Positions 1 through 64,000 of a stretch of DNA of 64,000 nt are shown one piece after another. The position numbers and the translations under genes were made by a program. The stretch spans positions 32,001-96,000 of the IMG/VR virus record IMGVR_UViG_3300009152_000030; one strand, written 5' to 3'. The stretch comes from a virus. How positions within the stretch are numbered: position 1 is the stretch's first letter; each line of letters starts with the position of its first letter. Under the pieces are notes generated by a model that was given only the letters and a program-made list of their open reading frames with translations, was not told where the DNA came from and did no database searches.

Positions 1-80
1 GAAATTGCAATAGCATCAAGAATATCGCTAGACTCAACAACCTCACAGGTCTTGTTCCTAGTGTTAGCATACACGTACAT
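1..80 (-). CDS. Hypothetical protein, 5' part (runs off the window edge)
   Basis: ATG at 80 preceded by AGGAG; open frame MYVYANTRNKTCEVVESSDILDAIAIS to position 1. Confidence 0.55.
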   Translation of the reverse strand, partial: MYVYANTRNKTCEVVESSDILDAIAI

Positions 81-143
81 ATATTATCTCCTTATTATTA
101 ATTACAAATAATAACTAATAATAAGAAATAATCAAAAAGTACC

Positions 144-719
144 TTAAATTAATAAAAAGATCTTCTTATAAATTCGAGAGTCTTCTATGTACTCTTGATC
201 TTTATAATAGGATCCTGTGTCTCTATCTTGTATTTGTTGTTGAACAGCTTTTGCTACTTCATTTTTAAATAAACTTGCAAAACCAAGAATCAATCCACCA
301 AAAAGTAAACCAATTATTGTTCTAACTATAGTTCTATTTAGCCATTCGCGATTTTCTGAGTCTTTTTTCTCTTTCTCTGTGCGAATATCCGCTTTTACTC
401 GTTCGATCTCTTTAGCTATACGGTCATTCTGATCAATAGTAAATCGAGTAAGTAATTTCTCATTTTCAGTTCTGTTTAGCTCTATAGTCTTATTAATTGC
501 TTCTATTTGCTGGCGCTGAAGCTCAGCAAGCGAATCTAAGTCTTTTTCTACGTCCCTGAGACGCATATTTATTCCAGGATTTCCGTCATAAGATCCAAGG
601 ACTATTGTCTTTAGATCATCGATTGCTTTATCATGTTTCTCATGACTTTTCTTTAAATCATCAAGCTTAGTGTTGATGGAGTCAAGTAAAGAATTAGGGC
701 AATCGGTTGAGTTTGACAT
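144..719 (-). CDS. Coiled-coil protein with one C-terminal TM helix (holin/XhlA-like architecture)
   Basis: Long heptad-rich region then hydrophobic IVRTIIGLLFGGLILGFASLF; function inferred from architecture only. Confidence 0.45.
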   Translation of the reverse strand: MSNSTDCPNSLLDSINTKLDDLKKSHEKHDKAIDDLKTIVLGSYDGNPGINMRLRDVEKDLDSLAELQRQQIEAINKTIELNRTENEKLLTRFTIDQNDRIAKEIERVKADIRTEKEKKDSENREWLNRTIVRTIIGLLFGGLILGFASLFKNEVAKAVQQQIQDRDTGSYYKDQEYIEDSRIYKKIFLLI

Positions 720-1045
720 CGGAGAATCCTCTATAAATAAATAGTATTGTTAGAACATTTTCACCACCTGTATAGAGGGAACTAGATAGTTATGTCTACC
801 CCTAAATCATAGTGTAATTATACTAGACTTTACAGTATCTTATACTTTTGATGTATTTTTCAGAATTAAAAAACCCTAGGTTCTACGCGGTATTTTAAGA
901 TCTCTATTTCACCACTTAAGGGCAAAATAAAAATACTTAAAATTAGCATAAAACCTAAGGTTTTCTTTCTTTTAGCCTAAATTGGCAAACAAATTAAAAT
1001 AAAAGCAACGATTATAAAGAAGATGAAAGGTGCTTCAATTTCCAT

Positions 1046-1267
1046 TTAGTATCCAGCACGAGTTACGCTTGCAATTTCGTAATGATCTTTATCATAAAGA
1101 CGCCAAGCGCTCCAATCATCTCCAGGATCACTAAAAGAACTATGAACTAGATGAAATGTTTCAGCTTTCTGAAGTGCAATTTCATCAAAGTTCAATTCGG
1201 CGCGTTCACTCTTAAGATACTCACGAATATTCTTATTACCAGTAACAGTAGCTCCAATGTAGGACAT
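1046..1267 (-). CDS. Hypothetical protein
   Basis: 73-aa ORF with AGGAG RBS, directly downstream of the PcfJ-like gene. Confidence 0.7.
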   Translation of the reverse strand: MSYIGATVTGNKNIREYLKSERAELNFDEIALQKAETFHLVHSSFSDPGDDWSAWRLYDKDHYEIASVTRAGY

Positions 1268-1280
1268 TTAGTTCTCCTAT

Positions 1281-2681
1281 TTAGTAGGGTGCATCAATCA
1301 TTTCGTAACCATATGCAGGAATAGCAAATTTAACTTTCTTTGGGGCAGGAGCAGGATATTCCAACTTAGCCTTCTTAATCTCAGCGTTGAGATAAGAAAA
1401 GAAGCTCTTACTAGCTGGAGTTTTCTTATTGTTCCGGTCAAAGCACTGAACAATTTGACCATTAGTCATGCTGACCATAGCACAGAGATTTCCCTTACGG
1501 AAAAACATATGGCTTCTATCATCATAGTAGCTACCAATACAGTGTGCACATTCTTGGCCCGCAATTCTCATCTCATTAGAGGTCTTGATCCGGATCGTCT
1601 CAAGATGTTCCGGCAAAGTAAGAGTAGGCATATCACGGTCAGGAACATTAACATCATACTTAAGCAGTGCAAGACGATTCTGTTCCGCCGCAATTCTATG
1701 ATTATTAACACTTGCATTGATCATTTCAAGAATACTCATATTCTCGTAATCAATAGCACTAAGACGCTCATCTCTAGCTCGAAGACCAGGAAGGCCCATA
1801 CGATAACCATCCTTGATAAACTTGTCTACAGCCTCTGGGAGACCAGTACCAACATTAACAGGATGAAGATCCTTCATAGCCTTTACCCAGCCATCAAGAA
1901 TCTTAACATCGTTAACTTTGCTCATCTTTGTATAAAGAGTAGCTTGATTCTTATCAATATCAGCAATCAACTTAGGAATAGTATCGCCACTCATACTCTC
2001 AGTCCGATTAATAGGAATCAACTGGATATACTCTGCAGCAAGACCAGAATGGAACCAACTAAGCCGCCGATTACTAAAGGTACGGTACTTGTAAGCTTGA
2101 ACAAATTCTGCATTAATAGGATGGTTCTGAATCAAGGACAAAATATCCTTAGAATTATCAGACCCAACAGGCCAGACTTTAAGAGAATGCCAAGCCTTCA
2201 AAGTTCTAATAGACTGAGGAATCTTATTAAGAACCGCCCGCCTATCAGTATACTTCAAAGACGAGTATCCAACATTAAAAGCCTGCTTTACAGTAAACTT
2301 TTCCCAAGGGGTACGGGCATTATAAAGATCCTTAAGAGCCCAAGTAAGATCAACAAGATCATTAGACTGGCCAGACCATGTTCTGTTACCATCAATCATC
2401 TCAGTAGTCTGATGACAAGCAGAGATAGTACTGATAGCAGCATCAAGCTTATCTTGCATATCCTTATGCCAGTAAGCAAGGCCGGCAACCAAGTTAATAA
2501 TAGTCTTGTGCCGAGACATCATAGGCTTAATATAGTGCCACTTACTACTTGTCTTAAAAGCCCCACTCTTACTTTTTCTACTGTAGTGCCGCGGCATATT
2601 CCTTATCTTGATATCAAGACGCTCAATCATATTAGTCCACAAGTAGTGCTTATCCTCAACAAACGCATTAAAGTCATACAT
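1281..2681 (-). CDS. PcfJ-like domain protein
   Basis: C-terminal IKTSNEMRIAGQECAHCIGSY...IVQCFDRNN matches the PcfJ pattern (el..eG..m.HC(V/I)g.Y ... Q....N). Confidence 0.7.
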   Translation of the reverse strand: MYDFNAFVEDKHYLWTNMIERLDIKIRNMPRHYSRKSKSGAFKTSSKWHYIKPMMSRHKTIINLVAGLAYWHKDMQDKLDAAISTISACHQTTEMIDGNRTWSGQSNDLVDLTWALKDLYNARTPWEKFTVKQAFNVGYSSLKYTDRRAVLNKIPQSIRTLKAWHSLKVWPVGSDNSKDILSLIQNHPINAEFVQAYKYRTFSNRRLSWFHSGLAAEYIQLIPINRTESMSGDTIPKLIADIDKNQATLYTKMSKVNDVKILDGWVKAMKDLHPVNVGTGLPEAVDKFIKDGYRMGLPGLRARDERLSAIDYENMSILEMINASVNNHRIAAEQNRLALLKYDVNVPDRDMPTLTLPEHLETIRIKTSNEMRIAGQECAHCIGSYYDDRSHMFFRKGNLCAMVSMTNGQIVQCFDRNNKKTPASKSFFSYLNAEIKKAKLEYPAPAPKKVKFAIPAYGYEMIDAPY

Positions 2682-2761
2682 CTAGTAAACCTCTACATGA
2701 TTAAAGAGAAGATCTTAATAGGAGAGAGAAGACTTAAAAAAATCAAAAGGCATGTCATACT

Positions 2762-2961
2762 CTGCATCGTACCTGCATGATACCCTGCAAACACTGCATA
2801 ATACCTACCCCGCTTCTCCAATAAGTATATATCTTTTATATATCCCTATATAGGCTCGCGGGTAACTCCGGCCTCTTTTGACCCTTTTAAGTTTAAACTC
2901 TTTTTACTCGTTATATACCCCTATAGGGCAAAACCTGCCAAAGTAATCTCCGGCCTCTTTT
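2762..2961. repeat. Intergenic short direct repeats: 4x CTGCA(T/A) and 2x CTCCGGCCTCTTTT
   Basis: CTGCAW at 2762, 2773, 2785, 2794; CTCCGGCCTCTTTT at 2866-2879 and 2948-2961, each preceded by GTAA(T). Confidence 0.6.
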
Positions 2962-3047
2962 TTGTCAGTATCCGTGTTGCAGGAATCCCGCAGGAGCTCA
3001 ACACCCTTGAGACCCTAAAGTCTCTCAGGTGTTGGCCCCCACGAAGA

Positions 3048-3413
3048 TTAGACGGTAGCGCTGGTCCTGGAGCTATTGCCCTTTGCCTTGCGCTTCTTCT
3101 GGCTAAGTGCCTCTAGCCTTGCCTGAAGCTCCATCTCTTCTCGTTCTGCATTGATAGCATCCAACTTGCGCTGGTACTCTCGCTGAGACTTAGACATCTT
3201 GTTTGGCTCTTGCTTTGCTTTTGAGTTGACCTGATCAACCTTATTGTTCAGCGAAGCCTGTGCCTTCTTTGCGAAGGGGAACAGGATGCCGCCGATAAGG
3301 GCAGGAATCAAAAGGAATGCAGTAGCGAAGAGACCCCAGAGGGCTCCAGCCATACCTGCACTTGCAGCCTTAGCACCAAGTGTTACTGCTTGTTCTCCAC
3401 CAAGATCAGCCAT
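3048..3413 (-). CDS. Hypothetical membrane protein
   Basis: N-terminal hydrophobic helix, basic coiled-coil C-terminus; GGAGG RBS. Confidence 0.65.
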   Translation of the reverse strand: MADLGGEQAVTLGAKAASAGMAGALWGLFATAFLLIPALIGGILFPFAKKAQASLNNKVDQVNSKAKQEPNKMSKSQREYQRKLDAINAEREEMELQARLEALSQKKRKAKGNSSRTSATV

Positions 3414-3415
3414 GA

Positions 3416-3742
3416 TTAACCCTCCACACGACGAAAGGCACCCGCATTGGGCGCGTGAATCTGAATTGAGCGGTAACCAGGATGAATTGGCTTGCCGTCA
3501 GCACCCTTGTTGTGGCGCTTGAGAAATACAGGAAGATTCTGGAAGCTCAGGCTAAAGCCATCGGCACCAATCTCTCCTGGGGCCCAGACCTCTGCGTCTG
3601 CACCTGCTTCGGATCCATTCATGATCTTGCATCGGGTAACCACAAAACTTCCACGCTCAGTAGTAACTCGAGCCGTGACAGGTCCAGCGGTGTTGCCGAT
3701 CTTGATTGTCCCACTACACGTAAACGGAATCTTCATTCTCAC
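3416..3742 (-). CDS. Hypothetical protein
   Basis: 108-aa ORF, GAGG RBS before GTG, abuts next gene. Confidence 0.65.
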   Translation of the reverse strand: MRMKIPFTCSGTIKIGNTAGPVTARVTTERGSFVVTRCKIMNGSEAGADAEVWAPGEIGADGFSLSFQNLPVFLKRHNKGADGKPIHPGYRSIQIHAPNAGAFRRVEG

Positions 3743-3788
3743 ACCTCTTTTTGTTGGCTCTGAAATAGAGCGTTAATGTTTTTAACAG

Positions 3789-3863
3789 TGTGCCCGACTG
3801 GACTTGAACCAGTGACCTACGGCTTAGAAGGCCGTTGCAACTATCCAACTGTGCTACGGGCAC
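3789..3863 (-). tRNA. tRNA-Arg(UCU)
   Basis: Minus strand GTGCCCG TA GCAC AGTTGGATAG TTGC A ACGGC CT-TCT-AA GCCGT AGGTC ACTGG TTCAAGT CCAGT CGGGCAC A: full cloverleaf, anticodon TCT, CCA not encoded. Confidence 0.95.
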
Positions 3864-3891
3864 GCAGCCTAGGTTTTACCCTAGTAGTTGG

Positions 3892-4281
3892 TTAGAACGG
3901 ATCAATGTCCGTTACAGTTTCGATGACAGGCTCTGACGACTCTGCCTTCTTAGGGGCCTCACCGTACCGAACTACATCAGCGATGATCTCCGTGATCCAC
4001 CGACGCTCACCTGCTTCGGTCTTGTACTCACGAGTTTCACTGCGACCATCGATTTCTACCTGATGACCTTTACCGAGATACTTTGCAGCATTCTCGGCAT
4101 TGGTGCCAAAGACAACGACGCGATGGTATGAAGGCTTGGAGACCTTCTCACCCTTGGCATTTGTGTACCGATAGTTGGTACAGACGTTGAGAACCGCGCG
4201 CGACTGCGACGATTCGGAGCTCGTAAGCTCGGGATTCTTGGTAAGACGACCACGGACTCTAGACTCATTAAGATCTTGCAT
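3892..4281 (-). CDS. ssb: Single-stranded DNA-binding protein (SSB 1)
   Basis: N.SRVRGRLTKNPEL, YHRVVVFG..AENAAKYLGKGHQVEIDGR, acidic tip DIDPF. Confidence 0.92.
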   Translation of the reverse strand: MQDLNESRVRGRLTKNPELTSSESSQSRAVLNVCTNYRYTNAKGEKVSKPSYHRVVVFGTNAENAAKYLGKGHQVEIDGRSETREYKTEAGERRWITEIIADVVRYGEAPKKAESSEPVIETVTDIDPF

Positions 4282-4341
4282 ATCTATCTCCTTTCCGTTT
4301 TTCTACGGACAATTGGTTACTAATATTAGTAAATTTCACAC

Positions 4342-4361
4342 AAGAAAGGGGCGATAGCCCC
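4342..4361 (-). terminator. Intrinsic terminator, copy 1 of GGGGC-TATC-GCCCC-T-rich
   Basis: 5-bp GC stem followed by TTTCTT on minus strand, right after a stop codon. Confidence 0.75.
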
Positions 4362-4362
4362 T

Positions 4363-4515
4363 CTAGCGGCTACACAGGGCCCATGCTGCAACTACTGGCC
4401 AAAACATGCTGGCACAGAAATACAGGATTGTATACCAGACAGGAACTACAATGCTTGCAGTTCCATTGGCATGGCTCATACTAAAAGACGCACTGCTCAT
4501 CAGAATGTTTCGCAT
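4363..4515 (-). CDS. Small membrane protein (50 aa; not in ORF track)
   Basis: AAGGAG RBS, MRNILMSSASFSMSHANGTASIVVPVWYTILYFCASMFWPVVAAWALCSR*. Confidence 0.55.
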   Translation of the reverse strand: MRNILMSSASFSMSHANGTASIVVPVWYTILYFCASMFWPVVAAWALCSR

Positions 4516-4893
4516 TGGTTCTCCTTCTCTTGGTTATCCAGAATAGTTCTGGCTGCTTTCATAAGTGTATTGATACGCTCAGAACCCCATGTCAGTTCAA
4601 GTCTTGCAACTAGATAACTGATGTTGTCTGCGTCTCTATAGTCAACATTGAACAGATTCGGGTCAGGGTTATACACAGGATCTCCTAATTGAGGAATTTG
4701 ATCAACCAGACTAACTTAAACATCAAACCTAATAGGAACAATAGGAATCGTACTTCTACCACAGAAACATATCTAATACTGTTAGCATCTTGCTAAAGTC
4801 AAGCATTAGAAGTTTTGTTGTAAGTAGAAGCAGCATCACAAAGATAAACGTATTTTTGTCGGCCACTTTTCCTCCTTGGAATTGGTTCCAAAC

Positions 4894-4913
4894 AAAGAAG
4901 GGGCGATAGCCCC
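4894..4913 (-). terminator. Intrinsic terminator, copy 2
   Basis: GGGGCTATCGCCCCTTCTTT on minus strand. Confidence 0.75.
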
Positions 4914-4924
4914 CTCTGGTTTTA

Positions 4925-5105
4925 TAAAGGTTGGGGCCCCTCCCGTTCTATCTCTAGAGGAGAGGGGCCTTTGCGTTCCAGGTTAACCTAGACGTACCAC
5001 CTAGTTATTTTTTGAACTAGGACAGTTGCCCATGATCCAGTGAACCAGATCTGGCAGGACTGTTATGGGAGCCCACCCCCAGCCTATTTGAAGAGTGGCT
5101 GGTCT
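4925..5105 (-). ncRNA. Candidate structured ncRNA (five consecutive hairpins) ending at terminator copy 2
   Basis: Minus-strand stems CCAGCC/GGCTGG, ACAGT..GATC/GATC..ACTGT, CCTAGTT/AACTAGG, CTAGG/CCTGG, GGCCCCTC/GAGGGGCC; no credible ORF. Confidence 0.4.
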
Positions 5106-5435
5106 CTTATTGGGGGTCTAACGCGTTTTTCCCAATTTCTTCTCTCCAGTCGAACTTCCGAGTTTCCTCGATCTCGTTCTGCTTACGCTTATCGCCATGG
5201 TTGGCGTTATGCATATTCTGGAGCTGATAACTCTTGACTTCTTTCTTGTCGAATCTGAAGCTCTTGCTCATTATATCCTACTTACCGATACTGATGGTCC
5301 AACGACCACCAAGGTTGTTTGCGAGAACTACTCCACGGTCCATTGCCGTATCAATATTGTTATACTTCTCATTGATAACAATACCCTTGTTTACGACAAA
5401 CACTCTAAGATTGATATGCTTCATTAGTTTTCTCG

Positions 5436-5891
5436 TTACAGTTTGTGGAGGTAAGTCTCATACTGTTGATTGATGTACCACTCAAAGTTGCGGTCATCAT
5501 CGCCGAGTCCTTGGCGGGAACTTTCGAATTCTCCCATAAGGCGATCCTCATTGGCATCCCACCAGGTTTCCTCAACTACTTTGTTGAGGTATCTGTTCAG
5601 GATCTCTTTGCCGACCTTTGACAGGTCCCTAGAGGTCCATTCACCAAGACCTGTTTCCAGGAATCTACGGTGACCTGTGGCCCACTCCCACATCTGCATG
5701 CAGTTGAAGTAGTTGTCCACGACCACTTTGTAGACTCTCCAATACTCCTGTTGGTCTTTGTAATGCCATCCAGCCGTATCTTTCTCTTCTCGCAAGTCGT
5801 AGTTGACCTTGTTCTCCTCAAGTTTGGGATTGAGGATAGCAAGCACCTTATCCATGTCCTGAACCGTTTCCATTGCAAACTGCTTTTCCAT
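5436..5891 (-). CDS. Hypothetical protein (acidic, Trp/Tyr-rich)
   Basis: 151-aa ORF with GAGG RBS. Confidence 0.75.
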   Translation of the reverse strand: MEKQFAMETVQDMDKVLAILNPKLEENKVNYDLREEKDTAGWHYKDQQEYWRVYKVVVDNYFNCMQMWEWATGHRRFLETGLGEWTSRDLSKVGKEILNRYLNKVVEETWWDANEDRLMGEFESSRQGLGDDDRNFEWYINQQYETYLHKL

Positions 5892-5918
5892 GACAAACCT
5901 CTATATAAGGGGGTAAAA

Positions 5919-6060
5919 GTCTTCCTGACAGGATTCGAACCCATCTATTACCATAAGGAAGTGATGCAGCCTTTGTGGCTACCAGACATGACATCTGATA
6001 GGTTAGCCTACCGACAGGCAGGTTGCAGACTGTTGACCTATTGGACTACTAGGACGAGAC
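5919..6060 (-). ncRNA. tRNA-like RNA (~140 nt) with an expanded central region
   Basis: T-arm ATGGG-TTCGAAT-CCTGT; terminal stem GTCT(CG)TCCT/AGGA-AGAC; D-like TAGTCCAATAGG; internal hairpins GGTAGG-CTAA-CCTATC and AGCC-ACAAA-GGCT; no canonical anticodon arm. Confidence 0.5.
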
Positions 6061-6630
6061 AGAGTTGCCCAGTTCCACCAGGAGATTGTTGAACTCCTCG
6101 ATGGGGCAGTCGGCGTCCTCAATCTTTGTCAGGAGGCTCTTGTGTCCCCAGAAAAGATTGATGAGGCCGTCCATGTCAGCCTTGACGTTCTTGACCGTGA
6201 AGTCAAAGTGCTTCGTCAAGGTGGGGATTGCGGCGTAGAAAGCATACGTCCCTCCAAACCGCTCCGAGTACACTTCCATTGTCGGGATGTGGTACAGGGT
6301 CTCGTTGATCTCCAGAGAGTCACGGAGGCGGATCCTATTGATCTTCGCGCTGACCCACTCCGAGACATATCCGTTTTCGGGATTGGGGAGGCCAATCGTG
6401 AAATTGACCTCGAACCCCTTGTGCGCATCATGGAACATCCCGTGCTCCACAATGTAGTACCCTTCCCCCTCAGCATTGTTGCCCCTGACGGCAGCGCTGA
6501 TCGTGGGGCCGCTGAACTCCGTGAGAGACACAGAGTAGGTGGTGTCGTACCCGAGATGGTTCATCCTCTTGGCGACCTCGGTCGCGAAAAGGATAACGGC
6601 TTCAAAGTCAAAGATCATCTGTTTTTTCAT
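6049..6630 (-). CDS. Hypothetical protein
   Basis: Likely start MKKQMIF (ATG 6630, overlapping upstream stop as ATGA); locally GC-rich codons. Confidence 0.7.
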   Translation of the reverse strand: MKKQMIFDFEAVILFATEVAKRMNHLGYDTTYSVSLTEFSGPTISAAVRGNNAEGEGYYIVEHGMFHDAHKGFEVNFTIGLPNPENGYVSEWVSAKINRIRLRDSLEINETLYHIPTMEVYSERFGGTYAFYAAIPTLTKHFDFTVKNVKADMDGLINLFWGHKSLLTKIEDADCPIEEFNNLLVELGNSVSS

Positions 6631-6788
6631 CTTGTCACCTGTTGGTGGGTGTGGGTAGTGCCTCTGTGCTTGATTGCACAGTCTTTGTGTTGAACTCTCC
6701 AAGTTCCGATGTGACGCTCAAAGTGTCCTTCTTTAGCAGGAACGGTTTTGCCACACCGATAGCAGGTTCCGGGATACTGGTTCCTCAT
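6627..6788 (-). CDS. Small zinc-finger protein
   Basis: MRNQYPGTCYRCGKTV...QHKDC: CxxC...HxxC; GGAG RBS before ATG 6788. Confidence 0.65.
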   Translation of the reverse strand: MRNQYPGTCYRCGKTVPAKEGHFERHIGTWRVQHKDCAIKHRGTTHTHQQVTR

Positions 6789-7000
6789 GAGTTCTCCGAA
6801 TTTTGGATGATAATGTCCTCTTGGAAGAACTCGGCAAAGTGTCTTGCTCCGTGGAACTTCTTGTAGGAGCACACCATGTAACCTGGCTCTTTTCTGAACC
6901 AGAACCCGCACTTCCGAATGCGCTTTTGGATCCGACGCGCTGCAGCTAAGTTAGGGGTTGTATGAAGATAGACGTGAAAGTCAAGGCTTACATGATACAT
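6785..7000 (-). CDS. Hypothetical protein
   Basis: 71-aa ORF with strong AAGGAGG RBS. Confidence 0.65.
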   Translation of the reverse strand: MYHVSLDFHVYLHTTPNLAAARRIQKRIRKCGFWFRKEPGYMVCSYKKFHGARHFAEFFQEDIIIQNSENS

Positions 7001-7020
7001 CTTGTCCTCCTTTAGGACGG

Positions 7021-7107
7021 TGGTAATTCAATCATATGGGAATCGAACCTATAACTATGTACTAGAACCGCAACTGCGGCATACATAGCGTCACCAGACT
7101 GATCAAA
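7021..7107 (-). ncRNA. tRNA-like RNA ending in CCA with a minimal D-arm and an elongated central arm
   Basis: Minus strand TTTGATCA / GTC-TGGT-GAC / GCTATGTA..CCGC-AGTT-GCGG..TACATAGT / ATAGG-TTCGATT-CCCAT / TGATTGAA TTA CCA. Confidence 0.55.
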
Positions 7108-7124
7108 GGCCCGCTGCAGCAGAC

Positions 7125-7487
7125 CACCCATGTCTTTACCTCGGCACTAGTGGCAGGGCTCCACTAGCGACAAAGCCCATGTCTATCTCGTCACTAGTAG
7201 CAGGGCTCTACTAGTAACCACCTCATGTTCATCTTCTCCATTAGTGGCAGGGGTCCACTAACAGCCAGCCCATCGCTATAACCAGGTTTGCAACCCTGAC
7301 TACCTCTAGGTTCCCAATAAGTGGCAGGCTCACCTATGGTTTTTCTAGAGGATTTGAAGCCCATGTTTATCTCGTTACTAGCGGCAGGGCTCCAACTAGT
7401 AACCAGCCTTTTTATATAGCCAGGGTTACAACCCTAACTCTCACTAGGTTCCCATAAGCGGCAGGCGCACTTATGATTGTACTAGTA
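7125..7487 (-). ncRNA. Tandem array of six pseudoknot-forming RNA repeats (four ~47-nt units, two ~85-nt units)
   Basis: Hairpins with conserved loop AGCCCUG/AGCCUGC at 7154, 7201, 7248, 7324, 7385, 7461; compensatory stem changes; G-U wobbles only on minus strand; loop complementary to downstream CA(U)GGGCU. Confidence 0.7.
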
Positions 7488-7501
7488 AACTCTCAAAGGA
7501 T

Positions 7502-7568
7502 GACGTCTTGCAGTACGAACAATAGGGTTTACATCCCCTATTATTCGCAATGTAACCTGCGTGACGCC
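7502..7568. ncRNA. Long irregular hairpin
   Basis: GGCGTC...CGAATAATAGGG-GATGTAAA-CCCTATTGTTCG...GACGTC on minus strand. Confidence 0.4.
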
Positions 7569-7577
7569 GTAAACTTG

Positions 7578-7605
7578 TGAGCATTTTAGAGACCTACTCA
7601 GGTCT
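7578..7605 (-). ncRNA. Compact H-type pseudoknot
   Basis: AGACC-TGAGTA-GGTCT-CTAAAA-TGCTCA: 5-bp stem; 6-nt loop pairs with TGCTCA after an A-rich linker. Confidence 0.5.
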
Positions 7606-7610
7606 GAGGA

Positions 7611-7853
7611 TTATACGAAGAAGCGACGGGCCGTATGCACTGCCTCGATAAGAGAATCAGAGCCAGTGTTGGCGTCGCTCTCGTACTTCTTCTCATCGAG
7701 ACGCTCATTGATGGCATCCCACGGGTCATAAGACTCATGGTTCACGTCATCCAGGCTCAGAGTCTCCTTCTGAACCTCTTCGAAACTATCAGTCAAGATC
7801 GTAGCAGCACTAAACAACATGATATACCTCTTTGCATTGGTAGACATTACCAA
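7611..7853 (-). CDS. Hypothetical acidic protein
   Basis: 80-aa ORF, co-directional with neighbours. Confidence 0.6.
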   Translation of the reverse strand: MVMSTNAKRYIMLFSAATILTDSFEEVQKETLSLDDVNHESYDPWDAINERLDEKKYESDANTGSDSLIEAVHTARRFFV

Positions 7854-7862
7854 TTCTCACCG

Positions 7863-7882
7863 AAAGAAGGGGCGATAGCCCC
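7863..7882 (-). terminator. Intrinsic terminator, copy 3
   Basis: GGGGCTATCGCCCCTTCTTT on minus strand. Confidence 0.75.
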
Positions 7883-8007
7883 TCAGGATTTGTACTGTAG
7901 CGGAGTGGGACCCATAATTATTTGGGCCTATTTTCACTCAGCTGGCCCAGGAGCCGAAACCCCCCGACGCCCGTTAGGGCGAAGGGGGGTTGAGCTGGAC
8001 CTGCGAC

Positions 8008-8430
8008 CTAGAAGGTGCCGTCGTCCGCAGTGGCCGTCTCGCGAAGCGCCGCAAGGGCCTCCGCAGCGGCATCTGCACCAGCGGATGAGGCCGCGGGAGC
8101 CGAAGCGCCAGCGGGGGAGCCAGTCTTGACGACGACGTTGGCGAGGATCTTGACGGCGAAGCCCTTGGAGCCATCCTTGCGGAGGAACTCTTCGTCTTCG
8201 GGGGTTCCGTCCACGAACACGGTGTCGCCCTTCTTGAGGATCTTCGCCATGTTCTCCGCGAGTGCGCCGAAGCACACGACGTCCCGCCACTTCACGACAG
8301 CGACGCCCTTGACCTTGCGGTTGACAGCGACGCGCATGGCGCAGATGGAAGTTCCCGACTGGCCCGTCAGGAGAATAGGGTCGGCTCCAAGGTTGCCGAC
8401 GACCTGAGTACGCTCAAAGCCCATGCTCAT
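8008..8430 (-). CDS. ssb: Single-stranded DNA-binding protein (SSB 2)
   Basis: VVGNLGADP, W.DVVCFGALAENMAKILKKGDTVFVDG, tail ending DDGTF; likely start ATG 8430 after GGAG. Confidence 0.88.
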   Translation of the reverse strand: MSMGFERTQVVGNLGADPILLTGQSGTSICAMRVAVNRKVKGVAVVKWRDVVCFGALAENMAKILKKGDTVFVDGTPEDEEFLRKDGSKGFAVKILANVVVKTGSPAGASAPAASSAGADAAAEALAALRETATADDGTF

Positions 8431-8549
8431 GGGTGCGCTCCAGTGTGGAGAGAAGGACCATCCCTCTCTCCGCACAAACAAGGGCCGTTAGGCCCTCTGG
8501 CGATCCATCTCGTTGGATCAACGGGAGCCAGGACATCTGGACTCCGCAG

Positions 8550-8569
8550 AAAGAAGGGGCGATAGCCCC
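8550..8569 (-). terminator. Intrinsic terminator, copy 4
   Basis: GGGGCTATCGCCCCTTCTTT on minus strand. Confidence 0.75.
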
Positions 8570-8668
8570 CGAGCGAAGCGAGCTCTACAAGCGAAGAACT
8601 AAGGAACAAACGGACGGCGCGAGCGAAGCGAGCGGCAGCGGAGTAATTGGACCTTTTTTGGATGAAAG

Positions 8669-8702
8669 AAAAAAATAGCCCACCCATGATGGGCAGGCTA
8701 TT
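8669..8702 (-). terminator. Intrinsic terminator of the long leftward operon
   Basis: AATAGCCTGCCCA-TCA-TGGGTGGGCTATT-TTTTT immediately after the 8705 stop. Confidence 0.8.
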
Positions 8703-8704
8703 CT

Positions 8705-8998
8705 CTAGTTATTGCCGTTCTTCTTTCTGTTTGCTTCTAGCATTTCCAGAAGACCGCGAGCCATCTTTGCATTGTGCTCATTCTCCTTTTGGGTAACCCA
8801 TTTTGGAGGAGGATCTTTGATGTCAAAGAAGATTTGAATTTCATGGCGAAGTACATAGTAACCTTTGTTGATACGTAAATCAACACAGATCACAACTTCT
8901 CCTGCTCCAACCAACGTCCCGTCCCATGCCCTAATAGTGCCGGTTGGCTTTGGTTTGCGGTTTGTTTCAATGATGTGGCCATTAAATGACTTTTTCAT
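8705..8998 (-). CDS. Hypothetical protein
   Basis: 97-aa ORF, AAGGA RBS, last gene before terminator. Confidence 0.7.
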   Translation of the reverse strand: MKKSFNGHIIETNRKPKPTGTIRAWDGTLVGAGEVVICVDLRINKGYYVLRHEIQIFFDIKDPPPKWVTQKENEHNAKMARGLLEMLEANRKKNGNN

Positions 8999-9033
8999 TG
9001 TTGCCTATTCCTTACGTGCAGTGTTATGTTCTG

Positions 9034-12000
9034 CTACTTCTTTGCAAGGTCGTTCGGGTTGATGATAATCATCGGACGATTGACCTTCTTGGCGTAGTTG
9101 ACACAGTTGGATGTGCCACTCGGAGAACCATCCCAGATTGCGACAACCGCCTCGCAGTTATCAACCATCCAGTAGTTCCGTGCGTGGAGACACTTCTCTT
9201 TGCCTGCAAGGTCGTAGCCTTTCTTATTGACAAGCACAACTTGATGAGCAAGAGCAAGCATCTTCTTGTAACGCATCTTAGCTTCGTCACCCTTGAAGTA
9301 ATCACCATGGTCGCTGCAAGGACGAGCCACGATGAACTTGAGGCCAAGCTTGTGAGCCTCACGTGCGGCATCAGTGTCAACGCCAAGAGCACCACCAGTA
9401 ACGACGATGATCTCACGAGTTGCACTGTACTTGGCAATGGCACGCTTTAATGCATCTGCGATTGCATTCTTTACAGCAACACGCAGAGGATGATTCTCGT
9501 CATAGCCGCCAATCTTTTCGGGGCGATGACCAGTGAATGCAATCCTGTAGGGCTTTGCTTCCACGGCAACAACAGGCACAGCAGGAGCAGGCTTGGCTTC
9601 AACAGCAGGAGCGTCAACCGGGACCCAATTGACATCTGCCATGTTCTTAGGCTGCCACTTGCCGTTGACCATTACAAGTTGTACAGGCTGTGCCGCAGTG
9701 TACGTGCCTTCAAGTACTTCACTGAAGATTTGAGTCTCAGACTCTTCCTCGTCACTGTCGTACTCGCTAGCATACTGCTCCAGCTCTTCAGCGCTGACTG
9801 GATTCTCAGAACCAAAGGCATCTTCAAAGTTGAAGTCTGCCATGCCTGCGCTCTCCAGCATCTTGTCGTAGTCGATATTCTCAGAGACAGAGATATCGAA
9901 GAACTCCTTCTCGGGAGGAGGCTCGGGCTTGACCGGCTCTTGACCCTTGAAGGTCAGCCAGACGAAGTTACGAGTGTAGGTCTTGCCGTTGGCACCATGA
10001 CCGTCACGCTTCTCCACTTCGCTTGCCTCAACGGTAGCACCGCTGAAGAAGTTGTTGAGAGTACCGTGGTAGCCCATCATGCCGGCAATCTGCCACTGAG
10101 TCTTGCCCTTGAAGGCACCGTTGTTCTCGAATGCCTTGCGCGTCTCGCTGGTCTTGCGGAAGACCAAGTAAGCAACTGCGGCGGCGCGATGGTCCTGGTC
10201 AGGGTTACCGCGCTGTCCACCGTATGCAAGCTGAATGCGGTTGTCGCTGAGGAGCTGCTGGATGTTGAGGCCAACAAGCGACTGAGGATCAACAGTCTTG
10301 CCATCCTTGCTCTCACGAATGAGGAAGGCGGCGCGAACGTCGGCAGCAAGAAGCTTATCCTGAGTCTTCTTCACGGCAGCATCCTCAAGGAACTTGCAGA
10401 GAACTTCTGCGTAGCCCTTGTAGTTACCGGTCGAGGCAAAGTACATCTTGCGGCTGTAACCACCGCTGGAGGTAAGCTCACCCTGCGCGTCGATGGCGTC
10501 AGAGTCGATGATCTTTGTCTTGTTGCCTTCTTCGTCATCAAGGAACTCGACCTTACCCTTGCCCATGGACAGAGTAATAGGCTTTTCCGCAGACGTACCG
10601 AGAGCGGACATCAGCTCAGAAAGCACGAACATTTCGTACTTGTACTCAGCCTTATCCTCGTAGACCTCTTCGAAGAGAGGCCAGAGATCCTCGTGACGTG
10701 CTGCGAAGGCTGCATGGATGGGCTTCTGAGCGTAAACCCGACGAAGGGTCTTGAGCTCTTCAGCGTTCATCATGTAGCGAACCTTGTCGATTTCCTCGTA
10801 ACGATGCTTCATTGCCTCAGGCACAGTCATCATGTGACCATTGTCCTGGCTGTAGCGATTGACCGCATGATACTTACGGAACATGAAGGAGCCGAAGGTC
10901 GTGAGATTGAACTCACCCTCGTATTGCTCCTGCTCATCCCGGTAGTGCTTGCTGATCAGCTCATCAAGCTCATGCGAGTGCTCTTCAAGGAACGCCTGAA
11001 GATTGGAGGTCAGGAGAGTAGCAGTCTGAGTGCTGTGACCCTCATCGATGAACGACTTGAGGTTCGAGGTCATCGTCTTCCAGTAGCGTGTGAAGCTGCG
11101 GATGATGGGATGCTCAACCTTGACAGACCGACCATCTGCCGTGACAACCGTCTGACGAAGGCTCTGGCAGATCTTAGCGGTCATCGGGATCTTGCCCTCT
11201 TCGTCCTTGAACAAGGCAGGAGCAATGATGTTCTCGCCCGTGATCTCGGAGATTTCTCCCGTGTAACGCACAGCAACAGGTGCAGTTACAAGCGAAAGAA
11301 GGCTGACACCAAGCCGCTTGCGCACAGGCTTAAGGGCCGTCATCTTGCTAGGCTTAGCATCGGGATTCTCACGCATCGCATTGCGGTCGTTGAGTACCCA
11401 GCTGACAGCAATCATCGTCATGATAGCGTCGATGTTGTGCCATGCACGCCAAGCGCCGGGGAAGTCAGTGCCGCTCTGAGCAGCATCGACCACCAGCGAG
11501 ATCTCACCTTCCATCATGCAAGCTGCAAGAAGGGCGGATGGAGTCTTGACTACCGACGGCAGAATGATCAGGTCAGCAAGCAGATAGCTGCCGAACATCT
11601 GAGCATTTGCCATTGCGCCAACGATGGGCATGAACTCGTTATCACCAGGAAGGTGAATCATGTCCCACTTCTCTTCAGCAGTCTTGTCGGCAACCGAAGG
11701 ATCTGCAGGCTGAGCCTTCTCAGCAAGGGCCGTAATGTTGTACTTGATCAAGCCAGAAGGCGAGACAGTCTCGACCGTCTTGACATCAAAGTACGACGAC
11801 AGCAGCTTGTGACCATTCGGAATGGTGTTCACAAGATCAAGCTTTTCAGGAAGCTTAGCAAGGAAGGTGTGTGCCTTCTCGTAAGTATCCTGGACCTGCT
11901 GAACGGTGAACTGGCTCAGCTTGTAGTTACGCAGGTTCATAGAACGCAGCGCAAGCAAGCCAAGCTTACCGCACAGGAAGAACGCCTTGTCGTCAGCGTC

Positions 12001-13437
12001 ACCGCCGTCCATGCTAACAAGGACAGCCTTCTGCATGATCTCCGTGCTGCCGAAGTATGCAGTAGCGTGCAGGAACATGTCGTCCTTAAGGACAACATAG
12101 ATAACCCGCACATCGACCTTAGCCGAAGTAGGCCAACGAGCCGCAGCGCCAAGGCTATCCCGATGGTTGACGGCAAGCTCCTTCTCGTTCTCACCCTTCA
12201 CATCATGGATGTTAAGAGCAGGAACGTTGAGGTTCTTCGCAGCTTCTGCCGTGATAGCAATTGCCGCAAATCCCGTCTTGGCAAGGATCTGTTCCGACTT
12301 GGCGTTGAACGCTTCCTCGATCTTTGCCTTGCGGTCAAGCTCAGCCATGATGAGAAGACGACGCTTCTTCAGGCCAGCGGTTTCGTTTGCAAAGGCACCC
12401 TGCTTCTCCTCATGGAGCCACAGGTCACGGAACATACGCCAGACAAGAGCGCGGGGATACGAGGTAAAGCCACAAGGGCCGTCCTTTGTAACCGCGTTGA
12501 TGCGAAGCTTGCTCTGCGTAACGTCTTCGCTGACACTGTTGACTAGAGTAGTCACAGTAGCAGGAATTGCGCCAGGGTGAACACCAAGGCTAAGAAGCAT
12601 CTTGGTGATCTTTGCCTTGAATGTTGAGGACGTTTCCGTTGCCTCAAGGACGTCGCCATCGAGACCCTTAAGGGCATTCTTGACGTAGTCATCCCAGTGC
12701 GAGATGTTCCAGTCAATCATCTCGTTGAGGATCGCATGGAACTTCGGGTCGTTGAGCACCTGACCAAACAGGGCGCTCAAGTTCTGGACGCCGAGAAGGA
12801 CACCAGGCTCAGACTTCATCTCACCAACGGTCGGCTGCACCATAAGCGCAACATCGGGAGAGAGATCAGGCTTGAGATCCTGCTTGCCTTCGGAGCTCAG
12901 CAGGAAGACATGGGGCGGAAGCCAAAGCTTGACCGCACCCATTGCGCCCTTATAGTACGCTTCGAGCTTAACCACACGGCGAACCTGCATGCCCTGCGTC
13001 ATGGGGCCAGGGGTGAGCTCTGCAGTGCCCATGTAGTGGACACCGTCCTGGATTGCCTTGTAGGCAGGATCCAAGTCAGCCATGTCTACAACCTTGCCAG
13101 TTGCAGATACGATGGCGCTGTAGGTGGCCGTCATCATGGAACGCGCATACTTGCGGCCCTTCTGAGCGGTCTTGCTGGTATACCCAACAGAACCCACAAG
13201 CTTTGCCTTCAGCGCCTTAGGCACCATCAGCGTCTCCATGCTGCTAACAGCAAAGAGGGCAACGTGACCGTCCGGGCATTTCTGCCCTTTCTCAACCACA
13301 GGGTGGTCGAGGAGGCTTTCAAAGCCCGGAAGATCGGAATAGGGGCTCTTAACCCCGGAATACTCGAGATGCTCTCGATAGCTACGGTACATAGTACCCT
13401 CCTTGTCAGTAACCAAAATGGTTACGTTCTGTTTCAT
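9034..13437 (-). CDS. Putative single-subunit two-barrel RNA polymerase (YonO/eukaryotic RdRP-like) fused to a C-terminal YspA/DUF1273 SLOG domain
   Basis: Ordered motifs QDGVHY (~13045), QVR...YYKG (~12950), RWPT (12127-12138), DGGDADD (11989-12009). SLOG: IAFTGHRP, TGGALGVD, RNYWMVD, WDGSPSGT. Likely start MKQNV (13437). Confidence 0.65.
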   Translation of the reverse strand: MKQNVTILVTDKEGTMYRSYREHLEYSGVKSPYSDLPGFESLLDHPVVEKGQKCPDGHVALFAVSSMETLMVPKALKAKLVGSVGYTSKTAQKGRKYARSMMTATYSAIVSATGKVVDMADLDPAYKAIQDGVHYMGTAELTPGPMTQGMQVRRVVKLEAYYKGAMGAVKLWLPPHVFLLSSEGKQDLKPDLSPDVALMVQPTVGEMKSEPGVLLGVQNLSALFGQVLNDPKFHAILNEMIDWNISHWDDYVKNALKGLDGDVLEATETSSTFKAKITKMLLSLGVHPGAIPATVTTLVNSVSEDVTQSKLRINAVTKDGPCGFTSYPRALVWRMFRDLWLHEEKQGAFANETAGLKKRRLLIMAELDRKAKIEEAFNAKSEQILAKTGFAAIAITAEAAKNLNVPALNIHDVKGENEKELAVNHRDSLGAAARWPTSAKVDVRVIYVVLKDDMFLHATAYFGSTEIMQKAVLVSMDGGDADDKAFFLCGKLGLLALRSMNLRNYKLSQFTVQQVQDTYEKAHTFLAKLPEKLDLVNTIPNGHKLLSSYFDVKTVETVSPSGLIKYNITALAEKAQPADPSVADKTAEEKWDMIHLPGDNEFMPIVGAMANAQMFGSYLLADLIILPSVVKTPSALLAACMMEGEISLVVDAAQSGTDFPGAWRAWHNIDAIMTMIAVSWVLNDRNAMRENPDAKPSKMTALKPVRKRLGVSLLSLVTAPVAVRYTGEISEITGENIIAPALFKDEEGKIPMTAKICQSLRQTVVTADGRSVKVEHPIIRSFTRYWKTMTSNLKSFIDEGHSTQTATLLTSNLQAFLEEHSHELDELISKHYRDEQEQYEGEFNLTTFGSFMFRKYHAVNRYSQDNGHMMTVPEAMKHRYEEIDKVRYMMNAEELKTLRRVYAQKPIHAAFAARHEDLWPLFEEVYEDKAEYKYEMFVLSELMSALGTSAEKPITLSMGKGKVEFLDDEEGNKTKIIDSDAIDAQGELTSSGGYSRKMYFASTGNYKGYAEVLCKFLEDAAVKKTQDKLLAADVRAAFLIRESKDGKTVDPQSLVGLNIQQLLSDNRIQLAYGGQRGNPDQDHRAAAVAYLVFRKTSETRKAFENNGAFKGKTQWQIAGMMGYHGTLNNFFSGATVEASEVEKRDGHGANGKTYTRNFVWLTFKGQEPVKPEPPPEKEFFDISVSENIDYDKMLESAGMADFNFEDAFGSENPVSAEELEQYASEYDSDEEESETQIFSEVLEGTYTAAQPVQLVMVNGKWQPKNMADVNWVPVDAPAVEAKPAPAVPVVAVEAKPYRIAFTGHRPEKIGGYDENHPLRVAVKNAIADALKRAIAKYSATREIIVVTGGALGVDTDAAREAHKLGLKFIVARPCSDHGDYFKGDEAKMRYKKMLALAHQVVLVNKKGYDLAGKEKCLHARNYWMVDNCEAVVAIWDGSPSGTSNCVNYAKKVNRPMIIINPNDLAKK

Positions 13438-13442
13438 GTTTT

Positions 13443-15419
13443 CTACCATTCGCCCATATCCATTGTAACAACAGGAAGAGTCGGAGCAACTACTGATACT
13501 GTCTCCATCTTGAAGCCAGAGTCCCAACCCTCACGAGTTGATGTATGCTTTGAGTTGCAGTCTGTGTAGTTAAGCATTGCACGTTCTTCGGCAGTCATCA
13601 TCCGATGAGGATTAGCTTTTGCAATCTCAGGATGAACCAACATAAAGCCGCACTTGGTCTTCATCCAGTCGTAACCGAAGTCGAAAAAGAGCTTTATCGC
13701 CAGATCTAGTCCGGCTAATTGCTTCCTAGACGAACCCTTCTTGTTGTCCGATACATCCGTCTGCACCATGGACAAACGAAGATTCATGTCGATTTTATCG
13801 AACATGTGAACCTGAGCTCGCAACTCAGAGTTTGCCATTGGTAGTTTTGTCTTCAGCGAGTAGACAGCACGCGAGGCTTTGCTTTCTTGAAGCTCTGCAT
13901 GGTACCGAGCCTTGAATTCCGGGAAAGACAGACCAGCAAGGTGCGGAAGCATCCCATATTCTGTTGTTTCCCACTTTTGACGATACTCGTCTTCGAAGTA
14001 CCCCCAATCCAAGTCCGGACGGTTGCAGTCAGTCCAAAGGGTACCACTCTGCTCATTCGCAAGATTATGCAAGTCATAAGCATACATACCATTACATTCA
14101 CTAGCTTTGAAAAGCTGCAGATACCGTAGCATATGATAATATGCTTGGCTCGTGCTGTCCACATTGGTCAGATAGAACCTTTGGTACCTTTTGTTCTGAG
14201 GTACAGCCTGTTCTACAAAGCCAGTTGCGGTTACCACAACACGATTAACGAGTTCGACTCTAAATACACCCTTGTCGCACAGGTATGTATTCCGAACTGC
14301 TCTTCCACAGGCAAGGTTTTGAATGCAAGTCTTACCAGTTTTTGACCAAGTAAGAACTTCCTCTCTTTTGCCAAAGTGAGCAATCTCGCCACTTTCGTAC
14401 ACGTCAGTGGTTTTTGCAAACTCTGTAATGCGTTCGATTTCCGATACCCATTCGTTATAGGTCATCTTCCGCATCTTGTACCAGGACGTAAGGATCATTC
14501 TGATCCACTTCTCTTCAGGGCCATTGGGGTTGAGTTTGGCCTCTCCAAACACCTGCTTGGCAAGTTGCTCTTCTTGGCCATCCCAGCGGTTTTCATTGCC
14601 AAAGCCCCAGTCAGAGACACCACCGCCAGCAGTCAGGACAAAGCCAAACGAGAACTTATTCCCGTTGCCATCGGTGCCCGTCTTGGCATCTACTGTTTTA
14701 TCAACAATATAGCCGTGGTATTGTCCAGACTTCATCTGCTGTTGATAGGTGCCACCACCAACGCAGAAGTGCCCCTTGTAGCGTGAATTGATGCTCTTGC
14801 ATTCATCCCACGCCTGCTGGGGATCAACCCAGCGGAAGTAATACGTCTCCTTGTTGAAGAGAGCCGTTACTTCACAGGTCTTGAGGGATGCCTCGCCGAT
14901 GACCGCGCCCAGGAACTTGACAGACAAGCTATTCACAAGCTCAACTGTGCTAGTGTACCGATTGCGAACAACGTGCCATTCGGCAGCTGACCATGTTTCA
15001 ATACAATTCTTCTTCTTGGCCAGCTTGGCAATGTCCTGGAAGAAGGTCTCCCAGGTAGGCTCATGAGTAACCTCCTTGAACCAGGCCATCATTTCCTTAT
15101 TGGCAAGGAGGATACTGGCAAACTTGTTGAATGCCGCAACATTCATGACCTTTACCTTGATCACCTTGGTCCGGCCCGTCGGCGGCGACCACTTAACCTG
15201 ACGCTCAGAGCCAAAGCACCGAATGCGGTACATGTCAACTCCCTGCTCCTTTAGAGCAATGATGCGCTTACGCACACTCATCAGGTTTGACAGCGAGAAC
15301 CCAGGCATTTCAGGCTGGATCTCATTGGCAATATATTGCCGCTGTTCGAGACGCATTTGCTTGGCCTTCATAAGGGCCTCCTTCTGTTCGGTGGTCATGT
15401 TTTTGGTCATCTTACTCAT
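13443..15419 (-). CDS. Hypothetical protein with divergent PcfJ-like domain; paralog of 21285-23444
   Basis: WDECKSINSRYKGHFCVGGG...HGY...FGFVLT..GGVSDWGFGNENR shared with the 21285-23444 protein. Confidence 0.6.
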   Translation of the reverse strand: MSKMTKNMTTEQKEALMKAKQMRLEQRQYIANEIQPEMPGFSLSNLMSVRKRIIALKEQGVDMYRIRCFGSERQVKWSPPTGRTKVIKVKVMNVAAFNKFASILLANKEMMAWFKEVTHEPTWETFFQDIAKLAKKKNCIETWSAAEWHVVRNRYTSTVELVNSLSVKFLGAVIGEASLKTCEVTALFNKETYYFRWVDPQQAWDECKSINSRYKGHFCVGGGTYQQQMKSGQYHGYIVDKTVDAKTGTDGNGNKFSFGFVLTAGGGVSDWGFGNENRWDGQEEQLAKQVFGEAKLNPNGPEEKWIRMILTSWYKMRKMTYNEWVSEIERITEFAKTTDVYESGEIAHFGKREEVLTWSKTGKTCIQNLACGRAVRNTYLCDKGVFRVELVNRVVVTATGFVEQAVPQNKRYQRFYLTNVDSTSQAYYHMLRYLQLFKASECNGMYAYDLHNLANEQSGTLWTDCNRPDLDWGYFEDEYRQKWETTEYGMLPHLAGLSFPEFKARYHAELQESKASRAVYSLKTKLPMANSELRAQVHMFDKIDMNLRLSMVQTDVSDNKKGSSRKQLAGLDLAIKLFFDFGYDWMKTKCGFMLVHPEIAKANPHRMMTAEERAMLNYTDCNSKHTSTREGWDSGFKMETVSVVAPTLPVVTMDMGEW

Positions 15420-17854
15420 TGATTTACCCCCTTTGCCACTTTGGCACAGTTAACAATTCCATGATTAATCTTCCGGCTAACTTGGATGTCATTGCGCAGT
15501 TCGGTCTTCTTACCGATCACTACGTCAATGAACAAGTCAGCAGCCTGTTCAATCGTGAGCGCTGTAGGCGCAGGATTGACCGCAGGAAGCAACTCGAACA
15601 GTCGCAGAAGCAAGGAAGGACGCGGCTCTGCGTCGGCCATAGGCACAGTTGCAACCACAGGCTTGCGGAACTTGGCCACAGCCTTGAGGTCAGACATGGT
15701 CACCTGGGCATGCTCACGTGCAGGCGCAGCAGGTCGACCGAACTTCACCACAGCGATCTCCTTCCGGAGGTTGTGAGGAAGCGAGACGAACGAACAGCCG
15801 GTGCCCAGACGGGGCTTGGCGGGTGCGTTGGCGGGTGCGTTGACGGCAGGCTTGACCTCAGCCTTGGGAGCGGCCTCAGGCTTGGTCATGACGACCATAA
15901 CCTTGGCAGCAGCAGGCTTAGCAGTCGGCGCAACCGTGGTGACCGTCGTGATGCCAGCCTTGGCCTTGATCACGGCCTTGACCTTTGCCTTTGCCTTCGC
16001 AGCCTTGGCCTTGCGAGTTGCCGCCTTGGCGCTCTTGGCAGCGCGAGCCTCCGAGAGCTCCTGTGCCTTGCGTGCAGCGATTGCAGCGCGGATTGCCGTG
16101 ACCTTGGCCTTGACGGCCTTCTTCTCGGCGTCCACCTTGGCGAGGACTGCAGCCTGTGCAGCCTTTACCTCGGCTTCGACAGCAAGACGCGCAGCCTTGG
16201 CAGTGGCACTCTGGTTGGCGATCTGGGCAGGGTTCTGATCAGCCCAGCGCACCCCGACCTCATTGACGTTCCAAAAACGGCAGAAGGAGCTGAGCCGTGC
16301 GGCAGCAGCACGACGAGCGGTGCGAACGGTCTTGTCGAGGGTCTTGACCCCCGTGTTCGCCGAACGAGGCCCGAATGCTGCCTTGACGAGGCGGGTGGCA
16401 TCCAAGTAGTCGTTGTTACGGACGACCTTGACCTTTGCGGCGCTCTTGACCACAGGCTTTGCCACGAACGGCTTGGCCTGTGCACGAAGGATGGGAAGCT
16501 CGTTGCGCTTGGCCTTAGCCTTGCGCTGAGCAACCTCGATCTTCACCGCAGTCTCGGGGCGAGTGTAGCGGTTGGCGCGGTTTGCCTTCTTGGCGAGCAG
16601 CTTCCGAAGGGCAGTGCCAGGTCGATTGTTCGCCGGCCCCGTTGCTTTCTCTTTCTGGCGCTGACCAATGAGGCCAATCGACCAGCCGCCGACGTGACCG
16701 CTCTTGCGGCCACCCCCAACCTTGTAGCTCTCGGTGTAGATGTATTGGACCTCGGGGCGGGGGACCGACACGCCGTGGAAGCGGATGCCGGCACGCTTGC
16801 GCCAGAGGTGAAGGAGGCGACGGCGAGACCGGCGGGACATACGAGACTGACGCATGACGAGATCCTTTGGAGGACGGGGGGATTTGGACTTGTTACGCAT
16901 GACGATATCCTTGGGTGGACGGGACTTCTTGTTCTTCATGGGGCGCTCCGTGTAGTGCGGGTTTCCGGTGTCGCTGATGCCACACATTGCGGCAATCTTG
17001 ACATCGTGGGTAAGCATGCGGATGAGTGCGTCGAGCGCGATCTTCATTGCCATTGTAGTCTCCAGTGGCGGTGGGGGTGTTGGTTCAGGTTGGTTCACAA
17101 TCTCACTCATCTTGTCCTCCTCTAGCACATAGACACAACCAGGACCACCTTTTTTGGCATCCCAGTCAATAAGGCGCACATGATCCCAAGAGCATTGCCC
17201 CTGAGGAATCTTTGAACGACGAGTATGACCAACAATAGCAAGCCCGTGCTTACCCTTGTAATCTTTGGCCCAGAAGTTATCAGGGTCAGTGTTATCAACA
17301 AGCTCGATCTGGGCTGCAGTCGGCTTACCTTTGACAAACCTAGGAGGCAATTTACCAGCTGGAAGTTTGGCATGGACAGCCGTCCAGGTTGTGTCCTTGA
17401 CCCATAGAGGCCGAGAGCGCAACCAGACCATATCGTCCTCCGTAAGTAGAGCACGAAGCTTGCACCACTCATTCCAGATGCGTACATAGTCTTCGTCTGC
17501 CAGGTTATAGTGCAGGCTCCAAGCCTTTGTCAATTCTTCCTGGCTATTGCCAAAGAAGAGAGGATACAGCTCATGGTTGCCCAAGATGAGCTCCGAGCCA
17601 GAGGCACGAATGATGTCAAGGCAATCCTTGGCACCCTGTGCGCCACCTTCCCCATCGAAGATATCTCCGAGGAAGATAATGTCTCTGCCGTTTGCCATCT
17701 CAATGGCAGAAGTGACGAGAGAGGGACGTGCGTGAATATCGCCAACGAAAACCTTTTCCATTTTAATCTCCTTGGTAGGCCTATCAATCTTCATATCATT
17801 CATTGGAACAACCTTTGTAATAGTACAAATAGATACATTCATTTGCTTATCCAT
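15416..17854 (-). CDS. Calcineurin-like (PPP) metallophosphoesterase fused to a long Lys/Arg/Ala-rich histone-H1-like region
   Basis: GDIH, GDIFD, GNHE, VHA, GHT motifs in the first ~255 aa; then very basic AK-rich low-complexity sequence; start ATG 17854 (GGAG) or 17761 (AAGGAG). Confidence 0.8.
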   Translation of the reverse strand: MDKQMNVSICTITKVVPMNDMKIDRPTKEIKMEKVFVGDIHARPSLVTSAIEMANGRDIIFLGDIFDGEGGAQGAKDCLDIIRASGSELILGNHELYPLFFGNSQEELTKAWSLHYNLADEDYVRIWNEWCKLRALLTEDDMVWLRSRPLWVKDTTWTAVHAKLPAGKLPPRFVKGKPTAAQIELVDNTDPDNFWAKDYKGKHGLAIVGHTRRSKIPQGQCSWDHVRLIDWDAKKGGPGCVYVLEEDKMSEIVNQPEPTPPPPLETTMAMKIALDALIRMLTHDVKIAAMCGISDTGNPHYTERPMKNKKSRPPKDIVMRNKSKSPRPPKDLVMRQSRMSRRSRRRLLHLWRKRAGIRFHGVSVPRPEVQYIYTESYKVGGGRKSGHVGGWSIGLIGQRQKEKATGPANNRPGTALRKLLAKKANRANRYTRPETAVKIEVAQRKAKAKRNELPILRAQAKPFVAKPVVKSAAKVKVVRNNDYLDATRLVKAAFGPRSANTGVKTLDKTVRTARRAAAARLSSFCRFWNVNEVGVRWADQNPAQIANQSATAKAARLAVEAEVKAAQAAVLAKVDAEKKAVKAKVTAIRAAIAARKAQELSEARAAKSAKAATRKAKAAKAKAKVKAVIKAKAGITTVTTVAPTAKPAAAKVMVVMTKPEAAPKAEVKPAVNAPANAPAKPRLGTGCSFVSLPHNLRKEIAVVKFGRPAAPAREHAQVTMSDLKAVAKFRKPVVATVPMADAEPRPSLLLRLFELLPAVNPAPTALTIEQAADLFIDVVIGKKTELRNDIQVSRKINHGIVNCAKVAKGVNQ

Positions 17855-17871
17855 GACGTTCTCCCTAGGCA

Positions 17872-18042
17872 CTAGTGGATACGCCGGCCAATGCGGCCGA
17901 TGCGGGAGTGACGGAAACGGCGAGCCACTGCCTTCTTGACAGCAGCCTTTTCAATAGCCTTGGCCTCAGCGTTAGCTGCAACCTTGGCGGTCATCTCCCC
18001 CTTAATAAGGAGGAAAATTAGGACAAACAGGACGACAATCAT
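17872..18042 (-). CDS. Small membrane-anchored basic peptide (56 aa; not in ORF track)
   Basis: MIVVLFVLIFLLIKGEMTAKVAANAEAKAIEKAAVKKAVARRFRHSRIGRIGRRIH*; fills the gap between two coupled genes. Confidence 0.55.
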   Translation of the reverse strand: MIVVLFVLIFLLIKGEMTAKVAANAEAKAIEKAAVKKAVARRFRHSRIGRIGRRIH

Positions 18043-18043
18043 G

Positions 18044-19138
18044 TTACTTCTCCCAGTTGCTGATAGTCTCCTGCCCGTATTTAAGCAGGAACTGTTGATA
18101 AAGGTCCTTGTACCATTCCATGTTTTCCTTGGCGTAAGCCAGGTTTACCGTATCCTTGCTGCGGTCCAAGCTACCCCAGCAGTCAGTTTGGCCAATGTAC
18201 AAGGCATCATTGTACTTGACTTGAAAGTCTTCAGCATCACCTGTGCCAAGGGCTTGGCGCTGAGGGCTTTCCGCATAAGATACGAAGCCAATCACTTCAT
18301 CGCCGGCCATCAAAGGCCCACCAGAGTCACCATGGTCAGGAGAAACTTCAAGGCTGAGGCTGGCAGCACAGATAAAGCGTTGGTTGCTAGCGCCTGCAAT
18401 GTACCTCTTGTAGGTATCAACAAGATTCTTGAAGATAACCTCGGGGCTTTTCAGACTTACATCCTCAAGTGCTTTTCTGGCATCAATGAATGCCCATCTC
18501 ATGTCATTCTGCTCTTTCATGCTAGGCGTACCCTTCTTCATGTGGTCAAAGACCTGCTCAAAAGGCACATAACCCCACATGTCTGTGGTCTTACCCCACC
18601 AACGGAAGTCAGTGCTGCACTCAAGACCAATCTCATAGAGATCTTCCTTGATTTCGTTAGGATAATGGTCAGCCGGCACAACGATATCGCCAGCGTTTTC
18701 ACGGTAACCGTTACGTGTGCAGTGCTCTGCCGTGTAGATCTTACCTTTCCACTTCCATGCAGTGCAGTTCCCGCTCTCATCAAGGGGGCCTTCATTTTCC
18801 CTGGTGTTGACAGGACCAATTCCAGGGTGGATGTTGTTCTCTGCCCGGTACTTCTCTTCCAGGAATTCTTCCACTTCCTGAACAACCTCGTAATAGTCGC
18901 TGTTAGCAACCCACTCTGCCTGACGGATTTCCTCCTTCCGTGCCGCAGCAGCTTCTTCCTGGCGAAGGCGGGTGTTATTACCCGTCATGGTCACAAAGAT
19001 ACCAGCAAAGGCTGCAAAGATTGCAACCATTGCCAGCACAAAGAGGATGTTCTCGCGGCGGTCTGCCTTCTTCATCTTGTCCTCCCTCTCACGGTACGCC
19101 TTAAGCTCGGCCTGTTGCATTTCTTCCCAGTTGTCCAT
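18044..19138 (-). CDS. Membrane-anchored trypsin-like (S1/PA clan) serine protease 1
   Basis: TM helix ILFVLAMVAIFAAFAGIFV; GNCTAW...YTAEHC and GDSGGPL...IGFVS; start ATG 19138 (AAGGAG) or 19195. Confidence 0.75.
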   Translation of the reverse strand: MDNWEEMQQAELKAYREREDKMKKADRRENILFVLAMVAIFAAFAGIFVTMTGNNTRLRQEEAAAARKEEIRQAEWVANSDYYEVVQEVEEFLEEKYRAENNIHPGIGPVNTRENEGPLDESGNCTAWKWKGKIYTAEHCTRNGYRENAGDIVVPADHYPNEIKEDLYEIGLECSTDFRWWGKTTDMWGYVPFEQVFDHMKKGTPSMKEQNDMRWAFIDARKALEDVSLKSPEVIFKNLVDTYKRYIAGASNQRFICAASLSLEVSPDHGDSGGPLMAGDEVIGFVSYAESPQRQALGTGDAEDFQVKYNDALYIGQTDCWGSLDRSKDTVNLAYAKENMEWYKDLYQQFLLKYGQETISNWEK

Positions 19139-19187
19139 GACCTTCTCCTTGTTTGTTGAGTTAGCAGCAATGTCTAGAACAGTAACG

Positions 19188-20531
19188 TTATTCATGAGTC
19201 CACCCCAGCATTTCAATGATGTCAAAGACATTCGTGTAATCGCTAAAGATATCCGAGTAGCTTGACGCCATTTCATCAATGAACGGCGATGCAACCGGCT
19301 TATTGTCAACCATAGCAAAGCAAGAGACCTGATAGTTGCTATGAGCTTCCGGATAGAAGTCATCAAACATCTGGTTGTCGGTCCGAACGAAAAACGAGAC
19401 ACTACCAATGACTTCGTCACCAAGCATGATGGGGCCACCAGAGTCACCCTTCTTGATGCTATCTTCCGCCACAGAAGAAGCACAGAGATACTCTTGGCTT
19501 GTGTAGTGCTCTTTGATGTACTTCAACTGGTTGTAGAATTTGTTGAACGCTGCATGTGCTTTTTCTTTTGCTTTCTTCGTATTATCGCTATTAGTCTTCA
19601 TGCTGTTCTCTTCGATTGTGTACTTGTAATCGTTAAGAGCGGCAATAGCCTTATACTTAGAGTCAATAAGCTCTTGTTGCATTTCGTAAGGAGCACCAAG
19701 ATAGTTTCTTGTCTTCTTGAAGATCTGCTCCATAGGAATAGTTACCCACTTATTGGTGGTTGTGCCCCACCAGCGGATATCAGGGCTGCACTCTGTACCT
19801 TCCTTGTAGAAGTCACCAGAGATAGTGTTATCGGCTGTTGACTGCTGGACGCGGTCTGTGTTGCCGTGCTTTTCCAGGTAGTCATTGCAGTGCTGGATGG
19901 TGTAGGTCTTACCGTTCCATTTCCATGCGCTGCAGGTGCCGTACAGAACTTCACCGTCCTTGTATACAGGAGACTCAATTTTGCCATAGGCCTTAGCAGT
20001 ATTATCAACCTGCTCATAATTAGTAACAGCATTAGCGGTCGACTGCGCATTTTCAATCTCAGGCTTAGCATCGGTACCGCAAGCCGTAGTGATTACGAGG
20101 AGAAGGAAGGTTGCAATCTTTGCCATCATTTCCGCATAGTTAGCTTTCACAAGAGCCTCGTTAACCTTCAGATTATGGAAGGCGTTGGTTGCAAGTGCAA
20201 TGCTGCGCACATCGTCATGGTACTCAACGTGGATGAGGATATCAATGGCAGTAAATGCCAAGGGGGCAAGTGCGAGAGTGCACACGACCATATCCTGGAA
20301 CGTAGCCACAAGGGCGTAGGGAATGAAGAGAGCTGCAGTGCAGACAATGCTGAACGCAAGCCCAATGGACCTCTTGCTAACGACAAGCATGACGGACTCC
20401 TTGTTGGCAACAAACTTGTTCATGACAGACCCCTTCCAGACAGCGGTGATGATAGCCAGGATGGCAAAAATGACGAATGCAATTGACATAGCAGACTCCT
20501 TGTTGACGACAGAATTGTCGATGGTGTTCAT
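19188..20531 (-). CDS. Membrane-anchored trypsin-like serine protease 2 (paralog)
   Basis: Several N-terminal TM helices, lipobox-like LLLVITTAC, GTCSAW...YTIQHC and GDSGGPI...IGSVS. Confidence 0.75.
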   Translation of the reverse strand: MNTIDNSVVNKESAMSIAFVIFAILAIITAVWKGSVMNKFVANKESVMLVVSKRSIGLAFSIVCTAALFIPYALVATFQDMVVCTLALAPLAFTAIDILIHVEYHDDVRSIALATNAFHNLKVNEALVKANYAEMMAKIATFLLLVITTACGTDAKPEIENAQSTANAVTNYEQVDNTAKAYGKIESPVYKDGEVLYGTCSAWKWNGKTYTIQHCNDYLEKHGNTDRVQQSTADNTISGDFYKEGTECSPDIRWWGTTTNKWVTIPMEQIFKKTRNYLGAPYEMQQELIDSKYKAIAALNDYKYTIEENSMKTNSDNTKKAKEKAHAAFNKFYNQLKYIKEHYTSQEYLCASSVAEDSIKKGDSGGPIMLGDEVIGSVSFFVRTDNQMFDDFYPEAHSNYQVSCFAMVDNKPVASPFIDEMASSYSDIFSDYTNVFDIIEMLGWTHE

Positions 20532-21280
20532 TAGTACACCTTTACGATTTCGCAGGCGAAAAGGTCGATAAAGTCAAAGTTGTCATCCTTTGTGCCAATG
20601 GAACGGTTGCGAGCGAGGCTATAGTCGTCGCAAAGACCAAAGCGCTGAGCGTACCCTTCGAACAGGTAGTCACCGACGCGAGAACAAGCAGGACAACCGC
20701 CTTCCCAGTCAAGTCCAGTCGGCTTCCAGTCGCGAAAAGGAGGAGACTTTCTGATTTCTCGTGCAAGCATAATTTCAGGCTTGTAGATTTCAACTGCATA
20801 GTTGACCTCAACAATCCACTCATGCTTGATACCTTCAGAGCAGATCAGGCCGTTGTCGTTGTCCATCATAAGCTCAGCAAGCTCACGAAAGATAACAGGG
20901 TCATTGCAACGATCAAGATTGAACTTAATCGGGAATCCTTCCTTCATGACTTTGATAGTGGAGATCGGAACGTCCGCGATTACCTGTACAGCACTCGAAG
21001 AGTGCTTCTTGGTAATGTATGCAGCCCAGAAAGCATCCAGATTGGCATTTGCCGGAACAGCCCAAGTGCCCATCACTTTCTTTCCTTCCGGGTGAAGGTG
21101 ATTGGTGACTTCCATTGCGGGAACGCCATCCTTAGCAATGATGTCGCCAAAGTTAGGCGCAGTCCAGTGAATAACACGCATAGTCTTCATGGTTTCCTCC
21201 ATCTTAGCCGAAACGGCGATTTCTTCAGTAATCTTATTCATGACGTTCACCTTGTTGGTGTTGAGGGTGTTGATTTTCAT
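20531..21280 (-). CDS. Hypothetical protein, possible ADP-ribosyltransferase-like fold plus CxxC
   Basis: IHWT....IAKDG..., GTWA, HEWIV and C-terminal CPAC; the ART call is weak pattern matching. Confidence 0.4.
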   Translation of the reverse strand: MKINTLNTNKVNVMNKITEEIAVSAKMEETMKTMRVIHWTAPNFGDIIAKDGVPAMEVTNHLHPEGKKVMGTWAVPANANLDAFWAAYITKKHSSSAVQVIADVPISTIKVMKEGFPIKFNLDRCNDPVIFRELAELMMDNDNGLICSEGIKHEWIVEVNYAVEIYKPEIMLAREIRKSPPFRDWKPTGLDWEGGCPACSRVGDYLFEGYAQRFGLCDDYSLARNRSIGTKDDNFDFIDLFACEIVKVY

Positions 21281-21284
21281 TGTA

Positions 21285-23444
21285 TTACCAGACATCGTTG
21301 TAGCTATCGGCAGCAAGCTTAGCCTTGATCTGCGCCACAACATGGTTGATATTGAATTCACGCTGGATAAACCAGGTGTTAGAGATTTTCATGGCCTCAA
21401 TCTGACCCGGGGTCTTCTTGGTCTCCGAGCTTTCGCCGTCACCAAACATACCAATCAGAATAGGACGGTGCTTGCTACTGCGGTTGTTATCGCCCATACC
21501 GAAGTCAACAACACCAGCACTGTTCGTAAGGATAACGCCAAAGTTATCCCATTCGCCGTTGATCTGGATGTCTGCAATCCAGGGGATATTCGTACCATTG
21601 AGGAACTTCTCCTGGTAGTAACCATGGCTCTGCTGAGTGCCATGACCGGTGCAGAACTTACCCGTGTACTTGCTGTTGATCTGCTGAGACTCATTCCACA
21701 TACCAGCGGCATCCGTACGACGAATACGAAGAACCTGATCGTAGCCAGCAGCAAGAATCTTCTCAACCTGCTCAGTGTCAGCTACGTCACAGCTCTTGAA
21801 TTCTTTGCTACCAAACTTGAAGCCAACAACAACGTCAGTCGTAAGCTTGCAGATTGCAACTTCCTCAAGAGCAAAGATAGGCATCAAGTCTTCCTTGAGC
21901 TGCTTGACCTTGTTATAGCGCTGAGCATAAGTCTTCCACTGATTAGCCTTCCAGAGGTTTTTCTCAGCATTCATTTCTTTGCTGCACCAGAAGTTTTCCT
22001 CAGTCTTCATTGCATGCATTTCGTCAGCAAAAGCAGCGTCTTTGCTCATAGCAACGAGCAAACCACCTGTTGCCGCGTCATTAAGCGGCAAGCACCAGCG
22101 GCTAAAGAATTGAATGGTCTTCTTCTCAATGAGCAACTTTGCCGCTTGCCACTCAGCCTTCGTGAGAATACGATAGGCCTGCCAGTTGTAACCATGCTGC
22201 CAATTTGTTTGGCAGATAAAGTGGTAGTATTCATTTTCGCTATTTCTCATGGCTTTTTCGAGAGCGCGAGCAAATTCTGAGAACTTGATGGCCAAATTGT
22301 TATAGGCCGCAGCATTACGATTGCTTTCGTCAACGTTAGCCAGCATTAGCCAGTACGAACGGATGCCTTGAATACTAGCATTCTTGTAGAAGAAACTGTA
22401 GTCCGCAGACTCTTGAAGATTCTTTTCAGCCTTGATAAAGGACTCAAAAGTAATCTCTTCCTTGAGTTGCGTATCAAACATAGTCCAGAGGGCATTAATA
22501 TCGGTAGCGTTTTCGATCGATTTGATAAAGTCCTGGTACTTCATCGTCTCTGCGCTCTGCTTACAGCCAAGTTCTGCTTGCATCTCAAGATTTTTGCGCT
22601 GTCTTTCTGCGATTTCAAGGGAAAGCCGGGCATTGCGTGCAATTCGCTGAGCTTCGCGCTCTTCCTCCTGGCGGCACCACGCCTCATGCTCAGCAGCTTC
22701 ACGCTCAAGACGAGCAATGCGCTCTGCCTGATCCAACGCCTGCTGACGCGCATATGCAATGTTACGCTCACGACGCTCCATCATGTAGAAGGCGTCATGC
22801 ATGCGCTGCTGCTCACTCTCAGCAGCCATCTTGCGCACTTGCTTAGCAAGCTTATCAGTCTTCTGCTTGTTCTCATACCAGAACATAGCAACAACTGCAG
22901 CAATCATTGCGACAACCATGGCAATCAACGCGATAACAATCATGATCCTATCCTGAGTCATGTTTGCACTAGCAATGGCCAACACAGGTACAATACTAAA
23001 CATCTTATTCTCCTCGTTCTTCATGACATCCTCTTCATTAACGTCGGAATTGACGTTGTTATTGACATCCTTCTTAACCCAAGCCTGCTGTGCAGCAAAG
23101 GCCATGATAGCCTCCATGCTAGCAGTGCTCATCACAGGCATCTCGCTGTCATCCTCGTACAGGGCCTCAATCTCAGCCTCAAACTGCGCATCTTCGGTAA
23201 CATCACTGTACACCGGGTGATTATTATTGAGGTCAACCTCATACTCATTCGTATACTGAATCTTATTCGACATGGCGTCCACCTCGTTATCAGCCTGGTA
23301 GCTGGGGTTATTGCTATTGAAAAGAACGTTGATCAGGCTAGTCATGACAGTCACCTTGTTGTTGCTATGAGTGTTATTATTCATAGTCTTGTTATTGATG
23401 ATGGTGTTGGTGATGGTGGTAGGGGTTTGTGCGAGCGTGCACAT
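21285..23444 (-). CDS. Membrane-anchored coiled-coil protein with C-terminal divergent PcfJ-like domain
   Basis: TM IMIVIALIAMVVAMIAAVVAMFW, coiled coil, then WNESQQINSKYTGKFCTGHG..HGY...FGVILT..GVVDFGMGDNNR; start uncertain. Confidence 0.65.
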   Translation of the reverse strand: MCTLAQTPTTITNTIINNKTMNNNTHSNNKVTVMTSLINVLFNSNNPSYQADNEVDAMSNKIQYTNEYEVDLNNNHPVYSDVTEDAQFEAEIEALYEDDSEMPVMSTASMEAIMAFAAQQAWVKKDVNNNVNSDVNEEDVMKNEENKMFSIVPVLAIASANMTQDRIMIVIALIAMVVAMIAAVVAMFWYENKQKTDKLAKQVRKMAAESEQQRMHDAFYMMERRERNIAYARQQALDQAERIARLEREAAEHEAWCRQEEEREAQRIARNARLSLEIAERQRKNLEMQAELGCKQSAETMKYQDFIKSIENATDINALWTMFDTQLKEEITFESFIKAEKNLQESADYSFFYKNASIQGIRSYWLMLANVDESNRNAAAYNNLAIKFSEFARALEKAMRNSENEYYHFICQTNWQHGYNWQAYRILTKAEWQAAKLLIEKKTIQFFSRWCLPLNDAATGGLLVAMSKDAAFADEMHAMKTEENFWCSKEMNAEKNLWKANQWKTYAQRYNKVKQLKEDLMPIFALEEVAICKLTTDVVVGFKFGSKEFKSCDVADTEQVEKILAAGYDQVLRIRRTDAAGMWNESQQINSKYTGKFCTGHGTQQSHGYYQEKFLNGTNIPWIADIQINGEWDNFGVILTNSAGVVDFGMGDNNRSSKHRPILIGMFGDGESSETKKTPGQIEAMKISNTWFIQREFNINHVVAQIKAKLAADSYNDVW

Positions 23445-23480
23445 GGCGTTCCTTACTGCCCTTGTGGGGGCGATGTCCAA

Positions 23481-23839
23481 AGCTAGCGGAATCGCTAGCA
23501 GTTGGTGAGAGTTGGAAAGACCCTCATCCCTTAGTACATAGTCTTAAAAGGGGGTGGGCTAAAAACGAATAGGGTATGGGTAAGTATAGGGGCCCAGGAG
23601 TATAAGTACCCGCTCTTTTCCGAAAAAAAAATATATATATAAATAGAGGCTGTACCTATACCTTAATACTTGGCCTTTCACTCTTTTCTATAAAAAATAT
23701 ATATAAATATATAAAAATATATATAAAGGCCTTTTGCCCTAAGCCTATGACCCTTTCCCCCTCACGTAGTTCTTTTTCCCATGTATAGCGTTTCTTATGG
23801 TTTCTTATGGTATCAAGTTAGTAAAGTTTAAACTTTAGT
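23481..23839. promoter_or_regulatory. Divergence region between the two arms (promoters and/or origin candidate)
   Basis: Non-coding; hairpin GCTAGCG-GAAT-CGCTAGC (23482-23499); AT/TATATA tracts 23623-23645 and 23688-23727; tandem TTTCTTATGG x2 (23791-23810). Confidence 0.55.
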
Positions 23840-25165
23840 TTGATTACTAGTAAGAAGAATTCTGTTTTGGCTCATTACAATGATATAAACAAGGCTAATA
23901 GGAATAAACCTAGATCCTCACACGACAACAGTGCAGGGCGTGGAGCCGATAATCCCTATAAGAATGCACCGCGTTTAGAGAACCCTACTTATACTGGTAC
24001 TATGACTGGACAAGTTATAGATCCTTATACATTGTCTAGTAAGCTATCTAATAGATTGGAGTTCTCCTCAAAGGAGGAAGGGATGCCTTTTGATTTAAAT
24101 GCATTAGAGGAAAATGTAGACATTAGTTCTAGTGCTAAGGGACTACCTACTAGGCAAATGGAAATATCTGAGGATAAAGCCTTTGATAAGACCTCACCCC
24201 TCCTGAAAGACTCTAGTATGATTTCAGGTAATAGAAATGCTAATGGTCTCGGCGGCGTGGAGGCTAATACCCAAGTTCTACTTGACAGAGTAGGTGAGCT
24301 TTTAGATAACGATGAAACACTATTGGAAAGAGTTGAGCCCCTTGATAATACTTCTTCTACTAGTATTAGCTTACGTGATGCTTTTCAAAGTGCCTTAGAT
24401 AGTAGTGATCTTGGCACTGTAGATGCTGCTAACTTTTTTTCTAATAGTAGTTTAGGGGCGTTTCTTGGTAGTGACCCTGATTTATATAGAGACTTACATA
24501 TAACACCTCAGAGTGCTGCTAGAATGAGGTCGCATCTTGCCGCTGTTAAGCATGGAACTTATGCTAGTGTACCCTTAATCTGTAAAGGCTATGAGAGTTG
24601 TCCAATCCGTAGTTCTTGTTGGTTTGCTGTTAAGAGAGATAACGGTAGTGTTGATCTTGCTGCTAGTAAATTCCCCTTGCTTCAACCTTGCCCCGTAGAA
24701 GCAAGTATTCTTCAGGTTAAGGTTAAGCAATACTGTAGTGAAAACTTTCATAATTTAAATTACATTACTCCTACTATTGTTAGCTTAGCTACTAAGTTGG
24801 CTGAGTTAGATATCTATGAGATTCGAGTTAATATGCTATTAAGTCAAGGTGATAGCCTTGGTGAAGGTCGAGACCTAATGCAGGAAGCCGTACTAAGCAA
24901 TGATATGCATGGTAATCCTGTTAAGACTGCGATGAAGGAACATCCTGCCTTTGCATTGAAAGAGCGTTTTCAGAAAATGCGTAGTCAACTAATGAAGGAG
25001 CTATTAAGTACCCCAGAAGCCAAGCTAAATGCCAGAGCAAAGATAGAAGCTACTAAGGCTGAGAGCGTTAGTTCAACTATGACAAAAATGTCTGCTGCAT
25101 TAAGCAAGATTAATAGTTTAATAAGGGATAATACTGTAGATCCAATGGACTTTGACGATGACTAA
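23840..25165 (+). CDS. Putative terminase small subunit
   Basis: First gene of the morphogenesis arm; HG.YA.VPLICKG...CP...C...PCPVE cysteine cluster followed by helical EHPA...LLSTPE region. Confidence 0.45.
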   Translation: MITSKKNSVLAHYNDINKANRNKPRSSHDNSAGRGADNPYKNAPRLENPTYTGTMTGQVIDPYTLSSKLSNRLEFSSKEEGMPFDLNALEENVDISSSAKGLPTRQMEISEDKAFDKTSPLLKDSSMISGNRNANGLGGVEANTQVLLDRVGELLDNDETLLERVEPLDNTSSTSISLRDAFQSALDSSDLGTVDAANFFSNSSLGAFLGSDPDLYRDLHITPQSAARMRSHLAAVKHGTYASVPLICKGYESCPIRSSCWFAVKRDNGSVDLAASKFPLLQPCPVEASILQVKVKQYCSENFHNLNYITPTIVSLATKLAELDIYEIRVNMLLSQGDSLGEGRDLMQEAVLSNDMHGNPVKTAMKEHPAFALKERFQKMRSQLMKELLSTPEAKLNARAKIEATKAESVSSTMTKMSAALSKINSLIRDNTVDPMDFDDD

Positions 25166-25174
25166 GGTTAAGTT

Positions 25175-28100
25175 ATGGCAGATGGGAAAGGAGATAAGGT
25201 ATATACCTTAAAGGATTACTTTGTTAATCCTGATGCTGATCCTATTAAAGCTATCACTGCGCTTAAAGGCAAGTACGACCATACTAACTTTATATCTGGT
25301 GTAGATGCTGCGGTTCGTGGAACTTTTACTCTTTCTACGTCAATACTTAAGGGTACCTATAAGGCAACTCTTGGTGCTACAAAGTTTATCAATGACATAA
25401 GTGGTGCCAATAAAAAGATTGTCACAACTATGGAAACCTTGATAGGAACAGAGAATACTGATAATTTCTTTTCTTACACAGATGAGGTAAAGAAAGATGC
25501 AGTAAGAATGTACAGAGAAGTTGGCAAGCAAATGGCTAATTTCTCCGTTGGCAAAGATAAGGCAAGGCCTTCTGAGATGATTGGTGGACTAACAAGCACA
25601 GCTATTAAGCAATTAAAACTTGAAGCTATGGCAATGGCAGGATTTAATTTTAAGTTAGATGATATTGTCAAGAATGCTTTAATTATTGACATTGAAACTG
25701 GTGGTCTTTTTAAGGATGCTCCAATTCTTCAGATAGCTATGGGTGACATGGCTAGACTTGACGAGTTAAAGAAAACAGTTGGTGCAAGTGATCATACTGC
25801 TACACTTGGCGCAACAGACGCCATTGAGAGAATGTCTCCTAAAGAGCAAATGGCACAAGGTTTTCTTTCAATGAATCTTGTACCTGAGGCAATTATTAGA
25901 GATGTAGAAGATGCCCCAGACGGAAGTAGAAAAGCTACGTTTAGAAGCTTTAGTTATATTCCAAGAAGCGAGGCTGAGTTTAAGCAAAGATTTGGTACCT
26001 GGGCTAGTGGCAAGTTTCCTTGGCTTAGTGAATTTTATGAAGAATACGGAGAAGGTCCCACAGGGGACAAGATTATAAGCGAAGCTAGAATTCAAGAACT
26101 ACAAAAGCAACTCCAAGATAAGGGTTATGTAGAGTTAAAGTCTGGACAAAGAGTTTACAGCCAGAAAGAAGGCGCAAAGTATTCTATGCTATTTGCGAAG
26201 GAAGGAAGTAAGCAAGGCAGAACCCTTATGGCTGCTAATTTGCCGTATGAATCTTTTCGAGTAGGCAAGTTATGGGAGCATTTCTTAACACAGAAAGGTA
26301 GTGGTGTTCAGGACGCGTTTGAGCCTTCACTAGAAAATCATGGCAACTATTTAAACAAAGATAAAGACGTTGTAAAAGCCTTTGGTGGAAAAATTACTAG
26401 CCTTAGAGATATGAGAAGTATGCTTTCCGCAACTTGGCGCAGTGAGAGAAAAAGAAATATTCTTGATGCTAATAATTTCTTCTTTACAGAACAGGCTAGA
26501 GTCTTAAAAGAACAGGGCAAGAATGAAGATTTAATTTCTCTATTACCTGCTTATGTGAAGAATGTGTCAGCTGGATTGAATACAAGAGACCAGCTTGATT
26601 TAACAAAGATGGCTTTTTCCGGACTAATGCAGACTGGATTAATTGAGACAAGTGGCGACGTTGCCTCTGGAACTAACATTAACTTAGCTTCGCAGATAAT
26701 ACTTGGGTTTGATGAAGCTCACAAAGCTTTGTCTGACGTTATGGTCCAGGGTCGGCTATTACAGGAAGGAAAGCTAGGAGAAGTTGTTAGCGATATTTCT
26801 AATATATATAGAGGAAAAGAGTCTGGGTCGGCACTTGATCAGGTCAGATCTGTTATCTCTTCGCTGTCAATACTAGGTGATTCTAAGAAATTAGGATGGT
26901 TAGAACTTGCTAAGGTTAAGGATACAAATTTAGAGATTGATAGTTCTTGGCTAGGAGATGACCCTTTGGGTAGTCGGCAAGGAAGCGTTAAAACTAGTCA
27001 ATTACGTGGAGTCACCAGAGGTACACACTCGGAGCTAACAAGATCTTACAATCTTGATAAAGAGCTTTTACGACTAAGTGAGACGGTTGATAGTTATACT
27101 GGGGTAAGTGGAGGATTATACGCACCTAATCCTGCTAAGATGATTACGCATACATACACCGATGAAGCAGGTGCCTTGCAAACTATCAATGTAAACCCAG
27201 CAATGCATGAAGCATTTTCTATGCCAATGGCCGTTGGGAAAGTAAAACACACAATGTTAACTGGATCTGGTACAGAAGTCAGTGTTTTAAAAACTCAGTC
27301 AGATTGGAATATTCAGAACTTTATAAGAGACGAATACCAAAGAGAACTTTCTAGTGCTACTAGTAGTGAAGTTGACTTAAGGTTTGGGCCAGGAACTTTT
27401 GAGAATCTCCAAGGACTAGGCCACTCAACCGAAGACATTATTAGTAACTACTTGAATACGCCTGGTCCATCGAGTCCAGTTTTAACTCTTGAAGAAATGC
27501 AAACTTCAGCTAGGTCCAAAGTAAAAAAGACTTTAATTAAAAGATATGCAGAAGGAGATAATCTCAAAGCAAAAGGAATAAATGCTGAAGATCTTGAGAC
27601 CCGGCTTGGTACTTTAAAAAGTGGTCTTAGCTCAAGACATGCTGCCGGGACTTTATTTTCACAAGAGCAAATTAAAACCCTAGGTGAACAAGGTATATCT
27701 GTTACTCCTAATATGTCAGAAGATGAAGTTTCTAGAGCCTCCCTAGCATTAAGGATGTCTGGCGCTGATGGTTTTAAAAAGGATATGGATAGCGCTTTAA
27801 TGCCTGTTTTGCAAGGTATCAAGGACAGGCTTGGACCTACTTCAGTTGCACAGAGAGCTAGTTCTGCAGCTGATTTTCTGTATGAAGCTATCTCAGAAAG
27901 AAAAAAAGAACTTGTAGCCACAGGAGAGTATTCAACTCCTAAAGTCCAAACGCCAAACTATGAAACAGTTGGAAAAGTTTACAATTTTGCTACTTCCGCA
28001 AAAGATAAATTAAAACTTGGAATTGATACGCTAGGGTCAGTTCTTTTCAGCCCTAGAGGATTAGAAAGTGGACTGTTAAGCAAGATGTCAGGGGCAAGTC

Positions 28101-29131
28101 CTGAGATATCTGAATATATAATGAAGAATGCCGGTAGAGGAATTCGTATGATGGGAGGTGCTGGCATTATAGCGGCTGGGGTTTCAGGTAATTATATGCT
28201 TGATATGCCTAGCTACAAGCCAACGACAAAAGATATATTAAAAATGTCTGGTGATGAAAGAAAAATTTATAACCCTGAAGATGTAAGAGGTAGCCAAAGC
28301 GGAGGAATGAAGAACGTGATGGTAGCTACCAACACAAATATAGATAAAATGAATCCTGCAGGATTTGCTGTTTCTGCTATTGATTCCAGTAAAGTTGACT
28401 ATGCAGTTGGTGACGCAGATACTGTTGAAATTATTAGCAAAGGTTTTATGGGTATAGGCCAACGTAAACTTGGAAGTGTGCGTCTTTCTGGCATAGATGC
28501 GCCTGAAACTGCACATGAAGGCTTTGGTGGCCCAGGAGAAATGCCGTTCTCTCAACCTGGCAAACAATACTTGTCTAACGTTCTTTCAGCAAGAAGTGGA
28601 GCTACTGTTGCCGTAGGTCAAGGTAGTACTTTTGGTCGTTCAGTTGGTATCGTCACAGACGATTCTGGGATTAACTACTCTTATGAAATGGTAAACCAAG
28701 GCTTAGCAACTATACTATATAGAAATAGTGCACAAGAAGATCTTGTAAGTCAGAAGCAATTTAATGCAGCTGAAAGAGTTGCCAGAGCGTCTAATAAGGG
28801 ATTATTTGCCGATCCATTCTACGCGGGCGTACACGTGGGCGTAGGAGGAAAAGAACGAAAAGGTTACAACGTTTTAAGTCCGTCAAACGCTTATAAATTC
28901 AAATTTGATAGAAGTCCTGGTACGTCAAAACAACAGGCAATAGAGGCTTCACAGGCAAGAAATGAAGAAATGAGCTATGCAATGGATATGTCTTATAATG
29001 ATTACAATGAAATATTCCATTCTGTAAATGCACTTTCTAGTAATAGAAAAAATGTTATGGCTGATATGCAAACTGTAGCAATGGCTGGAGGCTTAGAGCG
29101 AAACAGAGGTAGACGCAAGGAGCGGAGATAA
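25175..29131 (+). CDS. Large protein with N-terminal DnaQ-like (DEDDh) exonuclease and C-terminal thermonuclease (SNase) domain
   Basis: IIDIETGG..ILQIA, AANLPYE, AHKALSDV; VGDADTV, VRLSGIDAPET, FGRSVG, MVNQGLA, AERVARASNKGLF. Confidence 0.8.
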   Translation: MADGKGDKVYTLKDYFVNPDADPIKAITALKGKYDHTNFISGVDAAVRGTFTLSTSILKGTYKATLGATKFINDISGANKKIVTTMETLIGTENTDNFFSYTDEVKKDAVRMYREVGKQMANFSVGKDKARPSEMIGGLTSTAIKQLKLEAMAMAGFNFKLDDIVKNALIIDIETGGLFKDAPILQIAMGDMARLDELKKTVGASDHTATLGATDAIERMSPKEQMAQGFLSMNLVPEAIIRDVEDAPDGSRKATFRSFSYIPRSEAEFKQRFGTWASGKFPWLSEFYEEYGEGPTGDKIISEARIQELQKQLQDKGYVELKSGQRVYSQKEGAKYSMLFAKEGSKQGRTLMAANLPYESFRVGKLWEHFLTQKGSGVQDAFEPSLENHGNYLNKDKDVVKAFGGKITSLRDMRSMLSATWRSERKRNILDANNFFFTEQARVLKEQGKNEDLISLLPAYVKNVSAGLNTRDQLDLTKMAFSGLMQTGLIETSGDVASGTNINLASQIILGFDEAHKALSDVMVQGRLLQEGKLGEVVSDISNIYRGKESGSALDQVRSVISSLSILGDSKKLGWLELAKVKDTNLEIDSSWLGDDPLGSRQGSVKTSQLRGVTRGTHSELTRSYNLDKELLRLSETVDSYTGVSGGLYAPNPAKMITHTYTDEAGALQTINVNPAMHEAFSMPMAVGKVKHTMLTGSGTEVSVLKTQSDWNIQNFIRDEYQRELSSATSSEVDLRFGPGTFENLQGLGHSTEDIISNYLNTPGPSSPVLTLEEMQTSARSKVKKTLIKRYAEGDNLKAKGINAEDLETRLGTLKSGLSSRHAAGTLFSQEQIKTLGEQGISVTPNMSEDEVSRASLALRMSGADGFKKDMDSALMPVLQGIKDRLGPTSVAQRASSAADFLYEAISERKKELVATGEYSTPKVQTPNYETVGKVYNFATSAKDKLKLGIDTLGSVLFSPRGLESGLLSKMSGASPEISEYIMKNAGRGIRMMGGAGIIAAGVSGNYMLDMPSYKPTTKDILKMSGDERKIYNPEDVRGSQSGGMKNVMVATNTNIDKMNPAGFAVSAIDSSKVDYAVGDADTVEIISKGFMGIGQRKLGSVRLSGIDAPETAHEGFGGPGEMPFSQPGKQYLSNVLSARSGATVAVGQGSTFGRSVGIVTDDSGINYSYEMVNQGLATILYRNSAQEDLVSQKQFNAAERVARASNKGLFADPFYAGVHVGVGGKERKGYNVLSPSNAYKFKFDRSPGTSKQQAIEASQARNEEMSYAMDMSYNDYNEIFHSVNALSSNRKNVMADMQTVAMAGGLERNRGRRKERR

Positions 29132-31608
29132 TGGCAAATGCAATTGTTAATTTTTTCAAGCACGCAGGTGGAACCTTAGGTTTAGCTGGAGTTGGCGCTG
29201 TTGCTAATGCTGCTAGATCTGCCTATAACTATAACCCAGAAGAGGATGAAGTTTTAGGAGCAACTCCTGTTGCCGGAAGATTAGGAGCAGCAGTTTCTGG
29301 TGCTGCAGTTGGTGCAGCGGCCGGTGTAGTGTTACAAGGTGGAGACTATGCATTAAGAGGCATAGGTAGATCAATGATGAGCTCTGAAGGATTAAAGGCT
29401 TACGATGCTGTTAATCCTAATAGACCAAAGACTTTATTTGGAGCACTTAGACAAGGATTTCAAAGAGTAGCTGGTGGAGATGTTACAGACTTTGAAGGAT
29501 ACACTGACTCCGTAATGGAAGCTGTTGGAAGTACTCCAACTATGGCAGTACAGAGACAGAAGCAAGCAGCAGCCGCTGTCGAGAAAGTTAAAGGTAAATT
29601 GCCAGGAGTTGATAGAGATATCCACGCTGCTAGTCAAGCGGCACAAGCAGCAAAAGCCAAACAAGAAGAAGTAGTAAAGAAATGGCAACCAAGACCTGCT
29701 ACTCCGGCTACTGCGCCTACTGTTATAAGTCGACCAACGGATCAGATTGATCGTGAATTAAATCAAGTTAATCGTGAAATAGGTGGAATTAATAAGCATC
29801 TTGGAAGTGCACCTAAACTTACGCCAGAAGAAATGGAAAAACAAGCGATTGAAGCTCGCAACCTAATGAGGAGAAGAGCTCGATTGGCAAAAAGTGTAGG
29901 GTTAGATAATAATGCACATGATGCCGATATTCAAAAACTTTTAACTGATCCAAATCAAAAAGCCGAGATTGGAACAATTACCTCATCATTGAATAATAAC
30001 CAAGCTCATTTAAATGAAAGACTTGAAGGATTAAATTCAAGGCAAGCAAAGCTTACAGAGGAATTAGAGGGCAATAGAGCTGCAGCTAAGAATGGGGTAA
30101 AAGTAGCAACTCCAGAAGAGTTAGAGGCTCGGAAAGAGAGAATGGCAAATTTAGAATCTAGGATTGATCCCACAAATCCAGAAAATTTTGAAGGGGCTGA
30201 CAGTGCTAACCCTTTTAAAGGTGAGAGTCAGGATTGGGCAAGGCAACAACTAGACGAAATGAATCGACAAGTAAAGGGTACACCAGCTAGTCCTGCATAT
30301 ACTCCTCCTGAAATTAAGTATGAAGCTCCAAAGCGAGGAAGATCTGCAAAGGCTCCGACACCTGCTTCAGCGCCGACCTCCCCACCGTTGCCTATGTCAA
30401 ACACACCTGTGGGTCCATCTTCTGCGTACCCATCTCCAATGACAGATGCACAGAGGCAAGCAGAGACAGCCCGACTGGATAAACTTGGACCTGCTTTTGG
30501 TGGTGGGTTTCCTTCAAAGCCACCTAAACCTCCTGCGCCACCGCCGCCTCCTCCTCCAGCGCCTCCTACTCATACTCTTCCTGGTCACAGAAGGCCGAGA
30601 CCTGCAGGCAAAGGTGCAGAAGAATTTAGCCAAGATTATGAGGAACATGCTGTTGCGGCTAGCGAAGAAACAGCAGCCAGAGAACAATTAAAGGCAGCAC
30701 AGAACTCGAAGAAAGAAATGTTGGCCCAACAAAAAAAGAATACACCTATTGCTGAGAATGCAGAAACTAGTAAATTAGCAAAAATATTTGAAAAGACTGA
30801 TAAGAATGCAATTGTTGATCCTGGATCAGTAGACCTAGGAGGTGCGGCATTGCAAGATATTGGAAGAATTGGTGCAGGTGCAGCTGGTATGGCGGCTGGT
30901 GCTCCTATTTATCTTGGTAGATATGCTGCCCATACTTATGAAAATGATGTTCTTAAACCTTATCGTGAAAGGGATGTACAGAGTCCTACTGTTGCACAAA
31001 GACAATTGCAACTAGACGATATAGGCAAAAATAGTCGTAAACTTACTGCAGTTGAGAAAAATGAATTAAATGTTTTACAGCAATACAGAGATGGAAGTAA
31101 ACTTCCTGGTAGAGCTTTTGATCGAGTAAATAGATCATACGAATTTGATCCTGCGAAACCTGGCATTCATACTGTTACTCCTGCTGCTAAAGCTGCAAAG
31201 CCTGGACAACCTGCGAAGGCACCGGCAGCGCCTGCTGGGGTGCCTATTCAACCTGCAATGGGAAAAGATATAACTAATGGTCTATTGTTTGGATTAGGAG
31301 GCGCAGGGGCCGCAGCTGGATTTGTAGGTGCAGCAACAAAAGCTTCTGCCTATGGTGCACCTGCGGATCATCCTATTAATGCATTAGGAGGCATGACCAA
31401 ACAAAATATTAGCGCAGAAGCTCAAATGCAAGCAGATAACTCTAATAGAGTTAGGATGACAAACCCATCAATGATCGGACTTAATGATGCGGATGAGTTG
31501 TATTTCCAAAATCCAAGCCTTAAACCTACTAGAAGTAGATCTAGACCGGGCCAGTATCATGATGATGGTAATCTAACCCTTGCCTTGAGTGCACTAAGAA
31601 GAGGATAA
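29131..31608 (+). CDS. Putative virion/ejection protein (Gly-zipper ends, coiled coil, Pro-rich linker)
   Basis: Gly/Ala-rich hydrophobic segments, PPPPPP tract, position in structural arm. Confidence 0.5.
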   Translation: MANAIVNFFKHAGGTLGLAGVGAVANAARSAYNYNPEEDEVLGATPVAGRLGAAVSGAAVGAAAGVVLQGGDYALRGIGRSMMSSEGLKAYDAVNPNRPKTLFGALRQGFQRVAGGDVTDFEGYTDSVMEAVGSTPTMAVQRQKQAAAAVEKVKGKLPGVDRDIHAASQAAQAAKAKQEEVVKKWQPRPATPATAPTVISRPTDQIDRELNQVNREIGGINKHLGSAPKLTPEEMEKQAIEARNLMRRRARLAKSVGLDNNAHDADIQKLLTDPNQKAEIGTITSSLNNNQAHLNERLEGLNSRQAKLTEELEGNRAAAKNGVKVATPEELEARKERMANLESRIDPTNPENFEGADSANPFKGESQDWARQQLDEMNRQVKGTPASPAYTPPEIKYEAPKRGRSAKAPTPASAPTSPPLPMSNTPVGPSSAYPSPMTDAQRQAETARLDKLGPAFGGGFPSKPPKPPAPPPPPPPAPPTHTLPGHRRPRPAGKGAEEFSQDYEEHAVAASEETAAREQLKAAQNSKKEMLAQQKKNTPIAENAETSKLAKIFEKTDKNAIVDPGSVDLGGAALQDIGRIGAGAAGMAAGAPIYLGRYAAHTYENDVLKPYRERDVQSPTVAQRQLQLDDIGKNSRKLTAVEKNELNVLQQYRDGSKLPGRAFDRVNRSYEFDPAKPGIHTVTPAAKAAKPGQPAKAPAAPAGVPIQPAMGKDITNGLLFGLGGAGAAAGFVGAATKASAYGAPADHPINALGGMTKQNISAEAQMQADNSNRVRMTNPSMIGLNDADELYFQNPSLKPTRSRSRPGQYHDDGNLTLALSALRRG

Positions 31609-31613
31609 AAAGT

Positions 31614-34265
31614 ATGAATAAGCTTTTAAATTTTCTTCGTAACAATATTAGCACAAAGATTACCAATAAGGTAAAAGATTTTTTTGGGCCCGATAAGATA
31701 TCAGAACTCCACCCTCCACAAATGACAGACAGGAATGAAAGTTCCTTAATACGACAGAATGGTAGTGTGTCGCTTAATCCAAAAAGTCTATCACCAAAAG
31801 TTGACTATAGAGCTAATAGAAAGTTTTATGCAGACATAGCAGAGATGCATCAGCAAGCAAGGCGTTTTCCTTATATGATGACTAGTGTATTAGGAAGTCT
31901 AAATCCTGATACACGTAGGTCTGGTAAAGCATTTACGAATAAGCTTATGGCATTTAAGCCTCTTGATGGAAGTTCGGCAAGAGATCTGGCTAATGATTTC
32001 GATAATAAAGGCGAATCTCTTTTTCGTGGTGTGCAAATTTTTGGAGAGCAAATTAGAGGTACTTCTCCGGGCGAAAGAATAAATCTCTTGACTATCCATG
32101 GCAGTCCTACAGGAGAGATGGCCACAAGTGTGTTTAACCCATTTAAGGTATTAACTGATAAAGACGTATCAGATCTTAGCAATTCTGTAGAAGATTTATA
32201 TGTAGCAACTTGTTATCCTAATCAAGTTGGACAACGATATCGTTTTCTTAGAATGGCTGATCCCGAATCAAAAACGAAAAGCATGGTGGAGTTTTATTCA
32301 AAATATCATGGTGGTTTTGGAGAAGATGCAGGCTCCGAGTACCAATGGCTTGTAACAGGACATGACGAACTCTCTCCTGCTGTTTATGAAAGAAAAGAGG
32401 CACTAGCAAGACATTCTCCAACAGTTTTGGATGTTCCAAGTAGAATAGATTTAACAATGCAGTCTAGAGGACCTATATATATGGGTCCAAATCCAGCAGA
32501 AAAACTTGATTTGTTAAGATCAGAGAATAAATCTGACAAATATCTAGAAAAAGTACATGAAGATTTTAAAAAAGCTACTAGAACTGGCGGACTTTTTACT
32601 GAAGCTGGTGGATTTAAAAGTGTCCGGGTAGGAGATTTAGTCCCAAATGCTACAAATTTTTATGAGCATGTTTTTGGGAAAGCAGAGGATATTGTTCCTA
32701 TTATTGACATTATAAGAAAACATGCAACTGCCAAAACACAAAACACAACAGAGTATCGTAGAGAAGTAGCCAAAGCTTTAGGATTTAGTGACGAAGGAAT
32801 TGATTTATTAGAATTTACTAACTCTCCTGCTGTGAAAGACGCATTAGGTAGTACGCATGCGGACGGCGAATATCCTATTACTGAGTTTGTAGAAAAGGAA
32901 ATAAGAAGCAGTCCTACAATTGACCAAGCACTTATATCCGGATTAAAGCCAAGAGATATACAAGAAAATATAGCTAAAAATATAGAAACTTTTATTGGAG
33001 ATCTCCCTACTGATTTAATTCCTGGCGGAAAAAGTCTTCGCACAGTTGAAACTGCAATTGAAAAAATAACTAAGAAAATAAATATAGGCCGCACAATTGC
33101 TCCTATAGCTGGACTTGCTGCTGCGCTAGGTATAGGGATTGGTTTTCCTTCTATAGCATCTGCCTCGACAGGCACTAGTCCAGTAGATGGCGGACTTGGT
33201 AGTACTTTAGCTATTGGAGCTGGGGCTGTTGGGGTTGCTACTGTTGCTGGAGTTGGAGCTTATTCTTATTCGAAGATAAGAAAAGCAGGTTTAAATCCAA
33301 GGGTTGCTGGAGGAGCAGCAGGTGGTGGGGCGGCAGGTGCGGCAGGAGCCGCAGCAGGTGCAGTAAATAGGAATAGGGGTTCTTGGATTTACAATAGCGG
33401 ATTTGTCCAAGAAGAACTTGATCTTACAACTAGAGGATTTTTTGCTGGTATTGGTTCAGTAATTAATGACTTTGGTTTTAACAGAAGAACTGGCAGCTTT
33501 GATACCAGTGGTAAACCTGATAGTTTTATTGATTCGCTTTTTGGTAAAGCATTAAAACAAGACGGATATGTTCACCCTGTTTTCAGGGCAGAAGAAGCCA
33601 CTTGGAGAGTTGCAAGTAACTTAGATGATGCATACAAAGGATGGAAAGATTTTGTAAAAACTTCGTACGATAACTCAAGTGGAATTACTAAACTTTTTCA
33701 AGGAGTTAGATATCATGGTTTTAAGATTTTAGATTCTGTTGGAGATGGATGGCTTAATAAGCAGTTGGTTAAGGCTGGCGGTTTTTCTACTATAATTGCA
33801 CCTGCACTTATGGCACATGGTGCTTTAGGTGACTTTAAAGAGGGTTATAGGAGAGGTGGCTTAATTGGTGGCGCATTCAAAACTGTGACAGGTCTTATAA
33901 GTGGGTTAGTTCAGAATAAAGTTATTGCAGGTATTCTTCTTAATCCAGCAACTGGTTTGCTTGGTGCAGGTATTACAGCAGCGGCGGGATATACTGCCTT
34001 TAAGATCTTTGACGTAAGAAACAAAGGCGCTGAGTATATAAGGTCTGGCCGCATGGGTGGACTATCATGGAACCGTGGGCCTACGCCAGGTATGTCTGGC
34101 TCAATGGCAGCAACAGCAAGACAGCGCGGACTTAATGCTATGAATAACTCAAGATTTAATGCAATGAAAGCAATGGGAAATGAAAGTTACATGATGAATG
34201 CACCCAAAAGCAGATATGCCAATTCAACTGCAATACATGGGATAACTCCTGTACTATCCTATTAA
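31614..34265 (+). CDS. Putative virion protein with caspase-like (clan CD) motif pair and Gly-rich membrane C-terminus, paralog A
   Basis: LLTIHGS...LYVATCYPNQV; C-terminal ~300 aa closely similar to 34352-37105. Confidence 0.55.
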   Translation: MNKLLNFLRNNISTKITNKVKDFFGPDKISELHPPQMTDRNESSLIRQNGSVSLNPKSLSPKVDYRANRKFYADIAEMHQQARRFPYMMTSVLGSLNPDTRRSGKAFTNKLMAFKPLDGSSARDLANDFDNKGESLFRGVQIFGEQIRGTSPGERINLLTIHGSPTGEMATSVFNPFKVLTDKDVSDLSNSVEDLYVATCYPNQVGQRYRFLRMADPESKTKSMVEFYSKYHGGFGEDAGSEYQWLVTGHDELSPAVYERKEALARHSPTVLDVPSRIDLTMQSRGPIYMGPNPAEKLDLLRSENKSDKYLEKVHEDFKKATRTGGLFTEAGGFKSVRVGDLVPNATNFYEHVFGKAEDIVPIIDIIRKHATAKTQNTTEYRREVAKALGFSDEGIDLLEFTNSPAVKDALGSTHADGEYPITEFVEKEIRSSPTIDQALISGLKPRDIQENIAKNIETFIGDLPTDLIPGGKSLRTVETAIEKITKKINIGRTIAPIAGLAAALGIGIGFPSIASASTGTSPVDGGLGSTLAIGAGAVGVATVAGVGAYSYSKIRKAGLNPRVAGGAAGGGAAGAAGAAAGAVNRNRGSWIYNSGFVQEELDLTTRGFFAGIGSVINDFGFNRRTGSFDTSGKPDSFIDSLFGKALKQDGYVHPVFRAEEATWRVASNLDDAYKGWKDFVKTSYDNSSGITKLFQGVRYHGFKILDSVGDGWLNKQLVKAGGFSTIIAPALMAHGALGDFKEGYRRGGLIGGAFKTVTGLISGLVQNKVIAGILLNPATGLLGAGITAAAGYTAFKIFDVRNKGAEYIRSGRMGGLSWNRGPTPGMSGSMAATARQRGLNAMNNSRFNAMKAMGNESYMMNAPKSRYANSTAIHGITPVLSY

Positions 34266-34278
34266 ATAAGAGGTTAAC

Positions 34279-34347
34279 ATGGCTGAGAATCAATATCTTA
34301 AAAAAGTTATAAATCAGATGGCGTTTAGCACATTAAGAAGAGGATAA
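34279..34347 (+). CDS. 22-aa mini-ORF, remnant of the duplicated upstream gene end
   Basis: GAGG RBS; MAENQYLKKVINQMAFSTLRRG* mirrors ...ALSALRRG* of 29131-31608. Confidence 0.45.
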   Translation: MAENQYLKKVINQMAFSTLRRG

Positions 34348-34351
34348 GATT

Positions 34352-37105
34352 ATGTTTTTTAGAGACGGAAAACTTATTCCCTTTGCTGAGTTTGTAGGCA
34401 GTAATGATGCTCTTGATTTCTTTAAAAGTCAAGGTGTAGATACTAGCCAAGGTTATCCTGCGCTTATATCTGCTTGGAAAAATGCTCCTGAGGTTAAAGA
34501 TTTTTTAGGTAAGCGCCAAGATTTTCATTTTAATGAAGAGTTAAGAAAAGAAAGAGATCGACTTACTAAACATTGGTTTGGGGATCCTTCAGAAACTGTA
34601 CGCCCTCTTGCTTCAAATACTGAAGCTTTTTCTCTTGGTGTGGATTATTACAAAGAAGCAGCTTTCCGACAAGATGTCGCATTTAAACAAATTGAGCAGG
34701 TAATTGCTGGGAATCCTATGCTTTCAGAGCATGGGCAACTCATGGACAATTTTACAACGTTTGGTAGAGTCCACGGAGTGCAAGCAGACATCGCATTACC
34801 TAGCCAGAGAGAGCGGCTAGAAAGGGAATATATAGAAAAAGGATCTCCTAGAGACTTAACAATTCATGGTAACCCGAGGGAGCAATTTGTTACTATTCAT
34901 GGTTCATCAGAAGGAGACTTATATGACGCAGGCGGTAAATTACCTCTTGAACGGGTAGATGACCTTAAAAATGCATATGTAGCATGTTGTTATCCTAATC
35001 AAGTTCAAGGTAAATATCCTTTTTTAAAAATCAGATCACCTGAATCTACAGTTCCGAGTTTTGTTGGTAGTAGTAAGCTGGAAGTAATTGATGATCCGGT
35101 CTCAACATTTAATCCATCTATTAGTTCACATACTTCAATTCTTCCAGTTTCAAGTACAAGAGAAAAAGTAACAGAAGCTTCTAGGATGGGTTTTGATTTA
35201 GTAAGTCCTCTGACCGAAATGGAGGATGTTATTCATGGTAGGAGGCCAGCATTATTTTTTGCTGGGACCAAAGAAGAATTTAAAAAATCTTTCCTGCTCA
35301 GTACTACGCCTGATGATAATAGTCCTCTTAAAGCAGCAAAAACTGCCGTTCAAATGAAAGGTTCTGGAGCTTTAGTTGAATTTGAAGAAGAGTTTGAACT
35401 TGGAAATAAAGGATATTTTTTAGGTAAGCCTGAAACTATTGAAAAAATTAAAAGTCTTATTCAAGAAAATCAACATCTTGATCTTGATGCAGTTTTTGGT
35501 GCTCCTTTTGCAGAGCAGTTGTCAAGTCTTGATTTTGATCCAGAAACTGAGGCATTTGACAAAGAGATACGTAGCCTTTTAGGCTATACTCCAGAAAGTA
35601 CTGAACTTCGTTCATTCTTAAGAAGAAATGAGTTAGATGAACATATTTTGCCCATTTATCCTGCTAATCCATATCAAATTGATGTAGCGGGTGATGCAAG
35701 GCTGGAGGAGACTATAGGCTCAGTAAAAACTGCTGTTGTAAATAATTTATCTCCAAAAGAGATGCTGAATAATATAATTGAGAATTCGAAAGAAATAGCA
35801 AAAGCTGTAGATAAAGAAGGAGGACTTCCTCCGGCCCCTGCTGGTCCTACATTTAGGTCAGTTCGAACGAATCATTTAAGGGCACAATTTCTTAGCCCAA
35901 AGGGAAGTGCAGCAAGGTTAGAAGCTAAGTTTGGACGAGAGGTTTTAGAAAAATTAGTTAAAATAGGAAAAGTTGGAGGATTAGCATTAGCCTTAGGTAT
36001 TGGTGTTCCTGCTGTAGCTTCAGCCTCGACCGGTGCAGTGGGTGGTGGCGGTGGATTAGGCTCTACCCTGATAACAGGCGCTGCTATAATAGGAGGGATA
36101 GGAGTAGCAACAGGATTAGGTGTTGCTGCGTATAAGGGAGCGAAAGCAGCCAAAATTCCAAGTGTACTAGGAAATATTATGTCTGGACCAGGTGGTGGCA
36201 CAATTAATAGGAATACTGGTTCAAGAATCTATAACAGTGGATTTATCCAAGGTGAGCTAGATTTAACTACTAGAGGTTTTTTTGCCGGTATTGGGTCAGT
36301 CATTAACGACTTTGGTCTTAACCGCAGAATTAGTGGCTTTGACCAGAGTGGCAAAGCTTCAGGTTTCCTAGACTCATTCTTTGGTAAGGCTCTTGGGTCT
36401 ACCGGATATGTCCACCCTGTATACCGTGCTGAAGAAGCTTTTTGGCAAGTTGCTAATAACTTAGATGATGCCTACCAAGGATGGAAAAATTATATTAGCA
36501 CATCAGCTAGTAGATCTAGTGGTATAGCTAAGTTTTTTCATGGTGCACGTTACTCTGGATTTAAGCTACTTGACTCTGTTGGCGATGGATGGCTGAATAA
36601 GCAACTAGTCAAAATGGGCGGATTATCTACGATGATTGCTCCTGCCCTAATGGGTTATGGCGCAATAGGTGACTTTAAGTCTGGATACCGCACTGGAGGT
36701 GTCTTAGGTGGAATAGGAAATACAGCACTTGGAATAACTACTGGACTAGTCCAAAATAAAGTCATTGCTGGTGCTTTATTAAATCCTGCAATTGGTTTGA
36801 CTGGCGGAGCGGTTGCCGCTGCAGCTGGCTATACTGCTTTCAAGGTTTTTGATGTTAGAAACAAAGGCGCTCAATATATGAGATCAGGTCGAATGGGTGG
36901 TATTTCTTGGAATCGTGGCCCAACTCCTGGTATGTCAAGTTCTATGGGAGCTAGTGTTAGGCAGAGAGCAATAAATGCAATGGAAAATTCAAGGTTTAGT
37001 GCAATGAAGGCTATAGGCAATGAAAGTTATATGATGAGCGCTCCAAAGGCAAGATACTCAAGCTCAACTGCTATATACGGAACGTCTTCAATGCTATCTT
37101 ACTAG
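34352..37105 (+). CDS. Putative virion protein with caspase-like motif pair, paralog B
   Basis: FVTIHGS...AYVACCYPNQV; shared C-terminus ending ...LSY. Confidence 0.55.
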   Translation: MFFRDGKLIPFAEFVGSNDALDFFKSQGVDTSQGYPALISAWKNAPEVKDFLGKRQDFHFNEELRKERDRLTKHWFGDPSETVRPLASNTEAFSLGVDYYKEAAFRQDVAFKQIEQVIAGNPMLSEHGQLMDNFTTFGRVHGVQADIALPSQRERLEREYIEKGSPRDLTIHGNPREQFVTIHGSSEGDLYDAGGKLPLERVDDLKNAYVACCYPNQVQGKYPFLKIRSPESTVPSFVGSSKLEVIDDPVSTFNPSISSHTSILPVSSTREKVTEASRMGFDLVSPLTEMEDVIHGRRPALFFAGTKEEFKKSFLLSTTPDDNSPLKAAKTAVQMKGSGALVEFEEEFELGNKGYFLGKPETIEKIKSLIQENQHLDLDAVFGAPFAEQLSSLDFDPETEAFDKEIRSLLGYTPESTELRSFLRRNELDEHILPIYPANPYQIDVAGDARLEETIGSVKTAVVNNLSPKEMLNNIIENSKEIAKAVDKEGGLPPAPAGPTFRSVRTNHLRAQFLSPKGSAARLEAKFGREVLEKLVKIGKVGGLALALGIGVPAVASASTGAVGGGGGLGSTLITGAAIIGGIGVATGLGVAAYKGAKAAKIPSVLGNIMSGPGGGTINRNTGSRIYNSGFIQGELDLTTRGFFAGIGSVINDFGLNRRISGFDQSGKASGFLDSFFGKALGSTGYVHPVYRAEEAFWQVANNLDDAYQGWKNYISTSASRSSGIAKFFHGARYSGFKLLDSVGDGWLNKQLVKMGGLSTMIAPALMGYGAIGDFKSGYRTGGVLGGIGNTALGITTGLVQNKVIAGALLNPAIGLTGGAVAAAAGYTAFKVFDVRNKGAQYMRSGRMGGISWNRGPTPGMSSSMGASVRQRAINAMENSRFSAMKAIGNESYMMSAPKARYSSSTAIYGTSSMLSY

Positions 37106-37106
37106 T

Positions 37107-39245
37107 ATGAATCAAATACTTAAAATAGAAGAATTATATAAGAAAGTAGAAACTGAAAGTTCAGACATATCTTATGTGGACTATTGGACTAAAATTTCTA
37201 AAAATATAATTACCGATTACATTGAGAACTACGGTCTAAGAACTAAAACAAAGTCTGGAGCTAAATGTATTTCTGGTTGTGAGAATTGCCAAGTATCTCA
37301 TATTGAGAAGTACAAGAAAGACTATTCTACTCATCCTATTGAAAGTAAAAGAAAAGTAAAGGCTGATCCTAAAGCTTTTGCTACTCATCCTTTTCAGATT
37401 AGTTGTCCTTTGATACCTGAGAATTACTTAGAGCAATATTCAGAATTTGCCAATGAGTTGTCTGCTGAAGAAAAGGATGCATTGATTATTAATACTGATC
37501 CAGTTACATTTGCAAGTAAAATGTTTGGATGGAAACCTAGAGCACACCAAGAGATTGCTCTTCGCTGCCAAAGCAAAAAGAAAGTATTCAGGTTTGGAAG
37601 ACGATCTGGGAAGTCAGACGCTCTTGCTATTGAGATTTTGTTTCATGCTTTTACTAGAGTCAGAGAATACTTTGACGAAGAGATAAGAGAGAATGTCAAT
37701 GGCATTAAGATTCTTATTTGTTGCCCTTTTGACTCTCAAGTAACTGCAATTTTTAATAGAATACTTGAATTGCTTAATAGCAACTCAAGTTTGAAAAAAG
37801 AATTTAGATACAAGCAATCTCCCTACCATCAAATAAGATTAGAGAATGGTGCAATTATTTCTGGATTTACTACTGGTAGCAACGGCGCTAGCGCTGTTCG
37901 CGGTCAGGACGCGCACGTAATAATACTTGATGAGGTTGACTATATGACTGAGAAGGACTTTACAACAATCCTTCCTATTGCACAATCTCATAGTGATTGT
38001 CTTATTCGTGTAGCTTCTACTCCTAGTGGACTCCGTAGTAAGTTTTATGAGTGGTGCCAAGAAGCTCCAGACTGGAAAGAGTTTTATTTCCCAACTGCAG
38101 TTATTGATGAAACACCATTTGCTCAAACAAAGATTAACTGGAAGTCTCTTAGAAATGAAATGCGTAGAGAATATACCAGTGACGGCTGGTTACAAGAAGT
38201 TATGGCAATGTTTATCAGCAATGCTGATGGCGTATTTGCTGCACCTCTTGTTACTACTGCGATGGAAGGATACTCATATGCTCAAATGCGTGATGCAAAG
38301 ATGCAAGGAGAACTAGCAGGATTTAGATATAGCCTTGGTGTTGACTGGAACACTAGCTTTGGTACTTGGATATGTATTACTGGATTCCATCCTCAAGTTG
38401 GATTACAAGTTATGGAGATAGTTAATGTTCCAAAGCAAAACTTTACACAGTTACAAGGTCTTCAGAAAATAACAGAATTACTTAGCTTCTGGCAGCCTCA
38501 ACATATTTATGTGGACAAAGGTCACGGAGCAACTCAGTGGGAAACATTGAAGATGTGGTCATCACAGCAGAAAGCAGGCACGTACGAGTTCAATGTCCAA
38601 AGAAGAATTAAAGCATATGATTTTGGTAGTAAAATTTCTATAAGAGAACCTTCAACTGGTCGGCTTATTGAACATCCAGCTAAGCCGTTTCTAGTTGAGA
38701 ATGCAGTCAGACGCTTCGAAGACAGAATTATTAAGTTTTCTTTTGAGGATGATCTTCTTAGAAAACAACTACTTAACTATATCATTAAGTCTAGACAGCC
38801 AAATGGAACTCCAGTGTTTGGCCAAGATAATACAAGTATTGGTGACCATGCACTTGACGCATTTATGTTAAGTCTTGTTGCCTTTACAATAGAAGAAGGA
38901 CCAATGGCTCTTTCTAAGAATATGGTTTCTAGTTTGGGAATAACGGAGACACTTGGACATTCAATATTAAATGATCAAACTCAAGATCCTCATAGCAAGA
39001 AGTTGACTGGAGGAGAACTACTAAGACACTTGCAAAGTGAAAGGAATTCTGCTATAGATAGCAGAAAAAATGGTTCTGGTCCTTACCAAAAAACAACAGA
39101 ACACTACAGTGACCTTGATAGAAGAGCTTGGGAAAGAGATATGATTGTTACTAGAGACGGCAAAGGCAATATTGGACAGGCAATAGCTCCAGTATTTAAT
39201 TCTCGTCACAACTATCAAAGACCAAGTGGTCGAACAATTAAATAA
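37107..39245 (+). CDS. terL: Terminase large subunit
   Basis: Walker A FGRRSGKS, Walker B IILDEVD, coupling ASTP, nuclease LGVDWN...DHALDA. Confidence 0.93.
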   Translation: MNQILKIEELYKKVETESSDISYVDYWTKISKNIITDYIENYGLRTKTKSGAKCISGCENCQVSHIEKYKKDYSTHPIESKRKVKADPKAFATHPFQISCPLIPENYLEQYSEFANELSAEEKDALIINTDPVTFASKMFGWKPRAHQEIALRCQSKKKVFRFGRRSGKSDALAIEILFHAFTRVREYFDEEIRENVNGIKILICCPFDSQVTAIFNRILELLNSNSSLKKEFRYKQSPYHQIRLENGAIISGFTTGSNGASAVRGQDAHVIILDEVDYMTEKDFTTILPIAQSHSDCLIRVASTPSGLRSKFYEWCQEAPDWKEFYFPTAVIDETPFAQTKINWKSLRNEMRREYTSDGWLQEVMAMFISNADGVFAAPLVTTAMEGYSYAQMRDAKMQGELAGFRYSLGVDWNTSFGTWICITGFHPQVGLQVMEIVNVPKQNFTQLQGLQKITELLSFWQPQHIYVDKGHGATQWETLKMWSSQQKAGTYEFNVQRRIKAYDFGSKISIREPSTGRLIEHPAKPFLVENAVRRFEDRIIKFSFEDDLLRKQLLNYIIKSRQPNGTPVFGQDNTSIGDHALDAFMLSLVAFTIEEGPMALSKNMVSSLGITETLGHSILNDQTQDPHSKKLTGGELLRHLQSERNSAIDSRKNGSGPYQKTTEHYSDLDRRAWERDMIVTRDGKGNIGQAIAPVFNSRHNYQRPSGRTIK

Positions 39246-39254
39246 GGAATTTTA

Positions 39255-39704
39255 ATGGCACTTGCACTATACATTAATGATCCAGTTACTGGACTTTCTG
39301 ATCAGATGGTGGACAACACCAATACAAAGATAATAGCTTTTCACGATACAACTGATGGGTCTTATCGTTATCAGACTTTAACTCTGCAGAACACAGATGA
39401 GAATCTTGGTTATACAAACATATCAGTAGCTATCGCTATCAATGGAGTAGAGAATGGTCCTATTTCAAATAATGGAATTATTTACCAGTTAATGCCAATG
39501 GAATCAACAACGGCAGACATACGTGATCAGAACTGGGAAAATCTTCCATATAATAATACGCTCACATTAGCAGATATTGAGCCAGGAGCAATCGCAAACA
39601 GGTATCTTATGTTAAAGACTTTTGTACCAAAAGGAAATGGTGTAAACTTTTTCAATGAGGCAACAATCAAGATCAATGCGACTGAGACAACCCTAGCAGG
39701 ATAA
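39255..39704 (+). CDS. Hypothetical structural protein (beta-rich)
   Basis: 149-aa ORF with AAGGA RBS between terL and portal. Confidence 0.6.
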   Translation: MALALYINDPVTGLSDQMVDNTNTKIIAFHDTTDGSYRYQTLTLQNTDENLGYTNISVAIAINGVENGPISNNGIIYQLMPMESTTADIRDQNWENLPYNNTLTLADIEPGAIANRYLMLKTFVPKGNGVNFFNEATIKINATETTLAG

Positions 39705-39707
39705 AAA

Positions 39708-41966
39708 ATGGAAAGACTCCCTTTACAGAAAAGACAAATCTTTTCGATAACAAATACGCAACAAGACATTACACTAGAAGAAGTTGGTTCTAGCGACAAT
39801 AAAGATGTAAACAAACTATCTAAAAATGAACTGGATGGTCTTATTAAAGATCTTCTTTCTGCAATAGAACCCAACAAAGAATATAATCAAATCTTAGATA
39901 GTAACCTTTACAATGGTAAGGCAAAGAATCTTGACTTTCTTGGAGTAGAAGCTTTGCGCAAGGAAAATAGAGAAGAAGCAAAACGACAAGCAGCTATTCT
40001 AGACAATTTTTTGAGAGTTACAGCAGAAAGATTAGAAGATATAAACTATAGTGTTGAGTATGCAAAAGAAGACCATGACCAATGTCTAGTTGCTAACTTT
40101 TTATTTCCTAATCATCAAAAAGGAAAATTAACTTATCAGGAAATCAAACAACTTAAACAATATACAAAGCTATATAGAGAACTTAAAGCTGATAATCAAT
40201 TAAGGTCTGCTACAAAAGATATAAAAAATGATCCAATGGTTGGAATGGATGAAGATGAAGATCTTAATTCAAAGTATGGTCAAGTAATTAAATTGGCTTA
40301 CGCTTACCAGACAGAAAAGACTGCTAAAAAAGATTATGATCCTGAGCCTAAAAAGACATTGGGAAAGATGGCGTCTGATTGGCTTAATGAGCTAGAAGAA
40401 GATAAGAGATTCAAAGTTTACGAAGAATTTGATATTTTTAGAGATATGTTTGGACTTGAAACAACTTTAGCTCAAAATGAAACAAAACTGAGTGAAGACA
40501 ATATTAGTGCAAAAGTTGGGTTGATACCTTTGTTTAATGAGGCCGAGAAGACTAGGGAAGTTGTTCATGGCATAGAGAGTACCCTTAATGGAATAGACAA
40601 GCAAAATAGTGCTATTGACGTCTTGATGAGAGGCAAAGAACCTTCAAATGTAAAGGCAAGAGCAATAGGAGAACCTGCTAAGAGTCTTGGAGATCTAGTA
40701 ACGAACTGGGAAGGTTGCTATGAGTGCTTTGGTGGGGAGTGGGCTAAGTTAGCAGACAAGTTAGGAGATATTAAAGGCCCAGGAGATATATTTAAAGGCA
40801 GTGACTTTGTATTTGGTGTTGATCTTGAAGTAAAACTTAAAGAGCAGTTAGCAATTACAAAAGCTCTTCTTGACAAAATAAGATTTGCTAGTGACATTGA
40901 GTTTCAGTTAAAAGCTAACTATTGCTCTCTTCTACGACTTGGCTCTTTGTGTCCTCTTGAATTATTGTTTGTTATTGCAAGCTTAGGTGGACTTCTAGTT
41001 TATACTTGGTCTGAGATATTCTCTGCAAATGCAAACTTTGGATTAAATTTTCTAAGAGATCTCATTTTACGTGGAGTTGTTGAGCCCCTTTTAAATCTTT
41101 TGCAAATGAGTATTCGTGCAAATATTAGTCCTTTGCCTAACTATGCTTTATGTACTATTAACAGTCTTATTAGTGTTCAAGACATTGATAAGGCTGGAAA
41201 GCAGTATGGATTTACAACTGAAGAACTTTCTAATTGGGTGAATTCAGGGACAGCAGAAGATGAAAGCAAAATAAGTGCGCTTACAAAATTTAGTGAAACA
41301 TACTTCAATAATAGCAATGGTCAAGTTGGCGTAGACCAGCAAGCCGTAGGAACAGCCTTAGAAGGGGCATTAAATAATAATGGTATGAAGTTTTTATCAA
41401 CAATAACAAATCCCCTTTTTGGTAAAGGCGATGCTCTTGACTCAATTGAAATGATCAAGTCTGTCATATACGACTTTATTGATTGGGTTTCTTCTCAGTC
41501 AGACATTGTAAAGTATGGCCTTGATGCCTTGAAGGCTTTGATGGGTACTCAAGCTGATACCAATATTGTTCTCTGTACAAAGATTATGGCTTTGTCTCAG
41601 ACTCTAGCCTTTGCTCTAGGAGTTTACAAAGCAGCAACCTCTAAGGGAATTGAACCTTGCATTCCTATGAAAGATGATAATGGTAACCTAACAAATGAAA
41701 GCCCATGGGATCCCTGGGATCCGGATCCTAATAGTGACTTTCCAATGAAGGAGTACTTCAATAGCCAACCTGTTTACCAGGAAAAGGCAAGGAATAACAA
41801 GAGTAACAAAAAGACAAAGCCGATTAGATATCTAATAAATCCTGCAACTGATAGTAGATTTAATCTTACCAATTGCGATAGAGCAAAATCGTCTATAATA
41901 AGCAAAGGTGAAAGTCTGGATTTCTGGAGACGAGTTGCATTAGGAGCAAACGTAGACAATGTTTAA
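39708..41966 (+). CDS. Hypothetical protein with Cys motifs and hydrophobic segment
   Basis: 752-aa ORF overlapping the portal start; CYEC, CSLL...CP motifs. Confidence 0.6.
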   Translation: MERLPLQKRQIFSITNTQQDITLEEVGSSDNKDVNKLSKNELDGLIKDLLSAIEPNKEYNQILDSNLYNGKAKNLDFLGVEALRKENREEAKRQAAILDNFLRVTAERLEDINYSVEYAKEDHDQCLVANFLFPNHQKGKLTYQEIKQLKQYTKLYRELKADNQLRSATKDIKNDPMVGMDEDEDLNSKYGQVIKLAYAYQTEKTAKKDYDPEPKKTLGKMASDWLNELEEDKRFKVYEEFDIFRDMFGLETTLAQNETKLSEDNISAKVGLIPLFNEAEKTREVVHGIESTLNGIDKQNSAIDVLMRGKEPSNVKARAIGEPAKSLGDLVTNWEGCYECFGGEWAKLADKLGDIKGPGDIFKGSDFVFGVDLEVKLKEQLAITKALLDKIRFASDIEFQLKANYCSLLRLGSLCPLELLFVIASLGGLLVYTWSEIFSANANFGLNFLRDLILRGVVEPLLNLLQMSIRANISPLPNYALCTINSLISVQDIDKAGKQYGFTTEELSNWVNSGTAEDESKISALTKFSETYFNNSNGQVGVDQQAVGTALEGALNNNGMKFLSTITNPLFGKGDALDSIEMIKSVIYDFIDWVSSQSDIVKYGLDALKALMGTQADTNIVLCTKIMALSQTLAFALGVYKAATSKGIEPCIPMKDDNGNLTNESPWDPWDPDPNSDFPMKEYFNSQPVYQEKARNNKSNKKTKPIRYLINPATDSRFNLTNCDRAKSSIISKGESLDFWRRVALGANVDNV

Positions 41967-43488
41967 ATTAAAAGCACAAGTTATTAATCTAAAAAATCTT
42001 GCATCTTCTATTCAAATAATAGATGATGCGGAGAGTAAGATACCTGCGCCAAGTTTAGAAAAAACAAAAGATCCAGTATTTAACTATAGAACAACTCGTC
42101 CATACTTTATGAACGATTGGCAGAAATTAGAACATGATTTTAAGGAGATAGATAAAGTTGCTACCATTGAAGCTTATTTACAAATAAGCTTTGACAAGAA
42201 ACTATCTTTATTTATGAAAGAAGGTTATGAGGTTGTAGGTAAAGATCGAGATCTTGTAGAATACGTAGAGCGCCGCTTGAAGGAAGTTTGTTATGTTAGC
42301 CGGACTACACCTCGCCAGTTTATAACTGATATAGCCAAAAATATTATTAGATATAGTAATTGTTTTGTTCTTGTTAAACGAGATGATAAGACATCTGGCG
42401 GCTATACTAGAACAGACTCTAAAGGCCGCAAAATAGCCCCAATTAGCTCACTTCATGTACTTCCCACCAGTATGATCCAGGTTAAGGTGAACGACCTTAA
42501 GCAGCCCATAAAGTATCGACAATACAGTGAAGAAGACTGGACTGAGAATACTCGTCCTACTGCTATATATGAGCCTAATGAAATTATTCATTTCCATGTT
42601 AATAAGCTTGAAGGCTTTATTGTTGGTACTCCAAGATGCAGCGCAGCAATTGAAGATATTAAAGCTTTGCGTCGCATTGAAACAGATGTAGAAGTTTTAC
42701 TTCATCAAAGTATCTTTCCAATTGTCCAGTACAAGATTGGTACTGATGCCATGCCTGCTACTATTCTTCCAGATGGAAGAGATGAGATTAGTATGGTTAC
42801 TGAGGTTATTAATAATCAGCCACCTGAAGGTTTCTTTGTTACTCCTGAGCGTCATGAAATTAAAATGATTGGCGCAGAGGGTCGTTCGCTTAGAGCCGAA
42901 GGTTATCTTGACTATTTCAAGAAGCGTGTTCTTGCTGCGCTTGGTTTGTCTACGGTTGACATTGGTGAAGGCGATACTGCAAATAGATCAACTGCTGCGA
43001 CTATGTCTAGTAGTCTTATTAATGCAGTAAAGAGTGACCAGCTGGTTTTCGAAGAACAAATCTATGCTCATTTGATTGTTCCTCTTTTACAAGAAAGTGC
43101 TAAAGATAATAGCTTTGACTGGCTAGATCCAGACAATAAAGTTGTTTTAAGATTTAAAGAGATAGATGTTGAAAACCAAATAAAGAAAGAGAATGCTGCA
43201 ATTCAGCTTTGGTTGAACAGCGCCATCAGCCATGATGAGCTTAGAGATCGGATTGGTCTTTCTGCTGCTCAGGAAGATGACTGGGATCATTCTTATTACA
43301 AGATGGTTACAGAAGCCCAAGAGCTCTTGAAACTTGGAGCTAACGTAATGTCACCTATTGCAGAAACCTCTGCTAGAAGTGACAAAACACCTATGTCCTC
43401 GTCTGATTTAAATAAGGCAAGAGAACTACAAGCCAAGTCGGCTGCTAAATCTTCTGGGAAACCTGCTGTTAAAAAAAAAATTCGATAG
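41959..43488 (+). CDS. Portal protein
   Basis: Position after terL; YSNCFVLV.R, IIHFH...GTP...A.EDIKALRRIE, YFKKRVLAALGLS.VDIGEGDTANRSTA, ISHDELRDRIG. Confidence 0.85.
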   Translation: MFKLKAQVINLKNLASSIQIIDDAESKIPAPSLEKTKDPVFNYRTTRPYFMNDWQKLEHDFKEIDKVATIEAYLQISFDKKLSLFMKEGYEVVGKDRDLVEYVERRLKEVCYVSRTTPRQFITDIAKNIIRYSNCFVLVKRDDKTSGGYTRTDSKGRKIAPISSLHVLPTSMIQVKVNDLKQPIKYRQYSEEDWTENTRPTAIYEPNEIIHFHVNKLEGFIVGTPRCSAAIEDIKALRRIETDVEVLLHQSIFPIVQYKIGTDAMPATILPDGRDEISMVTEVINNQPPEGFFVTPERHEIKMIGAEGRSLRAEGYLDYFKKRVLAALGLSTVDIGEGDTANRSTAATMSSSLINAVKSDQLVFEEQIYAHLIVPLLQESAKDNSFDWLDPDNKVVLRFKEIDVENQIKKENAAIQLWLNSAISHDELRDRIGLSAAQEDDWDHSYYKMVTEAQELLKLGANVMSPIAETSARSDKTPMSSSDLNKARELQAKSAAKSSGKPAVKKKIR

Positions 43489-44123
43489 CGTCTCCTAGCG
43501 GTAAAACTAATGCGAATGCCGTCAGACCATCAAATCAGCATGGTACTAAAAGCGGCCCAGGAAGTTTAGTTACGAATAGTATTCTGGACTTTGATGAGTA
43601 TCGAGAGGATGTGAATGGATTAGTTAGTCATCTTAAAGAAAAAGCTGACTACGACGTTCATCCTGAATTTACCATTGATGCCGCTTTTGAGCGTTTTTCT
43701 GTTATGCTTAAAGATAACAGTATTAAGGCATACATAAAGGGCTATTCTGAATATGCGGATTCTTCTAATTTAACTTCTGAGACTCACACCGGAAACATAG
43801 AGTTCCAGTTGAAGGTCCAGAAGTTTTTTATAGATAAGTTGCATATTGAAATGCGCAATCGCCAAGGCAATACTATAACTGACACAGCAAAGACTATAGG
43901 TCATAGAATGATGACTATCTATGAGACAGAAAGAATGAGAAGTTATAACTGGGGTGTTTTCAATGCGTTGAAGGATAGTGGCGAAGAATCATACCAGGTA
44001 TATAATCAAAGTAGTCAGTCTATAATAGATAATAGAAAAATCTCAGATAGTAAGTATTATGATTTACCGCCTGATCATCCTAATAGCAAAGTCATTATAA
44101 GGAAGGCTAATGAAGATAAGTAA
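43479..44123 (+). CDS. Mu gpF/SPP1 gp7-like head morphogenesis domain, probable -1 frame continuation of portal
   Basis: Frame open from the A10 run at 43471-43480; ETERMRSYNWG and LPPDHPNSK motifs. Confidence 0.6.
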   Translation, partial: NSIASPSGKTNANAVRPSNQHGTKSGPGSLVTNSILDFDEYREDVNGLVSHLKEKADYDVHPEFTIDAAFERFSVMLKDNSIKAYIKGYSEYADSSNLTSETHTGNIEFQLKVQKFFIDKLHIEMRNRQGNTITDTAKTIGHRMMTIYETERMRSYNWGVFNALKDSGEESYQVYNQSSQSIIDNRKISDSKYYDLPPDHPNSKVIIRKANEDK

Positions 44124-46848
44124 GAGACTATTACAAGAAGGTATTGTTCAGGACTATTTTGTTAATAGTGTTAAGGGTGATTTTACTCATGAAGTCTGGG
44201 ACAAGAAAAGCCCACACTTTCTTGATTTTAAATACTTTATTAGTGATGGCGTAGCAGAGAACAAGGTTGGTCTAGTAACTCTTACAAAGGTTACTCATGG
44301 GATGAGGCCCACTCAAAATAATCTTATCTATATGCCGTCTGATCTTAAAGACGCAATCCCTACACTTACTAACCCATACAACATTCCTATTAAGCCTATG
44401 CATAAGGAAGTTGCAGTTGTTGATGGTAAGAAAATTGAAAATAGAGAGGTAGGTGCAGTTGGCCGTGCAATTGGTGGAACTTGGGTAGACAACCCTAAGG
44501 CTGCTTATAATGTTAGCTCTACAATGATCAAGGATGGCCTTATGCTTAAGGCTCCTGACGTTGCTATGGCTCCCTATATGAAGAAGTTTGCTAAGTCTGG
44601 AATGATGACTGATGAGGATTTTGAAGGCCTTGGATGGGTACTCGTCAAGGGACTTGTTACGGATCCAGAGGCTGTAGAGAAAACTCTTGATGGGCGCTAT
44701 CTTACAGTTAGCGTTGAAATGACTCCTAATGATCTTTATGATTCTATTAGCGGCAGATCATACAAGACTGACGAAATGGAATGGGATATTGGTGATGACA
44801 TTGATGGCGTTAAAGCTTATGGTGTACCAAGTGGTCTTCGTTACCGTGGCTATGCTTACGTTACACATCCTGCCGACGTTCATGCCAGAGTAATGAATTA
44901 TAAAGAGGTTGGAGGCGATGCTCTTCAGCAATATCTAGATAACTTCAAGACTACTATGGTAATGACTGATTGTTTCAAGAATGCTGTTACTGATATTAGT
45001 GACTCAGAGATTATGGCAAGCTTTGACAATGGTCCAGTTGCAACAATACCAGTTGAAATTGTAGAAGATCATGCTGATCTTTATACTCAACTTTCAGAAG
45101 AAGAAAAAGCTTTGGCTGATTCTTTGATGACTCTTGCTAGTAAAGTCGGACCTCTTGATAAAGCTCCTGGTATTTGGGTTGGCTATGAAAGTGGCCCAGA
45201 GAATGAAAATCTTAGCATTGGTGTTAAGTGCGGAAACTGTGCGCTTCATGCCAGCGAGAATCGTTGTAAAATTATTTCCCAAACCATAGAGCCAAATGGC
45301 TACTGCAGATTTGCTGTTATTCCAGACGGACTTGTAACAGCAAACAAGATAGAACCTATGGAAGACCAAGCCAACCTAACTAATCAAGAGGAGCAAGAAA
45401 TGCCCAGCGTACTATCAGAAGACAATAAGAAGGAAATCCTTTCAATTGTTGACGAATACATTAAGTTAAAGTCTGTTGTTCCTGTAGAAGTAATTTCAGA
45501 ACTTGAAGAGCTACGCTCTGGTAAAGCTATTGCAGATGAAAAGCTTGCTAAAGTTGAACTTGATACTAAGTCACTACTAGACTCTGTTAAAGAGTTTCTT
45601 GCTAGTAACTTCAATGTAGAACTAGCCGATGATATGTCAGCTGAGATGTTTTCTGAGATGGTCAAAACAATCACTATTGATGATGCCGTCTGGACAACTG
45701 CTTACGTTAACAATCTTCCAGATAGTTCATTCTTCTATATCACTCCAGGTGGCGAGAAAGATGAAGAGGGCAAGACTAAGCCTCGTTCACTTCGCCATCT
45801 TCCATACAAGGGAGACGATGGTAAGGTTGATCTTCCTCATCTTCGTAATGCAATTGCTAGAGCACCTCAGGTTAGTGGTCTTGCACCTGAGAAGGTTAAG
45901 TCAATCCAGTCTCGTGCCCAGAAGATGCTTGCACGTATGCAAGATGCTGGCAAGTCCAAGATGGATGAGAGTGAATTTGGTGAAGATATTCAAGATTTAT
46001 TTGGTCCAGAAATGGATGATGAGGCTCAGGGTTTTGTGCCTACACCTGGTATGGCGTCAGCTGCAAAACGTGCTCTTGAGTGGCGTGCAGAGTTTAAGCG
46101 CGGTGGTACTGGCGTAGGCGTAGCGCGTGCACGAGATATTATCAATAAGAAAGAGCTTTCTCCTTCTACTGTTATGCGTATGAAGAGTTTCTTTGCACGT
46201 CATGAAGTTGACAAGAAAGCTTCTGGCTTCAATCAAGGCGAAGAAGGTTTTCCTTCTCCTGGTCGTATTGCTTGGGATCTTTGGGGAGGCGATGGTGGCA
46301 AGAGCTGGGCAAATGCTAAAGCTGCTCAAGTTGAACGTATGAGAGCTGAAGATTCCGTAAAGGGTCCTTGGGTTATGGGCGACTTTGTTTACAATGAGCC
46401 CGCTACTGAGTCTACAATTGAAACTGCAGTTGAAGATGCGTATACTCCAGAAAAGACTTATACAACTCCATCTACTCCCACATTTGCAGTTGGTGATTTT
46501 GTTGCCTATCGTCTTGATAGCAAGGGTAATGAAGTTGGTATTAGTTCAGGTTCACTTGGTGAACAGGATGACGCAGTTGAAATGAAAGAAGGATATGGAG
46601 TGATTGATGCTATGCATAGCAAAGGAACTGTTACTCATGGTCCTGGTCTAAGTGTAGATGCATCAGAGGAAGATCCTGCTACTATTCTTACTATTGCTAA
46701 GATGGGTGAAGATGGCTTGTATGACAAGACTGAGGAAGTAACTGTCAAGAAGAGGTCTGAGCTAAGAAAGATTATGGCTCCTATTGTGTGGAGTAAGAAA
46801 GAGACTCCTCCGCTTGGCGCTTATCCTGCTCCTGGTATAGGTGGCTAA
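44110..46848 (+). CDS. Multidomain prohead protease/scaffold
   Basis: Position between portal and capsid; H...VGR, LDGRYLTVSVE, YVTHPAD protease-like motifs; appended modules. Confidence 0.7.
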   Translation: MKISKRLLQEGIVQDYFVNSVKGDFTHEVWDKKSPHFLDFKYFISDGVAENKVGLVTLTKVTHGMRPTQNNLIYMPSDLKDAIPTLTNPYNIPIKPMHKEVAVVDGKKIENREVGAVGRAIGGTWVDNPKAAYNVSSTMIKDGLMLKAPDVAMAPYMKKFAKSGMMTDEDFEGLGWVLVKGLVTDPEAVEKTLDGRYLTVSVEMTPNDLYDSISGRSYKTDEMEWDIGDDIDGVKAYGVPSGLRYRGYAYVTHPADVHARVMNYKEVGGDALQQYLDNFKTTMVMTDCFKNAVTDISDSEIMASFDNGPVATIPVEIVEDHADLYTQLSEEEKALADSLMTLASKVGPLDKAPGIWVGYESGPENENLSIGVKCGNCALHASENRCKIISQTIEPNGYCRFAVIPDGLVTANKIEPMEDQANLTNQEEQEMPSVLSEDNKKEILSIVDEYIKLKSVVPVEVISELEELRSGKAIADEKLAKVELDTKSLLDSVKEFLASNFNVELADDMSAEMFSEMVKTITIDDAVWTTAYVNNLPDSSFFYITPGGEKDEEGKTKPRSLRHLPYKGDDGKVDLPHLRNAIARAPQVSGLAPEKVKSIQSRAQKMLARMQDAGKSKMDESEFGEDIQDLFGPEMDDEAQGFVPTPGMASAAKRALEWRAEFKRGGTGVGVARARDIINKKELSPSTVMRMKSFFARHEVDKKASGFNQGEEGFPSPGRIAWDLWGGDGGKSWANAKAAQVERMRAEDSVKGPWVMGDFVYNEPATESTIETAVEDAYTPEKTYTTPSTPTFAVGDFVAYRLDSKGNEVGISSGSLGEQDDAVEMKEGYGVIDAMHSKGTVTHGPGLSVDASEEDPATILTIAKMGEDGLYDKTEEVTVKKRSELRKIMAPIVWSKKETPPLGAYPAPGIGG

Positions 46849-46915
46849 AGTATAGAAATTATGCTAGAATCACTATGTAATTATTAATTTAACTTAATCC
46901 TTTTGGAGGAATAAT

Positions 46916-47728
46916 ATGGAAACTGAAATGACACCTGGCGCTAGCCAAGTAGCTGATGCCCTTGAAGATCTACTTTGTAACGTAGTAGTTTTCTACTTCT
47001 CTGCTCATCGTGCACACTGGAATGTAGCTGGTCCTGACTTTACTGAATATCATCAACTTTTTGGAGCTATCTATGATGACGTTTTTGAGTCAATAGATGA
47101 TCTTGCTGAGAACATTCGTAAGCTTGGTGAGTTTCCTCCTGCTCTTGGTCATATAGTAGAGACGGCATCATTTAAAGATGATTCTACGACTACCGAAGCA
47201 AAAGAACTTGCTCTCGACATTTATAAAAAGAATGTTACTATGATTGCAATGCTTAAGGCTGCTTTTGATGCTTGTAATGCTGCAAACGAACAAGGCGTTG
47301 CTAATTTTGTTGCTGAGCGTATTGATATGCATCAGAAGTGGCAATGGCAACTTGGTTCTTCTTTGCAGACTGCTGGTATGCAAATTCCAGTTGAAGATCC
47401 TGCGCAAGAAGTTACAGAAGAGATGAGTGGTCCTATGGATTCTGCAGAAGAAGCAACAACTGAGATTACAGATAGTTCAGAGTCAGAAGAGATTCTTATT
47501 GAGGATTCTGCTGAGCCTAAAGAGCTGGGTAAGAAGCTTGATGTGAATACCATTGAAGACGCAATAGATACTACAGAGGAATACTACACATCTGTAGAGC
47601 GCAGAGTGGCTAGTAAATACAAAGAATTACGAAATCATGATATAAATAAAGCTGAGAACTATCTTGTTCAACAAGTGCGTTCTGGCTTTGTTTCAGGAAA
47701 GTTTAACCCACTAGATGTGAAAGTCTAA
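46916..47728 (+). CDS. dps: Dps-family ferritin-like protein with acidic C-terminal extension
   Basis: HWNVAGPDFTEYHQLFGAIYD, IDDLAENIRKLG, HQKWQWQL. Confidence 0.88.
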   Translation: METEMTPGASQVADALEDLLCNVVVFYFSAHRAHWNVAGPDFTEYHQLFGAIYDDVFESIDDLAENIRKLGEFPPALGHIVETASFKDDSTTTEAKELALDIYKKNVTMIAMLKAAFDACNAANEQGVANFVAERIDMHQKWQWQLGSSLQTAGMQIPVEDPAQEVTEEMSGPMDSAEEATTEITDSSESEEILIEDSAEPKELGKKLDVNTIEDAIDTTEEYYTSVERRVASKYKELRNHDINKAENYLVQQVRSGFVSGKFNPLDVKV

Positions 47729-47749
47729 CCCAAATTATAGGAGAAAATT

Positions 47750-49282
47750 ATGGCAACATACAGAAAGTTTAGAGATATCGATTACGGTAAGCCGATTATT
47801 GCCCCTACGCACGGCGACACAGTTGCCCCTCAGAATGACCTTGCCGCTGCGGCTTGGCTTCCTGTCAATGGCAGCGATGCAAACACAGCAATGGGATTCC
47901 ATTCATATGACTACCAACGTCACGTCTTTACCGACAAGATTGTTATTATGCCCGGCAAGCTTGTTGCTCTTACTCGTGAGTCACTTACAGATAGCGGCGC
48001 TGGCCTTGCTGAAATCAATAAGGGTAGTGTTGGCCGTCTAGTCCCCGCTGGTGTTCGTCTTGCCTGGAAGGCTGCGGCTGACACTGTGGATGTTGTCCTT
48101 GAGTATACTGCAGCTGACGTTGCTGAACGCATTGAAGATCTTGGCACTGGTCTACCAGTTGAAGGCGCGAAGACCTATACCAAGCTAGTCCTTGCTGAAA
48201 AGCTTCGTGAGCGTGGTTTACTTACCCCATCAGAGACACTTGATGCCTTTATCTCTCGTCCAATTGGTGTAGCTGCTAACGTGGTTTACGCTTGGGCCGG
48301 TGGTGATGGTACGCAGCCTAAGGGCCTTCGTTTCATGAATTATCGTCGTGAGAACAAGTCAACGTTCTGGACTGGTCAGGACCACACTCTTCGTCTTCCA
48401 GTTGCGCCAGCTAAGTCCTATGACATAGTCAATCTTACCATTGATGGTGATCCTTATGATGCTAGCGCCTCATGGGATGCAACTAAGAAGCTTGTTGTTT
48501 GCGGTGCAGGCAATACTGTTGGTGCTGCATCGGCAACAACAATTGCTCATTTCTACCATGCTACAGATGTTGCTAAAAAGGCTACTTATGCTCAATTAAC
48601 AACTGCCTTTGACAGCCGTTATGCTGCTCTTGCAACAAGCGCAACAGGTCTTGTCATTGCACTTGGTCATCAAGGTGTTGAGTCTAATATTTACAATACT
48701 ATTGAAGTTTGGACTGCTACTTACTCAGGCGGTGACACACTAGTCAAGGGTACAAGCATTACTTCAACTTGGCTAAAGTCCGAGAAGACAAGCCCTGCTG
48801 GTGTTAAAGCTGTAGGCGATTATTTTGTGGATCGTGATCTTGGCCTTCTTTTTGTAGAGGCTAGTTTCCCAGCCACTGGTAATACGGCTATTGGTTTCCG
48901 TCTTGCTGCTGATACCGAAGCATATACAGGTAATGTTTTTGCTGCTGTTGGTAAGGCTGTCAAGCCTGGCGACTATCTTGCTTATGACAGATTTTCAAAC
49001 TTTGTTCCTTACATTGCTCGTCCTGACGAGACCGATAATAATAACGGTGGGTCAGTAGACACTGTTGCTACGGCATTCCATCGTCCAGAGGACATTGTTG
49101 GTAAGTGCTATACTCTTGATCGTTCACCTAAGGCTGATCTTGCTACCGTCAAGACTTTCCATGATTATGAAGGCGTGTCACTCGCTGATCGTACTCCTGG
49201 TTCGGCTAATGACGGTCATCCTGCAGAAATTCATCAATCACTTGGTGGTCAGTTCGCTGCCATCGTGCGCGTCCTACTCTAA
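47750..49282 (+). CDS. Virion structural protein (probable capsid decoration/cement)
   Basis: Directly upstream of MCP, high-expression codon usage, MPGKLVAL and RPIGVA motifs. Confidence 0.6.
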   Translation: MATYRKFRDIDYGKPIIAPTHGDTVAPQNDLAAAAWLPVNGSDANTAMGFHSYDYQRHVFTDKIVIMPGKLVALTRESLTDSGAGLAEINKGSVGRLVPAGVRLAWKAAADTVDVVLEYTAADVAERIEDLGTGLPVEGAKTYTKLVLAEKLRERGLLTPSETLDAFISRPIGVAANVVYAWAGGDGTQPKGLRFMNYRRENKSTFWTGQDHTLRLPVAPAKSYDIVNLTIDGDPYDASASWDATKKLVVCGAGNTVGAASATTIAHFYHATDVAKKATYAQLTTAFDSRYAALATSATGLVIALGHQGVESNIYNTIEVWTATYSGGDTLVKGTSITSTWLKSEKTSPAGVKAVGDYFVDRDLGLLFVEASFPATGNTAIGFRLAADTEAYTGNVFAAVGKAVKPGDYLAYDRFSNFVPYIARPDETDNNNGGSVDTVATAFHRPEDIVGKCYTLDRSPKADLATVKTFHDYEGVSLADRTPGSANDGHPAEIHQSLGGQFAAIVRVLL

Positions 49283-49316
49283 TTAAAATCATAATCTCAA
49301 TAAGGAGAACCGAAAA

Positions 49317-50600
49317 ATGTCAAGACTAAAGCACAAGAACCTAGAAATTGCTGATCAGAGTGAGCTTACAGCGCTCATCAAGAACAACGGTTGGCTTCCT
49401 GGCTCAGACCACTCCAGCGACTCACGTCTTTCAATTGAAGACGCGATTACGTCAGCTGAGCTTGGGCCCTGGGTCAAGCACTCAATTGTTGAGATTATGA
49501 TGGAGCCAATGGAGCCCATGATGAACCTTACCCCACTCCTTGATACCATTCCTGCGCCGGATGGTATTACTGAGTTCCGCCTTCCTGCCCTTTCAGCTTT
49601 CACTGTCCATAAGGTCACTGAGCTTGAAGGTTACCGTGAAGAGCGTGTGACAACTGGCGGTGGTATGGCTACGGCCGCCATCGACAAGTGGGGTGTTATG
49701 ATCTCCCTTACGCAAGAGGCTATCAAGGCTTCCAACTGGAATCTCCTTGGTTATCTTGCCCGTGAGGCTGGTCGTGCTTTCGCTCGCCGCAAGGAGACCG
49801 AAATCGCTAAGCATATCACGAATATCAGCGTTCCTGCGTTTGACAATCTTAATCCTACTCAGTCAGCTCTTGGTATCACGACTGGTCGTGACATCACGAT
49901 GAAGACCAATGGTACTCTTACCATGGATGACCTCTTCAACGCTTATCATCTTCTCATTCAGAGAGGCTTTACCCCTGATACGCTTATCTGCCATCCTCTT
50001 ACGTACCTTATGTTTGTCCGCGACCCCGTCCTTCGTGCATTTGCAATGCAGAGCGGCAGCGGCAATCTCTTTGGCAACTATTCGGGTTCAGCCGCTAACG
50101 TTACCGGTGTTCCTGACGCCGTTAAGGGTGTTCTTTCAAAGGGTTACTCACGCGGTCAGCTTGGTACTGGTGCCGATGGCTCCAAGGCCTCGCTTAAGGA
50201 CTTCAACGTTAATGCCATTACAGCTGCTCCTAACCTTCCTCTTGGTCTTCCGTTTGGCCTTCGCATCGTGACCTCACGCTTCATGCCTTACGATCCTGCT
50301 ACTAAGCTTACCGATATTGTTCTTTGCGATAGCAAGTCACTTGGTGCTCTAATCGTTGGTTCAGGCATTGTTGCTGACGAGTGGGAGGACAAGTACTTTG
50401 AGACCTTCAAGATGAAGTGGTCAGAGAAGTGGGGTATCTTTATGTATAACGAAGGCCAGGGTCTAGTTACGCTTAAGAATATCTTCTGCGACCAGAACTT
50501 CTACTCGCCTGAAATTGCACGTCCTTACTACAATGTTACTGACGGTAGTTTTGATCCTGCTGGCACTGACGTTGATGGTGGCTCTAACTTCCCTGGTTAA
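49317..50600 (+). CDS. Major capsid protein (HK97 fold)
   Basis: KWGVMISLTQEAI..SNWNLL...AGRAFARRKE, FTPDTLICHP; strongest codon bias; terminator follows. Confidence 0.9.
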   Translation: MSRLKHKNLEIADQSELTALIKNNGWLPGSDHSSDSRLSIEDAITSAELGPWVKHSIVEIMMEPMEPMMNLTPLLDTIPAPDGITEFRLPALSAFTVHKVTELEGYREERVTTGGGMATAAIDKWGVMISLTQEAIKASNWNLLGYLAREAGRAFARRKETEIAKHITNISVPAFDNLNPTQSALGITTGRDITMKTNGTLTMDDLFNAYHLLIQRGFTPDTLICHPLTYLMFVRDPVLRAFAMQSGSGNLFGNYSGSAANVTGVPDAVKGVLSKGYSRGQLGTGADGSKASLKDFNVNAITAAPNLPLGLPFGLRIVTSRFMPYDPATKLTDIVLCDSKSLGALIVGSGIVADEWEDKYFETFKMKWSEKWGIFMYNEGQGLVTLKNIFCDQNFYSPEIARPYYNVTDGSFDPAGTDVDGGSNFPG

Positions 50601-50620
50601 TAACTAGGTAAGTAATAAAT

Positions 50621-50656
50621 AGCCCTCAGGTCGAAAGGCCTGGGGGCTTTCTTTTT
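50621..50656 (+). terminator. Intrinsic terminator after MCP
   Basis: AGCCCTCAGGTC-GAAA-GGCCTGGGGGCT-TTCTTTTT. Confidence 0.85.
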
Positions 50657-50698
50657 GTTATAATGTCGGTATCTAGATATTAGTTACTAGGAGTAGAC

Positions 50699-50917
50699 AT
50701 GAGTGTAGAAGATAGAATTGCAAAAGCTTTAGCCAATATTACTTCTCAGAAGGAAATGGATGCTTTATTTAAGAGGTTGGCTTTTGAAGAATATCAAGCA
50801 ATCATGGAGAATGAAGATGCTGTTGTTGAGGTTGAGAGTCTTGAGACCCAAGAAATTACTTTAGTTACTGGCTGCGAAGTTGAATGTACTCTTGAATCTT
50901 ACATTGAGGAGTTTTAA
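50699..50917 (+). CDS. Small acidic hypothetical protein
   Basis: AGGAG RBS; upstream TGTTATAAT extended -10-like element. Confidence 0.6.
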   Translation: MSVEDRIAKALANITSQKEMDALFKRLAFEEYQAIMENEDAVVEVESLETQEITLVTGCEVECTLESYIEEF

Positions 50918-50919
50918 CA

Positions 50920-52026
50920 ATGGCTTTTACTATTGCTTCAGTTTGGCCAGATGATGGCTTTAATGTTTTTCCTACAGGGGAAAAGATTGAAATTCTTTTT
51001 AACCAAGAAGTTTCTGAGTTTCTTGCTGAGAATAGTATTAGTTTAGTTGGTCCTGATAATCATATTGTTACTGGTATTGAATTTGAAGAGAGACTTTATA
51101 AGTTCTCAAATGACACAAACTATTCAAAAGTACTTGAGACTCTACATCTTAAAGGTGAAGTTCCAGTCGAGTTAGAGATTGTTAGATGCGACGCTTCCGG
51201 TGCAACTCTTGAAGATCAAATGAGTTATGCATATGATGCGGATGTCAAAAGCAAATTAATTGTTAGACCTAAGTCATTCCTACAAGAGAAGACAGACTAC
51301 CGTTTATTAATCAGTGGTTCATCTACCCCTGATAATGAATGGAGTTATATTGGATCTCGAACTGTATTTGATGCAGAAAAAGATTTATTAACTTCGACTG
51401 GAGAAGGAATACTTAGAACTAGTGGGTATTACACCGGTGAAGCAGATGATGTTCTTGTTGTTGAAGTTACCAAAGCAGGAAGTTCTTCAACCTGTAAGTT
51501 AAATTGGTATTTTGAAAGCACCTCACTTGTGACCCATGATCTGCTACCCTTGACTGGGCGCAATAAGATTGCAAAGGATAAAGATATCTATTTAGAGTTA
51601 ATTGGTGGGGCATCTGACGCATTTAAAATAGGTGATGCCTGGACTATCAATTTACGTCCAATAGAATATCTTGCGGATACTTATAAAGTTGACTTCTCAA
51701 CGGCAGTAAATCAAGTTAAAGAATTACCTACTGCAGTCTCACAGAGTCCCATTGGGCTAGACGCTCCAACGCAGGCAGAGATAAACATAGCTGCCACTGA
51801 ATTCCAACTAGTAAAGATTGAGCCTGAGTACGGCTCTAGTAATATATCTTTAAAAACTAAGCAAATCATTCTTACTTTTAATAAAAATGTTGATCCCACC
51901 ACTGTAACGGCAGATACTGTTAAGTTGTTTAGGAATATTATGGATGGCAATCAAGACGCAGTCGATGTTGGCTACTCTTGGATTGTTAATGGCAAAAAAA
52001 TTATCATTAACATAATAAGGGAATAA
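50920..52026 (+). CDS. Ig-like (Big_5-type) domain virion protein
   Basis: SVWPDDG...IEILFNQEV and IEPEYGS...IILTFNKNVDPTTV repeats. Confidence 0.7.
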   Translation: MAFTIASVWPDDGFNVFPTGEKIEILFNQEVSEFLAENSISLVGPDNHIVTGIEFEERLYKFSNDTNYSKVLETLHLKGEVPVELEIVRCDASGATLEDQMSYAYDADVKSKLIVRPKSFLQEKTDYRLLISGSSTPDNEWSYIGSRTVFDAEKDLLTSTGEGILRTSGYYTGEADDVLVVEVTKAGSSSTCKLNWYFESTSLVTHDLLPLTGRNKIAKDKDIYLELIGGASDAFKIGDAWTINLRPIEYLADTYKVDFSTAVNQVKELPTAVSQSPIGLDAPTQAEINIAATEFQLVKIEPEYGSSNISLKTKQIILTFNKNVDPTTVTADTVKLFRNIMDGNQDAVDVGYSWIVNGKKIIINIIRE

Positions 52027-52027
52027 T

Positions 52028-53116
52028 ATGTTAACCGTAAGCCAAGGAGACACAGTAGATATTGTTTGCCAAGTCAGAGATGGTAATGGATACTTAGCTA
52101 ATGGGCTTAGTCCTGTTGTGTCTATTTATCCTTATGGTAGAAAGCCTGGTTTACCTGGGGTAAATCTGGAAGATGATGCAATTGTCTACCAGGACGATCC
52201 TGGCGCGGCAACTAAATATGGTCAGTACACTTATAGTTATTTGACTGCTGATGACGCACAAGTTGGTGAATGGTGGGCTTACTTTGAAGTGAATGTTGGA
52301 ACAGCACTTGTTCCTGTTATGTTTACAAGCCTTATTCCATTTACTGTTGGCTCTAGCGGTGATGACATCAATGCCTATTCACAAGATGAGGGTTTTGATA
52401 CTTTACTTAATAATAATCAATATGTTATTGAGATTAGAGGTATTAAGGAAGTCGGCGCAGCCGTTGACTCTGTCGGTATAGAAGACGAGTCTTGGTTTAC
52501 TAGTAGATATACTCCTATGTATGCAACTTATGATCAGGTAATATCAAGCGTAGGTAGCATTGTAGGCGACGTAGATGCTGATACAGTTAACTATCTTATC
52601 TATAGATATTCAAAGATTGTTGACGCAATGGTCTTTAATATGCCTCGTCAAAATGGAACACAGAAGTGGCTTGATTATGTCAAGATGGAATATGTAATCA
52701 TCAATAGTTCTGTTGATCTTATTGAAAATATTTCACTTGCTTTAGGTGCTCCTCGTGCTAAGCAACTTGGTGATCTTAAAGTTGAGTGGGCCGATAATGC
52801 TACTGCACTAAAAGCAAAAATTGAACAAATGAGAAAGCGTGATGAAGACTTACATAGAATTCTTCACAGCAATGGCAATCTATCTTATGGTGCTAGTCTT
52901 AATGCGGGTATGGCAATCAAAGGATATCTTGGAGCAGACTATCCTGCTTTTGGTAGATCAATTGATAATATGCCTAAGTTTGCACCTAGCGTCAACGTTA
53001 AGACTAGGCTACCTGGATCTTACAGATACTACCCAGACTATGCCTATCAAAACCGTTATCGTTACCGGTACCTCTATAGAAATATAAATGGTAACTATCC
53101 AGATTATGGCAGCTAA
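52028..53116 (+). CDS. Putative head-tail adaptor/neck protein
   Basis: Position; FTSRYTPMY, KQLGDLKVEW motifs. Confidence 0.55.
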   Translation: MLTVSQGDTVDIVCQVRDGNGYLANGLSPVVSIYPYGRKPGLPGVNLEDDAIVYQDDPGAATKYGQYTYSYLTADDAQVGEWWAYFEVNVGTALVPVMFTSLIPFTVGSSGDDINAYSQDEGFDTLLNNNQYVIEIRGIKEVGAAVDSVGIEDESWFTSRYTPMYATYDQVISSVGSIVGDVDADTVNYLIYRYSKIVDAMVFNMPRQNGTQKWLDYVKMEYVIINSSVDLIENISLALGAPRAKQLGDLKVEWADNATALKAKIEQMRKRDEDLHRILHSNGNLSYGASLNAGMAIKGYLGADYPAFGRSIDNMPKFAPSVNVKTRLPGSYRYYPDYAYQNRYRYRYLYRNINGNYPDYGS

Positions 53117-53125
53117 GGAGGACTA

Positions 53126-53674
53126 ATGCCAATAGGAAAAAGTCGTTTTTATCGGTCCAGTTCAGGTCCAAAGACTACACAAAAAGAAGTAGACTTGCGC
53201 AAAGAAACCAAGGATACTTTTACAGGTTCAGTTTATGAAATCCCAAAGGCATTCAAGGTTATGCTTAGGAAGTTTAGGCGCAACGAAAACAAGTATAGAA
53301 TTCCCTGTTCTTGTAATGTAGCAAAAGAAGGACAAGGTCATCAGAAATGCAGTGTCTGCTTAGGGGAGGGATATCTCTGGGATGAGCACTATGTAGATAC
53401 TTTTAAAGTAGATATTGGAAGTGATCAAGAAAAAGCAGGCGCATCTCTTTTAACTGAAATAGGTAGAAGCAAAAAGCAATTCTGCAAGTTTTATGTACAG
53501 AATACAGTTGGAATAGACTACGAAGATAAGATCATAGAACTTGCTTTGGAACCTGATGGTGCCCTTGTTAAACCAGAGCGCCGCAATATTATATGGACAA
53601 TCAATACACTAAATGAGAAGAGATCAGATACTGGTCGAATAGAGTACATAATCTTATACTGCAGGAAATATTAA
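53126..53674 (+). CDS. Putative head-closure/neck protein with Zn finger
   Basis: CSC...CSVCLGEGY, RSDTGRIEY. Confidence 0.55.
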   Translation: MPIGKSRFYRSSSGPKTTQKEVDLRKETKDTFTGSVYEIPKAFKVMLRKFRRNENKYRIPCSCNVAKEGQGHQKCSVCLGEGYLWDEHYVDTFKVDIGSDQEKAGASLLTEIGRSKKQFCKFYVQNTVGIDYEDKIIELALEPDGALVKPERRNIIWTINTLNEKRSDTGRIEYIILYCRKY

Positions 53675-53675
53675 T

Positions 53676-54419
53676 ATGTTAAATCCTTTAACTCCTCAAC
53701 TTCTAAAAGATTTAAATGAAGCTCAGCAAACTACTCTTGTTACTATTATGGAGTCGGAGAATTTAGGCAATGTCCAACTTGAGCCAATGCCTACTAATAT
53801 AATTCTTGAGCCAGGTGGCAAAGCTATAGTTAGACTTCAGAATGAAAGATTTAAGGTAAATACAATTTACGAGGTTATGGAGATTCTTCAGCAGATTATC
53901 AATATGGCTACTTCAACTATGAAGCCAGCTTGGTTAAATAATGATCGTCTTATAATTCAAAGACCAATTATTAACGTTGAAAGTGAAACTCCTAATATTG
54001 TTTTTTTAGTAAGAGACGGAAAACCTGGCGCTGCTGGTAGTGGTCCAGTCAACTCACCTTCTCGAAGAATGGTGACTAGCATACTTCTTGGGAAGTATAT
54101 TGATCCGCAGGATGATACCTCTGAGGTTTACATATATGGTCAAAGATTAGATTACAATATCAATCTTAGTATATACGGGAAAACTGCGCATGAGGCGGAC
54201 CAGATCAAGGAGTGGATTGCAGATATTATAAAGACTTATCTATGGTATGTTAAATACAGTGGAGTCCTAGACTTCACGTTTGTTGAGGATACAGGAGATG
54301 ACACAGAAGCCCTTAGACACAAAAGAACTTTAAAATATGCTGTTTCAATTGAAAAACTTACTTGGACCAGTATTCTTGTCCTCAAACAAATTATTCTACA
54401 GATAACACCCTCAAGTTAA
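53676..54419 (+). CDS. Putative tail terminator/completion protein
   Basis: Immediately upstream of sheath; GQRLDYNINLSIYGKT..EAD. Confidence 0.5.
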   Translation: MLNPLTPQLLKDLNEAQQTTLVTIMESENLGNVQLEPMPTNIILEPGGKAIVRLQNERFKVNTIYEVMEILQQIINMATSTMKPAWLNNDRLIIQRPIINVESETPNIVFLVRDGKPGAAGSGPVNSPSRRMVTSILLGKYIDPQDDTSEVYIYGQRLDYNINLSIYGKTAHEADQIKEWIADIIKTYLWYVKYSGVLDFTFVEDTGDDTEALRHKRTLKYAVSIEKLTWTSILVLKQIILQITPSS

Positions 54420-54439
54420 TTTAATTCAAAGGAGAAAAT

Positions 54440-57400
54440 ATGCCATATGTAAATTTACCTGGTAGTTATGTAGAGCTTCAGGACGGAAACCTCGGCCAGA
54501 TTTCGGCAAATACTAGTCAGTCAGTTCTAGTAATTGGTACAGCTAGCAAAGGTTTAACAAGTGAGCCCTATCAAGTGACTGATATTGCTTCTGTCGTTCG
54601 TGAGTTTGGTGCGACATCCGAGCTAACTCGTGGTGCTTCCGAAGTCAAGAAAGGTGGTGGTACAAACATTTACCTATATCGTCTTCCTGGCACTGCTCCT
54701 TCTGTCTCTGCCATTGGCGCTGACTACGATGGCTCAGGTGTTGCTGGTATTAAGATTACCCCGATTCAACAATCTCCAGAAGCAGCTGCAAATTATGCTG
54801 TTGCCTATAAGCATGCTGAACTTTACTCAAGTGATGGAGCCGGAGAACTAGCGGACAAAAGCCGTGTTGTAGCTCAACTTGTTGTTGTCAATCTTACGAC
54901 TGACGCTATTGTCTGGATGGGGGATGCCTTTGACGGCGCTACTTCTGATAATGGTGAAGTTGATGTAAGCTTTGATATGGCAGACATTGATCTTGGTCTT
55001 GGTTCTGCAAAAGATTCAGATGCACTAGAGACTTTAAAGCTTGCGGTCACCATTCCTGGTAGTTACAGTGGTGGAGATTATTCCGTTTCGGTCTCTGGCG
55101 TGACTGTAACAGGTGATCTTTCATCGGTTGCTTATGAAGAAGTCTCTGCAGCTTCTAGCACTAATACCAATCAGCCAGTAGGTGTTACGGAATGGTATTT
55201 CCATACAATGCCAAAGTTTACGGTTACACTTCCAACAGGCAGTGGCACCGGTGTCTATACTGCTGCTCAGGTTAGCATTGTGGACGGTGGCATGGACGCA
55301 GCAAATGAAGTTAAACTTTATGATGGTCTTATTGCTGGTACTAATACCTCAAGTGTCTTCCTTGTTGACAGAGGGGAAGGGGCCGATGGATCTGGCCTTG
55401 AGATTGATGTCTCAATTAATTATGCTACATCAGGTGCTTATACAGTTTCACAAGTTAACGTTACTGATGCAGGCCAAGATTATATGGTTGGCGACGTACT
55501 TGTTTGGAAGGGCACAGACCTTGGTGGGACAAGCGCCAATGATCTTACACTTACTGTTACTGAAGTTGATGCAGGGGAAGGTGGTACAGTTACTGGCTTT
55601 ATTGTTTCTGGTACAAGATTTGTACACAAGCCATTTAAAGCTGGCGTTTCACCAAGTACCCTTACCATTCTAGGTACTGCACTAGGAGGTTCAACAGCTG
55701 CACATGATCTTACTCTTACAGTTACAAGTGTAACCTCTCTTGGCTTAATCTCTACCGTCAGTGTTACGGGTAGTCGTCAAGCTCAAACGTTAACGCCAAC
55801 TGCTATTGCTACAAGACTTGAGGCAGACTTTGTGGCGTCTACTTTGTCTGAAATTTTTTCTATTAATCGTTCTTCTGGAGAAATTACATTTACACCTAAT
55901 GGTCCTACAAATGGAACATCTAATGTACTAGTGTACCCTTCTGATCATCCTTGGGCTGGCTATGCAGCTAGACCCTTTGTTAGTGCCCCTCTTGTTGTTG
56001 GTGGGTCAGGAATAACAATTGCGGGTAGTTCTGCCTCACATCGTCGTAGTCGTGATATTGGCCTTTATCCTCTATCTCTTGACAGAGCTTTTTCTTCTGT
56101 TCAGGGTGGTGTCTATGTGCCTCTGTCAAAGGTTAAAGATGGTGGTGCGGTTCTTTCCTACGGTCTTCGTGGTTCCGCTTTCTATCAGTGCGGATCTTCA
56201 GCCTATCTAGCTGCAAATGCTCTTGGTACAAGTCAAGTTGTTTATGATCTTGGCGATACAGGGCAAAGCCTATCCCTTATAAAGAGATACGAAAAGATTC
56301 ATACTGCATTTGAGGATCTTGACCTTGCCGCATTCGACTTTATTGTTCCTCTTTCTGTCCATCTAAATAGTCCTAACATTGCAGATGGCCTTGAGACTAC
56401 ATGGGCTGATAGTTCTTACCCAGTTCCTGGGTCCTCGAAGGACGTTCTTGGTTATCTTGCTACTGTTAACAATGGCGACTATACCTATACTTACTACTGG
56501 TCAGATGACTCCATTTCTGCTAAGATTGCAAGCGCTGGCGTTGTAGAAGATGCATCACCTTCTCTTCTTTACACTGAAGTGAACTTTGCTCATCTTCTAG
56601 CTAAGTACTGTCATGAAAACTCAAGTGATTACAAGTTTGTTCATGGTGTAATTGGTACAACTCTTCCAAGTGGCCTTAATCCTCGTGCCATTAGAGCTTA
56701 CTATGGTAGCGCTCCTTCTTACGTCTTTGACGGCGAAGAGAATGCTTACTATGTGACAGAGAATGGCGTTGGTCTTCTTGGTCATAAGTTTGTTGGTGGT
56801 CATACTACTTTCAATAATGGTCTTAAACATGGTGGCCTTTTCCTTACCAAGGATGGCCTAATCGATTATGCTGATGCCAATCTTGTTCTTGACGAGAATC
56901 AGAAAAAGGTTGATCTTGGTAAGTATATCAGTGTTGTTGCCTTCTTTGGTAGAACTACGGATGACTTGAATCCTCGTCGTCCTAACTACATTTTGAATGC
57001 TGCTACAATGGTTGCTGGTCTTCTTCCTACAATTTCAGTTGCAAACTCACTAATCAACGAAAAGCTTACTCAGCTTACTGTTGACTACAGAACTGAGACT
57101 AAGGTTATTGATGCTGGTTGCGGTCTTGGTCTTGTTATGGCTAAGAGCGAGCCTAATGGTGTCTCTGCTTCAATTGCTGACTCACCGACATTTGCATCAC
57201 CAACCTCTGACTACACAAGACTTACAACGGTCAGAATCATCTCAAGACTAGTTGATCAGTTGAGAGTTGCGACTCGTCCTTTCATTGGCAAGGGTCTTTC
57301 CGCGCCCATGAGAGCTGCTCTTGAATCCGCCATTGGTGAAGTCCTTAAGGATAACATTGCTGGTGAGCCTATCCAGACGGTTACTAGTGCTTCGTTCAAG

Positions 57401-57514
57401 ATTGAGCAAAGCGCTTCAGACCGTGTTCTTGGTAAGATGAAAGTGAGGCTTACAATTACTCCGGTATTTGAGCTTCGCCAGATTACCTTCTCAGTCAACT
57501 TAAGCGCACAGTAA
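54440..57514 (+). CDS. Contractile tail sheath protein
   Basis: LPGSYVELQDG, VIGTA.KG, SDYTRLTTVRI, PFIGK, PVFELRQI. Confidence 0.9.
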   Translation: MPYVNLPGSYVELQDGNLGQISANTSQSVLVIGTASKGLTSEPYQVTDIASVVREFGATSELTRGASEVKKGGGTNIYLYRLPGTAPSVSAIGADYDGSGVAGIKITPIQQSPEAAANYAVAYKHAELYSSDGAGELADKSRVVAQLVVVNLTTDAIVWMGDAFDGATSDNGEVDVSFDMADIDLGLGSAKDSDALETLKLAVTIPGSYSGGDYSVSVSGVTVTGDLSSVAYEEVSAASSTNTNQPVGVTEWYFHTMPKFTVTLPTGSGTGVYTAAQVSIVDGGMDAANEVKLYDGLIAGTNTSSVFLVDRGEGADGSGLEIDVSINYATSGAYTVSQVNVTDAGQDYMVGDVLVWKGTDLGGTSANDLTLTVTEVDAGEGGTVTGFIVSGTRFVHKPFKAGVSPSTLTILGTALGGSTAAHDLTLTVTSVTSLGLISTVSVTGSRQAQTLTPTAIATRLEADFVASTLSEIFSINRSSGEITFTPNGPTNGTSNVLVYPSDHPWAGYAARPFVSAPLVVGGSGITIAGSSASHRRSRDIGLYPLSLDRAFSSVQGGVYVPLSKVKDGGAVLSYGLRGSAFYQCGSSAYLAANALGTSQVVYDLGDTGQSLSLIKRYEKIHTAFEDLDLAAFDFIVPLSVHLNSPNIADGLETTWADSSYPVPGSSKDVLGYLATVNNGDYTYTYYWSDDSISAKIASAGVVEDASPSLLYTEVNFAHLLAKYCHENSSDYKFVHGVIGTTLPSGLNPRAIRAYYGSAPSYVFDGEENAYYVTENGVGLLGHKFVGGHTTFNNGLKHGGLFLTKDGLIDYADANLVLDENQKKVDLGKYISVVAFFGRTTDDLNPRRPNYILNAATMVAGLLPTISVANSLINEKLTQLTVDYRTETKVIDAGCGLGLVMAKSEPNGVSASIADSPTFASPTSDYTRLTTVRIISRLVDQLRVATRPFIGKGLSAPMRAALESAIGEVLKDNIAGEPIQTVTSASFKIEQSASDRVLGKMKVRLTITPVFELRQITFSVNLSAQ

Positions 57515-57532
57515 TTCTAAAGGAGAACAAAA

Positions 57533-58171
57533 ATGGCCGCAGCAGATTTTACAACAAGATCATTTAACAGCTTCTCCGGAGCAGACATTAAAGCTGTCTT
57601 TGGCGCTAAGGAAGTTGGTAACCTAATGGCAGTCTCTTACGCAATTCAGCGTGAAAAGGCTCCTATCTACGTTCTAGGTGAAGCAAACCCTCGTGGTTTC
57701 TCACGTGGCAAGCGTGGTATTGCTGGTTCACTTATCTTTATTCAGTTTGATACCCATGCTATTCTTGAACAGTTCCAAGGTGGTGACCTTGGTAACTTTG
57801 TCAAGAAGAAGTATGAAATCTCTCCTGGAGATCTAAAGAAAGATGACGCAGCTCTTAGTGCTATTGCATCAACTCTTGATACAGCCGCACTTGGTGAAGT
57901 CACAAAGGCTTTCTATGCCGACCAGATTCCTCCTTTCGACATTACAGTTGCGGCTTGTAATGAGTTTGGCATTCAAGCTCGTTGCGTTATTCACGGCTGT
58001 GAACTCATGAATGAAGGTTGGGGTATGGGTATCGAAGACCGTCAAGCTGATATGCAGACAACATATCTTGCCCGTGCGGTTACTCGTTGGACCGCTAGCA
58101 GAGACGAAGGCTCGGGTATTACCAACGTTGGTACAATCAAGCGCGATGGTGGCTCGATCACTATCTCCTAG
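57533..58171 (+). CDS. Tail tube protein
   Basis: After sheath; SFSGADI, REKAPIYVLG, RGKRGIAGSLIF, DQIPPFDI. Confidence 0.8.
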   Translation: MAAADFTTRSFNSFSGADIKAVFGAKEVGNLMAVSYAIQREKAPIYVLGEANPRGFSRGKRGIAGSLIFIQFDTHAILEQFQGGDLGNFVKKKYEISPGDLKKDDAALSAIASTLDTAALGEVTKAFYADQIPPFDITVAACNEFGIQARCVIHGCELMNEGWGMGIEDRQADMQTTYLARAVTRWTASRDEGSGITNVGTIKRDGGSITIS

Positions 58172-58192
58172 TACTAAAGTCAGACAATAGGA

Positions 58193-58225
58193 AGCCCACG
58201 TATATAATATATACGTGGGTTTTTT
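58193..58225 (+). terminator. Intrinsic terminator after tail tube
   Basis: AGCCCACGTATAT-AAT-ATATACGTGGGTT-TTTT. Confidence 0.85.
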
Positions 58226-58243
58226 ATTTATGGAGGATTGGTT

Positions 58244-58372
58244 ATGGAAAAGCAATCTTTAACTGATAGAATAAAATTATCTATAGCAATAATAATAATT
58301 ATTGTAGTGTTTCTTGGCTATGTCTATCTTACAGACATATTAAATAAATTTGAGTCTCACTTAAAAAGGTAA
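58244..58372 (+). CDS. Small single-TM protein (42 aa; not in ORF track)
   Basis: GGAGG RBS; MEKQSLTDRIKLSIAIIIIIVVFLGYVYLTDILNKFESHLKR*. Confidence 0.55.
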   Translation: MEKQSLTDRIKLSIAIIIIIVVFLGYVYLTDILNKFESHLKR

Positions 58373-58373
58373 C

Positions 58374-59150
58374 ATGTCAGGTACATTCTCACAAGGCTAC
58401 TCTAGAACTGGTAGAATGGGATTCTCTGGTTGTGATATAAACGCTATTATTCGTTTGCCACAGTACATGAGAGGAACCCAACAGTTGAATGAAGAAAAGG
58501 TATTTAATATTGGTACTTTGCAAACTATAAGTATTTCAACTTATAATGCTAAGACTCCTGTTAAGGCTTTGGGATTTAAAAGTCCAATTGGAGTAGCAAG
58601 AGGAGGAAGAACCATTGCTGGCACTTTGATCTTTAACCAAATGCATCTACATGTTTTGAATGAGAATGCATTTGCAACTGGATATACAACCTTAAACGAT
58701 AAGGGAGGATTCCTTACTTATAGCTCAGGAGATGTTGACTATGTAATCCCAGAGAAGTCTGAAGAGATAAACAAAGAAAAACTAAAAAAGCAGTGGGATT
58801 TTTCTTGGGATACAAGTCTCTTTGGAGAAGTAAGTAAGCCAAGTGACTTGCCGCCATTTGACATTATTATTTTGTTTCTAAACGAGGATAATGATGTTGG
58901 CAAGATTATTCTATATGGTGTTGACATTGTACATGATTCACAAACAATGTCAGTAGAAGATATATATACTGAAGTACAATATCAGTATATTGCAAGAGAC
59001 ATCGAATATTTTCATGCCGTTAGGCTTAGTGATACACGTAGCTGGAGAAGCCAAGCAAATTCACCTAAGGTTGCAAGTGTTGCATCTGAGGATGTAGCTC
59101 CTCTACCAGATTCATCACCGGCCCCATCACATGAGGAAGAAACAAGTTAA
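58374..59150 (+). CDS. Tail tube-like protein 2
   Basis: FSGCDI, RGGRTIAGTLIF, SDLPPFDI: paralog of 57533-58171. Confidence 0.7.
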   Translation: MSGTFSQGYSRTGRMGFSGCDINAIIRLPQYMRGTQQLNEEKVFNIGTLQTISISTYNAKTPVKALGFKSPIGVARGGRTIAGTLIFNQMHLHVLNENAFATGYTTLNDKGGFLTYSSGDVDYVIPEKSEEINKEKLKKQWDFSWDTSLFGEVSKPSDLPPFDIIILFLNEDNDVGKIILYGVDIVHDSQTMSVEDIYTEVQYQYIARDIEYFHAVRLSDTRSWRSQANSPKVASVASEDVAPLPDSSPAPSHEEETS

Positions 59151-59196
59151 ACTTGAATAAGTAATTTATATACTAGAAATAATTTCTGGAGATTGA

Positions 59197-60081
59197 ATGG
59201 GAAGACAAGTTGCAAGTATATATACTGGATCTAATATTTCTCTTACTATAGGAGAAACATTAGTTGGTAATGCTTTTGGTATTTCATATGATCTTTCTCA
59301 GAATAAAAGACCTATTTATGGATACAACAGTACGCTATTTGATGCTATTTCAACTGGACAAGTTATTGTAATAGGTCAGTTATATTTAACTTATCAACAT
59401 GCAAATTATCTTTCTAAAATTATGAGAGATTACTACAATTTTCCAAATAGATCTACTGATTATAAAAAAGATCAAGTTAATGGAGTAATTGATAGAAATG
59501 CATTTATTCGTAATGATGAGAACGCTCAAGCGGATGCCGAAAATACTATAAGAGAAATAGTAACTGGAACTACAATTGGCGGTGCTGCAAGGCAAGATAA
59601 GAACTACGATGAGCTGTTAAATGACTTGTTTAATAGTCCTTCAAAACTACAAGATTATCGCTCTGCGTTTTCTCCAAGAGAAAATCAATTAAATGGAATT
59701 GACCTTAGCAAAAGCAATGGAAAATTTGGTTATGCTTCAGGGTCAGTAACTGATCCAAGAAATATTCAATTATTTGGTGATCTTGGATCACAAGATTCTC
59801 TTTATAAAAGACCAGACCAATTTTCCAATAACTCAAGCGCAGCAGTATGGCCAGGTATAGACATTGTGATTACATATGGTGATCCTAAATTTAATAACGA
59901 ACAAACTGGTATCCTAGACTATAGTAACTCCTTTTCAACTGTATTGAAAAGTGTTCATTTTATAGGCGAAAGCCAACAGGTAATGGCGGATGATCAACCT
60001 GTGATGGAGGTCTATAAGTTTATAGCTAGAGACAAATATACATTAATTAAACCTGAAGTCGCAGAAGAAAGTAAAAAATAA
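59197..60081 (+). CDS. Tail tube-like/baseplate hub-type protein 3
   Basis: YTGSNI, KRPIYGYNS, EVYKFIARD. Confidence 0.6.
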   Translation: MGRQVASIYTGSNISLTIGETLVGNAFGISYDLSQNKRPIYGYNSTLFDAISTGQVIVIGQLYLTYQHANYLSKIMRDYYNFPNRSTDYKKDQVNGVIDRNAFIRNDENAQADAENTIREIVTGTTIGGAARQDKNYDELLNDLFNSPSKLQDYRSAFSPRENQLNGIDLSKSNGKFGYASGSVTDPRNIQLFGDLGSQDSLYKRPDQFSNNSSAAVWPGIDIVITYGDPKFNNEQTGILDYSNSFSTVLKSVHFIGESQQVMADDQPVMEVYKFIARDKYTLIKPEVAEESKK

Positions 60082-60095
60082 TAATAGGAGTTTTT

Positions 60096-60614
60096 ATGGT
60101 AGACTTAGATAATAACTTAGAAGATGAAGCCGATATTAAATTAGCTGCAAAGCTTGACAAAGCTAGAAAGGAAAAAGAGAAAAAGGAAGCTGAAGCCGTT
60201 GCTTCTGTTGTTTCAGAAACCGATCTCCCAGATGATGGTCCTGAGTCAGAGCCAATGGACGAAAAGGAACTGCTTTATAGTTCACTTGAAAAGCTTGGAT
60301 GCTCAAAGTCGTACCTAGTTAAGATGAAGGAACGCCATGGTACTGTAATTGTCTATCCACATGAGGATGGCAAGTGGTTTGTTGTTAGACCACTCAGAGT
60401 CCGTGAAATGAAAATGATTCGTGAGATTGCAGGACAAGATCCCGAAAAGCTCAATAAGGAAATCCTAGAAGCAGGATGTGTATTCCCAATGCTTTCAGAA
60501 GAAGCCATTTCGGATCTTCCAGCTGGTCTTCCGGATCTGCTTGTTAACATGATTAGCCGACTTAGTGCATTCATTCCAGTTGAACTTGCATTCTCGCTAA
60601 GCAAAGAGCTCTAA
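60096..60614 (+). CDS. Putative tail assembly chaperone
   Basis: FVVRPL..RE, AGLPDLL...I..LSAF; position before tape measure. Confidence 0.6.
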   Translation: MVDLDNNLEDEADIKLAAKLDKARKEKEKKEAEAVASVVSETDLPDDGPESEPMDEKELLYSSLEKLGCSKSYLVKMKERHGTVIVYPHEDGKWFVVRPLRVREMKMIREIAGQDPEKLNKEILEAGCVFPMLSEEAISDLPAGLPDLLVNMISRLSAFIPVELAFSLSKEL

Positions 60615-60631
60615 ACATAATAAGATAAAAA

Positions 60632-61690
60632 ATGGAAATTGATATCTTTGAACATAAAGATATTCCCTTATATGTTATAGATATTCCTTACAACTTATCT
60701 AGTAAGTTGACTGTATTCTATACTCGTATTCCATGGGGAGAATATAAGAGAATTCGTTTTGCAGAACGAGCTCAAAGTATTGCTCCATGGGATCTAAAGA
60801 TGAAAATCTTTAGGGATTATACAGTTAGAGATCCAGGTTGGACAGATATGGAAATAGATCTATTGCCTGCAGGTGTAGTAGATACTATTGCAGATCTTAT
60901 TATGTATGTTAGTGATTCCGGAATCATACCTGATAAAGATGGCAGGATTAATATTCCTGCGTTTACATATAGATTAAATATGTATAGAAGCATTGCAAGA
61001 ACAAATGTTGAATATCAGATGTATACTGTTATTTGTCTGGTGTTCAAAGCCTATACTTTTGAGATGCTAGATAAACTATCTTTTGACAAGATATCAAGTC
61101 TGTTTGCTAGCGCTGAAAGATACTTGCTAGAGAATGGTATGCTCAAGCAGCCACTAGAAATTTACAATCCCGAAGACCAAATACCAGAAGAGGATTCAGC
61201 GCCTAAACCTCCTGTGAAGACTAATGTTGCACCAGACTCTGAAGAGGGTAGCTTCTTGAAGGAACTCTTAAAAGTAAGAGAACAGCAAGAAAAACAAGAA
61301 GCAAAGCTTAGGAAAGAAGAGGATGTTAGAAGGGAGCAACAAGACAAACCAAAACAAGAAGAAGAGATCAAGAAAAAAGTCCAAGAAAAAATAGGTAGAA
61401 CTGAATACATTCCACCAAAGGATGCTGTGGCTATTTCAAATGGCGTTGCTGTTAATGTCCCAGGAATTAAAATTAATAGAGAAAACCGACTTGGAGGATT
61501 TGAAAGTTCTGACTTTACTGGCGCAACCATGACAGATGCAGAAGCATTGGCAATGCAAATGGAAATGGGACTAATGCCAGCAGGGTATGAACTCATTGTA
61601 CAGAAGCAGGAAAGAGAGCGAGACGAAGCTGCTAAAATGCCAAAACAAAAGCCAAATTTCAAAAAGAGGTTTAAAACTAAACCAGAATAG
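60632..61690 (+). CDS. Putative tail assembly chaperone 2
   Basis: LPAGVVDTIADLI...S motif similar to preceding gene; charged C-terminus. Confidence 0.5.
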   Translation: MEIDIFEHKDIPLYVIDIPYNLSSKLTVFYTRIPWGEYKRIRFAERAQSIAPWDLKMKIFRDYTVRDPGWTDMEIDLLPAGVVDTIADLIMYVSDSGIIPDKDGRINIPAFTYRLNMYRSIARTNVEYQMYTVICLVFKAYTFEMLDKLSFDKISSLFASAERYLLENGMLKQPLEIYNPEDQIPEEDSAPKPPVKTNVAPDSEEGSFLKELLKVREQQEKQEAKLRKEEDVRREQQDKPKQEEEIKKKVQEKIGRTEYIPPKDAVAISNGVAVNVPGIKINRENRLGGFESSDFTGATMTDAEALAMQMEMGLMPAGYELIVQKQERERDEAAKMPKQKPNFKKRFKTKPE

Positions 61691-61737
61691 CAAGGTTTAG
61701 GAGAAAATAAGAATATACTCTTTTATAGTAAGTTAAT

Positions 61738-64000
61738 ATGGCTCTACCTAATGTAATTGCAGAACAACTTGCTCAATACCATGATCTTACCCAATCTGTG
61801 GAAAGATCACAGTATTCTGAAGATAAGCAAACATGGGCAGAAAGCTCTGGAGCTGCAGGCGAAGAAATAACTATAGCTGACCAAGCTCTAAATCTTGCAA
61901 TGAAGAGTGCAGCTGGTGGTCTTGTTTTTTTTATGGGACCAAGTGCAATACGTGGGGCCGGTGAGCTTTCAAAAAGCACAAAGTTCCAGTCTTGGCAATT
62001 AGGGGGAAGTTTTAGTCACGTCAATAAAGTAAGCGATGTCTTTAACCTGAAGACTGGCAAAGAGGCTATGAAGACTCTAAGAGCTGTTACTTTTAGAGCT
62101 AGTCAAGAATTGATGAATATTACTTCATCAGATGATCCTCAAAGTTTTTGGTATGCTGGCATTAAGAAGGTAGAGCAAAGTGGATTAAATTTACCTATAT
62201 TTGATAATGTTGTTAAGCTTTTTGCCAAAGCTACATATATGAGTGATGTTTTATCCTACACTACAAAAAGAAAAGGTAGAACAGTTTTGAACGTAAGTAT
62301 GAATGCTCTTGGGGCTACTAATAGATCCAGAACATTAGATTTATATGCAAAACAATTAAAGATGAATCGAAAGAAGCTAGAGTTATTAGACTATCTAGTC
62401 TTTGAGGATGGAGACGTATTTGCTGGTAGATTGAATATGTACGGCGAAGTAGTAGCGGCAGCTGGTCCTCAGAAAAAACTAAACAAGAAAGCAGCAAGAC
62501 TAGTTGACAAAGGTTTGTTTACCGAAGCTTTACTTGGAATAGTTGAACCTTCCCTTGGTTTAAAAAATAGAAAGACAGGGGCAACTTTTGCCGAAGGCAT
62601 TGGTGGAAAGGAAGGGTTTGTTCTGTTAGCCAAAGATAGCATAGACCCAGAGTTGAATCGACTAATAGGTCGAATGCAGAATTTAACTAAAGTACGGTTT
62701 TTGCCTGGTGCGAATGGGAGAGGAAACTCGCTTGCTGATCTTGGACTTTTTAAAAGCACTAATTTAAAAAGATATGCAACTACAGCATTATTAACTGAAG
62801 CTTACGGAACTATGGCACTCCAAAGAACCTCAAGATTGTTCTCGGAATTGTATAACCAAGTAGGTGATTTTTTTGAATATATATCGCCTGCGCCTAAGCA
62901 GAAGATTTACAACTTCTTATCTAAGAATAATCTTGCTCCAAGAATAGAACATGGCCATGGCGCAGCAATGCTTGTTAGGTATGCTGGCATGGCAGCTAAG
63001 GTTGCTTTTACTTTAGCAACTGTTAATCAGCTTGGCTGGAATATGATGAATGGAGATCCTGTTACTTCTACTGCCTCAGGAGCAGTTCAGACAGTTGGAT
63101 TAACTGTTGCTGGTGCTTATCTTGGAAAGAAAATTCCAGAGATCTTATCTGATGATTTAGGATTTGCTCCTGTCTTTAAAAAGATGGCAATGCAAGTCAC
63201 AAGTAATTCACAAAGGCGTACGCTTGTGGGCGCGGGGATGGGCGCAGCTTTAGGTGTTATGGGAATGGCCGGAGTAGGTCCATTTGCTGCTGGGCCAATT
63301 CCAGGAGTTGCTAATCTTGTAGCAAGAGGCAGTGAGATTAGAAGTTACATAGGAGAAATTGTTCCTATTAATGCGTGGCGACGTAGCGTTGAAGAGATGA
63401 TGCCTGGATCTACTGGAGTTATACCTGCTATGGGTATTGGATTTTTAGCTGGTGCAAGTTATGTTGCAGCAACTAGAGGTATTAGAATTTCTGACACTCT
63501 TAAGATTGGTGGATTATCTAAAGATACGATTGTTGAACAACAAGAAAGAGCAAAATTCCTAAGAGCTAAGTTTAGAGGCAAAGAAGGTATTACTCTTGCC
63601 GAAATGGGCAATGAAGTAAGAGAACAAGCTGGCAGGGTTCTTAGAGCTAATAAGGCACACCAAGATGCTTATGCAAATCTTTCTGATAAAGAAAAAATAA
63701 GATCGAGAAGAACGCTAGAGTCTACTATAAGAAAAATCAGAGGAGATACTGGTGGACTATCTGCTAAGCAAAGTGAGGTTGTAGAGCAAAATATGAATTC
63801 TTATATTTCCTCTCTTGAGAGAGAAGGAGAGTATGGACTATTAAATAATCCAATAGGAAAGGTTGCAGACATCTCTAACTTTGATCAAATAGCAGAACAT
63901 ATAACTGACCATACATATGCGGAAGCAAAAAGTAAAATCTTTGCAAGTGAAAAAAGTGCTCTTGGGAGACTGAGAGAGGCTATACGTGTTGCACCCAGAG
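61738..64000 (+). CDS. Tape-measure-like large tail protein (5' part, runs off window)
   Basis: ATG 61738; frame open in all spot-checked lines to the window end; Ala/Gly-rich helical and hydrophobic segments; follows chaperones. Confidence 0.6.
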   Translation, partial: MALPNVIAEQLAQYHDLTQSVERSQYSEDKQTWAESSGAAGEEITIADQALNLAMKSAAGGLVFFMGPSAIRGAGELSKSTKFQSWQLGGSFSHVNKVSDVFNLKTGKEAMKTLRAVTFRASQELMNITSSDDPQSFWYAGIKKVEQSGLNLPIFDNVVKLFAKATYMSDVLSYTTKRKGRTVLNVSMNALGATNRSRTLDLYAKQLKMNRKKLELLDYLVFEDGDVFAGRLNMYGEVVAAAGPQKKLNKKAARLVDKGLFTEALLGIVEPSLGLKNRKTGATFAEGIGGKEGFVLLAKDSIDPELNRLIGRMQNLTKVRFLPGANGRGNSLADLGLFKSTNLKRYATTALLTEAYGTMALQRTSRLFSELYNQVGDFFEYISPAPKQKIYNFLSKNNLAPRIEHGHGAAMLVRYAGMAAKVAFTLATVNQLGWNMMNGDPVTSTASGAVQTVGLTVAGAYLGKKIPEILSDDLGFAPVFKKMAMQVTSNSQRRTLVGAGMGAALGVMGMAGVGPFAAGPIPGVANLVARGSEIRSYIGEIVPINAWRRSVEEMMPGSTGVIPAMGIGFLAGASYVAATRGIRISDTLKIGGLSKDTIVEQQERAKFLRAKFRGKEGITLAEMGNEVREQAGRVLRANKAHQDAYANLSDKEKIRSRRTLESTIRKIRGDTGGLSAKQSEVVEQNMNSYISSLEREGEYGLLNNPIGKVADISNFDQIAEHITDHTYAEAKSKIFASEKSALGRLREAIRVAPR

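Follow-up and report, generated by a model that had tools for sequence, protein, structure and literature searches.

The region lies in the 174-kb genome of an uncultured freshwater or lake myophage, of which the window covers 64,000 nt. All genes at 3000-23500 are encoded on the minus strand, in agreement with the same-strand layout of the original prediction. In the direction of transcription, the gene for a two-barrel (double-psi beta-barrel) RNA polymerase of 1497 aa (9034-13527) is followed by an ORF of 97 aa taken from the ORF list (8705-8998, unassigned product), which has no Pfam or PHROG match, and by a strong intrinsic terminator with a 17-pair stem and T7 in the terminator scan (8706-8670). 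Next are SSB1 (8008-8481; Pfam SSB 4e-17, PHROG 44), which likely starts at the ATG at 8430, and orf80 (7611-7853, ORF list), which encodes a small acidic protein and has homologs 5' of the RNA in the relatives L002, L003, L005 and L033. Structured RNAs are placed 1.5 to 4 kb downstream of the polymerase gene on the same strand, and none of them matches an Rfam family. They comprise RNA-1, a modular RNA of roughly 555 nt (7575-7021), a second tRNA-like RNA (5915-6040), and a third structured element (4925-5100). SSB2 (3892-4281; Pfam SSB 1.1e-21) and a genuine tRNA-Arg(TCT) gene (3788-3863; ARAGORN and Rfam), which is kept at the same place in relatives, lie further downstream. Both SSBs and the tRNA-Arg had been predicted and were confirmed. 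The genuine tRNA genes of the phage are devoid of an encoded CCA, so that the host must add it.

Four identical hairpins (GGGGCTATCGCCCC) are found on the minus strand of this region, and the genome has no further copies. The first (8556-8569), which has the sequence GGGGCUAUCGCCCC and a U-rich tail, is located about 125 nt upstream of SSB1, and on its 5' side ACTCCGCT and two GCTCGCTTCGCTCG boxes are present. The second (7869-7882) is found about 75 nt past the terminator-like hairpin that follows SSB1 and about 20 nt before orf80 starts, the third (4900-4913) precedes the ribosome-binding site of a small ORF by about 20 nt, and the fourth is located (4348-4361) about 65 nt upstream of SSB2. 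They had been taken for identical terminators, a role that is doubtful. The identity is correct and the terminator shape fits copies 1 and 3, though all four are located upstream of genes, each 25-130 nt from the gene start, and three of the four come after a separate terminator-like hairpin that is visible in the sequence. Among these separate hairpins, only that at 8706-8670 scored in the terminator scan. Sister clades contain motifs that are not terminators at the positions of the identical hairpins. A role of ACTCCGCT as a genome-wide promoter was rejected, as the genome contains four copies and only two of them are in this region.

That the large ORF encodes a polymerase-like protein was borne out by an AF2 model (pLDDT 83, pTM 0.77) and by its two-barrel matches in Foldseek and VIA. 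The top matches were QDE-1 (Foldseek E 3e-5, prob 1.0), RDR2, RNAPs of Thermus phages, and crAss gp66, with VIA Z values of 12.1 for ZmRDR2, 10.3 for P32 gp64, and 10.0 for P74 gp62. Only two-barrel RNAPs matched the model over about 400-600 aligned residues. The predicted two-barrel core extends from about aa 27 to 1200, and the C-terminus forms a YpsA-type SLOG domain (aa 1329-1494), which matches PF06908 over the full profile length with 45.4 bits at a cut-off of 27.7. A double-psi beta-barrel at about model residues 318-500 gave a separate match (Z 7.8) and was aligned with Rpb1 357-523, a segment that contains the NADFDGD loop. The motif GGDxDD, here DGGDADD, falls inside this barrel segment and is invariant in 14 of 14 family members (G482, D484, D486 and D487 in the numbering of alignment A2). 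Its three acidic residues have the spacing DxDD, in contrast to the canonical DxDxD.

Sequence searches yielded very little. No Pfam or PHROG match at E 0.01 was found for aa 1-1300 and no PDB sequence match for the protein, and tblastn against 50,697 phage records matched nothing except the SLOG end, for which stand-alone phage homologs were retrieved, including yoqJ of SPbeta. Neither a paralog nor the multisubunit RNAP domains PF00623 and PF00562 were detected in the phage genome. The family has just 11 cluster representatives among 1.8 billion. The protein is thus predicted to be a very divergent polymerase, which is detectable by structure prediction and not by sequence.

The polymerase resembles YonO of the Bacillus prophage SPbeta and the RNAPs of Thermus phages (P74 gp62, P32 gp64, P23-45) in that a single phage polypeptide contains both double-psi beta-barrels, and its model matches the Thermus-phage enzymes with a Z of about 10 over about 400 residues. 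However, it has no detectable sequence similarity to these enzymes, is larger, carries the metal loop GGDxDD instead of DxDxD, and is fused to a C-terminal SLOG domain. The eukaryotic cellular RdRPs, Neurospora QDE-1 and plant RDR2, are the best overall structural matches (VIA Z 9.4-12.1), but the identity is about 10%, no Pfam polymerase family is matched and the genome is dsDNA. Fusion partners in other family members are a C-terminal SLOG domain (P0012) and a PIF1-type DNA helicase (P0013), and both the DprA-like SLOG and the helicase are DNA-oriented. The Thermus-phage RNAPs presumably act as the DNA-dependent transcriptases of their phages, and YonO of SPbeta is a strictly DNA-dependent RNAP that transcribes late genes (PMC5467207). 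Most likely, the protein described here serves the phage as its own DNA-dependent transcriptase, though its activity is putative, as the catalytic loop is DxDD instead of the canonical DxDxD.

RNA-1 begins with a 5' domain, continues with an array of two B modules and four 47-nt units, and closes with a tRNA-like end. The 5' domain (7497-7575) was 96.2% paired in alignment A8, with 8 pairs changed on both sides and 0/500 shuffles reaching this value. Its helices P1 and P2 enclose the 14-bp helix P4, and the P4 loop can pair with the 6 nt that immediately precede P4, without a linker, to give the pseudoknot-type helix P3. The array (7125-7477) has the order B-C-B-C-C-C, in which B stands for modules of about 90 nt and C for the 47-nt units, which are H-type pseudoknots (7404-7357, 7266-7218, 7219-7172, 7172-7125). 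The 5' strand of the outer stem of the first B module extends to about 7488. The six-unit array of the original prediction is supported by covariation. In the 47-nt units, 91.5% of the cells were paired over 19 units from 6 loci, a value reached by 0/500 shuffles, and the pseudoknot pair 16:50 between loop and tail was GC eight times, CG six times, and UG once. These pairs were counted on the MAFFT alignment A4, because the covariance model R1 dropped adjacent overlapping units with default filters; four rows are slightly misaligned, so that the figures are conservative. The B modules have 5 pairs with changes on both sides. Stems of the 47-nt units compensate and loops are fixed; the array loop GCCCUGCC and the linker ACGAGAUAAACAUGGG are conserved and are displayed four to six times on covarying stems. 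The number and order of modules vary between near-identical phages. The fold is specific to the minus strand, because many G-U pairs would become A-C mismatches on the opposite strand. Two further identities of the array were rejected by eye: a CRISPR-like mini-array, because the units recur every 47 nt and are conserved throughout, with no variable spacers, and a CsrB-type sponge, because GGA loops are absent.

The two predicted tRNA-like RNAs proved to be real. Module 1 (7021-7108) forms the 3' end of RNA-1 and has an 8-bp acceptor stem, which is 100% paired in the 9 sequences of alignment A7, with 3 doubly changed pairs and G-U in 20/72 cells, compatible with the minus strand only. A D arm (GUC-UGGU-GAC) and a 6-bp T arm with the loop UUCGAUU are kept across the alignment, and a variable hairpin, with at least four unrelated inserts among the relatives, replaces the anticodon arm. 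G3:U70 is present in 7/9 copies and A73 in 9/9. The proposed CCA end did not survive: positions 74-76 are UUA or UCA, and only in this phage are the acceptor stem and the A discriminator followed by UUA and then by CCA, 3 nt out of register, while relatives have UUACUU, UCACAU or UUACUA at the same place. Neither ARAGORN nor the Rfam tRNA model RF00005 called module 1; both call tRNA-Arg alone. The second tRNA-like RNA begins with three hairpins and continues with a minimal acceptor/T-arm helix (CUUCCU/AGGAAG with the T arm GGUUCGAAUCC), and it also contains a D-loop mimic with GG. Compensatory changes were found in three helices (alignment A6, 8 loci), and it has 79-98% identity in all relatives. 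Both modules combine the traits of a tRNA-like structure, namely an acceptor stem stacked on a T arm with a GGUUCGAWUCC loop and a D-loop GG, and they are not canonical tRNAs. The third element, predicted as 'five hairpins', is conserved in relatives and closes with a G+C-rich terminator-like hairpin; its support is limited to 3 pairs changed on both sides among 54 predicted pairs (RNAalifold, 4 loci). Taken together, the covariation indicates that these RNAs fold, including the pseudoknots and the tRNA-like architecture of acceptor, D and T arms.

tRNA-like handles or ends are known from tmRNA, from the upstream pseudoknot domain and tRNA-like structure of TMV, and from MALAT1-mascRNA. In likeness to this group, a run of pseudoknots in RNA-1 adjoins a tRNA-shaped acceptor/T-arm domain, and its D-loop mimic UCUGG..GAC is similar to the one in tmRNA. 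However, RNA-1 has no tag reading frame, and its acceptor strands are adjacent, separated by the D arm, a small insert and the T arm only, instead of being split as in tmRNA; ARAGORN called no tmRNA, either for the window or for 8 related loci. Unlike viral tRNA-like ends, module 1 has no conserved CCA, and RNA-1 is located inside an operon of a dsDNA phage, whereas those ends terminate a genome.

In three metatranscriptome studies of lakes, the depth of contigs over the array is at least 10 times that over the coding flanks. These are Logan contigs, from which neither strand nor 3' end nor true abundance can be read, and the RNA libraries may have contained carried-over DNA. The contig X22 spans 7101-7477 with 100% identity, and in X24 the depth is 54-121 at the array versus 0-8 at the coding flanks. 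In X23 and X24, which stem from two studies, an Illumina adapter is joined at 7477/7476. This junction marks a discrete RNA end, which falls within the internal loop of the first B module. A primary promoter for this end was rejected, as the sole good -10-like hexamer (TACAAT, 7481-7476) overlaps the end itself (by eye), and a sigma-70 scan revealed no minus-strand site. The other end of X22, at 7101, falls on a position where relatives vary between C and T, and it is read as an assembly break and not as an RNA end. The segment 7501-7681, which includes the 5' domain, has almost no cover in the RNA contigs, which is not evidence of its absence.

Comparison of related phages revealed that no other sequence in the region is as well conserved as the RNA elements (78-99% nucleotide identity), in contrast to the neighboring proteins, which in more distant relatives have 23-66% amino-acid identity or no match. 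L033, L045 and L049 contain the array or the 5' domain and the second tRNA-like RNA at 79-99% nucleotide identity, while their polymerases are just 23% identical to that encoded at 9034-13527. Conversely, L003 encodes a polymerase of 97% identity, yet lacks the 5' domain and the array. RNA and polymerase are thus evolutionarily decoupled. The RNA is also kept although the gene downstream of it varies, namely orf71 here, a zinc-ribbon ORF in L002 and L003, and others in L004 and L005. What is constant is the gene order: every locus with enough upstream DNA, all of them from related phages, contains a polymerase homolog, sought with an HMM of alignment A2, 2-5 kb upstream on the same strand. Because of this constancy, a functional tie between polymerase and RNA might still exist. 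No phage record was matched by blastn with 4900-9100, and an alignment of distant polymerase homologs of about 1100 aa, scanned against viral contigs and species genomes, yielded no locus.

With moderate confidence, we favor the view that the polymerase lies beside a stable, processed, multivalent non-coding RNA, and that the two are neighbors by synteny and not a dedicated enzyme-template pair. RNA-1 would be excised from a longer transcript, and the cut at 7477 would be endonucleolytic. The tRNA-like module may serve as a handle for RNase P, RNase Z and CCA-adding enzymes of the host and/or as a protective 3' cap. RNA-1 would then accumulate and act in trans as a multivalent binder; its repeated conserved loop and linker would be in keeping with a sponge, a decoy or a scaffold, which could hold a protein or RNA-1 itself. 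The low RNA-contig cover of the conserved, covarying 5' domain is left unexplained by the processed-RNA account. Likewise, a slight preference is given to reading the whole region as an early/middle gene block of a freshwater myophage, with the polymerase and the RNA family as two separate things; co-location in an early region, already named as the simpler explanation in the original prediction, fits best.

An anti-defense function is rather unlikely. The array could mimic a host RNA that restrains a toxin or nuclease, or the tRNA look-alikes could soak up tRNA-targeting defense enzymes. For example, the pseudo-ToxI repeats of phage PhiTE are expressed during infection, neutralize the ToxN endoribonuclease, and expand from 1.5 to 4.5-5.5 repeats (PMC3475682). 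Like ToxI and pseudo-ToxI, the array contains tandem short repeats that each fold into a pseudoknot, here of the H-type and with a conserved loop and linker, and near-identical phages differ in its copy number and module order, as in the pseudo-ToxI expansion. It is located in an early region and was recovered from RNA libraries at high depth, and in the tRNA-like modules the acceptor, D and T arms are retained, with unrelated hairpins in place of the anticodon arm. However, the 47-nt units are diverged in sequence and covary, in contrast to the near-identical 36-nt repeats of ToxI, and neither ToxN-like nor other toxin families were found in the neighboring ORFs tested (Pfam, PHROG). A cellular counterpart of the array was not found in 185,579 species genomes, for which a narrow pattern gave 16 single matches, all attributable to chance and 0 scored by the covariance model of the unit.

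It is improbable that RNA-1 is a self-assembling ornate RNA of the GOLLD/ROOL type, which would form a multimeric scaffold or cage, here with tRNA-like ends attached covalently. Phages encode GOLLD and ROOL, abundant RNAs near tRNA genes, sometimes tRNA-linked, that form RNA-only cages (10.1101/2024.12.08.627333). RNA-1 shares with them a length of several hundred nt, an ornate, pseudoknot-rich structure and the proximity to a tRNA gene; it is modular, comes from lake samples and has a tRNA-like end close to tRNA-Arg. In addition, the linker-less pairing of the P4 loop was judged to be hard within one molecule and could therefore act between molecules. On the other hand, RNA-1 consists of interchangeable modules that recur, and its end is a tRNA mimic instead of a true tRNA; it does not match the Rfam GOLLD or ROOL models at gathering score or at E up to 5, and its 5' domain is hardly represented in the RNA contigs.

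We regard it as similarly doubtful that the structured blocks and tRNA-like ends are cis-acting leaders, through which the processing, stability or translation of genes beginning 10-25 nt further on would be controlled. A ribosome-binding site is present within 10-25 nt downstream of each tRNA-like module, the trailer in the window (GUCCU-AAAGG-AGGAC) can hide a Shine-Dalgarno sequence, and in the L004 clade each RNA is located behind its own copy of a promoter-like motif, like the small genes. But the RNA is retained when the downstream gene changes, the depth of the array far exceeds that of the downstream mRNA, and about 500 nt of repeated modules are too much for a leader.

The original prediction had proposed that the RNA is a dedicated template, cofactor or product of the polymerase. 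Such a system, in which a two-barrel polymerase of a DNA phage uses a tRNA-ended RNA as template, primer or cofactor, is very unlikely. The best structural matches do include true RNA-dependent enzymes, QDE-1 and RDR2, the order and strand of polymerase homolog and RNA are constant in all loci that could be checked, and the catalytic loop is non-canonical. However, the CCA is neither conserved nor in register, the RNA and the polymerase are decoupled in both directions as described above, YonO is strictly DNA-dependent, and the fusion partners of the family are DNA-oriented, so that the proposal is unsupported. We give just as little credence to the idea that the DxDD-loop polymerase copies or extends the tRNA-ended pseudoknot RNA, which would generate antisense or double-stranded RNA that plays a part in infection and would, if true, be the first case of an RNA-templated two-barrel polymerase in a bacteriophage. 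Hardly credible is a function at the DNA level, i.e., iterons, a replication origin, or ssDNA hairpins that the two SSBs help to bind: the non-coding direct repeats with internal dyad symmetry do lie between replication-type genes (two SSBs), but stems compensate with fixed loops, the pseudoknot pairing covaries, G-U pairs restrict the fold to one strand, and the array and not its flanks was recovered from RNA libraries.

The polymerase enlarges the small set of single-chain two-barrel RNAPs of phages by a predicted member with an altered metal-binding loop and with variable, DNA-oriented partners in its family, and thus bears on the evolution of minimal two-barrel polymerases and on transcription in large uncultured phages. 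The idea of an RdRP together with its template is supported by synteny alone, and this negative outcome matters as well. The RNA family, which has no Rfam match and is the best conserved part of the region across phages that otherwise share little, joins GOLLD and ROOL among the large RNAs of phages. It is characterized by interchangeable pseudoknot modules that are closed by tRNA mimics, and its size and modularity suit direct tests.

RNA-1 (7575-7021, minus strand) is built from modules. Relatives gathered by protein and DNA patterns revealed that its entire non-coding stretch is homologous and modular, and its elements went unrecognised by ARAGORN and Rfam. The minus strand carries the genes across 3000-23500, and therefore "downstream of the polymerase" means lower coordinates. 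The window spans bases 32001-96000 of an IMG/VR virus record of 174,117 bp, rated 100% complete by CheckV. From its tail sheath and large terminase the phage is a myovirus, and the runs in which its DNA occurs are metagenomes of lakes and fresh water.

The 5' domain (7575-7497, minus strand) consists of helices P1 and P2 around a 14-bp helix P4. In seven sequences 96.2% of the cells are paired, a score that was reached by none of 500 shuffles, and eight pairs are changed on both sides, essentially in one divergent lineage (L002/L033). Six bases that directly precede P4 on its 5' side are complementary to its 8-nt loop (helix P3; 7555-7509), and one of these pairs covaries. As no linker separates P3 from P4, the two were judged unable to coexist in one molecule, which suggests alternative folds, a conformational switch or an intermolecular contact. 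The array that follows had been predicted to contain six units, and these resolve into two B modules and four C units with folds backed by covariation across relatives. The B modules have a hairpin with the loop (C/A)GCCUGC inside an outer stem; this fold was predicted independently by RNAalifold, and five of its pairs are changed on both sides. The C units comprise a 10-bp stem, the loop AGCCCUG, a purine-rich linker, and then CAUGGGCU. For 19 distinct C units from six loci 91.5% of the cells are paired, again unmatched by 500 shuffles. At the loop-tail pair 16:50, eight units have G-C, six have C-G, and one has U-G, so that covariation supports an H-type pseudoknot.

RNA-1 is closed by a tRNA-like module (7108-7021, minus strand) with an acceptor stem, a D arm (GUC-UGGU-GAC), and a 6-bp T arm with the loop UUCGAUU. 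The 8-bp acceptor stem is paired in all nine aligned sequences, with three doubly changed pairs. G-U pairs occupy 20 of its 72 cells and are also frequent in the helices of the C units and the 5' domain, indicating that the fold exists on the minus-strand transcript only. The anticodon arm is replaced by at least four unrelated inserts among relatives. In two related loci (L031, 1174-1365, minus strand; L036, 3215-3406) an insert of about 120 nt with a second T-arm-like hairpin (GGGTTCAATCCCC) is found at this place. In L031 the insert-bearing module lies upstream of a second B/C run, which ends in another tRNA-like module. When the acceptor stem is counted as 7 bp, a G3:U70 wobble is present in seven of the nine modules (absent from those of L003 and L034) and A73 in all nine; these are alanine identity elements, which tmRNA also has.

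The second tRNA-like RNA, RNA 2 (6040-5915, minus strand), has three hairpins followed by a minimal acceptor/T-arm helix and a GG-containing D-loop mimic. All relatives retain it at 79-98% identity, with compensatory changes in three helices. The original prediction of two tRNA-like RNAs thus holds, but the "tRNA-like CCA" end does not. The acceptor stem of the RNA-1 module is followed by an invariant A and then UUA or UCA; a CCA comes next only in this phage, three bases out of register, and after the A relatives have UUACUU, UCACAU or UUACUA. Judged from these 3' ends, the CCA that had hinted at an initiation site of the RdRP or retroplasmid type is a coincidence of one genome. Six more genuine tRNA genes lie outside the window (genome positions 17949-20651 and 158399-158472), and CCA is likewise not encoded by those of which the 3' ends were read (Tyr, Thr, Asn). 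For the five-hairpin element (5100-4925, minus strand), conservation as far as L004 was confirmed, while covariation is scant.

Contigs of the array are present in three metatranscriptome runs from three studies. In one lake run (X22) a 377-nt contig covers 7101-7477 with 100% identity. In another (X24) the word depth is 54-121 over 7139-7500, whereas the coding flanks up to 3881 have 0-8 and the bin of tRNA-Arg(TCT) (3788-3863, minus strand) reaches 24; this depth is a rough, strand- and 3'-end-blind measure, and DNA carry-over into RNA libraries is possible. The enrichment is absent in a DNA run of a relative. In X24 and a third run, X23, the sequence passes straight into an Illumina adapter at 7477/7476; a discrete molecule therefore ended at this point, which lies in the internal loop of the first B module. 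This is the 5' end if the RNA is on the minus strand, and it is read as a processing site, because the sole -10-like hexamer overlaps the end itself. In a 236-nt contig of X23, 51 letters of other sequence separate 7129 from 7415, and the contig continues into a tRNA-like module with an insert, of the type seen in L031; the variant module orders of relatives thus also occur in RNA libraries.

The polymerase (1497 aa; 9034-13527, minus strand) belongs to a small family, with three close relatives in an index of 5.8 billion proteins and 11 cluster representatives among 1.8 billion. Its first 1300 residues had no match in Pfam, PHROGs, PDB sequences or 50,697 phage records, and residues 1329-1494 form a C-terminal SLOG domain of the YpsA type (Pfam, 45.4 bits, cut-off 27.7). 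Fusion partners vary: one homologue (P0012) ends in a SLOG domain, another (P0013) in a PIF1-type helicase, and the members of about 1100 aa (P0005-P0011) contain no Pfam domain. An AlphaFold2 model of residues 27-1226 was unexpectedly confident (pLDDT 83, pTM 0.77; input alignment of 14 rows). Its top Foldseek match in the PDB is Neurospora QDE-1 (E 3e-5, prob 1.0), followed by maize and Arabidopsis RDR2, gp62 of Thermus phage P74 and gp64 of P32, gp66 of the crAss-like phage phi14:2, and Pol II Rpb1. VIA-align, over 330-600 residues, yielded Z scores of 12.1 for RDR2, 10.3 and 10.0 for the Thermus phage RNAPs, and 9.4-9.9 for QDE-1, and matches in BFVD agree. In a separate double-psi beta-barrel match, model residues of about 318-500 align with Rpb1 357-523. 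This segment contains GGDxDD (here DGGDADD), the sole long invariant motif of the family, in which the aspartates form DxDD, in contrast to DxDxD. These structural matches support the predicted RdRP/YonO-like identity at the level of the modeled fold. YonO, the RNAP for the late genes of SPbeta, is strictly DNA-dependent (PMC5467207). No multisubunit RNAP domain and no polymerase paralogue were detected in the genome. Two genes upstream of the polymerase, an 818-aa ORF (15416-17872, minus strand) has an N-terminal calcineurin-like phosphoesterase domain and a long Lys/Ala-rich tail.

The original prediction had raised, as a speculation, one dedicated system of the polymerase and the RNAs. In its favor, all loci of the related phages with enough upstream DNA have a polymerase homologue on the same strand, 2-5 kb upstream. 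Against it, L003, with a polymerase of 97% identity, has neither the array nor the 5' domain. L033, L045 and L049 have polymerases with only 23% identity to that of the window, yet their RNA 2 and their array or 5' domain match the window at 79-99% nucleotide identity. In distant relatives the neighboring proteins either have no match or are 32-66% identical, apart from a few shared mosaic genes (83-89%). Across L004, L005, L033 and L045 the RNA elements show 78-99% identity, compared with 23% for the polymerases and 32-47% for the SSBs. A specific enzyme-template pair should co-vary, and this decoupled evolution counts against the system. RNA identity so far above that of polymerase and SSBs indicates very strong purifying selection or a recent exchange of the RNA cassette between phages.

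The "identical terminators" are identical, but a terminator role is not favored. The genome has four copies of GGGGCTATCGCCCC with a T-rich tail, all of them in this region and on the coding strand (8556-8569, 7869-7882, 4900-4913, 4348-4361; minus strand), 25-130 nt upstream of the early genes SSB1 (8008-8481), orf80 (7611-7853), a small ORF, and SSB2 (3892-4281). Three of the four copies are preceded by a separate terminator-like hairpin; the terminator scan scored only that at 8706-8670. L002 and L003 have five copies, two ahead of SSB1. L004 contains CCTCCTKCGTCGG seven times (5831-9840), in some cases directly ahead of RNA-1 and RNA 2, and L049 contains CTCGCTGCGCTCG (15452-20481); the repeated motif at corresponding sites before early genes thus differs among the three phage clades. 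Instead of terminators, the GGGGCTATCGCCCC hairpins are read as putative promoter or 5'-leader elements specific to their clade. The motifs could be clade-specific promoters that match clade-specific polymerases, or they could be leader or processing sites at the RNA level. By eye, the bases beside CCTCCTKCGTCGG seem to pair, and G-T permits this pairing on the coding strand only.

The nearest working analogies to RNA-1 are GOLLD and ROOL (10.1101/2024.12.08.627333), the pseudo-ToxI pseudoknot repeats of phage PhiTE (PMC3475682), and tRNA-like processing handles; a search for the pseudoknot unit in 185,579 species genomes yielded chance matches only. RNA-1 has four to six covarying stems that present one and the same conserved loop and linker, and its terminal tRNA-like module should be recognized by host tRNA-processing enzymes. 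The repeated loop and linker together with the tRNA-like closing module suggest a stable, multivalent RNA that is produced by processing and would act in trans.

Follow-up and report, generated by a model that had tools for sequence, protein, structure and literature searches.

What is encoded in a 610-nt gap between two small genes of an uncultured lake phage? We analyzed a window of 64,000 nucleotides, corresponding to bases 32001-96000 of a single 174,117-bp virus record with 39.7% G+C (IMG/VR IMGVR_UViG_3300009152_000030). Large ORFs from about 1 to 23.5 kb of this window run on the minus strand and include two SSBs, a phosphoesterase and a 1497-aa protein, whereas the long plus-strand ORFs start at 23.8 kb. 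The gap (7610-7001) lies within this run of minus-strand non-structural genes, between a gene for a 69-aa acidic protein (7820-7611) and a 71-aa ORF (7000-6785), both on the minus strand. An initial annotation, made from the sequence alone, had described six tandem covarying RNA pseudoknots at this locus and had likened them to type III antitoxin RNAs. We found that the described array is present as reported, and that it forms the middle of an uncatalogued structured RNA of about 580 nt. The interpretation offered for it is supported only in part: we confirm a minus-strand RNA made of tandem, covarying H-type pseudoknots that belongs to no named family, but find no support for membership among the type III antitoxins or for a link to a nearby polymerase.

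A strand-specific array of covarying pseudoknots

We first examined the minus strand of 7490-7125, which holds six units in the order long-short-long-short-short-short. Each unit is a hairpin with a 7-nt loop that pairs with a tail located 8-14 nt (short units) or about 45 nt (long units) downstream. Long unit 1 (7490-7404) consists of an outer stem, an internal loop (UACAA/GAAC), an inner stem, the loop CGCCUGC, an extra hairpin, an A-rich linker and the tail AGGC (AGGCU when extended by one nucleotide). It is followed by short unit 1 (7404-7358; loop AGCCCUG, tail CAUGGGCU), long unit 2 (7353-7266; loop AGCCUGC, tail UGGGCU), short unit 2 (7267-7220; loop ACCCCUG, tail CAUGAGGU), short unit 3 (7220-7174; loop AGCCCUG, tail CAUGGGCU) and short unit 4 (7173-7125; loop AGCCCUG, tail CAUGGGUG). 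The short units contain a 10-11 bp stem and a purine-rich linker (for example GAGAUAAA), whereas the long units split the stem into an outer and an inner helix around an internal loop, with an A-rich strand opposite GAAC, and insert a small hairpin into the linker. Loop positions 2-5 pair with a tail that follows the conserved linker (RAGAURRA-CAU), and the modules abut with spacers of 0-2 nt, apart from one 7-nt gap. The stems, loops and tails given in the initial annotation are all present, with one small correction: the ACCCCUG/CAUGAGGU unit carries a C-A mismatch, whereas its orthologues carry the perfect CAUGGGGU (GGGGU). Pairing of each loop with the preceding tail was rejected by inspection, as the downstream tail fits better for the variant loops. 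TRF reports a 47-nt period for only 2.6 copies, because the units have diverged. A covariance model recovers the four short units and no convincing hit elsewhere in the 174-kb genome, the only other hit having E=0.035. A coding reading was also rejected, as the only ORF in the gap (7194-7364, 56 aa) starts at the tail AUG of a unit and cannot be retained by relatives with a different unit order.

We next asked whether the fold exceeds chance, and on which strand. As RNA, the 610-nt intergenic region folds at -232 kcal/mol on the minus strand (z -7.8; 0 of 20 shuffles as good) and at -173 kcal/mol on the plus strand (z -0.6). Each of the six units is more stable on the minus strand, for example at -28.8 against -17.3 kcal/mol for long unit 1. 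About 34 of about 259 paired cells in the short-unit alignment are G-U, which would be A-C mismatches on the other strand. These findings fix the strand and exclude a duplex-DNA palindrome. The stems are inverted repeats rich in the palindrome CTAG, and iterons of an origin, binding sites for a dimeric DNA-binding protein or hairpin promoters for a phage RNA polymerase could thus be envisaged. We consider such a DNA-level element very unlikely, however, because the structure is strand-specific, because stem sequences change freely provided that pairing is kept, and because the loop-tail covariation outlined below has no meaning for duplex DNA.

Related contigs were collected by searches with the neighboring SSB protein, with DNA patterns taken from the element and with the acidic protein. 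They comprise the IMG/VR contigs L001/L010, L003, L004/L012 and L002/L006, the metagenome contigs L017, L031, L033, L034, L035 and L039, and the assemblies L172-L177 (L numbers are our labels for related loci). Those with Ga numbers appear to come from freshwater or estuarine metagenomes, as inferred from sample identifiers alone. A strict one-unit DNA pattern in viral contigs returned only known relatives, and a two-unit pattern returned six extra loci, all of which were rejected by the covariance model. A blastn search of 6000-9000 against 50,697 deposited phage genomes gave no match. The acidic protein has only 8 clusters among 5.8 billion proteins, and the clade is thus small. Homologous arrays are found on at least 8 other phage contigs, but module content differs between relatives, with 0-5 short and 1-2 long units. 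The window has two long and four short units, L001 two long units (one with a ~110-nt insertion in the linker hairpin) and three short units, L034 two long and three short, L003 one long and two short, L004 one long and four short, L174 one long and two short, L176 one long and at least one short, and L031 one long and four short, with traces of a further array upstream. L017 and L002 each have one long-type unit only and no short units. In each genome that could be searched whole there is a single array locus.

Compensatory changes are found both in the stems and in the loop-tail helix. Our short-unit alignment holds 20 units from 6 contigs, 19 of them distinct, in which 90.9% of cells form standard pairs in the proposed structure, against 27-57% when the 3' partners are slid by 1-3 columns. 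Seven pairs change on both sides, and none of 500 shuffles reaches the observed covariation score. The units are related by descent and these changes are not independent events, but the slid-partner controls keep that relatedness. The loop-tail helix is 91.6% paired: loop position 2 with its partner is GC:9, CG:6, GU:1, UG:1, loop position 5 is CG:18, UA:1, and the observed loop/tail combinations are AGCCC/GGGCU, ACCCC/GGGGU, GCCUC/GGGGU, UCCCU/AGGGU and AUCCC/GGGGC. Loops match their own tails better than shuffled tails, with a mean of 4.68 of 5 against 4.17 ± 0.13, the observed value being reached in 0 of 20,000 shuffles. In the long units, 95.7% of cells pair and five stem pairs change on both sides. 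Within that alignment the loop-tail helix is consistent but shows no two-sided change; one is supplied by L176, which has loop GUCUA with tail UAGAC where others have GCCUA/UAGGC. L002 and L017 extend this helix to GCCUAC with GUAGGC or GUAGGU. Unpaired linker positions are conserved as well.

The array is part of a longer RNA with a tRNA-like end

We then inspected the sequences that flank the array, which the initial annotation had treated in isolation. The upstream acidic protein, or a variant of it, precedes the RNA in all relatives examined (in the same position in L001, L002, L004 and L034), and has no Pfam, PHROG or PADLOC hit. Just after its stop codon lies the hairpin AGACCU-GAGU-AGGUCU (7605-7590), which has no U-tract and is also present in L004, L034 and L176. 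It is followed by H0 (7568-7502), a three-stem hairpin whose apical loop (AUGUAA) pairs with an upstream strand (UUACAU) to form a pseudoknot at the 5' end of the RNA. In an alignment of 7 contigs, 95% of H0 cells are paired, against 28-45% when slid, and 10 pairs change on both sides; the 6-bp pseudoknot helix is 100% paired, with UA:4/CG:3 at one pair.

On the 3' side, the last tail of the array runs into the hairpin GGUCUGC-UGCA-GCGGGCC (7125-7108), whose loop is conserved and whose stem differs in L001 and L002, as judged by reading the variants. This hairpin abuts a tRNA-like cloverleaf (7107-7027; 7107-7021 with the 3' UUACCA included). The cloverleaf has an 8-bp acceptor-like stem, a GUC-UGGU-GAC arm, a variable middle arm and a 6-bp T stem with loop UUCGAUU. 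In an alignment of 9 contigs, the acceptor pairs covary, the stem being present in three versions, and the T arm is invariant. The middle arm varies from a long hairpin, capped by a 4- or 5-nt loop, to almost nothing and never carries a 7-nt anticodon loop. The element does not have the cloverleaf expected of a tRNA, and it is called neither by ARAGORN, in the window or in 10 related loci, nor by Rfam RF00005. It does share the 8-bp acceptor stem and the D arm with a 4-nt loop with tRNA-Sec, and a search pattern drawn from it otherwise hit bacterial genes that look like selenocysteine tRNAs, with a UCA anticodon loop and a long variable arm. This is a resemblance only. A second tRNA-like region (5895-6075) folds no better than shuffles (z -0.16). 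Behind the element, the hairpin GUCCU-AAAGG-AGGAC (7018-6998) holds the Shine-Dalgarno sequence of the 71-aa ORF, and the same motif follows the tRNA-like element in L003, L017 and L035. The gene after the element differs among relatives, whereas the ribosome-binding site follows within 4-20 nt.

Comparison with known RNAs

We compared the RNA to families for which structural models have been reported. Within the window, Rfam 15 at gathering score returned nothing except the true tRNA-Arg at 3788-3863, and no family, including GOLLD, ROOL, riboswitch pseudoknots and YrlA, matches at E<=10 in 6700-7900 or in L017, L031 and L035. A match to a named family had been set beforehand as an outcome that would count against the initial annotation. 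CRISPR arrays and RNA anti-CRISPR repeat units have identical repeats separated by unrelated spacers; here the hairpins differ between units, and the stretches between them are conserved and pair with the loops.

The initial annotation had pointed to type III antitoxin RNAs (ToxI, AbiQ, CptI) and to the pseudo-ToxI repeats by which phage phiTE escapes ToxIN. Several features are indeed shared with this group, which also includes AntiQ and TenpI. The unit size (46-49 nt) is near that of type III antitoxin repeats (36 nt in ToxI; PMC3475682), the units are tandem and lie in a phage intergenic region, copy number differs between related phages, and the A-rich linker could hold a cleavage site. 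Each unit also forms a pseudoknot, although its topology (11-bp stem, 5-bp second helix) is not shown to equal that of ToxI. However, ToxI and pseudo-ToxI repeats differ at single positions, and those of phiTE expand by slippage (PMC3475682), whereas the units described here have a mean column identity of 74% and come in at least four recurring types plus a long form. Every short unit is closer to a unit in another phage (distance 0.00-0.26) than to any unit in its own genome (0.15-0.45). The modules are therefore old paralogues, kept one by one and reassorted between related phages, and not repeats homogenized or recently expanded within a genome. A search for the ToxN/AbiQ family (PF13958) found nothing in the whole 174-kb genome at E<=1, the flanking small proteins have no PADLOC, Pfam or PHROG hit, and no downstream partner gene is conserved. 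A two-unit exact pattern gave at least 120 matches in prokaryote contigs, and the covariance model rejected all 80 loci that were inspected, which is weak evidence given this partial coverage. In addition, the array is embedded in a larger RNA with a tRNA-like end, which a decoy does not need. We thus regard a decoy of the pseudo-ToxI kind, in which the modules would mimic a host type III antitoxin and soak up its endoribonuclease toxin, as very unlikely.

The RNA had alternatively been proposed as a template for a nearby RdRP-like enzyme. The protein in question, the 1497-aa product of 9034-13527, matches only with a C-terminal SLOG/DprA-like domain in Pfam and PHROGs, and a PDB sequence search returned only weak hits (E about 0.5); a PDB sequence search with a 193-aa protein also returned nothing informative. 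Its polymerase nature is therefore unproven here. Only proximity (about 1.5 kb) and the shared strand speak for a template or primer role, while an SSB gene, terminator-like hairpins and two further genes lie in between, and we consider this reading very unlikely.

Other RNAs offer architectural parallels. As in tmRNA with its pseudoknots PK2-PK4, several H-type pseudoknots in series occur here in the same RNA as a tRNA-like domain that lacks an anticodon loop and has a short D-like element (UCUGG...GAC). In tmRNA, the domain is formed by the two RNA ends and encloses the pseudoknots and a tag reading frame, whereas here it is contiguous, lies 3' of the array, and comes with no tag reading frame; neither ARAGORN, in the window and 10 related loci, nor the Rfam tmRNA models match. 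The nearest architectural analogue is found in the 3' UTRs of tobamoviruses and tymoviruses (TMV, TYMV), where stacked pseudoknots are followed by a tRNA-like module that RNase P can cut in vitro. Those elements are the 3' ends of RNA genomes in eukaryotic hosts, while the present one is an internal segment of a dsDNA phage operon, and the resemblance is analogy, not homology. Multivalent sponge RNAs of the CsrB/RsmZ type likewise carry many copies of one small structured binding motif, with copy number varying between lineages, but their motifs are simple GGA hairpins with a defined partner, CsrA; here the motif is a pseudoknot and no candidate partner was identified. The P1/P7 C4 RNA and MALAT1-mascRNA have a tRNA-like fold directly 3' of a functional non-coding RNA and ends set by RNase P, whereas processing of the present RNA is inferred. 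GOLLD and ROOL are phage-borne RNAs of several hundred nucleotides found next to tRNAs, rich in pseudoknots, with variable modular regions, from lake metagenomes and without an assigned function. Their covariance models do not match, and our RNA is built from repeated paralogous modules rather than from a single ornate fold. Phage-borne ornate RNAs of this sort are reported to form RNA-only assemblies (bioRxiv 10.1101/2024.12.08.627333). The 0-2 nt spacers between a tail and the next stem would allow continuous stacking of our modules into a rod or multimeric assembly, and the conserved linker nucleotides might alternatively reflect small-molecule aptamers. Module number is not fixed, however, which is awkward for a defined assembly, and the array has neither the expression platform nor the constant gene association that a riboswitch would need. 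An architectural or ligand-binding role is therefore possible but unlikely.

Inferred processing and possible roles

Our analysis establishes the fold, its strand, its modular make-up and its conservation, and shows that 7605-7021 of the minus strand encodes one multi-domain structured RNA. Transcription, processing and function, in contrast, are inferred from sequence alone. No sigma-70-like promoter and no intrinsic terminator lie on this strand between 7850 and 6930, and we infer that the RNA is transcribed together with the upstream acidic-protein gene. Host RNase P would then cut at the 5' edge of the tRNA-like element and a 3' tRNA-end nuclease behind it, releasing a stable pseudoknot-array RNA that ends in the UGCA hairpin with a 1-2 nt overhang and giving the downstream mRNA a new 5' end. 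RNase P cuts tRNA-like structures, pre-tmRNA and the phage P1/P7 C4 RNA precursor (PMC11143913). In L031 an array sits between two tRNA-like elements, with another pseudoknot tail before the first, which fits punctuation by such elements. A conceptual problem with this model is that the acceptor-like stem (8 bp) and the T stem (6 bp) stack to 14 bp and not to the 12 bp of a normal RNase P substrate, and that a 3' CCA is present only in the window's copy.

In our preferred but tentative view, the released array may act in trans as a multivalent platform, either sponge or scaffold, presenting 3-7 copies of one surface made of the stem core CUAG, the purine linker lying in its groove and the ACAU junction. 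The broad reading of the initial annotation, a multi-unit decoy or sponge, thus remains possible. The only linked gene encodes an acidic protein, which is an unlikely RNA binder. Sponge RNAs usually show recent repeat turnover, whereas the modules described here are old and individually conserved, which fits a fixed architecture as well as a sponge. Moreover, multivalency alone does not separate trans from cis roles.

The main rival, which we consider less likely, is a purely cis-acting element. In this view the tRNA-like element, and perhaps the long units, whose stem-bubble-stem form resembles T7 RNase III sites, would be processing sites that cut the polycistronic early transcript. The pseudoknot row and terminal hairpin would then protect the upstream mRNA (SSB plus acidic protein) from 3'-5' exonucleases, or shield the downstream mRNA from 5'-end-dependent decay. 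The location between co-oriented genes without promoter or terminator, the position of the tRNA-like element just before the ribosome-binding site of whatever gene follows, and the stable hairpin directly preceding it are in line with such a role, and flavivirus 3' UTRs contain duplicated, copy-variable nuclease-resistant pseudoknots. However, one hairpin is enough to stall bacterial 3' exonucleases, six covarying pseudoknots with conserved unpaired linkers are far more than that job needs, and simple H-type pseudoknots are not known to block bacterial nucleases specifically. L003 and L017 have an intrinsic-terminator-like hairpin between the acidic gene and the RNA, followed by a repeated upstream motif, which hints at a separate transcription unit. 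A more far-reaching and rather doubtful possibility is that the RNA represents a new class of phage non-coding RNA, released from an operon transcript by cleavage at a built-in tRNA mimic and acting as a multivalent decoy that neutralizes a host RNA-binding defense or RNA-decay factor. The different module types would then be tuned to different variants of the target.

Few phage non-coding RNAs have a known role, and literature searches found no description of such an RNA; none that we could find in Rfam or the literature combines paralogous pseudoknot modules with a tRNA-like terminus in a dsDNA phage. The motif types themselves are known, but their arrangement has not been described for dsDNA phages, and the fold has unusually clear comparative support for such a small family, which is found in a narrow clade of lake phages. 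The tRNA mimic, with tRNA-Sec-like proportions and no anticodon arm, adds to the growing list of bacterial and phage tRNA mimics. If it proves to be a processing signal, it would show tRNA-style punctuation of phage operons, and if the modules bind a host factor, the RNA would be a new RNA-based counter-measure.

Variation in the tRNA-like element and its neighborhood

The tRNA-like element at 7021-7107 on the minus strand of the window has proportions resembling those of tRNA-Sec, with an 8-bp acceptor stem and a GUC-UGGU-GAC arm, but it has no anticodon loop. The window's copy alone ends in UUACCA. The third pair of its acceptor-like stem is U-G and the fourth is G-U, but other relatives lack these pairs. 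The search pattern also picked up 22 genes on soil and sediment contigs (among metagenome contigs L013-L040) that look like tRNA-Sec, with a UCA anticodon loop and a long variable arm, and these are unrelated to the phage. On the minus strand of the related metagenome contig L031 (locus 1174-1366), one copy of the tRNA-like element carries an insertion of about 110 nt in place of the middle arm. This insertion is closed by a 10-bp helix and contains a nested T-arm-like hairpin (AAGGG-UUCAAUC-CCCUU). In the same contig, a pseudoknot array lies between two tRNA-like elements.

A second, different tRNA-like element is found at about 5915-6060 on the minus strand of the window, and also at 5900-6000 in the related IMG/VR contig L002 and in the IMG/VR contig L004. 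It has a GGUUCGAAUCC T arm closed by the stem ACUUCCU/AGGAAG and follows another intergenic block, but its overall fold is no better than that of shuffled sequences (z -0.16). A 71-aa ORF with a strong ribosome-binding site (6785-7000, minus strand) sits between the tRNA-like element at 7021-7107 and the zinc-ribbon-like gene (MRNQYPGTCYRCGK...). In L002 and a further IMG/VR relative, L001, the zinc-ribbon gene follows the element directly.

Modules and insertions in the pseudoknot arrays

We compared the arrays of the relatives with that of the window. In one long unit of L001 (5140-5255) and of the assembly L174 (3000-3110), the small linker hairpin is replaced by a structured insertion of about 110 nt; that position therefore tolerates large additions. 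In several relatives (the IMG/VR contig L003 at 9220-9290, L004, L031, L174, and the assembly L176), the last pseudoknot is followed by a unit-like stem capped with a UUCG tetraloop (GUUACUAG-UUCG-CUAGUAAC), and a further conserved module follows before the tRNA-like element. The window lacks both. Several short-read assemblies, including L176 and the assemblies L175 and L177 as well as other short contigs, end within or just before the array, and the repeats thus seem to break assemblies. The family may therefore be under-sampled.

Linker plus tail in the window (7125-7404, minus strand) resembles a ribosome-binding site, with GAGG or GGAG located 7-9 nt before the AUG of CAUGGG, and a 56-aa ORF (7194-7364) starts at one such AUG. 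This is probably a by-product of the purine-rich linker, and relatives with a different unit order cannot retain the ORF.

Terminator-like hairpins and a putative promoter motif

Identical GGGGGCUAUCGCCCCU hairpins followed by U-rich tracts, as found at 8555-8570 on the minus strand of the window, lie ahead of early genes, including both SSB genes, and a sequence scan classes them as terminator-like. In L003 the motif CCUCCUUCGUCGG (about 8615-8650 and 8905-8935) recurs upstream of the acidic-protein gene and again upstream of the RNA, after a terminator-like hairpin, with equivalents in the metagenome contig L017. It may be a phage promoter that gives the RNA its own transcription unit in these relatives.

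Follow-up and report, generated by a model that had tools for sequence, protein, structure and literature searches.

In-frame ladders of SD-led start codons in a phage early gene island are probably stacks of exchangeable translation-initiation cassettes

Internal in-frame starts that generate N-terminally shorter products are familiar from T7 gene 4A/4B, lambda S107/S105, and lambda C/Nu3; T7 gene 4A/4B and the dual starts of holin/antiholin genes are examples of functional isoform pairs. Genes for two-polypeptide endolysins use an internal Shine-Dalgarno (SD) sequence and an in-frame ATG to the same effect (PMC9430671), and internal starts have been mapped by retapamulin Ribo-seq (bioRxiv 10.1101/520783). 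SD-like sequences are generally depleted inside bacterial coding regions (PMC5100845). Mobile regulatory cassettes called promoter-early stem-loop (PeSL) elements are found in T4-type phages. PeSLs are intergenic promoter and terminator units, composed of a sigma-70 early promoter and a stem-loop terminator, and mini-circles arise by recombination between neighbouring units (Arbiol et al. 2010, PMC2839356; PMC4122927). Start-associated sequences (SAS/ESAS) of Cluster K mycobacteriophages have a 13-bp consensus, GGGATAGGAGCCC (Pope et al. 2011, PMC3203893).

The window analysed here is a stretch of 64,000 nt from the 174-kb genome (174,117 bp) of an uncultured phage that has an early high-GC island with minus-strand genes. 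Eight consecutive minus-strand genes of this island form a tightly abutted chain in which the start codon of each downstream gene lies on the preceding stop codon or no more than 4 nt from it. A second, strong in-frame start is located 6–33 codons further into each downstream gene and has a recurrent layout: a G-poor, A/C-rich stretch, AAGGWG or GAGGAG, a 6-nt spacer (often nnnGTC), and ATG. The leader cassette, which runs from the ATG at the upstream stop to this ATG, is 33–102 nt in length, always a multiple of 3, and contains no stop codon. Motif and leader units are found at the starts of eight genes in a row, all within the island and nowhere else. Initiation probably takes place mainly at motif ATGs 23345, 21241, 20489, 19138, and 17854.

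Sequence comparison with related contigs makes it probable that the ladders of starts in these genes are stacks of exchangeable translation-initiation cassettes. They resemble PeSLs in being short, conserved regulatory elements that recur where non-essential early genes of a variable region meet. In both systems, recombination between copies causes genes to be inserted, lost, or replaced among close relatives, with the joints at the units. Unlike PeSLs, the cassettes are translation-initiation regions bounded by start codons, are frame-neutral, lie inside reading frames, and stack to leave in-frame ladders of starts. They consist of SD and ATG; scans for sigma-70 promoter-like sites (12 vs. 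10.6 expected) and terminator-like sites (12 vs. 11.1 expected) revealed no enrichment and none at the units, so internal promoters are not supported. Like the SAS of PMC3203893, they have an asymmetric conserved motif with an SD core a few bases (3–8 nt for SAS) before mostly ATG starts, in one orientation, restricted to non-structural genes and missing from the rest of the genome. The consensus differs, however, being AACAAGGWGnnnGTC here, and the parts of PMC3203893 on which we rely do not describe SAS as nested in frame inside ORFs or as recombination joints. Measured against that account, the cassettes are an analogue of SAS, not a member. With in-frame nested genes they share an internal in-frame start with an SD at functional spacing. 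Known nested genes have a single fixed internal start and demonstrated products, whereas the 2–7 candidate starts per gene seen here span eight neighbouring genes and are built from interchangeable units.

The in-frame SD-ATG pairs of the island genes are real and far above chance. All 20 ATGs listed in a sequence-only reading of the window are in frame, lie on the minus strand, and follow a purine-rich, SD-like core. The seven longest ORFs of 13443–23480 were scored for a 4-mer or 5-mer SD core at a spacing of 4–10 nt; 25 in-frame ATGs have a 4-mer core and 19 of these a 5-mer core. Codon-order shuffles gave expectations of 9.95 and 4.89 (z = 5.0 and 6.7), and 0 of 500 reached the observed values. 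Shuffling synonymous codons gave 18.6 and 13.0 (z about 3); codon choice thus adds SD matches beyond what the peptides require. When annotated starts were reset to the motif ATGs and codons were permuted inside 15-codon blocks, 22 and 16 pairs were observed vs. 10.1 and 5.4 expected, with 0 of 1000 shuffles reaching the observed counts. An SD precedes 21.6% of in-frame ATGs vs. 5–7% of out-of-frame ATGs. Genome-wide, 24 of the 118 internal Met codons in the island have an SD, compared with 45 of 948 in the other 99 ORFs; high-GC genes elsewhere in the same arm show no enrichment. The rest of the phage genome conforms to the depletion rule (PMC5100845), with 10 in-frame pairs in the right arm vs. 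about 20 expected from shuffles, and the island genes, with 22–25 vs. 10, are an exception to it.

The geometry of the pairs is sharply defined. SD 4-mers peak at positions −12 to −8 (counts of 13, 9, 11, 10, and 7, vs. about 2 per offset elsewhere), and the peak is restricted to in-frame ATGs of island genes. GG-N5-GTCATG occurs in 9 copies, all on the minus strand between 15146 and 23345, and in 0 copies elsewhere in the 174,117 bp on either strand. AAGGNG-6 nt-ATG occurs 7 times on the minus strand of the window and once on its plus strand, every time in frame with a real gene. Calculated duplexes with the anti-SD reach −8 kcal/mol or lower at 9 internal sites, compared with a median of −6.5 for real right-arm starts. 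Local mRNA folding is weaker at SD-ATG sites (GC-adjusted difference of +1.8 kcal/mol, p = 0.004; +4.1 kcal/mol for motif starts), and leaders contain 11.9% G vs. 26.5% in gene bodies. Across relatives, SD and ATG stay constant even where spacer codons are substituted (V to I, L, T, or A). The strength and spacing of the SDs, weak mRNA structure, codon choice, and indels that keep the frame all fit active starts, which makes N-terminally nested isoforms plausible; each gene probably has several usable starts.

The case for exchange comes from nine related contigs; sequencing runs SRR24908216, SRR28327206, and ERR15302209 were the source of L005, L008, and L010. The relatives are all close (protein identity 46–100%) and have nearly identical leaders, so conserved internal sites carry little weight alone. 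Across cassette ends, identity is 92–97% up to the last ATG and drops to 38–57% directly after it where the gene differs; at two junctions the drop is located exactly at the cassette ATG. Cassette A (21239..21280, minus strand, as are all features below) consists of an ATG 4 nt past the upstream stop (21285–21287), an A/C-rich stretch, AAGGTG, 6 nt, and ATG 21241. The 60 nt upstream of its junction are 92–95% identical, compared with 79–80% for the 3′ end of the upstream gene, and the 60 nt downstream are only 47–57% identical where another gene follows. The cassette itself is 92–95% identical in all loci and is followed by at least five alternative sequences: cassette D and the body of a 219-aa protein; a protease with a lipoprotein signal peptide; a protease with a Sec signal peptide; cassette B and body X; or cassettes B and D and body Y. 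The signal peptides begin exactly at the motif ATG, which marks it as a real start. Cassette D (21188..21241) ends at SD-led ATG 21190, where the conserved 219-aa body begins. That body has cassette D in the window, L001, L002, and L006 but a different 5-codon head in L005; conversely, L010 has D ahead of an unrelated body, and L002 has a D-like unit ahead of yet another.

Cassette C (20487..20531) begins with an ATG sharing bases with the upstream stop (TAATG); its end is formed by AACAAGGAG, 6 nt, and ATG 20489. In L005, this cassette is placed behind the first codons of cassette B. Beyond cassette C, the gene for trypsin-like protease 2 encodes TM helix 1 and contains motif starts 20423 and 20390 (20388..20489); L008 has an in-frame deletion of 27 nt of the TM helix. 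Cassette B (19136..19195) also opens with an ATG overlapping a stop, that of protease 2 (ATGAATAA), and ends in AACAAGGAG, 6 nt, and ATG 19138. L008, L010, and L011 have an identical copy behind cassette A, ahead of unrelated bodies. Protease 1 is preceded by cassette B in the window and by a 6-nt-shorter allele in other loci (one protease-1 alignment left out the L001 and L002 rows). Its second step (19073..19138) ends at SD-led ATG 19075, with a duplex of −11.4 kcal/mol, immediately ahead of the signal-anchor. The junction after a 56-aa peptide gene (17759..17874) comprises GTG 17872 overlapping the stop, motif ATG 17854, a 31-codon leader, and SD-led ATG 17761; in L002 and L006, identity drops at ATG 17854 from 95% to 38–57%.

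Altogether, recombination has placed the units in at least five arrangements, and they stand singly, doubled, or tripled, with joints at (G/C)TC|ATG|AAY. As judged from these alignments, recombination between units demonstrably shifts gene bodies among slots and concatenates units, giving genes with one, two, or three units ahead of a conserved body. The suggestion in the sequence-only reading that the genes grew by accreting initiation cassettes is directly supported by leader units recombined before unrelated bodies and joined exactly at ATGs. All six indels, a small set (33, 27, 6, 3, 3, and 3 nt), are multiples of 3, none is out of frame, and the SD-ATG sites are weakly folded; frame therefore appears to be preserved by selection. 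Searches outside the compared relatives returned little: megablast of the region against deposited phages gave no match, a scan of metagenome contigs for cassette A yielded one further, L001-like contig, an exact-pattern scan of viral contigs for cassette B gave 0 matches, and a stand-alone 120-aa TM module of protease 2 was not seen among proteins of 66–210 aa, length limits that make this search weak.

Not every ladder displays exchange. In the gene for a 686-aa membrane protein, the leader (23343..23444; 7% G) carries SD-led ATG 23444, ATG 23384, and motif start 23345 (AACAAGGTGACTGTC-ATG), and L005 has lost, in frame, the 33 nt between two AACAAG repeats. Farther in, the acidic N-terminal domain contains, before a TM segment, a ladder of SD-led ATGs at 23273, 23141, 23105, 23024, 23003, and 22943 (22941..23275). 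Four to five of these are kept in diverged relatives, and extra "EEDxM"-type units lie within insertions in L010 and L011. The linker that follows the phosphatase (16853..17112) contains ATG 17110 (GAGGAGG, −12 kcal/mol) and then 17053, 16939, 16900, and 16855. Every site is kept in relatives, and 16900 and 16855 constitute one tandem peptide duplication. Swapping was looked for and not seen among the compared relatives for 23273–22943 or 17110–16855; these two ladders may reflect local duplication, or peptide features that read as SD-ATG by accident. Some labels of the sequence-only reading also need revision. The product of 21285–23444 had been called PcfJ-like, yet it does not match the Pfam PcfJ model at E up to 5; its C-terminal domain is paralogous to gene 13443–15419 (E = 2e-15). 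ATG 17994 (17992..17994), claimed for a small peptide, has an SD that abuts the ATG, and the residue is Ile in all relatives; it is probably no start, its SD likeness being due to chance. The metallophosphatase domain most likely begins at 17761, and the main starts are likely the motif ATGs.

How would stacked cassettes function? Since the units are frame-neutral, each stacked SD-ATG would stay a productive start, and ribosomes that re-initiate at the upstream stop or load at any SD would make the same protein, in variants that differ just by the presence or absence of a short Asn/Thr-rich extension. Selection would hold the stacks in frame because a strong out-of-frame start would interfere. 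Extra steps would mostly be tolerated by-products of shuffling that possibly raise the initiation rate; the existence of natural variants without individual steps argues that most are dispensable. A few steps at domain borders, before TM segments and at the start (17761) and end (17110) of the phosphatase, could perhaps specify truly different shorter proteins. A more ambitious joint reading, which we consider rather doubtful, is that the cassettes are an adaptive plug-in system and that the ladders also give membrane proteins alternative N-termini or topologies. ATG-bounded, frame-neutral leaders would then let any incoming ORF recombine into a translationally coupled early operon, where it would at once be expressed in two ways, by re-initiation from the upstream stop and by independent SD-led initiation.

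Nested starts could instead be selected as a programmed ladder in which short and long proteins differ in their jobs, the short ones lacking, for instance, the acidic N-domain, TM helix 1, or the phosphatase domain. Several strong sites do lie exactly at such borders (before TM segments, 23003 and 19075; after TM1, 20423 and 20390; at the phosphatase start and end, 17761 and 17110), and the sites are kept in all relatives. We nevertheless regard such a programme as unlikely: steps are gained or lost between close relatives that retain the gene, as in the TM1 deletion of L008, bodies with or without D, and the 33-nt deletion of L005, and the extensions are mostly short, of low complexity, and fast-changing as protein. 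It is very unlikely that the recurring peptides N-K-E-x-V-M and E-E-D-x-M serve at the protein level, for example as a targeting tag or as sites cut by the two trypsin-like proteases encoded nearby, and that their SD-ATG appearance is a by-product of codons. The operon does encode two or three membrane-anchored serine proteases, and the peptide pattern is itself enriched, as the gap between the synonymous-shuffle (18.6) and order-shuffle (10) expectations indicates. But the SD matches exceed the peptide requirement, the residue before Met varies freely around a constant SD and ATG, and signal peptides start at the motif ATG itself. Moreover, conservation of the junction extends across the stop codon and to positions ahead of any possible start codon, so the junction acts as nucleotide sequence.

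Harder still to credit is a ribosome sponge or pure translational booster that captures ribosomes during takeover, the product being irrelevant. Many strong SDs in unstructured, G-poor RNA at 5′ ends would suit it, but only the coding frame is enriched, a restriction for which a sponge has no use, and the sites are few, about 25 in 10 kb. Composition supplies some raw material for SD-like strings, in that Lys/Glu/Asp/Met-rich N-termini (Met 4.5% vs. 2.9%) coincide with a preference of the island for AAG and GAG codons. The local block shuffles and the −12 to −8 peak, together with the unenriched high-GC genes of the same arm, leave chance with next to no probability, and we reject it.

If the ladders are indeed stacks of exchangeable cassettes, they provide a sequence-level mechanism for shuffling phage early genes without loss of expression, in which the region of translation start is itself the unit of exchange; being frame-neutral, that unit can be stacked without harm. 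Such stacks would account for the disagreement among gene callers over starts, as in the protease gene behind cassette C, for which three different start ATGs are on public record (433, 447, and 400 aa). With at least 20 candidate sites in 10 kb, the island is a natural test bed for the usage of strong internal SD-ATG pairs. The chain continues with the gene for a 658-aa protein, whose leader (15369..15419) runs from ATG 15419, overlapping the upstream stop (ATGA), to SD-led ATG 15371 (−11.7 kcal/mol), 16 codons in. A like architecture is found, beyond the sites of the sequence-only reading, in the leader of an RNA-polymerase-like/SLOG gene (13390..13449), where ATG 13449 abuts the upstream stop (ATGGTAG) and a AAGGAGGG-led ATG lies at 13392, 19 codons in.

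The window spans bases 32001–96000 of a single 174,117-bp contig from a contractile-tailed phage (large terminase, 37107–39245; sheath, 54440–57514). GC content is ~0.38 genome-wide except in an island of ~20 kb (window ~4000–24000; genome 36–56 kb), where it is 0.46–0.57. The same island has a GC content of 0.49–0.52 in relatives, and AAG/GAG codon usage sets it apart from the remaining genome. The island is transcribed from the minus strand, pointing away from a divergent region at 23480–23840. Our finding concerns six of its minus-strand genes, which encode a membrane protein of 686–731 amino acids (the first gene), a protein of 219–246 amino acids, two membrane-anchored trypsin-like proteases (protease 1 and protease 2), a TM peptide of 56 amino acids, and a metallophosphatase fusion with a long, basic tail rich in Lys and Ala. 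The first gene had been labeled PcfJ-like in the sequence-only reading; no Pfam match was found for it. Its C-terminal domain (21285–22400) is paralogous to a 658-amino-acid gene (13443–15419), also on the minus strand (26% identity over 219 amino acids, E = 2e-15), and neither paralogue matched a Pfam family. In the phosphatase fusion, the C-terminal half (15900–16250, minus) is a long, basic, histone-H1-like tract rich in Lys and Ala that is probably a nucleic-acid binder.

The sequence-only reading reported 20 in-frame ATGs led by Shine-Dalgarno (SD) sequences, and all 20 are indeed ATGs with an upstream purine-rich core, which confirms the observation; at one of them (17994), the ATG and core are present but probably reflect chance. 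In the longest ORFs, a 4-mer SD core lies 4–10 nt upstream of 25 in-frame ATGs and a 5-mer core upstream of 19, versus 9.95 and 4.89 expected when codon order is shuffled; synonymous shuffling of the same ORFs predicts 18.6 and 13.0. In a further shuffle, starts were reset to the ATGs that end GG-N5-GTCATG-type units (motif ATGs) and codons were permuted only within 15-codon blocks; 22 and 16 sites were observed versus 10.1 and 5.4 expected, and 0 of 1000 shuffles was equally high. SD sequences precede 21.6% of in-frame ATGs versus 5–7% of those out of frame, and the distribution of SD cores shows a sharp peak at −12 to −8 solely before in-frame ATGs of these island genes. Site density is highest over the initial 140 codons (14 of 38 Met codons versus 8 of 69; p = 0.003). 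Anti-SD pairing is −8 kcal/mol or stronger at nine internal sites, compared with a median of −6.5 for the phage's real starts. These 10 kb hold half of the genome's strong in-frame SD-ATG pairs and nine copies of GG-N5-GTCATG, which occurs nowhere else in the genome. The remaining island genes are neutral in the shuffle test and the right arm is depleted (10 observed versus ~20 expected). Depletion of SD-like strings inside genes is the rule (PMC5100845), and the rest of this phage genome follows it. Right-arm genes carry ordinary AGGAG-type ribosome-binding sites, and the host therefore reads SD sequences.

Comparison with nine related contigs (L001/L003, L002/L004, L005–L008, L010, L011, and L012) that carry the same island with differing gene content revealed cassettes that serve as recombination joints and stack in frame; these cassettes are confined to the island. 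The 60 nt upstream of ATG 21241 are 92–95% identical across all loci, although the preceding coding sequence is only 79–80% identical; identity falls to 47–57% in the 60 nt downstream wherever another gene follows. The same drop is seen at the junction that ends with ATG 17854 (95% before versus 38–57% after). In two of the alternative genes that follow ATG 21241, a signal peptide begins precisely at that ATG, which indicates that it is a true start.

Four minus-strand leader cassettes, designated A (21280–21239), B (19195–19136), C (20531–20487), and D (21241–21188), each begin with an ATG and end with an SD-led one, have lengths that are multiples of 3, and contain no stop codon; all joints between units read (G/C)TC-ATG-AAY. 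Cassette B stands ahead of protease 1 in the window; in L008, it follows A and leads into an unrelated 136-amino-acid body, and in L010, it lies between A and D ahead of another body. Cassette D and the 219-amino-acid body follow A in the window and L002 and a protease stop in L006. The L005 copy of that body carries another head of 5 codons, and in L005 the first codons of B are fused to C. A small body containing RIDKW was also seen at three loci, in three slots and with three leader combinations (L006, 5177–5638; L008, 2581–2991; L002, 5885–6385).

None of six indels is out of frame: 33 nt in the first gene's leader (between two AACAAG repeats), 27 nt in TM1 of protease 2 (L008), 6 nt between two cassette B alleles, and three of 3 nt each. 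For these few events among close relatives, the chance of such an outcome without frame constraint is ~0.001. G content is 11.9% in leaders versus 26.5% in bodies, and this G-poor composition is retained while leader peptides change freely between relatives. The codon before the ATG varies (V, I, L, T, or A), but the SD and ATG are kept. Folding of the mRNA is weaker at internal SD-ATG sites than at other codons (GC-adjusted +1.8 kcal/mol, p = 0.004) and weaker still at motif starts (+4.1). Low G content together with a freely changing peptide is characteristic of an unstructured landing site for ribosomes and not of a folded peptide. In every downstream gene of the chain, including two minus-strand genes outside the finding (15419/15371 and 13449/13392), a start codon overlaps the stop of the gene before it or lies no more than 4 nt away, and a strong in-frame SD-led ATG follows 6–33 codons later.

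Three explanations had been offered for the ladders: nested isoforms, ribosome sponges or boosters, and gene growth through accretion of initiation cassettes. Breakpoints at ATGs, recombining leader units, and preservation of frame directly support accretion. We found no support for the sponge reading; a putative ladder of nested isoforms is plausible. Most likely, the first ATG is used by ribosomes re-initiating at the upstream stop and a later ATG by ribosomes loading on an SD. Because the units are frame-neutral, all starts would yield one protein that either has or lacks a short extension, and most additional steps would be tolerated, perhaps mildly useful, by-products of shuffling. Swapping does not explain sites 23273–22943, a group that expands in L010 and L011 through local duplication of EEDxM units. 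Nor does it explain sites 17110–16855, which are conserved in all relatives. No other site has as strong an SD as 17110, which is located where the phosphatase domain ends; hence, it is a fair guess that this start yields a separate C-terminal product.

Single internal starts in frame have ample precedent (PMC9430671; bioRxiv 10.1101/520783). The nearest functional analogue of the cassettes is the promoter-early stem-loop (PeSL) cassette of T4-type phages, which mediates modular shuffling of early genes. PeSLs consist of a promoter and a terminator (PMC2839356, PMC4122927), but units examined here lack that make-up. The nearest positional analogue is the start-associated sequence (SAS) of Cluster K mycobacteriophages (PMC3203893); its motif is unlike the one here, and the portion consulted makes no mention of nesting. 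Initiation cassettes that are bounded by start codons, neutral to frame, and stackable, and that leave in-frame start ladders, were not found as such, in this combination, in the literature searched.

Protease 2 (19188–20531, minus) contains an internal lipoprotein-type signal peptide at residues ~134–151 (~20080–20130, minus; Met-Ala-Lys, a hydrophobic run, then TAC) that lines up with signal peptides at the N-termini of shorter homologues (P0010–P0013). The multi-TM module of 120–134 amino acids that precedes it is therefore an addition fused ahead of a lipoprotein precursor. The module is near-identical among homologues that share only 42–50% identity in their protease domains. Public gene calls place the start of protease 2 at three positions, giving proteins of 447 (P0002), 433 (P0001/P0003), and 400 (P0005) amino acids; the start ladder leads automatic annotation astray. 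The divergent intergenic region (23480–23840) contains AT-rich TATATA/T-run repeats, two copies of the direct repeat CCATAAGAAA, and, at 23746–23727, a hairpin that precedes a T-run. In relatives, conservation continues just upstream of ATG 23444, past any start codon, which makes this stretch a probable promoter or 5′ UTR element.
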